Positions 1-20,000 of a stretch of DNA of 20,000 nt are shown here, one piece after another. Within the stretch, counting starts at the first letter, position 1. Every line of letters begins with the position of its first letter. Source of the DNA: an uncultured virus (IMG/VR IMGVR_UViG_3300028833_000080). Its lineage: Duplodnaviria > Heunggongvirae > Uroviricota > Caudoviricetes. Below the pieces are notes generated by a model that saw only the letters and a program-made list of their open reading frames with translations, made no database searches and was not told the origin of the DNA. Made by a program: the position numbers and the translations under genes. The stretch lies in the IMG/VR virus record IMGVR_UViG_3300028833_000080, one strand, 5' to 3'.

Positions 1-985
1 CGCGAACGCCGACTTTCTTGTAAACCTGAACCTCTCTTGATCTATCATAGTTTGTGTACTCGTCAACAATTGTCTGTCCTTCAAAAGCAATCTTAACGGG
101 CTTTTCAGCACCAGTAGGAATAATGTATGCGTAACTAGGATCAATAACCTTAGTTCCATTAGGTCCTGTCTGATTAGCTTCCCAAGACTGAGCAAGTACA
201 ATTACCTGGTGACCTTTGTAATTAGCAAGGTAACCATTCTGCCATCTGTTATTCTTCATCTCGTTAGAAATCCAGTCACCAGACTGAGGAATCATCTGAG
301 CTGCGAACTCAAGTGTGCAGTAAATAGTTGCATGAGCATAAGAATCAGCTTTGCTAAGCAAAGTATCAAACTTATCTTCATTAAAACCAGCTGCAGTGTC
401 ATAGTTGTTAGGGTTAATGTTAGCAATAGCACCGTTGAGCTGTTTCTCAATCTCAATATAAATGCATTCGTCAAGACCTTCCATAACAACATCAAGAACA
501 TCTGCGAAATCTACTCTACCATCAAGGAATTCCTCGAATCCGATCTGAGCAGCACCACCAATAGCATTAGTTGTTACTTCATAACTTGCTCCATCAAGCT
601 TAAATACTTCATAAAGACCAGCAAGACCAACCTTACCAATAAAGTTTTTAGCACGATTTCTTGAAGCAGTAGTAATCTTCTGTGTAAAGATGGGCTTGTC
701 ACCCTGAGCGAATGTCTTAATCTCAGCAAATGAAGAATAATTCTGCATTACCTTCTGAGGAAGAACATCATCAATAGTCTGCTCAATTAAAGCAAAAATA
801 GTATTTTTATTCTCTCTATAAAGAGCATATGTGCCAGCAAGTTCTTTGAATTCATTTCTAAGAGCTTCCTGCATTTCGTTATAGCTAAAATTCTTATCTC
901 CAAAGCTATAAGCAATAGGAGCAGAAGGATTAGCTTTTGCGACAGTCTTAGCTAAAGTAAGCATATCTTTAAATTCTAAAGCCAT
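1..985 (-). CDS. Major capsid protein (3' end runs off the window)
   Basis: Not in the ORF track because no stop lies in the window. ATG at 985 follows SD AGGAGG and reads MALEFKDMLTLAKTVAKANPSAPIAYSF...LIEQTIDDVLP...IGGAAQIGFEEFLDGRVDF. Codon usage is strongly biased, and the gene lies after portal, protease and decoration genes. Confidence 0.85.
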   Translation of the reverse strand, partial: MALEFKDMLTLAKTVAKANPSAPIAYSFGDKNFSYNEMQEALRNEFKELAGTYALYRENKNTIFALIEQTIDDVLPQKVMQNYSSFAEIKTFAQGDKPIFTQKITTASRNRAKNFIGKVGLAGLYEVFKLDGASYEVTTNAIGGAAQIGFEEFLDGRVDFADVLDVVMEGLDECIYIEIEKQLNGAIANINPNNYDTAAGFNEDKFDTLLSKADSYAHATIYCTLEFAAQMIPQSGDWISNEMKNNRWQNGYLANYKGHQVIVLAQSWEANQTGPNGTKVIDPSYAYIIPTGAEKPVKIAFEGQTIVDEYTNYDRSREVQVYKKVGVR

Positions 986-1003
986 TTCTTTTTCCTCCTA
1001 ATC

Positions 1004-1627
1004 TTAATGTACTCTCTGGAGCTTAAGTCCAGGCTGTCCATCAGGCATTGTATATACCTTTACTACAACCCAAATCATTCCAGTTGTTGCAGTGTTATCT
1101 GTTTCAAGAACAAGTGTTTTAGAATTAGTATCCTTAACAGGAACTAACTTATCACCTACGGAATACTCAATACCAGTACCAATCTTAACCATGTTAGTTG
1201 TATAAATATCACCAACATTTGTCTTGAAAAGACGAGGAGCAATTCCGTCCATTCTATAACCATAATCTGGATGTGCGGGATTAGCAGCTACACCCTGGTT
1301 TAAAGCACCGTCACCATAACCAGCAGTAGCAAGATCAGTAGTAACATAATTGTCACCAACTCTAATCATTGCGAAATCCTTATAAGAAGTTCTCCAGAAA
1401 GGCTCATAAAGTTTAATTTCGTTAAATACAAGCATAGGTTCTGCTACACCAGTTGAATCATCTGCAGATACTTTACCAGCGGCTTCATCATAGTACATGA
1501 ATTCACCATTCTGAAGAGTAGTAACAGTAGAATCAAGAGGAAGGCTAGCATAAATCTGACCTGTTTTCTGAGCAGAAAGCTGATTAGGCTCTACCTGACC
1601 ATATTTAACTCTTGTAAAATCAGCCAT
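1004..1627 (-). CDS. Probable head decoration / minor capsid structural protein (207 aa)
   Basis: SD GGAGG, beta-rich composition, codon bias like the capsid gene, and position between scaffold and major capsid genes. Function is inferred from synteny. Confidence 0.6.
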   Translation of the reverse strand: MADFTRVKYGQVEPNQLSAQKTGQIYASLPLDSTVTTLQNGEFMYYDEAAGKVSADDSTGVAEPMLVFNEIKLYEPFWRTSYKDFAMIRVGDNYVTTDLATAGYGDGALNQGVAANPAHPDYGYRMDGIAPRLFKTNVGDIYTTNMVKIGTGIEYSVGDKLVPVKDTNSKTLVLETDNTATTGMIWVVVKVYTMPDGQPGLKLQRVH

Positions 1628-1646
1628 TTATTTTTCCTCCTTGTTA

Positions 1647-2345
1647 TTATTCAGCGTTTTTAACGGCTTCAACCGCTTTCAACCAAGCAGGAAGGCTATT
1701 ATCTTCTGCTTCATGAATATTGAAAGTAGTTGGAATTACTTTTTCATTTTTTGCATCTTCTTCTTCATTAAGATTGAAATTTACTTTCTTTCTAACACAG
1801 ATAACAGAAAGTTCTTTCTCAATATCATCTAAAGTATATTCAGATTTCTTTGCGATAACTTCTTTTTTATCTTCATCAGAAAGCATATAAAAACTATTGA
1901 TAAGAGCGTCTTTCTCTTTATTTTCAACTTCTAACTTAAAAGAAGTAAGATTATTATTTTCAGCCTTGAGAGAAGCATTTTCAGCTTCAAGGGCTTCATA
2001 CTTTTCTTGAAGTTCTTTTACCTGTTGTTCCATAAGAGCATATTTTTCTTCTAATTCATTCTTAGAAATTTTCTTTTTCTTTTTATCTTCAGGCTCTTCT
2101 TCATCTTTAGGAAGATCTTCTATAGTATCTTCACTTTTATCATTATCTTCTAAATCAGCTTTGTCCTGTTCTTCTAAAGAAATTTCAATATTTTTTTCTT
2201 CTTCTTCAACAACAGTATCAGAGCTTTCCTCTGCGGGAGCTGCCTCTGCTTCTACCTCGATATTATCTACTATAGGTTCTGCGGGGGTAACTTCTGCTTC
2301 AGTAGAATCAGATTCAAGAACAACAAACTCTTTATTCTGTTCCAT
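1647..2345 (-). CDS. Putative nested in-frame scaffolding protein (232 aa, MEQNKEF...)
   Basis: Internal AAAGGAGG-7nt-ATG at 2345, in frame with the protease ORF, at the boundary between the globular domain and the acidic/coiled-coil part. Confidence 0.65.
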   Translation of the reverse strand: MEQNKEFVVLESDSTEAEVTPAEPIVDNIEVEAEAAPAEESSDTVVEEEEKNIEISLEEQDKADLEDNDKSEDTIEDLPKDEEEPEDKKKKKISKNELEEKYALMEQQVKELQEKYEALEAENASLKAENNNLTSFKLEVENKEKDALINSFYMLSDEDKKEVIAKKSEYTLDDIEKELSVICVRKKVNFNLNEEEDAKNEKVIPTTFNIHEAEDNSLPAWLKAVEAVKNAE

Positions 2346-3053
2346 TGAGGTTCCTCCTTTATTTATTGATGTTAAACTCTTTAATTCTTCCATCATTGTA
2401 AATAATGTAGAAGTAAATTTATCACCTTTGCTAAAACTTGCGCTTACCTTGGGAGCTTCTACAGAAGCACCTTCAAAGCAAGGTTCTACATCTTCTCCTA
2501 AAATACAAAGTTTAGAAAAAATAGCGTCATTAATAATGAAAAAATCCATACCTCTATTATTGTCTGTTGACCAATGACCTTTTAAAGTTTTTTCATCTAA
2601 TTCCATTGATTGAGGACGACCTTCATTGATAACCTTTTGAGCTTCTTCATACTGATGTGTCCAAAGATATCCTTCAGACATTAAGTAAGTACGAGTAACC
2701 GTATTTCCAAACTCATCTGTATCATCAAAATCTTGGAACCAAACTTTTGCATCTGGAGCAACAAAACCATAAGGCTTTGTTAAACATTTAAATTTAACTC
2801 CATCTCCATCAATGATCATCTGATCCCCATGGTCTCTAAAATCTTCTTGGTTTTCACTATAATAACCAACAATAGGACAACCTGGGAGAGTCTGTGCCAT
2901 CTGTGTGGCAACTTCTTTAGTAATATAACTACCATTGCGGTTGCCACCTAAATAAAGCACTTTAATTTCACATCTTGATGCAAAAGGACTTATTCCTTCA
3001 ATATTAATAAATTCTGGAGAAGAGATTGTTGCAACACTTAATCTATTTGACAT
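1647..3053 (-). CDS. Prohead protease fused to scaffolding domain (468 aa)
   Basis: Globular N-terminal domain (NRNGSYI, DHGD, QSMEL, LCILG..VEPCFEGA), then a very acidic linker and a coiled coil. Directly downstream of the portal gene. Confidence 0.8.
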   Translation of the reverse strand: MSNRLSVATISSPEFINIEGISPFASRCEIKVLYLGGNRNGSYITKEVATQMAQTLPGCPIVGYYSENQEDFRDHGDQMIIDGDGVKFKCLTKPYGFVAPDAKVWFQDFDDTDEFGNTVTRTYLMSEGYLWTHQYEEAQKVINEGRPQSMELDEKTLKGHWSTDNNRGMDFFIINDAIFSKLCILGEDVEPCFEGASVEAPKVSASFSKGDKFTSTLFTMMEELKSLTSINKGGTSMEQNKEFVVLESDSTEAEVTPAEPIVDNIEVEAEAAPAEESSDTVVEEEEKNIEISLEEQDKADLEDNDKSEDTIEDLPKDEEEPEDKKKKKISKNELEEKYALMEQQVKELQEKYEALEAENASLKAENNNLTSFKLEVENKEKDALINSFYMLSDEDKKEVIAKKSEYTLDDIEKELSVICVRKKVNFNLNEEEDAKNEKVIPTTFNIHEAEDNSLPAWLKAVEAVKNAE

Positions 3054-3070
3054 TTTTTCTCTCCTTACTA

Positions 3071-4669
3071 TTAAGATTGACTTTCTTTATTTTGTAAAGT
3101 CTTTTCTGATTTTTGATCATCGGGAAGTTCTTTTCGTCCTGCGCCGTCTGACTCTGGATTAGAAGATCCCCCATTCCCGCGTACTCTATTAAGAATATTT
3201 TCATTCATAGTGGAACTCATAAGAGGCGGAATAAATACATTAACCAAATCAAGAACATCATTTTCAAAATAAGCATTAGCAAGAATACTGCTTTGACTTT
3301 GTCCTAATGCAATTTGTGGTAGCATTTTAGAGAAGCCAATCTGCATTTGTTCTTTATAAAGTTTAGATAATTCTTTATAATTATAAATTGTAGTTGTTAA
3401 AAGTTGAACTCTATACTCTATCTTTTTATTTGTATTACAAGGAATTAATAATTCATTTAAAAACTCTTCAAACTGAAGTAACATATTATACATAGTTGCT
3501 TCATCATTTAAAATAGATTTTTCCAATGCAATATTACCATCGGTATTAAATTGCATTTGAGAGACTCCCGCTTCATTGTAAACCTGTCTCTCAACTCTTT
3601 GCAAATCATCTGTTTGAGAAGATGCCTGAGAATCAGTCATATCTTTTACATCAACATCTGCAAATGTAGTAAGTACATCAACTCCGATTGCTCTACTTAA
3701 CATTTGTACTGCATTATTATGAAGTTGTTGTGCTTCATCTACATCAAATATTAACTCCCCATTTTTATCTAATGGCATTTTCTGAATAACAATCTTTAAG
3801 AGTTTCTGTAAAGTTTTCTTTTTATCTAGGTCTTGAGCTTCATCTAAATCAATTATAAGCGGTATAACTGAAATGAAAGCTGGATATTCTTCTCCATTAA
3901 CAGTAAATCTCACTGTCATTTTTGGATCTAATAAGTACCAACCATTTGTATCCCCTTGAAATTCAGGAGGTAATTTACCCTTTTTATAAAGAATATATCC
4001 TTTTTTGAATTCATCTGGGAAAAGATCTAATATTTTTATTCTTTGAACAGTATTTTTAAACTGTTCATCAAAATACTTCATATTAAATTCAACCGCAGGT
4101 TTGTTTCCACAATTATATCTAGTTCTACAATAATTAGGCGGTAATTCTTGAAGAACTATACTATTATTATAAGGTATTTTATACCCATAATAAACTCCAT
4201 AACGAAGAATTTTTAAAGCTATCTCACCAAAATTCTTTTTTACTCCATAAGTATCTAAAATCTTTAGACTTTTTGAAAATCCTGCTAATAATTTTTTATT
4301 ATCTACATTTTCACTATTTACATATGGAGTAACCATCCAATCATATCTATACATAAAAGCCATATATCTTAAAATGCGAGAGTAAATTCCGCTTGTCTTA
4401 TAAAAGAAATCTGAAATCTCTCGCATTAAGGGGATATCTCCCGTAGAAATAGCTTTTAGGATAGTGGGTTTATCTGCTAATCGAGGATTAACTTTTTTAT
4501 AATCACCTAATCTTAAAATAGCATCATCTAAAATTTTGGCTCCAACTTTAATTTTTGAAAAATCTGTTATTGGAAGACCTGTATAACCTGAAGGTTGAGA
4601 TTGGTTAGTATCTATAGGATTTATCATACTAAATCCTTTTGCTTTTATATCTTCTATTCTATTTCGCAA
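3071..4669 (-). CDS. Portal protein (532 aa, TTG start)
   Basis: Size, position between terminase and protease genes, helical character, and a low-complexity C-terminal tail with a GR motif. SD AAGGAGG precedes the TTG. Confidence 0.8.
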   Translation of the reverse strand: MRNRIEDIKAKGFSMINPIDTNQSQPSGYTGLPITDFSKIKVGAKILDDAILRLGDYKKVNPRLADKPTILKAISTGDIPLMREISDFFYKTSGIYSRILRYMAFMYRYDWMVTPYVNSENVDNKKLLAGFSKSLKILDTYGVKKNFGEIALKILRYGVYYGYKIPYNNSIVLQELPPNYCRTRYNCGNKPAVEFNMKYFDEQFKNTVQRIKILDLFPDEFKKGYILYKKGKLPPEFQGDTNGWYLLDPKMTVRFTVNGEEYPAFISVIPLIIDLDEAQDLDKKKTLQKLLKIVIQKMPLDKNGELIFDVDEAQQLHNNAVQMLSRAIGVDVLTTFADVDVKDMTDSQASSQTDDLQRVERQVYNEAGVSQMQFNTDGNIALEKSILNDEATMYNMLLQFEEFLNELLIPCNTNKKIEYRVQLLTTTIYNYKELSKLYKEQMQIGFSKMLPQIALGQSQSSILANAYFENDVLDLVNVFIPPLMSSTMNENILNRVRGNGGSSNPESDGAGRKELPDDQKSEKTLQNKESQS

Positions 4670-4699
4670 AGAGATACCTCCTTTTCAATCTTCCACTTT

Positions 4700-4743
4700 A
4701 TTATAACAAAAATTTAGTGAAAAGTCAAGTACTTTCCACTAAA
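4700..4743 (-). promoter_or_regulatory. SigmaA-type promoter for the portal-head operon, overlapped by an inverted repeat
   Basis: Minus strand TTGACT-17-TATAAT with a TG extension (4728..4700). The inverted repeat TTTAGTGAAAAG (4713-4724) / CTTTCCACTAAA (4732-4743) straddles the -35 box. Confidence 0.7.
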
Positions 4744-4761
4744 AGTTTTGTTTTTATCGCG

Positions 4762-5124
4762 TTATTCCCAACCATAAGCCGCTTTCATAATATAATCATA
4801 ATCAATAAATTGTTCTTCCCAATAAGGAATAGCAATTAATGTATAACCATGAGTTAAACAATAATTTCGTTTTTTCGCATCATTATGTTTCTGTTGATAT
4901 AAGCCTCTAGCTCCACCAAATTTTGATTTAGCTTCATAATGCTGAATACCTTGATATTCAATTAAAAAATCTATATCTCCATCATCTGTAAAAACAGCGA
5001 AATCAAAACGAAGTGGCCTTCCGCTTTCTGCGACTAGATCTGGAAAACTATATTCTTCTTGAAAAGATAGTCCCGCAGCAGTTAAAACTTCTTCAATTTT
5101 TATTTCTCCTCTACTAGACCTCAT
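4762..5124 (-). CDS. Small PD-(D/E)XK / Vsr-DUF559-like endonuclease (120 aa)
   Basis: Motifs SRGE..I, LRFDF, IEYQGIQHY, D..K..YC...GY.LI.IPYW are typical of this fold. Confidence 0.7.
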   Translation of the reverse strand: MRSSRGEIKIEEVLTAAGLSFQEEYSFPDLVAESGRPLRFDFAVFTDDGDIDFLIEYQGIQHYEAKSKFGGARGLYQQKHNDAKKRNYCLTHGYTLIAIPYWEEQFIDYDYIMKAAYGWE

Positions 5125-5194
5125 AATATACTTTTCCTTCCTATCTATATTACATTTTACCTTAAATTTATTTAATAATTCCCGCCCAAAATTT

Positions 5195-6687
5195 TTAAGA
5201 AAAAAACATTAATTTACTAATATCTCTACTTTTTCTTTTCTTTCTCTTTTCTTCCTCTTGTTTAATATAATATAATCCATAAATAAAAGCTGAAAACTTA
5301 TCCTTTTTAATACTTCTTGTGCTTTGCTTAAGGATAATATTCATACCTTCATTACTTTCAACAAGATTAAGAATCTGTTCTCTTAAAATAGATGTTAATT
5401 GATATGGACGTAAATAATCATTTCTTTGGTCTGCATTAAAATTCTGTCCTTGTTTAGTACTCATAAGCTTAGTTTTAGCAGCCTGCTCATCTATTAAAAA
5501 TTTCACCTTTCCGCTTGCCATTTGTGTTTGAGCATAAGAATAAGCTTCTGTATTAATAGGAGCATTTGCTTTTATAAGATACATTGCATCTTCTTCTACC
5601 CCAATACCCTTGATTTTTTTATAAGGTGCAGTAGCCTCTTCTGATGTACCATCAGCGACACCAAAAGGAGGTAAATCTTCTCCGCTTTCTGGATCGACTT
5701 GTGCTTTAGTCATAAAATCAATAAGACCGACGCCTAAACCATTTGCATCAATAGCAAGCATTTTTGCATGATATTTATAGTATAGCTTTTTTAAATTAAT
5801 TGCTTGTATTTCAAAATCTTCTGCATCATAGGTATATATATTAACCATTGTTTTTAAATCAGCTCCTTGAGGTTGCGGGGTTGCCTTAAGAACAACAGCC
5901 TCTGTAGTACATCCCAATCTACCTACATCAACCCCTATTACATAGTAAGCTGATTTAGATGACCTTCCGCTGAATTCATATTCAGGTTGTAATAATACTC
6001 TATTTTTATCAAATTTTTCTGCTGAGAAAAAAGCACCTTCAACAGACCCCGTCCAAATTGAACGATATTCTCTATCAAATGATTCTTCATTAAATGTTCC
6101 TTGTAATCTAAGTTGATCAACAAAATCTTCAGATAACAATCCTTCAGTTACAGGGGTTTCATAAGTACCGCCCATAATCATAAAATTATCTGGATCAATA
6201 ATACTTTGAACAAGAGTCTCAATTAATTTATCATAAGCGAACGAATTTTTGAATCCCGCTGTAGTAATATATATTTGGCTCTTATTAACAACTTCCTCTA
6301 CATGACGAGTGCCATCGCTTAAATATCTATCTACGTTAGTAGTAGGAATTATAACTTCATTAAGAATATCTCCATCAATGAGAACACATTCCTCCATTAA
6401 ACCGCCAGTTCTACGCTGACCTCTAGAAGATTGTCTCGCTGCAAGGATATCAATAGAAGAGCCATTTTTAAATACATATTTAACATCATCTTTTGATTTC
6501 TTAGATACGCCTCTTGCCCAGTTAATTTCATTATTAAGTGCTGGAAGCAAAGTACAAATTTCCTCGATCTTTGCTATTGTAATACTAGCTGCTTGCTCCT
6601 TACCGCCTGTTGTAACAAATAAATGACTATTTGGATAAAGAATACATCTAAGCATAAGAGCCATCATACTTAAAAATGATTTACTAT
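5195..6687 (-). CDS. terL: Terminase large subunit, exon 2
   Basis: Frame extends upstream of the annotated ATG to ...SKSFLSMMAL. Contains Walker B-like GGLMEE, coupling motif ITTA, and RNase H-like nuclease motifs IGVDVG, AIDANG and KDKFSA. Confidence 0.9.
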
Positions 6688-7901
6688 CTTGATATTCTAT
6701 TAGATTCGCAAAATCTAATACGTTCTCTTATGAACTGCTATATGTTTCCATATAGAATAGACTATATCACACTCTAATTAAAGAGTCCTTCCATTTCGAT
6801 TTAAGGGATTCTCACCCACCGCATAAGCTTCGGTCCTACTCCTATTGCCTTTATTTATTTATCCTCGAAGGCTATTTCAGGATAGTCGTTGAAGTTTTAT
6901 TCTATATATTTAAAATGAAATCCACCATGACTTTTGTTTACTCCTCGGCATACCTTAGATATTGTACTACTATCTAAATTCAACTGTCGAGCTGCTTCAG
7001 CACATGAATCAAAATAAGCAATATGTTCATCAGTCAATGTTAATTGTTCTACTTTCTTACATGAAGAATTAGTTTTAGTATTATATAATGCAGCTTTAAC
7101 ATTTTCACTTAAAGTAATAAGTCTTAAATTTTCTAATCTATTATCAGTTTTATTTGCATTAATATGATCTATAACATAACCTTCAGGTATTTCATCAATT
7201 TGATGAAACAAACAATAAACCATTTTATGAACTACTATGTCTTTAGTGATTCCTTTATTGCTTAATCTAACTTTATAATAACCACAAGTTAAAGAGGGTT
7301 TTAATAATAATAAAGTTTCATCATTTCTAACCCTTCCTAAATTTGAAACAGAATAATTATATCCTTTAATAGATTTCCATTCTTCATTAGGTAAATCTTC
7401 TTTATAATATTCTTTTTTAGAAATAGGTTTAATTAATTTTTCTTGATGAGCATGGGTAGTATTTTCTGAATAACTTACCCATTCTAAATTAACTATATCA
7501 TTATTTAATTTGTCCCCATCTTTATGATTTACTACTGGTAGATTATTAGGGTTAGGAATGAAAGCTTCCGCCACCAATCTATGTGCATAAAACATTTTTT
7601 TAGTATTATTTTTTGATAATCTATAATATTTATATCCATGTTCTCCAATGGAACCTTTTAAAATTTTTCCTGTTAATGTATTTAATACATCTCCATTATC
7701 ATAAATAAGATAATTATCATAATCAGGTATCTGTTTTGTCATAGTGGATTCTCCTTTTTAATATATAAAATACTTACCTGCGGATTTCCTTGACGAAATA
7801 ATTTTTTCCTCAAGTATCTTCTAATATTATTTCATTTTAGGATTCCCGCAATTAAAAAGGTTTGTCCAAGTTTTTTATAAAACTTTTGGCGCAATTTATT
7901 C
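6688..7901 (-). mobile_element. Group I intron (subgroup IA-like), 1214 nt, with homing endonuclease gene in the P6 region
   Basis: The 5' exon ends in U (GCGU) and pairs with guide GCGC through a U.G wobble; the intron ends in G (6688). Core elements: P AATTGCGGGAA, Q AATCCGCAG, R TTCAACGACTA, S GATATAGTCT; P7 GACTA/TAGTC; P3 CCTTTT/GGAAGG; P9 CTATATG-GAAA-CATATAG. Splicing restores GCG TAT AGT AAA TCA (FPRAYSKSF). Confidence 0.93.
6897..7742 (-). CDS. Intron-encoded HNH homing endonuclease with two tandem NUMOD4-HNH units and a C-terminal NUMOD1/IENR1 domain (281 aa)
   Basis: HRLVAEAF..VNHKDGDKLNN..NLEW and HKMV..F..IDHINANKTDN..NLRL; EEWKSI..Y.VSNLGRVR (NUMOD4); FDSCAEAARQL...ISKVCRG (NUMOD1). 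Has its own SD AAGGAG. Confidence 0.92.
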   Translation of the reverse strand: MTKQIPDYDNYLIYDNGDVLNTLTGKILKGSIGEHGYKYYRLSKNNTKKMFYAHRLVAEAFIPNPNNLPVVNHKDGDKLNNDIVNLEWVSYSENTTHAHQEKLIKPISKKEYYKEDLPNEEWKSIKGYNYSVSNLGRVRNDETLLLLKPSLTCGYYKVRLSNKGITKDIVVHKMVYCLFHQIDEIPEGYVIDHINANKTDNRLENLRLITLSENVKAALYNTKTNSSCKKVEQLTLTDEHIAYFDSCAEAARQLNLDSSTISKVCRGVNKSHGGFHFKYIE

Positions 7902-8151
7902 ACGCTCGAGGGAAAGTTGCATAAACCACTTTATGTCGCATTACACATCTAAGAAAAATTCTTTGATAAAAATAGAAATTAAAAGTACTATCTGGCCCTT
8001 TCATAAAATCAACCAGGTAGTCAGGATACTCTCTATAAAAAGCTACAAGCTCTCTTAAATTATTTACTTGAGCTTTAAGTCTTTCTTCAGACATTCCTTG
8101 TTTAATTTCTTGGCGGGAACTAGATAAATCTAATAAATTTTGTAAACTCAT
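7902..8151 (-). CDS. terL: Terminase large subunit, exon 1
   Basis: FYFYQRIFLR (adenine-binding YQ motif) ...VYATFPRA ends at the start of Walker A. Joined with exon 2 it gives 1743 nt, or 580 aa. Confidence 0.9.
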
Positions 8152-9407
8152 TCTTCTTCATCTACTCCTCTCTGTTGCATTTCCAAATCTTTCTCTACAT
8201 CTTGCTGTAAAGCCTCTTGGAATGCATTATAATCTTCATCTTCTAATTCAACATAATCAAGACCTTGTTCTTTTGCTTTTTGGCGGTCTCGTTTCATTTC
8301 ATCAGCACTCTGTTTATTCTTTAAATATTGTTCAATTTCTTCTGCCAATGATTTATCTTCATAAATTAAAGATTTATTATATGCTTTAAGGTCATCTATT
8401 ATTTTATCAATAATATCATAAGGTACTTTTATTTCATATTTGGGAATAGCTCCACCAACTTTTTCACAATAGTCAACCATCTGTCCTATTGAATCAACAA
8501 AATCCGCTTTATCTTCTTTATTCTGAGCCTCTGTAAATTTTGCAGATTTCATCATTGCATCGTATACTCTAGATAATTTTTGATATGATTCAACATCTCC
8601 GCAATCAATTGCTTGATTCATCTTAAGACTAGTTTTGCATATCATTTTAAGAGTATCTTCACGAGCTGCTCCTTGAATATCAAAGCTATTCATAAAATCA
8701 TTATATTTTTGCTCTAATATAACCCATTCATCAGCTCTATATAATCTACCCCATTTTGTTGCAAGATAAATTTTATCTTCATCTGTTAAATCTGCACCAA
8801 CATCTGGGAGATCAACCTGCTCAAAATTTCCATTAACTGGATAAACAGATCCGTTCACCTGGCTTCCCGCATTTAAAAAGTCTTCCGCACTTGTAACTTC
8901 CGCACTTGGTTTAGGAGCATTGATTTCCGCATATGTTAAATATTGAGCTTCAGTAATCTCTCCATTTTCATATGCTTGTTTCATATCTTCTATTTTTTGT
9001 TGAATTTGCTCTTCTGGTGCACCATACATTTTAGCTTGTTGTGCAGCCATTTCCGCTAACCGCTCTGTATCATTCCAAGTATAATCTTTCCATTGTTTTA
9101 ATTTCATTTTAGAAAGATATTTACCAAAAACAGACATTCCATTCATTTTATAAGGATCTTTTTGATAAGCGCGATCCCGCAATGTATTCCATTCCGCTTC
9201 TATATAAGGAACGTCATACTTTTCTAATAACCATAAAAAGGTAGAGGGGTCAAAGTTATTGACATGCATGGTTTCACAAGCTTTACACAAGTCTGAACGA
9301 GTGCCATCTTTTTGAAGATAAAATTTATCTTCAACCATTGTTTTATTACATTTAGAACAATAATGTTGAGCTTTTGGAGCTGCCATTTTAATTGGTCCTG
9401 TTGGCAT
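8148..9407 (-). CDS. Zn-finger protein upstream of terL (419 aa); candidate terminase small subunit
   Basis: N-terminal CSKC...KDG...CKAC; the rest is helical; overlaps the terL start (ATGA). Function is from position only. Confidence 0.5.
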   Translation of the reverse strand: MPTGPIKMAAPKAQHYCSKCNKTMVEDKFYLQKDGTRSDLCKACETMHVNNFDPSTFLWLLEKYDVPYIEAEWNTLRDRAYQKDPYKMNGMSVFGKYLSKMKLKQWKDYTWNDTERLAEMAAQQAKMYGAPEEQIQQKIEDMKQAYENGEITEAQYLTYAEINAPKPSAEVTSAEDFLNAGSQVNGSVYPVNGNFEQVDLPDVGADLTDEDKIYLATKWGRLYRADEWVILEQKYNDFMNSFDIQGAAREDTLKMICKTSLKMNQAIDCGDVESYQKLSRVYDAMMKSAKFTEAQNKEDKADFVDSIGQMVDYCEKVGGAIPKYEIKVPYDIIDKIIDDLKAYNKSLIYEDKSLAEEIEQYLKNKQSADEMKRDRQKAKEQGLDYVELEDEDYNAFQEALQQDVEKDLEMQQRGVDEEE

Positions 9408-9409
9408 AA

Positions 9410-10531
9410 TTAACTCCTTCCTTTAGGTAATATTTTTCCTGTTTTATTATTTCTACAGTCTTTACAGATAGAATACCATCCATCTTTACTTGTATTATTT
9501 TTAGAAAAAAAGTAATTATGACCTAACTTAATTTGACCACATCTTGAACATTTTTTCCAATAACCTTGTTCTTCTTGGGTATAATGCCATATCAACCATT
9601 CCTTTGCGGCGGTTTCAGCAATCATTTTAGGTATTTTGTTACGCCATAAAGCACTAATATATTCAACTGAATGAAGAATGTTATAGTCTTTATCCAATAA
9701 CCGCTGTATTTCACTATTGGATTTACCATCTATTTTATAAATAATAAGATCGTAATAAAGCGGGAAGGCTTCTTTAAAAGTCTTATCAACAAGAGAATCA
9801 AGATCTTCCATCATCCAATGAATATCGCTGGTAAATTTATCCCAACATTCTTCTTTTATACGAGAATAATTACATAATAAAAGAGAAACATGTTCTGGAG
9901 TGAATAGATTAATAAAACCAGTACTTTTTACATTACCTTCTGCATCTAAATAAATTTTCTCTGTTAAGTCTAGAGTAGAGAAAGTTTTTTTTGCATTTAA
10001 TAATTTAATTGGTTTACAATATGCGGCTTTAAGTACATATTGATCTTTCCTCATTTCAATTAATTGTTTTTGAAGAAGAAAAGCTTTATGACCGCGGGCG
10101 CCGGCCTTGCGAGCTTCGACCTTGTCAATTTCTTCTACGAGCTCCCGCATTCCAGGGATATTTTGAATATCTTCTTCTGTTATTCCAATTTTTGGAGAAA
10201 AGATAATATTTTTATCATTAGCTATCATACTATAAATACCATCTTCCCCATTCTCTAATCTTTCAACTAAACCTTCAAATGATAATTCTCTATCTCTTCT
10301 AGTTTTTAATCTATTATCTGTTGTTATTACATGAGAAAGTCTTTCTTTTTTATCCATTCCTGAAAAAATAATATAATTAGCAAGTTTTTCTAAATAATAG
10401 GGAGTTAATTTTTCTGAAGGAGTGTTAGCAATTATTTCTTTTGTTTTTTCAACGCATGCGGCGGGATCTGATAAAGAGAAATCCATCTTTATGTATCCAG
10501 ACCCTACTTTCTGTTGATCATTATTTTCCAT
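9410..10531 (-). CDS. Hypothetical protein with sigma region-4-like HTH and C-terminal Zn finger (373 aa)
   Basis: LIIYKIDGKSNSEIQRLL..HSVEYISALW resembles an HTH; C-terminal CSRC...KDG...CKDC. First gene of the leftward operon. Confidence 0.5.
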   Translation of the reverse strand: MENNDQQKVGSGYIKMDFSLSDPAACVEKTKEIIANTPSEKLTPYYLEKLANYIIFSGMDKKERLSHVITTDNRLKTRRDRELSFEGLVERLENGEDGIYSMIANDKNIIFSPKIGITEEDIQNIPGMRELVEEIDKVEARKAGARGHKAFLLQKQLIEMRKDQYVLKAAYCKPIKLLNAKKTFSTLDLTEKIYLDAEGNVKSTGFINLFTPEHVSLLLCNYSRIKEECWDKFTSDIHWMMEDLDSLVDKTFKEAFPLYYDLIIYKIDGKSNSEIQRLLDKDYNILHSVEYISALWRNKIPKMIAETAAKEWLIWHYTQEEQGYWKKCSRCGQIKLGHNYFFSKNNTSKDGWYSICKDCRNNKTGKILPKGRS

Positions 10532-10567
10532 TTGTTCTACGTCTCCTTAGTTTTATTTTACAATTAT

Positions 10568-10596
10568 ATTATACCATAAAATTTTTTCCTTGTCAA
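10568..10596 (-). promoter_or_regulatory. Consensus sigmaA promoter for the leftward packaging operon
   Basis: Minus strand TTGACA-17-TATAAT with TGG extended -10, about 35 nt upstream of the ATG at 10531. Confidence 0.85.
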
Positions 10597-10672
10597 GTTT
10601 GGTCAAGGATAATTTATTGAATTTTTTAAACGAAAACGAAAATTCTTATAGGTGTGCATATATTTTTTAAGC

Positions 10673-10799
10673 GGGAAGTGGGAAAGGGAGAAGGGGTATA
10701 TATTCCGTAAATTGAATTTGAAAAAATATTTGGAGGGGGTTTGGACGAGCAAAACCCAGTTTCAAAAATTTTTCTGGCAAAATCCCAAAATTATACCCC
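10673..10799. repeat. G-tract cluster and long imperfect palindrome at the strand switch
   Basis: GGG-AAGT-GGG-AAA-GGG-AGAA-GGGG (10673-10696). GGGGTATA (10693-10700) / TATACCCC (10792-10799) enclose TTTGAAA/TTTCAAA and GGGTTT/AAACCC, centred near 10746. Confidence 0.6.
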
Positions 10800-10841
10800 C
10801 GGTAGTTCCAGAAAAAGCTGGCGCTAAAAAATTTGGCTGCA

Positions 10842-10874
10842 CGGCCCATCCCCGGTCAAGATGGGCCGATTTTT
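10842..10874 (+). repeat. CG-rich hairpin, partial copy 0 of the composite element
   Basis: CGGCCCATC-9nt-GATGGGCCG followed by ATTTTT. Confidence 0.6.
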
Positions 10875-11001
10875 TAATAGAACAGAGGTTTAAGGAGTTT
10901 TTTACTTCGAATCAATAAGAAGTAAGAAAATTTAATTTTCACTTTTTTACTCTTTATCGACAAATATTAAAAAAATTTTTAAAATTTTTTTAAATAAGTA
11001 A

Positions 11002-11030
11002 TTGACTTTTTTCTACTATTATGCTATTAT
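11002..11030 (+). promoter_or_regulatory. SigmaA-type promoter (first rightward promoter)
   Basis: TTGACT-17-TATTAT with TG extension and an A/T-tract UP element, followed by AGAGAGAGAGGT. Confidence 0.75.
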
Positions 11031-11055
11031 AATTATAGAGAGAGAGGTAAGATAA

Positions 11056-11220
11056 ATGACAAAGTTTATTGTTAAAATTACAAATGATTTACTTGAAACT
11101 AGAATCTATACGACAGAAGCTACAACAAAAGAAAATGCTATTGCTAAGTGTTTAAGACTTTATAAATTTAATGGTTGTCCAGGAAAGGTTATGAAGACAG
11201 TTGTAATTGTTCTAAATTAA
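11056..11220 (+). CDS. Small hypothetical protein (54 aa, MTKFIVKITNDLLE...)
   Basis: Below the ORF-track cutoff. SD GAGAGGT with own promoter; open to TAA at 11220. Confidence 0.75.
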   Translation: MTKFIVKITNDLLETRIYTTEATTKENAIAKCLRLYKFNGCPGKVMKTVVIVLN

Positions 11221-11283
11221 AAGATTGACAATAACCTCAAGAAAATGATATAATAAAATCAAAGAGAAAGGTAGATAGAAATT

Positions 11284-11427
11284 ATGATTACAAAAATATT
11301 CGCTTATAAAGGTCAGGCTATGAATTATTATAAAAAGGTCTTAGCAAATAAAAATATTAATTTTTGTAATTGCGGTTTTGACTTCAAGCTTGGTAAGTAT
11401 ACAGTTTGCTACGACTATAAAAAATAA
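11284..11427 (+). CDS. Small basic hypothetical protein (47 aa, MITKIFAYKGQA...)
   Basis: Promoter TTGACA-18-TATAAT (11225-11254) and SD GAAAGGT. Confidence 0.7.
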   Translation: MITKIFAYKGQAMNYYKKVLANKNINFCNCGFDFKLGKYTVCYDYKK

Positions 11428-11452
11428 CTTTTTATCAAGAGGAGAATATAAA

Positions 11453-11545
11453 ATGACTATTTTGTGTTTTGAAACTTTTGTGTTTGTAATTATTATCTGG
11501 AAAGCTTGGGACAATCATAGAAAACCGCCTAAATACTGTGTATAA
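11453..11545 (+). CDS. Putative single-pass membrane peptide (30 aa, MTILCFETFVFVIIIWKAW...)
   Basis: SD GAGGAG; hydrophobic N-terminal half and basic tail. Confidence 0.5.
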   Translation: MTILCFETFVFVIIIWKAWDNHRKPPKYCV

Positions 11546-11561
11546 TTATACATTAATTGTG

Positions 11562-11696
11562 TGGCGCGCGCACTATCGCACTTGCGCCAAATTTTTAAAA
11601 CTTGGGCAGATTGCACAATTTGAGTATTGAATTTTTGTATATTTTGCTAGTTGTATTATTCCTAAAATAATGTTATTATAATTATAGGAAGAGAGG
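11562..11696 (+). repeat. Composite element copy 1 (short type, 16-bp dyad spacer)
   Basis: TGGCGCG/TGCGCCA hairpin, AATTTT, TGCACAA(11612)-16-TTGTATA, 9 bp, TTGTAT-17-TATTAT, AGAGAGGT. Confidence 0.8.
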
Positions 11697-11704
11697 TGCT
11701 AAAG

Positions 11705-12142
11705 ATGATGACAATTAAAGAAATCAATTTTGATATGGACGGAACAATCGCTAATCTCTATGGGGTTGAGAATTGGTTAGACTATTTAATGGCAAAGGAT
11801 ACAACACCTTACGCAATCGCAAGACCTTTGATTAACCTTTCAGCACTTGCAAGAGTTCTTAACAGACTTCAGAGAGAAGGTTATACAATCGGTGTTATCA
11901 GTTGGTTAGCAAAGAATTCTGATGATGATTATAACAAGAGAGTAGATGAAGTTAAGCGGGAATGGCTTGCTAGACATCTTCCTTCAGTTCAGTGGGATAA
12001 AATAAACATCGTGGCTTATGGAACACCTAAAAGCACTTGCGGTGAAGGGGTTTTATTCGATGACGAAGAACCAAATCGCAAAGAATGGAAAGGAATTGCA
12101 TACGATGTAGATAATATCTTTGAAGTTTTAAAGGCTCTGTAA
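11705..12142 (+). CDS. HAD-superfamily phosphatase, 5'(3')-deoxyribonucleotidase-like
   Basis: Motif I FDMDGT, motif II S (ISW), motif III K, motif IV LFDD. Start moved to ATG 11705 to fit the SD at 11690-11696. Confidence 0.8.
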   Translation: MMTIKEINFDMDGTIANLYGVENWLDYLMAKDTTPYAIARPLINLSALARVLNRLQREGYTIGVISWLAKNSDDDYNKRVDEVKREWLARHLPSVQWDKINIVAYGTPKSTCGEGVLFDDEEPNRKEWKGIAYDVDNIFEVLKAL

Positions 12143-12157
12143 ATCAGAGCCTTTTTT
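12130..12157 (+). terminator. Intrinsic terminator
   Basis: AAAGGCTCTG-TAAAT-CAGAGCCTTT plus T tract. Confidence 0.85.
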
Positions 12158-12167
12158 AATGCGGGCG

Positions 12168-12332
12168 CGGCGCCTGCGGTAGGATGGCGCCGAATTTTTA
12201 TTATACTACACTGTTCGAGGTTTTGTCAATAGTAAAATTAACCAAGGATAACCACTTTCCGCTCCTAAAATTTGTGCATAATTACCTATTGCATTCTAGA
12301 TGGGGGTATGCTATTATAATATCAGAGAGAGG
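12168..12332. repeat. Composite element copy 2 (long type, with leftward promoter)
   Basis: CGGCGCC/GGCGCCG hairpin; minus-strand TTGACA-18-TATAAT (12229..12200); TAACCAA-26-TTGTGCA (12239-12278); TTGCAT-17-TATTAT; AGAGAGAGG. Confidence 0.85.
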
Positions 12333-12729
12333 GAATGAGAAAAAATTCCTAGGTTTTTCGGAGATAGCCTCCTTCCTAACGCGTTCTGATTAGTCAGAAC
12401 TAGAAGTATAATGGATAGGGAAAAATCCATCGGCTCTTCTCTTTACTAAGGAATAAGGACCGAGCCTACAGGGCGGGCGGGGTGTAAGAGTCATTGAAAC
12501 CTCCTGCGAAACTAACTGAGATGCCCATGAAATTCGGTGGTGCCTTCCGCAAGGCAGTTTCTCCTAAAAGATATTGCGGGGTCAGTCAACAGCTCACCAA
12601 ACGAGCCAAAATACCAGTTGAGCTAGCGAGCAAGGTCGGGCAAGGTGCTTGAGTGCTGTGCCCATGAACAGCCAAGAAAGAGAGTAAACCAATATGACGA
12701 AACAGGCGTTTAAATAACGCCTGTTTTTT
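12324..12729 (+). ncRNA. Putative ~400-nt structured non-coding RNA, family not recognised
   Basis: Bounded by a promoter and a terminator, no credible ORF, GC-richer than flanks. Hairpins include GTTCTGA/TCAGAAC, ATGGAT/ATCCAT, GGCTC/GAGCC, TGCCTT/AAGGCA and two GGGCR/TGCCC stems. Confidence 0.7.
12700..12729 (+). terminator. Intrinsic terminator
   Basis: AAACAGGCGTT-TAAAT-AACGCCTGTTT plus T tract. Confidence 0.88.
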
Positions 12730-12899
12730 GGCGCCGCGAGTGCGTTCGCACGAGCGTCGAATTTTCATTATACCATAGCATTACACATTTTGTCAATAGC
12801 ATTTTTGCACAAAGATCTAGGTAAAAACATCCTGAAATTTGTGCAACATTTTACTTGACACTATAAAAATTTTTTAGTATTATAATTATAGAGAGAGGG
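12729..12899. repeat. Composite element copy 3 (long type)
   Basis: TGGCGC/GCGTCG hairpin with inner GTGCG-TT-CGCAC; minus TTGACA-18-TATAAT (12796..12767); TGCACAA-26-TTGTGCA (12806-12845); TTGACA-17-TATTAT; AGAGAGAGG. Confidence 0.88.
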
Positions 12900-12963
12900 A
12901 GATACGGTATTAGCCTTCTACAGACCAAAGGCATCTCCTAAACATCAATCGGAGGTATTTATC

Positions 12964-13146
12964 ATGACACATAGACAGTTTATTAAAGCCAATTTTGAAG
13001 TTCTCGCTGAAACTGAAAACGCAATTCTTTTCATTGCTTATGGCGAGATGTGTTGTGAAATCAATGGACAGTCATTTGATTGCCATTCTGTTGATGAGTT
13101 CAATGAAATGGTTGAATTCTTTGGAGACGATACTTTCGAGGAGTAA
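12964..13146 (+). CDS. Small acidic hypothetical protein (60 aa)
   Basis: SD GGAGGT; ORF track. Confidence 0.8.
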   Translation: MTHRQFIKANFEVLAETENAILFIAYGEMCCEINGQSFDCHSVDEFNEMVEFFGDDTFEE

Positions 13147-13199
13147 AAAATTTAAAAAAGATATTGACATAATCCTAGGGTTATGATAATATAATTATA

Positions 13200-13350
13200 G
13201 AGATGAGGTAAGGCAACCCGAGAGAAAGGGAAAAGCGCATAGTTGCCAAGTAAGTCCAAACCGACAAAGACATCTCGCCGCATGGTCGCTCCGTTGTGCG
13301 GAATATAAATGTGAACCAAGTGGACAACCTTGCAAGTCCAACTAGGCGGA
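13200..13350 (+). ncRNA. Structured 5' leader or sRNA
   Basis: Follows promoter TTGACA-17-TAATAT (13164-13192). Stems GAGATG/CATCTC, GGCAAC/GTTGCC, CCGCAT/GTGCGG and TGGAC/GTCCA lie about 185 nt ahead of the next ATG. Confidence 0.5.
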
Positions 13351-13384
13351 GTGAATAGGTAATAACAAAAGAGAGGTAATTAAC

Positions 13385-13570
13385 ATGGTTGAAAAAATTT
13401 ATTACATTGAAAATTCTTATGATTTAAGTATGGCTCTTGGTGAAATTGAAGAGAAATTTCCTTGTTTTGTGGATAGAGAGTATATTGAAATGGATTGCTC
13501 CAAAGTCACCATTAAAGCAAGGCAGGAAGATATGGCAAGTATTGAAAATATCTTAGCACCTTGTATGTAA
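13385..13570 (+). CDS. Small acidic hypothetical protein (61 aa)
   Basis: SD AGAGAGGT; followed by terminator AGGCGGGAA/TTCCCGCCT. Confidence 0.8.
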   Translation: MVEKIYYIENSYDLSMALGEIEEKFPCFVDREYIEMDCSKVTIKARQEDMASIENILAPCM

Positions 13571-13571
13571 G

Positions 13572-13770
13572 AAAAAGGCGGGAACCACTTCCCGCCTCTC
13601 TTTTTGCCTCGGCGACGCGCGATGGGCCGGCGCGCGTCGAAATTTTATTATATCATCTCGCTGTAGATTTTGTCAATAGGCAAATGCAACAAAAAACTAG
13701 GTAAGGGGATCCCGCAAATTTGTGCAATTTTACTACTTGCAAACCGCTTTAAAATATGTTATATTATAAT
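13572..13770. repeat. Terminator plus composite element copy 4 (long type)
   Basis: CGACGCGCG-9-CGCGCGTCG (13613-13639); minus TTGACA-18-TATAAT (13676..13647); GCAACAA-27-TTGTGCA (13686-13726); -35 TTGCAA at 13737. Confidence 0.88.
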
Positions 13771-13922
13771 TACAGAAAGGAAAGACGTGGTGGATACCTT
13801 TCAAAGAGATAATTGGCAATTCTTATTGAAAGTAAGGTTTTGCAAAGCCAAGGTTGCAAGATTTGAAAAATCAATAACTACCCAATGGAAGCCACAGGAT
13901 TAAAACAAGAGAGGTAGATAAA

Positions 13923-14123
13923 ATGATTAAACTTAAAATTATGTGCGTACTTTGTGGAAATTTCCACTCTGTAATGGTTAAAAAAGAAGACTATGTTAAA
14001 TATTTAGAAGGCGAGCTTGTTCAAAAAGCGTTCCCTTATTTAAATGCAACTCAAAGAGAGCAGATTATTTCTGGACTTTGCCCGAAATGCCAAGAAGATA
14101 TGTTTGGAAGTGAGAAAGAATAA
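13923..14123 (+). CDS. Small Zn-ribbon protein (66 aa)
   Basis: CVLC ... CPKC; SD AGAGAGGT. Confidence 0.8.
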   Translation: MIKLKIMCVLCGNFHSVMVKKEDYVKYLEGELVQKAFPYLNATQREQIISGLCPKCQEDMFGSEKE

Positions 14124-14252
14124 ATGTATAGACTAGTTTTTCAAGATGGATACAAAAGTCATTGGACAGATAATTTCAATTTGATTTTGGAAGGTGCAAA
14201 CCTTTTTAATGCAAAAATTGAAAAAAGAGTTGACACACAAGAAAATTTATGA
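14124..14252 (+). CDS. Small hypothetical protein (42 aa, MYRLVFQDGYKSHW...)
   Basis: ATG directly after the previous TAA. The 3' end contains the next promoter's -35 box (TTGACA-17-TATAAT, 14230-14258). Confidence 0.6.
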   Translation: MYRLVFQDGYKSHWTDNFNLILEGANLFNAKIEKRVDTQENL

Positions 14253-14289
14253 TATAATAATTATAACAAAAGAAAGAGAGGTAGTTCAA

Positions 14290-14487
14290 ATGGTAAAACT
14301 CACTTATGACGTTATGGTTAATGGTAGAGCAATCGCTAACAATGTTCCTACTTATGCAGAAGCTGAGCGAATTAAGGGCGAAAGCGTTGGTGCTACTTTA
14401 GTAAGGCGGTATGTGCCTGTCGAAAATGAATATACCTTATGCCCAAGGACTCCTAAGAAAAATGCTATGAGAGTTCAGGCAAGATAA
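14290..14487 (+). CDS. Small hypothetical protein (65 aa, MVKLTYDV...)
   Basis: Start reassigned to ATG 14290 behind SD GAGAGGT and the promoter at 14230. Confidence 0.8.
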   Translation: MVKLTYDVMVNGRAIANNVPTYAEAERIKGESVGATLVRRYVPVENEYTLCPRTPKKNAMRVQAR

Positions 14488-14500
14488 ATAAAGAATCTAA

Positions 14501-14701
14501 AGGTGCGGAAGAAATTCCGCACCTCTCTTTTTGGCGCGCCGTGCGGGATCCGCCCTGGCGCGTTTTTTCGATATACCATCCCCTTGCAGATTTTTATACT
14601 AGCAAATTGCACAATTAGACTAGATACCGGCGCCCGCATTTTTGTGCAATTTGTCTATTGTTTTATTTATTTTCTTATGATATTATAATTACAAGAGAGG
14701 T
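14501..14701. repeat. Terminator plus composite element copy 5 (long type, leftward promoter decayed)
   Basis: Terminator AGGTGCGGAA/TTCCGCACCT; hairpin GGCGCGCC/GGCGCGTT; TGCACAA-27-TTGTGCA (14608-14648); TTGTTT-17-TATTAT; AGAGAGGT. Confidence 0.85.
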
Positions 14702-14709
14702 AATGAATT

Positions 14710-14880
14710 ATGATGAACATGAACGTAGAACAATGGGTAGGAAATTTTAAAGGTCATAGAACTGTAAAAATTATTTATGCTAATACCAATAAAGAAGCAA
14801 ATCTCTTTTGGTTGGGTTTCAGATATAATATAGTAGTTAAAGTTAAAGTAAGCGGCGATTGTGCTTATTTATGGGTATAA
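14710..14880 (+). CDS. Small hypothetical protein (56 aa, MMNMNVEQWVGNFKGH...)
   Basis: SD AGAGAGGT; open to TAA at 14880; not in the ORF track. Confidence 0.7.
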   Translation: MMNMNVEQWVGNFKGHRTVKIIYANTNKEANLFWLGFRYNIVVKVKVSGDCAYLWV

Positions 14881-14893
14881 GGAGAGGTATAAA

Positions 14894-15106
14894 ATGAAAT
14901 ATAAATTTGAATGGAATGACATCAGAGCAGTGGTTACTTTAATCAATGTAATCTTGATTATGAAGTATGGACTTACAGTTGCATGGGTTGGAATGGTAAT
15001 TGCGGGAATCGGTATTATAAAAGATATTGCAGTAGATAGAAAAATTAACGGTTTTGTTATGCATAGTGCTAATATTATGCTCAATTTATTCTTTTTAATA
15101 CAATAG
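14894..15106 (+). CDS. Small membrane protein (70 aa)
   Basis: SD GGAGAGGT before ATG 14894; two to three hydrophobic segments. Confidence 0.78.
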   Translation: MKYKFEWNDIRAVVTLINVILIMKYGLTVAWVGMVIAGIGIIKDIAVDRKINGFVMHSANIMLNLFFLIQ

Positions 15107-15125
15107 ATAAAGAATATAGCGGGAG

Positions 15126-15291
15126 GCCCCTAAAATAGGGGGCTTTTTTAATTGCGCGGCGCGCTTAGGGCTCGCCCTGCGCCGCATTTTTGCTAGTAGT
15201 CATATTTACCAAAATTTGCTATGAATTTTTATACATTTTGTCTATTGTAATTATTCCCATAATTTGATAATATAAATATAGAAAGAGAGGT
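15126..15291 (+). repeat. Terminator plus composite element copy 6 (short type)
   Basis: Terminator GCCCC/GGGGC plus T tract; hairpin GCGGCGCG/TGCGCCGC; TTACCAA-16-TTATACA (15206-15235); TTGTAA-17-TAATAT; AGAGAGGT. Confidence 0.8.
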
Positions 15292-15299
15292 GCTTTAAT

Positions 15300-15563
15300 A
15301 TGACATTAATGACAACTGATGAGATTTTAGAAAAAGCAAAAGAAAAACTTTTAAAAGAATATGAGGAAACTATTAAATATTCAATCCGTACTGAAATACA
15401 TGAAATAAAGCAAACTATTCCATTATCAGAGAAAGTTCAAGAAAGCATCACTAGAGGTTGGGCTATTGTAATGTTTGCGCAAGACCTTGGGGTAAAATAT
15501 AGTGACATAATAGATTGTTATATTGTATTTAAGGCGGCTATGGAAAAGTTATTGACAAATTAA
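15300..15563 (+). CDS. Hypothetical protein (87 aa)
   Basis: SD AGAGAGGT; 3' end overlaps promoter TTGACA-17-TATAAT (15552-15580). Confidence 0.8.
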   Translation: MTLMTTDEILEKAKEKLLKEYEETIKYSIRTEIHEIKQTIPLSEKVQESITRGWAIVMFAQDLGVKYSDIIDCYIVFKAAMEKLLTN

Positions 15564-15606
15564 AAATAATTTGTTATAATATTTTTAGAAAGAGAGGTTT
15601 TCTAAA

Positions 15607-15765
15607 ATGTATGATAGACGCAAAGATATGACTAAAAAGGCATGGAAAGAGCAACAGAAGAAAAACCGCATCTTAAATGGTTTTAACACAGGTACAAGGG
15701 ATATGAAGTCAGCAAAATATCCTAGCAGACAAGAGCAGAAAAGAGAGGTAAGAAATTATGAGTAA
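15607..15765 (+). CDS. Small basic hypothetical protein (52 aa, MYDRRKDMTKKAWK...)
   Basis: SD AGAGAGGT, own promoter, overlaps the next gene start. Confidence 0.72.
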   Translation: MYDRRKDMTKKAWKEQQKKNRILNGFNTGTRDMKSAKYPSRQEQKREVRNYE

Positions 15766-15973
15766 GAATGAAGAAAATGTATTAAGAGCAAATATTCTTG
15801 GCGGAATGAATTCTTATATTCTTGAAGTGATTGGGGATGATGATATTACAGACCGCTGGCTAATGTTTGGAATCCCCGATGGATGTGATGAAGAAGAATT
15901 AATGGAAATCGCAGAAGATGAAAGTGAATTCTTAAGAATTAGTAATTTATGGAATAATTTAATTAGAGAATAA
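15758..15973 (+). CDS. Small acidic hypothetical protein (71 aa)
   Basis: SD AGAGAGGT; ORF track. Confidence 0.8.
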   Translation: MSKNEENVLRANILGGMNSYILEVIGDDDITDRWLMFGIPDGCDEEELMEIAEDESEFLRISNLWNNLIRE

Positions 15974-15990
15974 AGGAGGATTTTAAAAAT

Positions 15991-16239
15991 ATGATTGTAG
16001 ATATTGAATATAGTATTGTAGGTAACTATAGACATCGTGTAGATTTAGATGATTATGCAGATGAAATTTTTGATACATATGGAATGACATGGGAAGAATT
16101 ATCTGATGATGAGCGAGATGAATTTATTAAAGATTTAGGATATCTTAAGTTTGGTGCAGCAGAATCAGAATGTGAATATACCTTAGGGAGTGTACAAGCT
16201 TGGGAAGAAGAAAATGGAACAGAACATTGGTTTAAATAG
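15991..16239 (+). CDS. Small acidic hypothetical protein (82 aa)
   Basis: SD AAGGAGG; ORF track. Confidence 0.8.
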   Translation: MIVDIEYSIVGNYRHRVDLDDYADEIFDTYGMTWEELSDDERDEFIKDLGYLKFGAAESECEYTLGSVQAWEEENGTEHWFK

Positions 16240-16266
16240 AGGATAAGAATAGAAGAGGTGTGAAAA

Positions 16267-16542
16267 ATGAAATATTATAAAATTACTTGTTCAAATGGAT
16301 TCTGCGGTTGCGATGAAGATTTTTATGTTCAAGCAGAAGAGAATGAAATTGATGACTTAGCCAATGATATTTTTCAAAATGATTATAGCTTCTATGAACC
16401 CGATGGTAGATTTATTTATGGAAAAAGTTGGGGTGATGATATAACAGATGATGAAGTAGAAGAGTATCAAGAAAACTGTGAATTCTACTATACAGAAATT
16501 TCTGAAGAAGAATATAATGAACATGAATCAGAGTGGGGATAA
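16267..16542 (+). CDS. Very acidic, aromatic-rich hypothetical protein (91 aa)
   Basis: SD GAGGTG; about 28 D/E versus 4 K/R. Confidence 0.8.
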   Translation: MKYYKITCSNGFCGCDEDFYVQAEENEIDDLANDIFQNDYSFYEPDGRFIYGKSWGDDITDDEVEEYQENCEFYYTEISEEEYNEHESEWG

Positions 16543-16697
16543 AATAACACCCACTCTTTTGCGGCGCGACCTTGGTCAAGCTGCGCCGCAATTTTTATAG
16601 ATAGATATATTTACCAAATTTTGAAACGAAATTTTGTGCATTTTGTATATTGCTTTTGTTCCTATAATGTAGTATTATAGTTACATGAAAGAGAGGT
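16530..16697 (+). repeat. Terminator plus composite element copy 7 (short type)
   Basis: Terminator AGAGTGGG/CCCACTCT; hairpin TTGCGGCGCG/TGCGCCGCAA; TTACCAA-16-TTGTGCA (16611-16640); TTGCTT-17-TATTAT; AGAGAGGT. Confidence 0.85.
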
Positions 16698-16705
16698 ACA
16701 AAAAA

Positions 16706-16996
16706 ATGACAAAAAAATGGGTTAAAACAGTAGAAAAGAATGGACGTACATTTAGACTTATTTTTGAGCGCGATTACTTAGATTGTCTTTGGTGTTATGG
16801 GTATGAAATATATAGACCCAAAAAGCATTTTCTTGATTTTTCTTATCAAAGCCAAATATTTTGTTTTTGGACAAGTAATGAAGATACTATAATAGAACAG
16901 GCTATTGAAGAAATCAATAATATTTTTATTGATGAAGAAACAGTAAAAAGAGCTGAAAAAGCACTTGACAAATTTGCTGATTATACTGTATCATAA
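16706..16996 (+). CDS. Hypothetical protein (96 aa, MTKKWVKTVE...)
   Basis: Start reassigned to ATG 16706 behind the SD. The 3' end contains TTGACA (16965) of the next promoter. Confidence 0.8.
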   Translation: MTKKWVKTVEKNGRTFRLIFERDYLDCLWCYGYEIYRPKKHFLDFSYQSQIFCFWTSNEDTIIEQAIEEINNIFIDEETVKRAEKALDKFADYTVS

Positions 16997-17025
16997 TTAT
17001 ATAAAAAGCGAGGAAGGAACAACAA

Positions 17026-17310
17026 ATGAAACTACTAATTGATATACCCGACATTACTTACAAAAGAACGCTTGAAATTGGAGCACTTCAAATATGCAAA
17101 GATGAAGATATTTACCGTTGGATAGCCAAGGGTACTCCCATTCCCGACAATATTACTAATGGTGAATTTATAACAATGTTTATACCACATGAAAGTATTA
17201 CTGTTTGCAAAGAAAAACAGTTTGTAATAGTTATTGGCAAAGACTATCTTTTTCAACATCATTATCCGTTGGATTGGTGGAACGCAAAGTACAAGGGGGC
17301 GAGTAAATGA
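17026..17310 (+). CDS. Hypothetical protein (94 aa)
   Basis: SD GAGGAAGGA; ORF track; coupled to the next gene by ATGA-type overlap. Confidence 0.78.
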   Translation: MKLLIDIPDITYKRTLEIGALQICKDEDIYRWIAKGTPIPDNITNGEFITMFIPHESITVCKEKQFVIVIGKDYLFQHHYPLDWWNAKYKGASK

Positions 17311-17582
17311 AAGTTGTAATTGAGTTACCTGAAAATTGGGAAGAATCTAAAAGTAAACTTAGAGCACTTGTAGATGCTTTTCAAGATGCTAAACCCTATG
17401 AAGATTTTGATTTTATCTTAGATAAAATAACAAAAGAAATAAAAGAACAGTATGGTGACTGTGACTTATGCGAGTATTATGAAGATTATGATTTTGAAGA
17501 AAATGATATTTCTTCTTATAATTACGTAGCAAGTATAACAGATATTTTAGATATTATTAATGCATATAAAGATGGTCGATAG
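17307..17582 (+). CDS. Acidic hypothetical protein (91 aa) with CDLC
   Basis: ORF track; followed by terminator ATGGTCGATAG/CTATCGACCAT (17572-17599). Confidence 0.78.
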   Translation: MKVVIELPENWEESKSKLRALVDAFQDAKPYEDFDFILDKITKEIKEQYGDCDLCEYYEDYDFEENDISSYNYVASITDILDIINAYKDGR

Positions 17583-17649
17583 GAAAATCTATCGACCATT
17601 TGTTCTTCCACCGGTTGAAAAATTCTAAAATTTTTGATATAATATAATT

Positions 17650-17910
17650 GTAATGAAAAAGAAATAAAAATTTTTCTCATTGTAAAATTTATTTAAGTGT
17701 TTTAAATAAATCTAATCTGATTTTATTTAAAAACTATCTAAAAATTCTTAATATTCTAGTTGAAATGATAGCCGGTATCTATCATTTCTGTCCGAGTTTC
17801 TAGACCAAGGACTCGTTGAAGTAGTTTAATAAGGATTTTTTAAATAGCTAGATTTAATAATTTTTCCCCATAATTGAGCGCGCCTTTTGCGAACGTAAAA
17901 GGCGCGAATT
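17650..17910 (+). ncRNA. Putative AT-rich structured ncRNA (~260 nt)
   Basis: Promoter TTGAAA-17-TATAAT (17615-17643), with no SD or ORF downstream. Stems ATTTATTTAA/TTAAATAAAT, GAAATGATAG/CTATCATTTC, CGAGT/ACTCG and AAATCTA/TAGATTT. Confidence 0.55.
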
Positions 17911-18019
17911 TCCATTATATCATACCTCAGCAGATCTTGTCAATAGGAATTTTGCACAAAAAATTTTTATTTTTAATCCTAAAATTTGACTTGACTTTTA
18001 TAAAAAATTATATTATAAT
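17879..18019. repeat. Composite element copy 8 (long type, right half-site truncated)
   Basis: CGCGCCTTTTGC/GTAAAAGGCGCG; minus TTGACA-18-TATAAT (17943..17914); TGCACAA(17953)-26-TTG; TTGACT-17-TATAAT (17991-18019). Confidence 0.82.
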
Positions 18020-18116
18020 AAATACATAAGATAAAGGAAACACGTAAACGCTTAGAGCGAGAGTCTTTACCTTGCCAAGGGCAGAGTGGTTAACAAATAA
18101 AAAATAAAAAAAGTTG

Positions 18117-18312
18117 TTGACATTTCCAAAATCTTATGATATAATCTTTATATAAGATAACAAGTGGTTAATCGTAATCGTGCGGGTAGTGGTGTGAACA
18201 GAAACCCAGTGCACGGGGTGCAGAAACAGAAACGTAGCGAGGCAGATATACGGAAAAAAGTTGCAAATTTTTTCAAAAACCGCTTGACATCTTATAAAAG
18301 ATATGATATAAT
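18117..18312 (+). promoter_or_regulatory. Two further tandem consensus promoters
   Basis: TTGACA-17-TATAAT with TG extension at 18117-18145 and 18284-18312, each followed by AAGATAA. Confidence 0.85.
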
Positions 18313-18368
18313 AAATATATCAAAGATAACAAATAACAATTTTATTCAAAGAAAGGTGGTATTACATT

Positions 18369-18719
18369 ATGACAGATAAGAAGATGACAAAGAAGGACAT
18401 GTTTGCACTTATTAAGGAAAGAGTGGCAGATAACGAGGACATGGTTGCTTTTATCGACCACGAGATTGAGTTACTCAATAAGAAGGCTAATGGCTCAAGA
18501 AAGCCTACCGCAAAGCAGATTGAGAACGAAGCACTTAAGAATGATGTTCTTGCAGTTCTTTCCGCAGAAGGTAAGACAGTTTCACAGATTATCGCATCTG
18601 ATGAAAAGTTTGCAGGTATGTCCAATCAGAAGATGACCGCACTCTTAAAGATGCTTGTTGCTGATGGTTCAGCCGAGAAGGTAGTTGACAAAAAGACTTC
18701 TTTCTTCAAGTTGGCTTAG
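18369..18719 (+). CDS. Probable winged-helix DNA-binding protein (116 aa)
   Basis: C-terminal half has a helix-TVSQII-helix(SNQKMTALLKMLVADG)-beta-hairpin pattern; SD GAAAGGTGG; high-expression codon bias. Confidence 0.65.
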   Translation: MTDKKMTKKDMFALIKERVADNEDMVAFIDHEIELLNKKANGSRKPTAKQIENEALKNDVLAVLSAEGKTVSQIIASDEKFAGMSNQKMTALLKMLVADGSAEKVVDKKTSFFKLA

Positions 18720-18788
18720 TCCCTCTTTTGCTCTAGGGGTAAGGGTAATGAAACTTGCCCCTAATGATTCTTGTACGAGGTAGAAAAA

Positions 18789-19118
18789 ATGGATAAAGAA
18801 AAGTTAATCAAGTCAATTATGGCGGATTGTAAAGCCCAAGGTGAACCCGTCACAAGAGAAGAAGCAGAAGAAATGGCGGAAATGGAACTTAAATCGCATC
18901 AAATAAAGAAATACGAACAAGAATCCGTTACCAAGGTGCGAAAAGTCAAAGACCGCAAAGTAGATGAAGAAAAAAAGAATTTACTTTCTTGTATTAAAGT
19001 TTTAATGGAAGGACTAGGGGCAGAAAAACTTACCCTTAAAACTGAAACAGAATTGTCTTTCCACTACAATAATAATACATATACCATTAAATTAACTAAA
19101 CACAGACCACCTAAATAA
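18789..19118 (+). CDS. Hypothetical protein (109 aa, MDKEKLIKSIM...)
   Basis: SD GAGGT before ATG 18789. Confidence 0.78.
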   Translation: MDKEKLIKSIMADCKAQGEPVTREEAEEMAEMELKSHQIKKYEQESVTKVRKVKDRKVDEEKKNLLSCIKVLMEGLGAEKLTLKTETELSFHYNNNTYTIKLTKHRPPK

Positions 19119-19130
19119 GGCGGTTTTTGT

Positions 19131-19202
19131 GGGCATGTCGCCTAAAGGTATGGCACCAAACTTTTAATTTGGTAAATGAGAGTTCGATTCTCTTCATGCC
19201 CA
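19131..19202 (+). tRNA. tRNA-Lys (anticodon UUU), CCA not encoded
   Basis: Acceptor GGGCATG/CATGCCC plus A; D arm GCC/GGC; anticodon stem CCAAA/TTTGG with loop CT-TTT-AA; T arm GAGAG-TTCGATT-CTCTT. Confidence 0.85.
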
Positions 19203-19217
19203 TTGAAAAGGATTTTT

Positions 19218-19390
19218 AAAGCATGGTTTCCGCCATGCTTTTCTTTTTTGACGTCGCGCTTACAACCCAAGCGCGACGTAATTTTTGTCAAGATGGCAAG
19301 TTGCACAATTTTTATTTCCAATTTTTGTGCATTTTCATCTCTTGTTTTTTCCTAAAAATTTTATTATAATTATTTTATAGAAAGAGAGGT
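19218..19390 (+). repeat. Terminator plus composite element copy 9 (short type)
   Basis: Terminator AAAGCATGG/CCATGCTTT; hairpin ACGTCGCGCTT/AAGCGCGACGT; relic TGTCAA; TGCACAA-16-TTGTGCA (19302-19331); TTGTTT-17-TATAAT; AGAGAGGT. Confidence 0.88.
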
Positions 19391-19396
19391 TGTATT

Positions 19397-19906
19397 ATGT
19401 GCGAATTAAAAGGTATGACAGAATTAAATCTTGCGGTAACTAAGGTTCTTGCCCCTTTTGGTATTTCAAAGGCTTTATTAAGTGATACCTATGAATATCG
19501 TTATGTTGATGAAAGTGTGCTATTTAAATTAACTGAAGAAATTGAGGATGATTTTTTCAATGAGTTTATTGCAGAACGTTTTAATTATAAATGCAAATAT
19601 CCTTTTATTATTAGTCTTTTGCATGAAGTAGGACATCACAAGGCTAATGATGAAATTGAGGGTGCTATCTATGAATTTTGTATCAGAGAAAAAGCCCGTA
19701 TTTGCGAGGAAATGGAAACCGCAGACGAGAAAAGAGCCAAGGAATTAGAATGGCAATATTTTAATTTACCTGATGAAATAATGGCTACCCAATGGGCTGT
19801 AAATTACGCAATCAGACACCCAAAGAAAATTGAAAAAATGTGGGAAAGAACCTTGATTGCTTTGAAACAATTTTACGAAATAAATGAAATAATTAATGAG
19901 GATTAA
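19397..19906 (+). CDS. Putative zincin metallopeptidase (HExxH; ImmA/IrrE-like pattern), 169 aa
   Basis: SLLHEVGH followed by a downstream E..A..WA helix (PDEIMATQWA). Confidence 0.65.
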   Translation: MCELKGMTELNLAVTKVLAPFGISKALLSDTYEYRYVDESVLFKLTEEIEDDFFNEFIAERFNYKCKYPFIISLLHEVGHHKANDEIEGAIYEFCIREKARICEEMETADEKRAKELEWQYFNLPDEIMATQWAVNYAIRHPKKIEKMWERTLIALKQFYEINEIINED

Positions 19907-19911
19907 ATAAC

Positions 19912-20000
19912 AGGTGGCGGGAAACCGCCACCTCTCTTATACTTTATTAAATAACACTTGATATGTTTTGCGGGCGGCACACGTGCCAAACAGCCCGCAT
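19912..20000 (+). repeat. Terminator plus start of composite element copy 10
   Basis: Terminator AGGTGGCGG-GAAA-CCGCCACCT; hairpin TGCGGGC/GCCCGCA with inner GGCAC/GTGCC, cut by the window edge. Confidence 0.7.

Follow-up and report, generated by a model that had tools for sequence, protein, structure and literature searches.

The repeated element that divides the early region of this phage has a constant part, a GC palindrome with a one-way TCCYRAAA box 70±1 bp later (about 105 bp overall), and a second, variable layer, in which sigma-A promoters of the host and operators that differ between clades, the TGCACAA dyad among them, occupy the 70 bp and its surroundings. The pattern recurs throughout a large, widespread family of uncultured phages from gut and rumen, with genomes of about 140 kb and early genes that are almost all of unknown function. 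For early-gene control in these phages it amounts to a grammar that is precise and can be mutated, and it marks their early region and cassette boundaries.

The window (the whole 20,000-nucleotide stretch that was analysed) belongs to a gut or rumen phage of the SPbeta lineage. Nine full and two partial copies were found in its early region at the places given by the initial annotation (Table 1), which is far above chance: between 10532 and 20000, compared with 500 dinucleotide shuffles, there were 3 exact dyads (shuffled mean 0.002), 11 dyad half-sites (1.4), 10 perfect sigma-A promoters (0.014) and 13 occurrences of AGAGAGG (0.76). A terminator, said to precede most copies, lies upstream of seven of the nine full copies (it is absent at 11562 and 17879), and the leftward promoter, described as optional, is perfect in four (12168, 12729, 13613 and 17879). 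The TGCACAA..TTGTGCA dyad stood in part: it is exact in three of the nine (12729, 14533 and 19251), five others have one exact half, and 15156 has neither. AGAGAGG, which had been assigned to the element, follows seven of the nine full copies, yet occurs six more times outside them; it is the phage's general ribosome-binding or leader motif. The structured RNA proposed as cargo was not borne out, as folding z-scores reached only -1.33 and -1.82 (three others were -0.5 to -0.8), and tRNA-Lys was the only Rfam match in the window. Overlooked in the initial annotation was a TCCYRAAA-type box, located 69 to 71 bp after the hairpin in all nine full copies (14533 carries the variant GCCCGCA).

Table 1. 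Copies of the element in the window, and two genes referred to in the text
Feature	Coordinates	Strand	Parts and remarks
PHROG 5767 'sigma factor' gene	9410..10531	-	heads packaging/head block; outside the element; anchor for finding relatives
Partial copy 10842, 27-bp CG palindrome only	10842..10868	+	no box after hairpin; no dyad or promoter at the usual distances
Copy 11562, short form	11562..11696	+	hairpin from 11562; TGCACAA 11612; weak right half 11635; promoter 11651-11679; box 11660 inside promoter spacer; AGAGAGG 11690; no upstream terminator
Copy 12168, long form	12131..12332	+	terminator 12131-12157; palindrome 12168-12192; perfect leftward promoter 12229-12200; box 12263; TTGTGCA 12272; rightward promoter 12289-12317; AGAGAGG 12326, no ORF directly behind
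Copy 12729, long form	12700..12898	+	terminator 12700-12728; imperfect palindrome ~12729-12759; perfect leftward promoter 12796-12767; exact dyad 12806/12839 (spacer 26); box 12830; rightward promoter 12855-12883; AGAGAGG 12892
Copy 13613, long form	13576..13765	+	terminator from 13576; palindrome 13613-13639; perfect leftward promoter 13676-13647; box 13710; TTGTGCA 13720; rightward promoter 13737-13765; no AGAGAGG
Copy 14533, long form, decayed leftward promoter	14501..14700	+	bidirectional terminator 14501-14524; palindrome 14535-14562; exact dyad 14608/14642 (spacer 27); variant box 14632; promoter 14658-14686; AGAGAGG 14694
Copy 15156, short form	15127..15290	+	terminator from 15127; palindrome 15156-15185; degenerate dyad; box 15255; AGAGAGG 15284; rightward promoter not called by the promoter rule applied
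Copy 16559, short form	16531..16696	+	terminator-like hairpin ~16531-16556 (direct reading); palindrome 16561-16589; TTGTGCA 16634; promoter 16650-16678; box 16660 in spacer; AGAGAGG 16690
Copy 17879, long form without right dyad half	17879..18019	+	palindrome 17879-17906; perfect leftward promoter 17943-17914; TGCACAA 17953; box 17977; rightward promoter 17991-18019, first of three tandem promoters ahead of the winged-helix gene
116-aa winged-helix protein	18369..18719	+	N-terminal helical hairpin, C-terminal winged helix; weak match to PHROG 19455
Copy 19251, short form	19218..19389	+	terminator 19218-19241; palindrome 19252-19278; leftward -35 only (GTCAA 19287); exact dyad 19302/19325 (spacer 16); promoter 19342-19370; box 19350 in spacer; AGAGAGG 19383
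Copy cut at window end	19969..20000	+	CG-rich hairpin behind terminator 19912-19933

The element had been described as centred on the dyad. Among 59 loci located via the winged-helix gene, however, a dyad with at most one mismatch was present in 24, whereas the palindrome-70 bp-box core was present in 58. The core was on the winged-helix strand in these 58 loci and on the late side in 0 of 50, so that it is confined to one early region and one strand. We also collected hairpins of related phages without requiring the box. In 172 of these 207 dereplicated hairpins, from 71 loci, the box started 69 to 72 bp after the hairpin, while other 9-bp windows held 0 to 13, although these counts overstate independence since copies are related by descent and by within-genome copying. 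The rule was followed by 81 of 84 long forms, 34 of 35 short forms and 59 of 88 forms lacking the left promoter. Relative to the rightward -35, the box lies at about -35, -26, -12 or +9, and the 70-bp rule holds throughout; the DNA between the two anchors is AT-rich.

The palindrome reads CG-N3-CG-N13-CG-N3-CG or the same with N23, that is, two CG-N3-CG half-sites whose arms co-vary. Stem positions 1-2 and 6-7 are invariant CG, the middles are compensatory, and G.T wobble is rare (counts of G.T versus A.C were 10 versus 7 in one set and 5 versus 2 in another, which gives no clear strand preference for the hairpin). A 7/7 match to the hairpin's own arm was found in 124 of 223 cases, against 11.6 with another copy's arm. 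An unbiased scan of IMG/VR gave a similar picture: among the matches listed, arms were fully complementary in 57 of 90 distinct matches at 69 to 71 bp, with 20 different triplets, and in 0 of 39 at the control spacing of 79 to 81 bp. In an earlier IMG/VR scan, the left arm was present in 60 of 122 among the matches listed, the remainder being at the level of the 59 to 61 bp control (56 matches). Palindrome length is quantised (n = 151: 27 bp in 74, 36-38 in 19, 29-35 in 2, 24-25 in 28), and the step from 27 to 36-38, a whole helical turn, suggests binding to the duplex. The hairpin is followed by a modest T tail, with a median of 4 T in the next 8 nucleotides.

Promoters and dyad slide relative to this core, and the dyad varies by clade. 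Its spacer is 16 in 31 of 62 dyads and 26 in 18, and none was found on the late side. At 98 dyads, the distance from half-site to -35 was 9, 10, 19 or 20 for all 71 rightward promoters and for 51 of 53 leftward ones. We take the dyad to be a second site, phased to both -35 boxes, that probably tunes the weak rightward promoters. A leftward promoter accompanies only 89 of the 207 hairpins; its -35 is perfect in 50 of 53 cases, and in 21 of 34 its -10 is separated from the palindrome by 8 bp.

Relatives identified by the portal and the anchor gene were phAss-1, Enterococcus phages EF1/VRE9, Sundance and SPbeta-like phages; a metagenome search for close relatives gave a best protein identity of 63%. 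A shorter variant (a hairpin of 16-20 nt, 72-75 bp, then the box) is present in three cultured Enterococcus phages, EF1, VRE9_2 and VRE9_4, which also encode a distant winged-helix homologue, so that a bench test is possible. Sundance and Enterocloster phage PMBT24 gave 1 and 2 loose matches, near the control level. Among 301 + 301 sampled host-group genomes the core was at chance level (2 and 7 with a match, controls giving as many or more). All 21 genome matches were metagenome-assembled bins, with no isolate prophage among them. A complete relative, G002, has genes for GyrB, for a RuvC-like protein and for a protein of the AAA_24 type, and no integrase/recombinase, HUH or reverse-transcriptase Pfam family was detected in the 74 scanned of its 115 ORFs of at least 100 aa (the other 41 are mostly structural or opposite-strand ORFs). 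A search of the openly accessible literature listed no paper on this element, and the main text of the phAss-1 paper does not contain the words 'repeat', 'promoter' or 'hairpin' (PMC10607447).

The initial annotation proposed that the cassettes are shufflable. Indels were counted among close relatives rather than at the nine window copies, as the nearest record overlaps the window only at 1-5283. Of 101 rows, 67 of replacement type were left out; grouping the other 34, all indels, by eye gave 16 distinct events. Three of these run from element to element, against 0.09 expected by random placement, and 13 do not; read by eye, the latter have junctions at plain promoters or ribosome-binding sites (7), without a repeat (4), at an element edge (1) or ambiguous (1). 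Overall, 7 of 32 indel ends fall inside elements (2.4 expected). The three element-to-element crossovers occurred at three different points, and cargo order among relatives is mostly collinear. Shuffling was therefore retained in reduced form: the minority of element-to-element events, the varied crossovers and the collinear cargo indicate a cassette boundary for ordinary short-homology recombination, not a dedicated shuffling site, and cassette gain or loss at elements would be a by-product of that recombination. A site-specific recombination site of the att, attC or pdif type was rejected on the three crossover points and on the lack of a recombinase family in the G002 ORFs scanned. Assembled contigs from one DNA run of the probable source sample and from two RNA runs of a single sample spoke neither for nor against excised circles: the joints listed have sides of 21 to 54 letters, except for one cyclic RNA contig.

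What, then, does the core do? The 70±1 bp rule implies a protein complex. Our tentative preference, which we hold to be slightly more likely wrong than right, is for a protein-clamped scaffold on palindrome and box that shuts off the early promoters, with the winged-helix protein as candidate binder. A phage protein complex would bind both anchors and cover the DNA between them, occluding RNA polymerase, and about ten strong early promoters would be shut off together as the protein accumulates. Occlusion requires no fixed promoter phase, which fits a box found at four offsets from the rightward -35; and since the winged-helix gene sits behind an element, the arrangement would give negative feedback. 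A coordinately regulated cassette array, as initially suggested, is plausible and has the geometry in its support, while remaining a prediction. Three observations sit poorly with the scaffold: wobble-poor complementary arms point to real base-pairing, unneeded for plain duplex binding; a repressor has no obvious need of 70±1 bp without ±10 bp variants; and the near-perfect leftward -35 has no explanation under this model.

The winged-helix protein is the best candidate for binding the core. Its model has a pLDDT of 91.5; a fold search gave no match at E ≤ 0.001, and sequence matches to Hop2 (E 0.003) and BlaI (E 0.037) were weak. That the core and the winged-helix gene occur together is a trait of the family rather than independent evidence, and the loci were found via that gene. 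As a binder of the dyad the protein found no support: the dyad is present in only 24 of the 59 loci, and the recognition helix does not co-vary with it.

An unlikely, though by no means negligible, alternative is that of a ruler-type DNA-transaction site, in which a box-bound protein would act 70 bp away on the palindrome, folded as a hairpin or cruciform, and there nick or prime, hold up DNA entry or initiate recombination; the leftward promoter opening alongside would help extrusion. The spacing, rigid, without helical-turn variants and independent of the rightward promoter, speaks for such a site, as do the excess of own-arm matches, the invariant CG positions with compensatory middles, the single orientation and genome zone, and the GyrB, RuvC-like and AAA_24 proteins of the complete relative. 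It is harder to reconcile with the three scattered crossovers and the 13 of 16 indels that are not element-to-element, with the G002 ORFs scanned, which yielded no integrase, HUH or reverse-transcriptase family, and with the 27/37 length step, which suits duplex binding; in addition, with 9-11 nt the loop is long for a palindrome that has to extrude as a cruciform. In a variant that we find doubtful to a like degree, an undescribed phage machine at about ten same-strand sites at the early end would govern the entry of DNA, priming or programmed breakage. The 70-bp gap has the length of one RNA polymerase footprint and, in this view, would be a landing pad on which operators can be interchanged. 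Were the ruler reading true, a large family of gut/rumen phages would turn out to share a new class of phage cis-element.

The indels at such signals, the hypervariable small-ORF cargo, the terminator-promoter-RBS order and the T-rich tail recall published descriptions of promoter-early stem-loop (PeSL) cassettes (PMC2839356, PMC4122927). The element might then be an ordinary cassette of this type, the palindrome being a second terminator, the rest a promoter, and the fixed spacing a relic of element copying. We consider this improbable: seven of nine window copies already have a normal terminator ahead of the hairpin, the 70 bp is kept over four promoter layouts and unrelated fillers, the T tail is weak and G.T wobble rare, and PeSLs, in the accessible text, are described without such a box or dyad.

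It is more doubtful still that the main function is to generate a small RNA, with the strong leftward promoter giving a two-hairpin transcript of 60-70 nt, antisense to the upstream cassette or a decoy. The position of the leftward -10 and the near-perfect -35 agree with this, the predicted RNAs fold with z of -2.8 to -4.3, and an RNA-library contig (contigs show neither strand nor ends) stops at 12759, adjoining a predicted leftward start. However, most hairpins have no leftward promoter and the 70-bp rule holds without it, the box lies outside the transcript, and any terminator plus palindrome would give such folding scores. A Frpo-like single-stranded-DNA promoter, in which mirror-image promoter arms fold into one long hairpin, accounts for the mirror-symmetric consensus shared by both arms, but is largely refuted and very improbable, as within-element complementarity did not exceed that of arms swapped within the genome (P 0.12-0.54) and spacers change in whole helical turns. 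Resemblances to DnaA, Spo0A, CodY, Rex, Noc, Chi and Z-alpha we take to be poor fits.

Among known systems, lambda OR and phi29 p4/p6 share with the element divergent phage promoters and sites spaced in helical turns, but each is present in a single copy per genome and is not known to have a palindrome-box ruler. In the double-strand origin of the pMV158 family and in DGR target hairpins, too, a GC-rich stem and a protein-binding motif are a set distance apart; in contrast to these, the element has about ten copies per genome and no conserved nick sequence in the loop, and no Rep/HUH or reverse transcriptase was found in the G002 ORFs scanned. PeSLs are repeated units between small variable genes of T4-type phages, where units recombine with one another, crossing over at various positions, to give indels, and where mini-circles have a published frequency of about 1 in 10^5 virions (as excerpted from PMC2839356, PMC4122927). 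Both PeSLs and the element have a strong sigma70-type early promoter, an upstream stem-loop and a downstream RBS, repeated in a hypervariable region. Here, however, the stem-loop is usually extra to the terminator, with a fixed half-site, a quantised length and a box 70 bp off, the promoters are divergent with a phased dyad, and the phage is of a siphovirus-type lineage with a Gram-positive host rather than a T4-type myovirus of Gram-negative hosts. SPBRE, from the same broad phage lineage by portal similarity, is a single 15-bp motif bound by MrpR, a protein of tyrosine-recombinase fold that maintains SPbeta lysogeny (in the accessible part of PMC10516654). As described there, it too is a repeated phage operator, with about ten intergenic copies at promoters and one phage protein reading the site, the reader here being a candidate. 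Unlike the MrpR system, no integrase was found in the G002 ORFs scanned and no isolate prophage was found; and unlike SPBRE as there described, the site is bipartite over about 105 bp, with a candidate winged-helix reader. The 70±1 bp palindrome-box rule, independent of promoter position, is absent from the accessible descriptions of PeSL and SPBRE: the element works like both and is a member of neither.

Recurrence of a composite element in the window, as proposed in the initial annotation, was borne out: nine full and two partial copies were confirmed, far above the shuffled background. An upstream terminator, announced for most copies, was found in seven of the nine. The TGCACAA..TTGTGCA dyad, supposed to be part of every copy, is exact in only three of the nine; the leftward promoter, described as optional, has its perfect form in four. 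Two further claims were not supported. AGAGAGG lies behind seven copies but occurs six more times elsewhere in the region, and is thus a general RBS or leader motif of the phage rather than a piece of the element; the cargo presented as structured RNA folded not clearly better than chance and matched no Rfam family. All nine full copies keep the spacing between a palindrome (the hairpin) and a one-way TCCYRAAA box about 70 bp further on, with a variant box at 14533; the partial copy at 10842 breaks this rule.

This core was analyzed on 207 dereplicated hairpins from 71 loci, collected blind to any downstream box. A TCCYR motif started 69 to 72 bp past the hairpin in 172 of them, compared to 0 to 13 in each of the remaining 9-bp windows. 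As the copies are related, neither these counts nor those that follow for the core are independent events. By layout, the rule applied to 81 of 84 long, 34 of 35 short and 59 of 88 other hairpins, and it is common to 27- and 37-bp palindromes. The position of the box relative to the rightward -35 varies (about 35, 26 or 12 bp before it, or 9 bp inside). Palindrome lengths (n = 151) were 27 bp (74), 24 to 25 bp (28), 36 to 38 bp (19) and 28 bp (8), with only 2 between 29 and 35 bp. The half-site is CG-N3-CG; among the 74 27-mers the inner CG was present in 96% and 92%, and the three middle bases vary as compensatory pairs, G.T wobble being rare. When the search was anchored on nothing but the box, 124 of 223 right arms were matched perfectly by their own left arm, whereas pairing with the arm of another copy gave 11.6. 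IMG/VR was also scanned for the core without demanding arm complementarity: among the matches listed, arms were fully complementary in 57 of 90 distinct ones at 69 to 71 bp spacing, and in 0 of 39 at a control spacing of 79 to 81 bp. At 24 of the 207 hairpins ('empty cassettes', seen in relatives' loci L131, L157, L162, L181, L015, L020 and L071), the -10 of a rightward promoter ends 0 to 7 bp ahead of the next palindrome, which is therefore flanked by two promoters pointing toward each other.

The window is phage DNA, with head, portal, terminase and PHROG 5767 'sigma factor' genes on the minus strand, ending at 10531, and small ORFs on the plus strand from 11056 onward; the GC skew reverses at about 10.6 kb. 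The latter part is inferred to be an early region because host-type promoters are dense and genes small. Named relatives of the portal are phAss-1 (38%), Enterococcus EF1/VRE9 (32%), Sundance and SPbeta-like phages, and the best-matching sequencing runs are sheep gut metagenomes, of which one may be the sample that yielded the window. In all but one of 59 loci found via the winged-helix gene (58), the core lay on the early strand, and at 50 loci found via the 'sigma factor' gene it was absent from the late side (the packaging and head block). The complete genome of a relative, G002, has ten copies clustered within a single zone some 10 kb long, and two further sites that are weak candidates; it also carries flagellin-like and FliD-like genes, at 55.0-55.8 kb and 89.5-90.8 kb. 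The core is present in phAss-1, and a shorter form of it occurs in EF1, VRE9_2 and VRE9_4, with two clear copies per phage. Among the 602 host-group genomes sampled, the core was no commoner than chance. We conclude that the element is real and family-wide.

Features of the window, by position
Position	Strand	Feature	Observation
5195-8151	-	Terminase large subunit	Apparently split by an HNH endonuclease gene, resembling a phage intron; two pieces each match PHROG 15503
6897-7742		HNH endonuclease gene	
9410-10531	-	PHROG 5767 'sigma factor' gene	Used to find relatives
10715-10800		Motif containing G- and C-runs, in the non-coding DNA separating the divergent blocks	Conserved across at least 11 relatives; may signal packaging or a genome end
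11708-12142		HAD/NT5C-type nucleotidase	Commonest cargo gene among relatives (62 fetched loci, some redundant)
12330-12700		370 nt without good ORF, downstream of promoter	Folding z -1.33; no Rfam match, no homologue among fetched relatives' loci
12341-12759		Span of RNA-library contigs	One sample
13200-13365		Non-coding leader	76% match over 122 nt in relative's locus L095; folding z -1.82; possible small RNA
18025-18296		Cyclic RNA-library contig	Depth 155 vs 3-16 for neighbouring contigs; 12 letters at joint are reverse complement of 18139-18150; could be abundant small RNA pair, circular RNA or library artefact
18369-18719	+	Winged-helix gene	116 aa
19130-19203		tRNA-Lys(TTT)	Within early region

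Exact dyads were surveyed in 33 dereplicated groups of relatives: upstream of the 'sigma factor' gene the spacer was 16 in 31 of 62 and 26 in 18 of 62, and none lay on the late side. In five long records they were confined to one 8-13 kb zone each, with an additional cluster in one of them, G003 (135.3-142.5 kb, a stretch distant from the early region in which no core element was called). Of the promoters found at 98 dyads, all 71 rightward ones and 51 of the 53 leftward ones had the half-site at a distance of 9, 10, 19 or 20 bp to their -35; the -35 was perfect in 50 of the 53 leftward compared to 20 of the 71 rightward. The promoter arms are mirror copies of a single consensus. No excess complementarity was found between arms of one element (P = 0.12 to 0.54), and a single-stranded hairpin promoter was therefore rejected. 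Judged from the sequence, the geometry is the signature of a putative duplex-binding protein phased to RNA polymerase. The dyad occurs in only 24 of the 59 winged-helix loci, the others holding other motifs in the same space, including, in a few, palindromes that we take to be LexA-box-like. Terminator hairpins with the TGCACAA half-site as loop were seen in relatives' loci L071 (8470 and 9223), L015 (7047) and L054 (8989), all given as upstream-strand positions.

That the array is shufflable stood in part. Close relatives were for the most part collinear in their cargo, apart from genes gained or lost and a single gene that had moved. From 101 breaks in 22 pairs, 34 indel-type rows gave 16 events, the 67 replacement rows being left out. 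Three of the 16 ran from element to element (0.09 expected), and 7 of 32 indel ends fell within elements (2.4 expected). The remaining indels did not join elements: their junctions, read by eye, were promoter-to-promoter (3), RBS-to-RBS (4), without repeat (4), at an element edge (1) or unassigned (1). The three element crossovers each lay at a different point, a poor match to a site-specific recombination system. Among 74 of the 115 ORFs of at least 100 aa in G002, scanning found GyrB, a RuvC-like protein and an AAA_24 protein, presumably a Sak4-type annealase; no family of integrases was seen in those 74. By our reading of the junctions, the pattern matches recombination between short shared signals, as the promoter-early stem-loop (PeSL) account describes it (PMC2839356; PMC4122927), rather than a site-specific system.

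The protein family of the winged-helix gene is the largest in the element regions of relatives, often with two to four copies and often first behind an element. For the window's own member, 18369-18719, the predicted structure is a helical hairpin plus winged helix (pLDDT 91.5); structure and sequence matches are weak and generic, Atlas neighbours are unnamed viral clusters, and distant homologues exist in EF1 and phAss-1. This protein is a candidate binder of the core. The explanation we favour, tentatively and at somewhat less than even chances, is that a phage protein would clamp the DNA, anchored at both palindrome and box, and cover the 70 bp between them; RNA polymerase would be occluded and the early promoters shut off jointly. 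A promoter would be tolerated at several offsets because the whole 70 bp would be occluded. The core may instead be a site of DNA transactions, which we hold unlikely, although the rigid distance and true arm pairing suit it nearly as well. Both match better than an ordinary PeSL, which is improbable, or a source of small RNA, more improbable still. A single-stranded DNA promoter, with arms lacking extra complementarity, deserves hardly any credence.

A literature search of limited reach retrieved no published description of a palindrome-70 bp-box element, and the core can be put to experimental test. The element does not qualify as a PeSL or as the MrpR operator SPBRE of Bacillus phage SPbeta; it marks boundaries between cassettes, as the PeSL of T4-type phages does, and would be a repeated site of control, as SPBRE is (PMC10516654).

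Follow-up and report, generated by a model that had tools for sequence, protein, structure and literature searches.

An oriented early-region element of SPbeta-related gut phages sets a GC palindrome 70 bp from a conserved word and carries backward promoters as an optional module

At lambda cos, a defined distance separates the binding word from the symmetric site and a bending protein occupies the interval; at the T7 packaging signal, transcription runs into a palindrome near the genome end. In T4-type phages, PeSL stem-loops are described as acting as terminators (PMC2839356). REPs are reported as GC palindromes of 20-40 nt that bind gyrase and IHF (PMC3333891), with REP loops preferred by gyrase (PMC6379681). 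In SPbeta, MrpR is described as binding a repeated 15-bp element, SPBRE, at promoters (PMC10516654), and the pairing of a mirror arm with a promoter in single-stranded DNA is a design presented for Frpo (PMC11541004).

The window, that is, the whole 20,000-nt stretch analysed here, contains an element that occurs repeatedly in the early region of gut phages of 120-200 kb, which form an SPbeta-related family, and is present across that family. The element consists of a GC palindrome of 27 bp (or 37-38 bp) followed by the word TCCYRWAA at a distance of 70±1 bp, counted from the palindrome's near edge. It is about 105 bp long, keeps a single orientation and recurs about once per kb through the early region. 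Pairs of TGCACAA/TTGTGCA half-sites and, in some copies, a backward promoter complete the arrangement. The features of the window are as follows.

10702..10804, plus strand: U, a single-copy conserved site with TCCYRWAA at 10783-10790 near its end and a C-run
10842..10868, no strand: copy 0, an extra 27-bp GC palindrome, TCCYRWAA at +70 absent
11563..11667, plus strand: copy 1, short class; palindrome 11563-11588, half-sites 11612-11618 and 11635-11641 (16 apart), word 11660, without a backward promoter
12168..12192, no strand: copy 2 GC palindrome; word 12263 (70 bp), half-sites 12239-12245 and 12272-12278
12200..12229, minus strand: copy 2 backward sigmaA-type promoter, 12/12, 18-bp spacer, predicted start ~12193
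12732..12759, no strand: copy 3 GC palindrome, imperfect; word 12830 (70 bp), half-sites 12806-12812 and 12839-12845
12767..12796, minus strand: copy 3 backward promoter, 12/12 with TG, predicted start ~12760
13613..13639, no strand: copy 4 GC palindrome, 27 bp; word 13710 (70 bp), half-sites 13686-13692 and 13720-13726
13647..13676, minus strand: copy 4 backward promoter, 12/12 with TG, predicted start ~13640
14535..14648, plus strand: copy 5; palindrome 14535-14562, decayed backward promoter ~14570-14598, intact half-sites 14608-14614 and 14642-14648, decayed word 14632
15156..15262, plus strand: copy 6, short class; palindrome 15156-15185, word 15255 (69 bp)
16561..16667, plus strand: copy 7, short class; palindrome 16561-16589, word 16660 (70 bp)
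17879..17906, no strand: copy 8 GC palindrome; word 17977 (70 bp), left half-site 17953-17959, right half-site absent
17914..17943, minus strand: copy 8 backward promoter, 12/12 with TG, predicted start ~17907
19251..19357, plus strand: copy 9, short class; palindrome 19251-19279, lone backward TTGACA, word 19350 (70 bp)
19970..19998, no strand: copy 10 palindrome, remainder outside the window

The original prediction of perfect leftward promoters without a gene in copies 2, 3, 4 and 8 holds. Each copy contains a minus-strand TTGACA-18-TATAAT with a 12/12 match (12229, 12796, 13676 and 17943); 500 dinucleotide resamples of positions 11000-20000 gave a mean of 0.006 and a maximum of 1, versus the four observed. 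A TG extension is found in three of the four and is absent at 12229. The predicted 9-bp distance from the -35 box to the left half-site is present in all four copies, with a degenerate half-site in copies 2 and 4, and the predicted starts fall at the foot of the GC palindrome, as expected of initiation near the CG hairpin. No credible minus-strand gene was detected in the 400 nt scanned downstream of each promoter; the minus-strand frames there are 26-34 aa long and antisense to other features, and copies 2 and 8 have none. The two incomplete versions were also read correctly: copy 5 keeps three of six -35 positions and four of six -10 positions, and copy 9 retains a lone TTGACA, located 10 bp rather than 9 bp from its half-site. 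The proposed association with non-coding DNA on the right is complete in the window (4/4 versus 0/5) but weak in relatives, where a ribosome-binding site and start codon follow immediately in 23/53 copies with a backward promoter and 37/58 others (p=0.037). The description of the right-hand RNA as structured gained no support: folding gave z -1.33 and -0.61 for the two long stretches on that side. Comparison across 80 loci found by protein homology supports the backward promoters as real, selected host-type promoters because 63 of 69 palindrome-facing promoters are perfect, compared with 200 of 371 gene-facing ones; 58 of the 69 point backwards. With regard to the proposed RNA-polymerase decoys, forward promoters are equally perfect and outnumber the backward ones in most loci.

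On sequence criteria, the backward promoter is an optional module of a larger repeated element, whose invariant core, absent from the original prediction, is the palindrome, the 70-bp interval and TCCYRWAA. In a scan blind to the promoter and the far palindrome arm, 37 of 49 matches had a gap of 69-71 bp, with 31 gap lengths allowed. A complementary far arm is present in 36 of these 37 matches and in 0/12 at other gaps, and a backward promoter in only 14 of the 37. Conversely, a hairpin-blind test gave a stem of at least 6 in 100/117 elements chosen by word plus promoter versus 22% of chimeras. TCCYRWAA is located 33-34 nt upstream of the -35 box in 91/181 palindrome-facing promoters versus 3/768 gene-facing ones, and the start offset and spacer length compensate for each other, holding the distance at about 70. 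Comparison of the element sequences shows co-varying palindrome arms and T-tracts at about +3 and +30. The palindrome span peaks at 27 and 37-38, and in both forms the 70-bp distance runs from the near edge and not from the palindrome centre, which is more than 80 bp from the word. Among 183 elements, 82 contain a backward promoter, 31 a promoter that fires forward into the palindrome, 12 both and 82 neither, and the 70-bp spacing is kept in elements without the backward promoter.

The half-sites follow a second regular spacing. In 240 of 274 pairs they are 15-17, 25-27 or 35-37 bp apart, and the resulting classes (16, 26-27 and 36-37 bp) are quantised by helical turns. The same dyad is found at promoters in host genomes and adjoins the first repeat in 6 of 16 type I-C CRISPR leaders, compared with 0.08 in shuffled sequence. 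From these host occurrences, a host protein is the probable reader of the half-sites, and the dyad points to a candidate IHF- or Fis-like factor in Oscillospirales. The host distribution weighs against a repressor operator between divergent promoters, of the type that SPBRE provides for MrpR. That arrangement would suit an SPbeta-related phage in which a repeated dyad overlaps promoter upstream regions, yet it leaves the palindrome and the 70-bp rule unexplained. Moreover, PF00589 (tyrosine recombinase) matched in 0/5 records, although a divergent MrpR-like fold could escape this profile, and we consider an operator of this kind very unlikely. A scan of 201 host genomes for the element gave six genomes with one match each, and the matches listed lack the phage layout by eye. 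Mimicry of a CRISPR leader was rejected: comparison with 16 host type I-C leaders showed the half-site alone in common, TCCYRWAA is found in 0/16 of these leaders, Cas1 in 0/5 phage records, a leader pattern in 0/5 genomes and a CRISPR repeat in none of the Rfam matches. A KOPS/SRS-type oriented motif was likewise rejected, given that the motif shows no strand skew in two host genomes (18/24 and 8/10 forward/reverse, interspersed).

Mirror geometry and the pairing of half-sites and -35 boxes in the DNA folds predicted for copies 3 and 4 would also suit a Frpo-like single-strand promoter, in which the mirror arm pairs with the rightward promoter. However, the arm spacers agree no more closely than those of shuffled partners (3.18 versus 3.26±0.16, n=68), the -10 boxes are not paired with each other in the four window folds, and the loop length is quantised by helical turns. 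The test for arm pairing of -35, spacer and -10 in single-stranded DNA was negative, and such a promoter is hardly credible here.

A backward start at the hairpin foot is what would be expected of short 5'-hairpin RNAs acting in trans or antisense, as a decoy or sponge, which was the first proposal for these promoters. RNA-library contigs were judged for copies 3 and 8, with no weight given to uncovered parts and the small-share run X2. Difference-free contigs, which cannot show strand or ends, terminate at 12759, near the predicted start at 12760, and at 17901 (contig 17635-17901), near that at 17907; the 12759 end would also suit a forward RNA that the hairpin stops or stabilises. A looser count of first inner mismatches on the promoter strand gave 45 G-T versus 25 A-C, but the strict wobble count (15 versus 13) has no bias to the backward strand and the folding energies are equal on both strands. 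Elements without a backward promoter lean to the gene strand in the wobble count (26 versus 13, p=0.053). The hairpin-plus-terminator transcript envisaged in the original prediction fares poorly, since backward terminators are not enriched (16/77 elements with the promoter, 24/95 without) and no conserved one was found. In the window, the terminator upstream of copy 4 (13576-13597) has a T-run on both strands, and the nearest minus-strand terminator-like site for copy 8 is at 17599-17572. Furthermore, the same hairpin occurs without a backward promoter in 101/183 elements, and the Rfam search returned no match of note, tRNA-Lys alone passing the threshold. Backward RNA is therefore only weakly hinted at, and a small-RNA function is unlikely.

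A PeSL-like boundary has a slightly better, though still small, chance. Terminator, palindrome and head-on polymerase would together block read-through between swappable early cassettes, and the word would be a regulator site for the backward promoter. The elements lie at cassette junctions, in many cases after a terminator, and in the examples compared cassette exchange between relatives occurs close to elements. The predominance of backward-pointing promoters fits a head-on polymerase, as the terminator role of PeSL stem-loops fits the palindrome. The counts weigh against insulation by convergent transcription, as originally suggested. Terminators accompany 45/77 elements with a backward promoter and 50/95 without, so that missing terminators are not replaced by the promoter, and in 31/183 elements a promoter fires forwards into the palindrome. 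The 70-bp rule, which a boundary does not need, holds even where the backward promoter is missing.

The palindrome alone, an imperfect intergenic GC palindrome in the 20-40-nt range, resembles a REP. A densely transcribed region could be served by a gyrase loading site of the REP/BIME type that is also a topological insulator and has a host bending protein next to it. A gyrase A gene is found in 26/29 related records, including 21/21 near-complete ones. Gyrase is, however, family-wide, and its co-occurrence with the element is therefore uninformative. The GTAG foot is absent from the flanks listed, the Y1 transposase (PF01797) is found in 0/22 records, and the spacing runs from the near edge rather than the centre of the palindrome. 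Gyrase loading is accordingly quite improbable as the function of the element.

Two complete relatives carry 12 and 15 copies, each set in one block of about 12 kb and a single orientation, and a subgroup with 1-5 elements and zero perfect backward promoters accounts for 12 of 36 loci (6.5-9 kb each). Among isolated or annotated relatives, neither the element nor U was found in the stretches scanned, 22 kb of VRE9_2 and 27.5 kb of Phass-1, and the isolated Enterococcus relative examined lacks the element. Alignment ends between relatives fall in elements in 32/248 cases versus 15.8 expected, the ends of close relatives not being independent; within elements they are spread, mostly in the forward promoter, and therefore give no sign of site-specific exchange. 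A replication-origin iteron was rejected: the O/DnaD-like initiator has different repeats, inside its gene. The window also encodes a YonG-like protein (8148-9407) and a sigma-like protein (9410-10531). U separates the packaging block from the first early cassette and matches in 53 records, 48 of which contain the word (20/25 among records not used as seeds). It is a candidate terminus/pac or late control site. There is no palindrome at 70 bp from the U word, and the 32 contig ends listed are scattered rather than marking termini. No description of the 70-bp element was found in the literature searched, mostly open papers without figures or supplements.

Our best explanation, held tentatively, is that the element is a rigid DNA site acting in cis, where the palindrome is opened by RNA polymerase, and that the backward promoters are an optional module of it. 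Its probable role is as a docking site of a phage protein, rather than as a source of small RNAs. A host DNA-binding or bending protein would occupy the phased half-sites, and a phage protein would read TCCYRWAA, the word that also ends U. On either side, the promoter would place RNA polymerase precisely at the edge of the palindrome. Opening or brief transcription would then allow the palindrome to fold, or a protein to act on it from a defined distance, with any RNA as a by-product. DNA processing (terminus- or packaging-type cutting, or recombination) is the most likely purpose over gene regulation, and this is the weakest step. Several observations weigh against the rigid-site explanation. 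The searches yielded no binding protein or enzyme (tyrosine recombinase 0/5, Cas1 0/5 and Y1 transposase 0/22 records), and the 82/183 elements with neither promoter would have to need no local polymerase loading, or depend on read-through. Alignment ends are only about twofold enriched in elements, the two RNA-library contig ends near backward starts also fit an RNA function, and U, the candidate terminus, has no palindrome at 70 bp; a common 8-letter word need not imply a common protein. A bolder version, which we rate as a minor possibility, is a transcription-activated DNA-processing signal, in which a phage protein reading TCCYRWAA at U and at a dozen oriented early copies acts 70 bp away on the polymerase-opened palindrome. 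The phage would then have a series of programmed positions for cutting, nicking or priming. Should a phage protein act at the element, the host polymerase would be used in a new way, to mark DNA. A vague "antisense promoter" becomes a precisely defined, testable site with a 70-bp ruler and turn-quantised palindromes, which joins a probable host architectural motif (Clostridial promoters, CRISPR leaders) to the word of a candidate genome-end site.

Among known systems, PeSL units are, as described for T4-type phages, repeated intergenic promoter and stem-loop units among variable early ORFans that serve as homology for cassette exchange (PMC2839356, PMC4122927). The phage element likewise repeats a host-consensus promoter and a stem-loop in a variable early region. 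PeSL promoters, however, are described as facing genes, with a stem-loop of variable position (PMC2839356). In the phage element, only the forward promoter faces a ribosome-binding site and gene. The backward promoters have no gene; it is the palindrome that perfect promoters point into, and the 70-bp arrangement of palindrome, T-tracts and word is constant. Like REP/BIME, the element has GC palindromes (27-38 bp) located at the ends of transcription units, beside a probable bending-protein site in a gyrase-encoding genome, but its palindrome is single rather than paired and has a dedicated promoter and a distal word. Mirror-image -35 and -10 arms among small early genes are also described for Frpo/ssi (PMC11541004), whereas the phage arms pair only through common motifs and their geometry is that of duplex DNA. 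The CRISPR leader-repeat junction (bioRxiv 10.1101/2023.05.26.542337) similarly combines a palindrome with phased motifs and bending sites that keep constant distances from it, and the type I-C leaders of Oscillospirales have the TTGTGCA half-site in common with the phage element; the elements listed lack the leader inverted repeat, the I-C 3' handle and spacers. The lambda cos and T7 sites are single-copy, unlike the 12-15 copies of the phage element, which are accompanied by one distinct single-copy site. Promoters that fire into a palindrome recall the T7 signal, and, as in lambda cos, the word keeps a set distance from a symmetric site, here with a putative bending protein in the interval.

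When copies of the element are aligned, the constant part is not the promoter. The element consists of a GC palindrome followed by the word TCCYRWAA 70 ± 1 bp from the near edge of the palindrome. In the window, where the copies are numbered 0–10, the palindrome–word distance is 68–71 bp for copies 1–4 and 6–9, and copy 5 has a decayed word at 69 bp and a decayed promoter. Across 656 GC-palindrome sides from all loci then gathered, many of which had been found through half-site patterns, 163 of 210 TCCYDNAA matches lie 69–71 bp from the palindrome edge. A pattern limited to the near arm and the word, run collection-wide with 31 gap lengths permitted, provides a cleaner test; the gap is 69–71 bp in 37 of 49 matches. 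A complementary far arm is present in 36 of these 37 matches versus none of the 12 at other gaps, and the resulting palindrome spans 27 bp in 27 cases and 36–38 bp in six. Pairing of the palindrome arms is selected: a stem of at least 6 is found in 100 of 117 elements chosen irrespective of pairing, compared with 22% of chimeras. T-tracts at approximately +3 and +30 are kept in every element class.

A backward promoter (minus-strand TTGACA-18-TATAAT firing into the palindrome) accompanies only 14 of the 37 matches at 69–71 bp. The original prediction of four perfect backward promoters in the window, each 9 bp from a half-site and with no credible gene downstream, was confirmed (0.006 expected by chance):

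12229, minus strand: backward promoter of copy 2
12796, minus strand: backward promoter of copy 3
13676, minus strand: backward promoter of copy 4
17943, minus strand: backward promoter of copy 8

Among the 674 strong promoters of 80 loci fetched through homology to the sigma-like protein, 69 face a GC palindrome, and 58 of these are directed backwards. Perfect promoters make up 63 of these 69 versus 200 of 371 gene-facing promoters, and by these counts the backward promoters are under selection. The 183 non-redundant elements comprise 82 with a backward promoter, 31 with a forward promoter into the palindrome, 12 with both and 82 with neither; 12 of 36 loci contain elements yet no perfect backward promoter within the stretch examined. 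Where a promoter is present, its spacer and the offsets of its -35 and start balance one another, keeping 70 bp. Across these sequences, the promoter behaves as an optional, two-sided part of the element. The comparative counts, which rest on relatives of the window phage, establish the geometry, the co-variation and the selection on the promoter.

The half-sites (TGCACAA/TTGTGCA), which together form a dyad, are spaced 15–17, 25–27 or 35–37 bp apart in 240 of 274 pairs, a pattern suggestive of a protein on duplex DNA. A single dyad that serves promoters on either side accounts for the mirror symmetry of the window copies. The exact dyad occurs 16 times in five Oscillospirales genomes versus 1 in the control; its spacers are 15–16 or 26–27 bp in five of six cases in one genome and scattered in another, and several host dyads lie 9 or 19–20 bp upstream of a -35 box. 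In 6 of 16 type I-C leaders, versus 0.08 in shuffles, a half-site also lies 7–9 bp ahead of the first repeat. The half-sites thus look like a host motif, and the host occurrences suggest a putative architectural protein in Oscillospirales. Loci L351, L360, L364, L370, L372 and L379 and loci L382, L388, L390 and L394 carry dyads or half-sites beside the first repeat of type I-C CRISPR arrays and upstream of promoters of the host. Back-to-back dyad arrays without promoters are located near the packaging block at L039, L015 and L007. The full element is not a host feature (six single matches in 201 genomes).

In the proposed mechanism, a host protein would sit on the dyad, a phage protein would read the word, and polymerase loaded at the palindrome edge would open the palindrome for what may be DNA processing. 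The whole reading is tentative and falls somewhat short of probable; that a real promoter lies inside a 70-bp site, its first two layers, is nearly certain. A gyrase site is improbable and a repressor operator of the SPBRE/MrpR kind (PMC10516654) very improbable. Gyrase A is present in 26 of 29 records of relatives. A single-strand promoter resembling Frpo (PMC11541004), as characterized in the available text of that report, is scarcely credible, and the element failed the Frpo test. Searches of relatives' records for a recombinase, Cas1 or a Y1 transposase yielded none. Cassette exchange appears to favour the elements slightly; they hold 32 of 248 alignment ends, against 15.8 expected.

It is unlikely that the element marks a transcription boundary, and slightly less likely still that the backward promoter makes a small RNA, the short hairpin RNA originally envisaged. 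A sheep-gut RNA library (one sample, one study) contains pieces identical to the window. Two contigs of its run X1 with zero differences, 12389–12759 and 17635–17901, end 1 and 6 nt from predicted backward starts, a weak hint of backward RNA from contigs that reveal neither strand nor ends and a library that may contain DNA; the end at 12759 fits equally a forward RNA halted at the hairpin. A defined small RNA is disfavoured by the strict strand-wobble count, which shows no bias (15 versus 13), and by backward terminators, which are not enriched (16 of 77 with the promoter versus 24 of 95 without); a looser wobble count favoured the strand of the promoter by 45 to 25. Two non-coding regions are also covered:

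12325–12730: approximately 400 nt, to the right of copy 2; cover in both RNA runs, without an Rfam match
18025–18296: after copy 8; deepest cover of run X1, at contig depth 155; without an Rfam match, structure not above shuffles

Genes for a DUF2828/vWA protein and an RNA ligase are present in one relative, G003 (L340:4481-5947, L339:7320-8567), speculatively partners for abundant non-coding RNAs.

The left half of the window is a large phage's head and packaging block, made up of a portal, a terminase large subunit with HNH genes, a YonG-like protein and a protein that PHROG 5767 lists as "sigma factor". Among the matches to the portal are Enterococcus phages EF1/VRE9 and SPbeta-like phages. 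From ∼11 kb, strong promoters are followed by small rightward ORFs.

5195–8151: terminase large subunit region
6897–7742: HNH endonuclease gene that appears to split this region, possibly as an intron
10702–10804: single-copy site of ∼100 bp, lying after the packaging block and ahead of the first cassette
19130–19203: tRNA-Lys(ttt) gene, inside the early region

Two complete relatives contain 12 and 15 copies of the element in one orientation, in a single ∼12-kb block adjoining the packaging genes (three opposite-orientation rows at distances 66–67 excluded). In both, a distinct spacer containing CATATG sets apart the array's last element. An initiator gene of O/DnaD-like type, with tandem repeats inside it (L341:12798-13409), lies just past an array's last element. 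Contigs titled Clostridia account for 80 of the 98 pattern matches listed from genome collections, several titles name other phyla, and these contigs are taken as binned phage contigs. For a relative further removed, PMC10607447 gives Eubacteriales as the likely host.

Of the 57 records that match the single-copy site, 54 carry it once, as does each complete genome. It is rich in A-tracts and ends in TCCYRWAA in 48 of 53 matches (20 of 25 among those not used as seeds), in the same orientation as in the elements; no palindrome lies 70 bp from this word. Its upstream part recurs ∼37 bp away in some records (L028, L031, L036). By its position and by comparison with lambda, SPP1 and T7 biology, the site is a candidate terminus or pac site; the 32 contig ends listed are scattered. 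A packaging link of the element itself is doubtful.

No description of the element was found in the literature searched. As far as the consulted portions of the sources extend, the element works partly like PeSL cassettes, but the PeSL promoter faces a gene and the backward promoter does not (PMC2839356, PMC4122927). It is similar to REP/BIME but lacks their foot and transposase (PMC3333891, PMC6379681, PMC13284261), and has just the half-site in common with CRISPR leaders (bioRxiv 2023.05.26.542337). The element is real, selected and family-wide, and represents a new variant among phage promoter-hairpin cassettes, one with a rigid core.

What the first reader, a model, noticed from the sequence alone, without database searches (positions are those of the whole stretch)
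12324..12729. Stand-alone ~400-nt structured RNA carried as cassette cargo
Seen: a complete promoter-to-terminator unit with no credible ORF, higher GC than its flanks and dense pairing potential. The 5' AGAGAGAG can pair with CTCTTCTCT (12434), enclosing several hairpins. TGCCCATGAA occurs twice (12522 and 12659), each time closing a GGGCR-opened stem, which suggests a duplicated structural module. I see no tmRNA, RNase P, SRP or T-box signatures. Known: large ornate ncRNAs such as GOLLD and ROOL occur in Bacillota and their phages, but I cannot assign this one. Inference: possibly a novel large phage ncRNA (protein sponge, anti-defence decoy or ribozyme).
Basis: partly seen in the sequence, partly recalled or inferred. 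Interest (0 to 1): 0.8.

Follow-up and report, generated by a model that had tools for sequence, protein, structure and literature searches.

The report
Non-coding RNA cassette in ruminant-gut phage
A gene-free, promoter-to-terminator unit in the early region of a large uncultured ruminant-gut phage is a real non-coding RNA gene whose roughly 200-base core is kept in two related phages, but it is not the large ornate RNA first suspected and its job is still unknown.

Summary
The unit at 12324-12729 is real: an extended -10 promoter, no credible ORF, a perfect 11-bp terminator and a GC island (about 0.5 against 0.33). It matches no Rfam family. An RNA library holds an identical 371-nt contig.

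The claimed "dense pairing" is not above chance. The folding z-score is -1.09 for the whole unit, -0.78 to +0.80 for body sub-windows and +1.26 for the core. The TGCCCATGAA duplication is real but not conserved.

Homologues appeared late. Three spurious "proteins" align to 12446-12646 across stops and changing frames. Two IMG/VR phages, L117 and L118, carry the same cassette. Their portal proteins are 66% identical to the window's.

Four blocks are nearly identical between the lineages: 12449-12483, 12504-12579 (two blocks joined by a hairpin) and 12617-12642. A hairpin and a region that differ in sequence and length separate them. The stretch 12331-12446 is a lineage-specific insertion.

The middle, 12504-12579, fits a Y-shaped fold. 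All 13 variable columns are either unpaired or keep their pair, and one pair changes on both sides. This rests on only two distinct sequences.

Verdict: a new, rare, accessory early phage ncRNA family carried in a PeSL-like cassette array. Its function is unknown; my best guess is a trans-acting binding platform. Interest is moderate.

The parts
12167..12288 (.). Upstream intergenic module: GC-rich hairpin, a leftward perfect-consensus promoter (12229 to 12200) and the AAATTTGTGCA box
   Evidence: The same module recurs in the window and, in many copies, in related phages.
12289..12317 (+). Promoter of the RNA unit: -35 TTGCAT, 17-nt spacer, extended -10 TGcTATTAT
   Evidence: Read. It aligns with the TTGACT / TGgTATACT promoters of L117 and L118. 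The scan did not list it.
12321..12330 (+). Conserved start of the transcript (ATCAGAGAGA); the presumed start site is near 12324
   Evidence: Alignment A3. The start site is inferred from promoter spacing and was not measured.
12331..12446 (+). Lineage-specific 116-nt insertion containing four small hairpins, bounded by the imperfect direct repeat GGAATGAG (12332) / GGAATAAG (12450)
   Evidence: Absent from L117 and L118. Folding z is -0.78 for 12324-12473. Only 3 differences in 156 nt in run X5.
12449..12483 (+). Conserved block 1
   Evidence: 33 of 35 positions are invariant in A1. It is also kept in P0006 and P0007. It was used as the pattern that found L117 and L118.
12484..12503 (+). Variable hairpin. 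It has a different sequence and is 15 nt longer in L117 and L118, yet forms a hairpin in both lineages
   Evidence: The differences between L117 and L118 in its stem are C-G to U-G and C.A to U-A (read).
12504..12579 (+). Conserved central domain. Predicted Y-shaped fold: closing helix P1 (12504-12509 with 12574-12579), a GAGA/UCUC helix and two hairpins (12525-12540 and 12541-12556)
   Evidence: RNAalifold. Pair counts: 46 of 46 cells paired against 41-57% when slid; P1 has 1 pair changed on both sides and 3 changed on one side. L118's own MFE contains the same fold.
12580..12616 (+). Variable region 2, with unrelated sequence and 11 nt longer in L117 and L118
12617..12642 (+). Conserved block 4, a predicted small hairpin with its one variable base in the bulge
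   Evidence: 92% identity over 26 nt.
12643..12699 (+). Lineage-specific 3' part: the second TGCCCATGAA (12659), the SD-like AAGAAAGAGAG (12674) and the ATG at 12695 of a 7-codon mini-ORF that runs into the terminator
   Evidence: The SD-plus-ATG resembles ordinary gene starts of relatives.
12700..12729 (+). Intrinsic terminator
   Evidence: z -2.50; a terminator-like partial Rfam hit.
12730..12888 (.). Downstream module: GC hairpin, leftward perfect promoter (12796 to 12767), the inverted repeat TTGCACAAA...TTTGTGCAA, and the promoter of the next cassette (12855-12883)

Best explanation
This is a stand-alone gene for a non-coding RNA. It is one interchangeable promoter-to-terminator cassette in the early, many-promoter array of a ~136-kb uncultured phage of ruminant-gut Bacillota. 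The functional part is a core of about 200 nt (12449-12642). The core consists of sequence blocks that stay almost unchanged between phages whose portal proteins have diverged to 66% identity. A hairpin and a region that are free to change in sequence and length separate the blocks. The middle of the core (12504-12579) probably folds into a small Y-shaped domain. I propose that host RNA polymerase makes the RNA early in infection. It would then act in trans as a binding platform, with its conserved and largely exposed blocks read by sequence by a conserved host or phage factor, more likely a protein than an RNA. Shown: it is non-coding, its blocks are conserved, it has cassette architecture, and its sequence is present in an RNA library. 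Inferred: the start site, the strand, the fold, the trans action and the kind of partner.
For: Non-coding. There is no ORF in any frame or under any stop reassignment. 0 of 14 stop-free fragments hit Pfam, and 2 of 14 gave only weak PHROG hits (E 0.013 and 0.091). The 52-aa ORF has no relative except translations of the same locus. P0006 aligns to 12449-12646 through an in-frame stop. P0007 needs three different frames and has lost both ATGs. L118 has no credible ORF either.

Conserved cassette. L117 and L118 carry promoter, RNA and terminator between the same kind of modules. Identity is 77% over 12449-12574 and 92% over 12617-12642. Against this, the sigma-like protein is 51% identical and the portal 66%. 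The neighbouring genes are not shared.

Fold. 46 of 46 cells pair, against 41-57% when the partners are slid. The 13 variable columns of the domain split into 7 unpaired and 6 in pairs, and all 6 keep their pair. The variable hairpin is replaced by a different hairpin.

RNA. Metatranscriptome run X3 holds a 371-nt contig identical to 12389-12759. X3 and X4 hold 0.84 and 0.74 of the sampled words.
Against: Folding energies are no better than those of shuffles: window unit z -1.09, core +1.26, L118 RNA -1.19. Only two distinct DNA lineages were available for the fold. The structure was derived from those same sequences, and the shuffle control is uninformative (264 of 500). In the lineage known only from translations (P0003, P0006), two terminal pairs appear broken; this is inferred, because no DNA was seen. 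The family is sporadic: model R1 found it in 2 of 50 related records, both of which were training sequences. The RNA evidence is unstranded contigs from one study, and DNA in that library cannot be excluded. A perfect leftward promoter at 12796-12767 could produce an antisense RNA. No partner or target was found.
Confidence: 0.5

Rival explanations
1. It is a cis-acting RNA or DNA element rather than a trans-acting RNA. Candidates are a processive antitermination or leader element that lets polymerase read through the cassette terminators, or a transcript-primed replication origin.
For: The RNA-library contig runs 30 nt past the terminator T-run, to 12759. A 7-codon mini-ORF with an SD-like site overlaps the 5' arm of the terminator. 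The array is full of terminators. A G-rich run lies at 12471-12482.
Against: A contig of DNA run X5 also ends at 12759, so that end is most likely an assembly break at the repeated module. The mini-ORF, its SD and the G-run are not conserved in L117 and L118. In L118 the RNA ends at a strong terminator that is followed by a fresh promoter.
Confidence: 0.15
2. It is non-functional cargo: a decayed gene, or a leader joined to a gene start. It would be retained and spread only because the flanking modules recombine, and the conserved blocks would reflect recent transfer rather than selection.
For: The 3' end carries an ordinary SD plus ATG followed by only 7 codons. The cassette is absent from most relatives. 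Close variants in runs X5-X7 differ by about 2-8%, much like the flanks. There is no thermodynamic signal.
Against: Recent transfer would leave the whole cassette similar. Instead, near-identical blocks alternate with unrelated segments of different length. tblastx against 80 related loci and Pfam/PHROG searches find no parent gene. The promoter and a terminator are kept in both lineages.
Confidence: 0.12
3. The functional product is the minus-strand RNA made from the perfect leftward promoter at 12796-12767, and the plus-strand unit is incidental.
For: That promoter is TTGACA-18-TATAAT with a TG. It is stronger on paper than the plus-strand promoter. Its predicted start, near 12760, coincides with the end of the RNA-library contig. 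The contigs are unstranded.
Against: Such leftward promoters sit after cassettes of every kind, so they are a property of the module and not of this cargo. The plus-strand promoter is homologous in both lineages. P0006 and P0007 translate as a rightward promoter directly upstream and a T-run downstream (inferred by back-translation). The terminator is strong only in the plus direction.
Confidence: 0.08
4. It is a DNA-level site, such as a protein-binding array or a recombination or packaging signal, and transcription is irrelevant.
For: Conservation is by primary sequence with little folding signal.
Against: There are no iterons or tandem repeats. The unit is always framed by a promoter and a terminator in one orientation. 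The changes in P1 keep base pairing.
Confidence: 0.06
5. It encodes a small protein, either the 41-52-aa frame at 12494/12527-12652 or another short frame.
For: A gene caller predicted a 41-aa protein here (P0001). Two changes in L117 and L118 would read as F to Y and R to H in that frame (my reading).
Against: That frame has no usable start in P0007, where both Met codons are Ile, and the frame shifts between lineages. The stop position is not kept. There is no strong SD. 4 proteins passed E <= 0.001 among 1.84 billion representatives: one is a translation of the same locus and three are repeat proteins.
Confidence: 0.04

Closest known systems
PeSL (promoter-early stem-loop) cassettes in the hyperplastic regions of T4-type phages (Arbiol et al. 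2010, PMC2839356, abstract read; PMC4122927, search listing only)
   Same: Strong sigma-70-like promoters joined to stem-loop terminators recur between small accessory units of an early region. The cargo differs between relatives, and the same cargo sits at a different place in a relative (2.0 kb from the sigma-like gene in the window, 5.0 kb in G448).
   Different: This is a different phage group: its portal relatives are large Bacillota phages. The modules are longer and add a GC hairpin, a leftward perfect promoter and an inverted-repeat box. The cargo is an RNA gene, not an ORF. Mini-circles and recombination were not shown here.
Highly transcribed, apparently non-coding regions of Listeria phage CKA15, a P100-like phage (PMC12282133, passages read)
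   Same: A large lytic Bacillota phage in which promoter-driven loci without ribosome-binding sites or protein homologues yield RNA of unknown function.
   Different: No sequence relation was tested. The authors report no canonical terminators at those loci, whereas this unit has a strong one. Their Y RNA/Rsr idea finds no support here, because G447 and G448 have no TROVE protein.
   Same: A non-coding RNA of unknown function carried by phages of Bacillota.
   Different: No covariance-model match even at E <= 10. The conserved core is only about 200 nt, and there is no excess folding stability.
Non-coding RNA cassettes in phage early arrays noted earlier in this scan (e1-5747409 and e1-209386; AI notes, leads only)
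   Same: Promoter-to-terminator units without a gene inside swappable early arrays. Some are conserved in a related phage, and all have unknown functions.
   Different: Other phage groups and hosts are involved, and there is no look-alike sequence.

Membership tests
Any Rfam 15 family (GOLLD, ROOL, OLE, raiA, HEARO, 6S, tmRNA, RNase P, SRP, T-box, pRNA, Y RNA, group I/II introns) | A match to the family covariance model at or above its gathering score | tested here: not met
   Across the whole window at gathering threshold, only tRNA matched. At E <= 10 on 12100-12950, the only matches were two weak hits on the terminator. The L118 homologue gave three weak terminator hits. ARAGORN found no tmRNA.
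PeSL-type mobile regulatory cassette array | A repeated composite of a strong sigma-70-like promoter and a stem-loop terminator between accessory units | tested here: met
   66 promoter-like sites against 37.6 expected, and 14 terminator-like sites against 5.0 expected, in 10500-20000. Repeat families D1-D5. The modules are conserved in relatives.
PeSL-type mobile regulatory cassette array | Belongs to T4-type myoviruses and matches the PeSL consensus | tested here: not met
   The portal's relatives are Enterococcus, Bacillus, Brevibacillus, Staphylococcus and Lactococcus phages of 120-170 kb, none named T4. The PeSL consensus itself was not compared.
PeSL-type mobile regulatory cassette array | Cassette gain, loss or movement by recombination between the motifs | tested here: inconclusive
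   The same RNA cassette has different neighbours and a different distance from the sigma-like gene in G448. It is absent from 48 of 50 related records. The one joint that skips the cassette (12215 to 12786, run X6) has only 24 letters on one side.
Y RNA with Ro/Rsr partner | A TROVE-domain protein in the same genome and a Y RNA model match | tested here: not met
   PF05731 matched 0 of 2 records (G448 is 100% complete), while the controls rang. There was no Rfam match. The window's own genome could not be searched.
Type III toxin-antitoxin RNA antitoxin | Tandem direct repeats of a short unit next to a toxin gene | tested here: not met
   No tandem repeats in 12150-12900. Only two 10-nt direct-repeat pairs were found.
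Small-protein gene | One reading frame with start and stop kept across homologues | tested here: not met
   frames shift, there is an in-frame stop, start codons are lost, and ends vary.
Structured ncRNA (generic) | Statistically supported covariation, or folding energy beyond shuffles | tested here: inconclusive
   z-scores run from -1.19 to +1.26. In the central domain 46 of 46 cells pair, with 1 double and 4 single changes, but from only 2 distinct sequences.

The most novel reading that the evidence does not exclude
The near-invariant blocks, which are better conserved than the phages' own portal and sigma-like proteins, are the recognition surface of an early host-takeover RNA. This RNA would titrate or mimic a conserved host factor, such as a defence sensor, a ribonuclease or a translation or transcription component. 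Large Bacillota phages would trade such RNA genes as ready-made promoter-terminator cassettes in the same way they trade small protein morons.
Probability: 0.3. Interest if true: 0.65.

Novelty: new member of a known kind. Interest (0 to 1): 0.42.

Why it matters
Early arrays of large lytic phages are usually read as lists of small unknown proteins. Here, one slot of such an array in a Bacillota phage holds an RNA gene with its own promoter and terminator. Its sequence blocks are kept between phages that have otherwise diverged strongly. That makes the RNA a concrete candidate for a host-directed function that works through RNA rather than protein. It also extends the PeSL-style 'mobile regulatory cassette' picture beyond T4-type phages. 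The practical value is limited for now, because the host is unknown, the family is rare and no partner has been identified.

Tried and rejected
1. DNA searches with the window RNA
- 'phages' blastn, distant mode: none (L118 query: none).
- 80 related loci: three 25-29-nt hits by blastn, none by nhmmer.
- 44 related records: 25 of 44 matched, all at <= 31 nt.
- Exact patterns in viral contigs gave 0, 0, 9 chance and 4 chance hits.
- One 20-mer gave 6 chance hits in metagenome contigs and 4 in genome contigs.
- A degenerate 39-letter pattern gave 0.
- 399 scored genomes of the class of G046 gave 5 short chance matches; 2 genomes were not scored.
- P0006 in viral contigs: none.

2. Decayed-gene idea
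- tblastx hits (E 0.26-3.3) all fell on one protein family, across a stop, and were driven by RW(I/F)FP(Y/F). I rejected them.

3. Repeat proteins
- P0002, P0004 and P0005 from the phmmer search are chance matches to an SPxRY repeat.

4. Antisense targets
- No extended complementarity within the window.

5. Anti-SD mimicry
- CCTCC occurs only twice on the plus strand of the 9.1-kb early region, both times in this RNA.
- One copy lies in the insertion, and the other is not kept in L117 and L118.
- Only CTCCT at 12561 is conserved, and it is paired in the model. I dropped this as a mechanism.

6. Read cover
- In RNA run X3 the flanks 11904-12311 and 12771-13127 have no cover, and the neighbouring gene has depth 2.3 against 13.8.
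- By the tool's own rules this cannot rank expression or show silence, so I did not use it.
- The contig ends at 12389 and 12759 are probably assembly breaks.

7. Surveys and scripts
- My scripted surveys of leader lengths and ORF-free gaps in relatives were too noisy to use: 7 modules caught, 178 gaps.

8. Earlier findings
- Nothing for this genome or this sequence.

Full report
SETTING. The window comes from a large uncultured phage. On the minus strand it carries a portal gene (3071-4669), a large terminase split by an HNH-bearing insertion (5195-6667, 6897-7742, 7900-8151) and a sigma-factor-like gene (9410-10531). From about 10.9 kb the plus strand holds an array of short units. Each unit has a strong promoter and a terminator. 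The scan found 66 promoter-like sites against 37.6 expected, and 14 terminator-like sites against 5.0 expected.

The portal's nearest named relatives are 120-170-kb phages of Enterococcus, Bacillus, Brevibacillus, Staphylococcus and Lactococcus, plus the gut phage phAss-1 at 38% identity. The gene caller's product for this locus sits on a 136,326-bp contig. Runs that hold the stretch are labelled sheep or bovine gut. The window's own assembly is not held.

THE OBSERVATION. The unit is there as described. Its promoter is of the extended -10 type: TTGCAT at 12289-12294 and TGcTATTAT at 12309-12317. The -35 is too weak for the consensus scan, but the promoter is homologous to the promoters of the related cassettes. 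The terminator has 11-nt perfect arms and a T-run ending at 12729.

All six frames are closed by mixed stops. The three mechanical ORFs are 52, 60 and 69 aa, and two of them start in or before a promoter. GC reaches about 0.5 against 0.33. Rfam gives nothing at gathering score. At E <= 10 it gives only two weak hits on the terminator. ARAGORN finds only the tRNA-Lys at 19130.

The structural claims fail a chance test. The z-score is -1.09 for the unit. The four body windows give -0.78, +0.52, +0.80 and +0.16. The terminator window gives -2.50. Six coding controls range from -1.14 to +1.71. TGCCCATGAA is indeed present twice; 0.04 copies are expected and 1 of 200 shuffles reached 2.

IS IT TRANSCRIBED? 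24 runs from 15 studies hold part of the stretch, and 4 hold at least half of its words. Two of those four, X3 and X4, are metatranscriptomes of one sample and hold 0.84 and 0.74.

I laid four runs on 11700-13200. RNA run X3 has a 371-nt contig identical to 12389-12759. These are unstranded contigs. DNA in the library cannot be excluded. The right end coincides with a contig end in DNA run X5, so it is probably an assembly break at the repeated module. DNA runs X5, X6 and X7 tile the region at roughly 92-98% identity with the same order of parts.

HOMOLOGUES. Direct DNA searches found nothing beyond short RBS-like or terminator-like matches. The first break came from testing the small-ORF rival.

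A full phmmer scan with the 52-aa frame returned P0003 at 79% identity over 28 residues. Its cluster mate is P0006, and a search with P0006 returned P0007. tblastn back onto the window shows these are translations of homologous non-coding DNA:
- P0006 aligns to 12449-12646 through an in-frame stop.
- P0007 aligns in three successive frames (12446-12532, 12525-12575, 12586-12642) and has Ile at both Met codons.
- The first 22 residues of P0006 and P0007 back-translate to a promoter of the array's type, and their ends back-translate to a T-run or the next promoter. This is my inference, because I did not see their DNA.

A degenerate pattern drawn from the first conserved block then found real DNA homologues in IMG/VR. 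These are L117 (G447, 101.6 kb) and L118 (G448, 165.5 kb, rated complete).

They belong to the same phage group. The sigma-like protein is 51% identical, the portal is 66% identical and the gene order is the same. The RNA lies 5.0 kb from the sigma-like gene, against 2.0 kb in the window. The neighbouring ORFs are unrelated to the window's.

In L118 the unit consists of a module, the promoter TTGACT...TGgTATACT, about 288 nt of RNA, a strong terminator and the next module. It has no credible ORF.

ANATOMY (alignments A1 and A3). The promoter and the first ~10 transcribed bases are homologous. The window then has a 116-nt insertion at about 12331-12446. The insertion is bounded by GGAATGAG and GGAATAAG, and it holds the four 5' hairpins and the CTCTTCTCT string.

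After the insertion come these parts:
- Block 1 (12449-12483).
- A variable hairpin, with a different sequence and 15 nt longer in L117 and L118.
- The central domain (12504-12579).
- A variable region (12580-12616).
- Block 4 (12617-12642).
- Unrelated 3' parts, each ending in its own terminator.

The first TGCCCATGAA reads TACCCATTAA in L117 and L118, and the second has no counterpart. The window's SD-like site and 7-codon mini-ORF at the terminator are also lineage-specific.

FOLD. RNAalifold and L118's own MFE agree on a Y-shaped central domain. It has a closing helix P1, a short GAGA/UCUC helix and two hairpins.

On alignment A2 all 46 cells pair, against 41-57% when the partners are slid by 1-3 columns. 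P1 carries one pair changed on both sides (C-G to U-A) and three changed on one side. Of the 13 variable columns in the domain, 7 are unpaired and 6 lie in pairs, and all 6 keep their pair.

This evidence is suggestive only. There are two distinct sequences, the structure was derived from them, and the shuffle control cannot discriminate (264 of 500). By back-translation, the P0003/P0006 lineage keeps 5 of 6 P1 pairs and loses one loop-closing pair.

Folding energies remain unremarkable: +1.26 for the window core and -1.19 for the L118 RNA. Model R1, built on this domain, found only G447 and G448 among 50 related records, plus a 31-nt, 16.9-bit partial match in G043.

WHAT IT MOST LIKELY IS. 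It is an accessory early non-coding RNA gene. Near-identical blocks alternate with segments of unrelated sequence and different length, in phages whose proteins have diverged to 51-66% identity. That pattern argues for selection on the blocks rather than recent transfer of the whole unit.

The blocks are conserved as primary sequence with little stable structure outside the small central domain. I therefore favour recognition by a partner in trans. The partner is unknown. I found no complementarity within the window, no extended match in 399 scored genomes of the class of G046 and no Ro/Rsr protein in G447 or G448.

The rivals are set out with odds in their own section. They are a cis element, junk cargo, an antisense product of the perfect leftward promoter, a DNA site and a small protein.

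COMPARISON. The array works like the PeSL cassettes of T4-type phages (PMC2839356, abstract read), but in another phage group and with richer modules. The nearest biological parallel I found in print is the set of highly transcribed, apparently non-coding loci of Listeria phage CKA15 (PMC12282133, passages read).

I ran four literature searches, and none concerned this RNA. I therefore claim only that it is absent from Rfam 15 and from the collections searched. I do not claim it is absent from print. Earlier notes of this scan describe similar RNA cassettes in other phages. I treated them as leads.

VERDICT. The feature is real and more modest than proposed. It is a new, rare ncRNA family of large ruminant-gut phages with a conserved core of about 200 nt and an unknown function.

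Noticed in passing
window 12167-12230, 12730-12796, 13610-13676, 17879-17943: Each long intergenic module carries a GC-rich hairpin directly after the cassette terminator. It also carries a LEFTWARD promoter that matches the consensus perfectly (TTGACA-18-TATAAT) and points back into the cassette just ended. The arrangement is conserved in related phages (L019, L032, L118). It could produce short antisense RNAs or act as a polymerase roadblock.
   Followed up: partly
window 12808-12850: The inverted repeat TTGCACAAA ... TTTGTGCAA lies between the leftward and rightward promoters of the module. The right half (AAATTTGTGCA) recurs at 12269 and in relatives. It looks like an operator for an early-transcription regulator.
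   Followed up: no
window 12331-12446: A 116-nt insertion in the RNA is bounded by the imperfect direct repeat GGAATGAG / GGAATAAG. It holds four small hairpins and an internal TATAAT at 12407. It is absent from L117 and L118 but well kept (3 differences in 156 nt) in run X5.
   Followed up: partly
window 17583-18368: A second stretch of 786 nt without a credible ORF, containing four promoter-like sites (17615, 17991, 18117, 18284) and a module hairpin. The segment 17650-17799 folds better than shuffles (z -2.71), while the others do not. It may hold further short non-coding units.
   Followed up: partly
window 5195-8151 (minus strand): The large terminase is in two pieces (7900-8151 and 5195-6667) separated by an HNH endonuclease ORF (6897-7742). 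This looks like an intron or a homing-element insertion. A second homing-endonuclease-like ORF lies at 4762-5124.
   Followed up: no
window 19130-19203: A tRNA-Lys (anticodon UUU) sits inside the early array (67.5 bits).
   Followed up: no
window 12695-12718: A 7-codon mini-ORF (MTKQAFK) with an SD-like site 9 nt upstream runs into the 5' arm and loop of the terminator. It is specific to this lineage.
   Followed up: partly
window 1-10531: The distant relative phAss-1 reads TAG as Gln in 41 ORFs (PMC10607447, passages read). In this window the portal, terminase pieces and sigma-like gene are open under the standard code, so there is no sign of recoding here.
   Followed up: partly
window 12589-12768 (minus strand): The spurious 60-aa minus-strand ORF is on record (P0008), with a longest contig of 35,933 bp. 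This is not the 136,326-bp contig that carries P0001, so the same sequence has been assembled at least twice.
   Followed up: no
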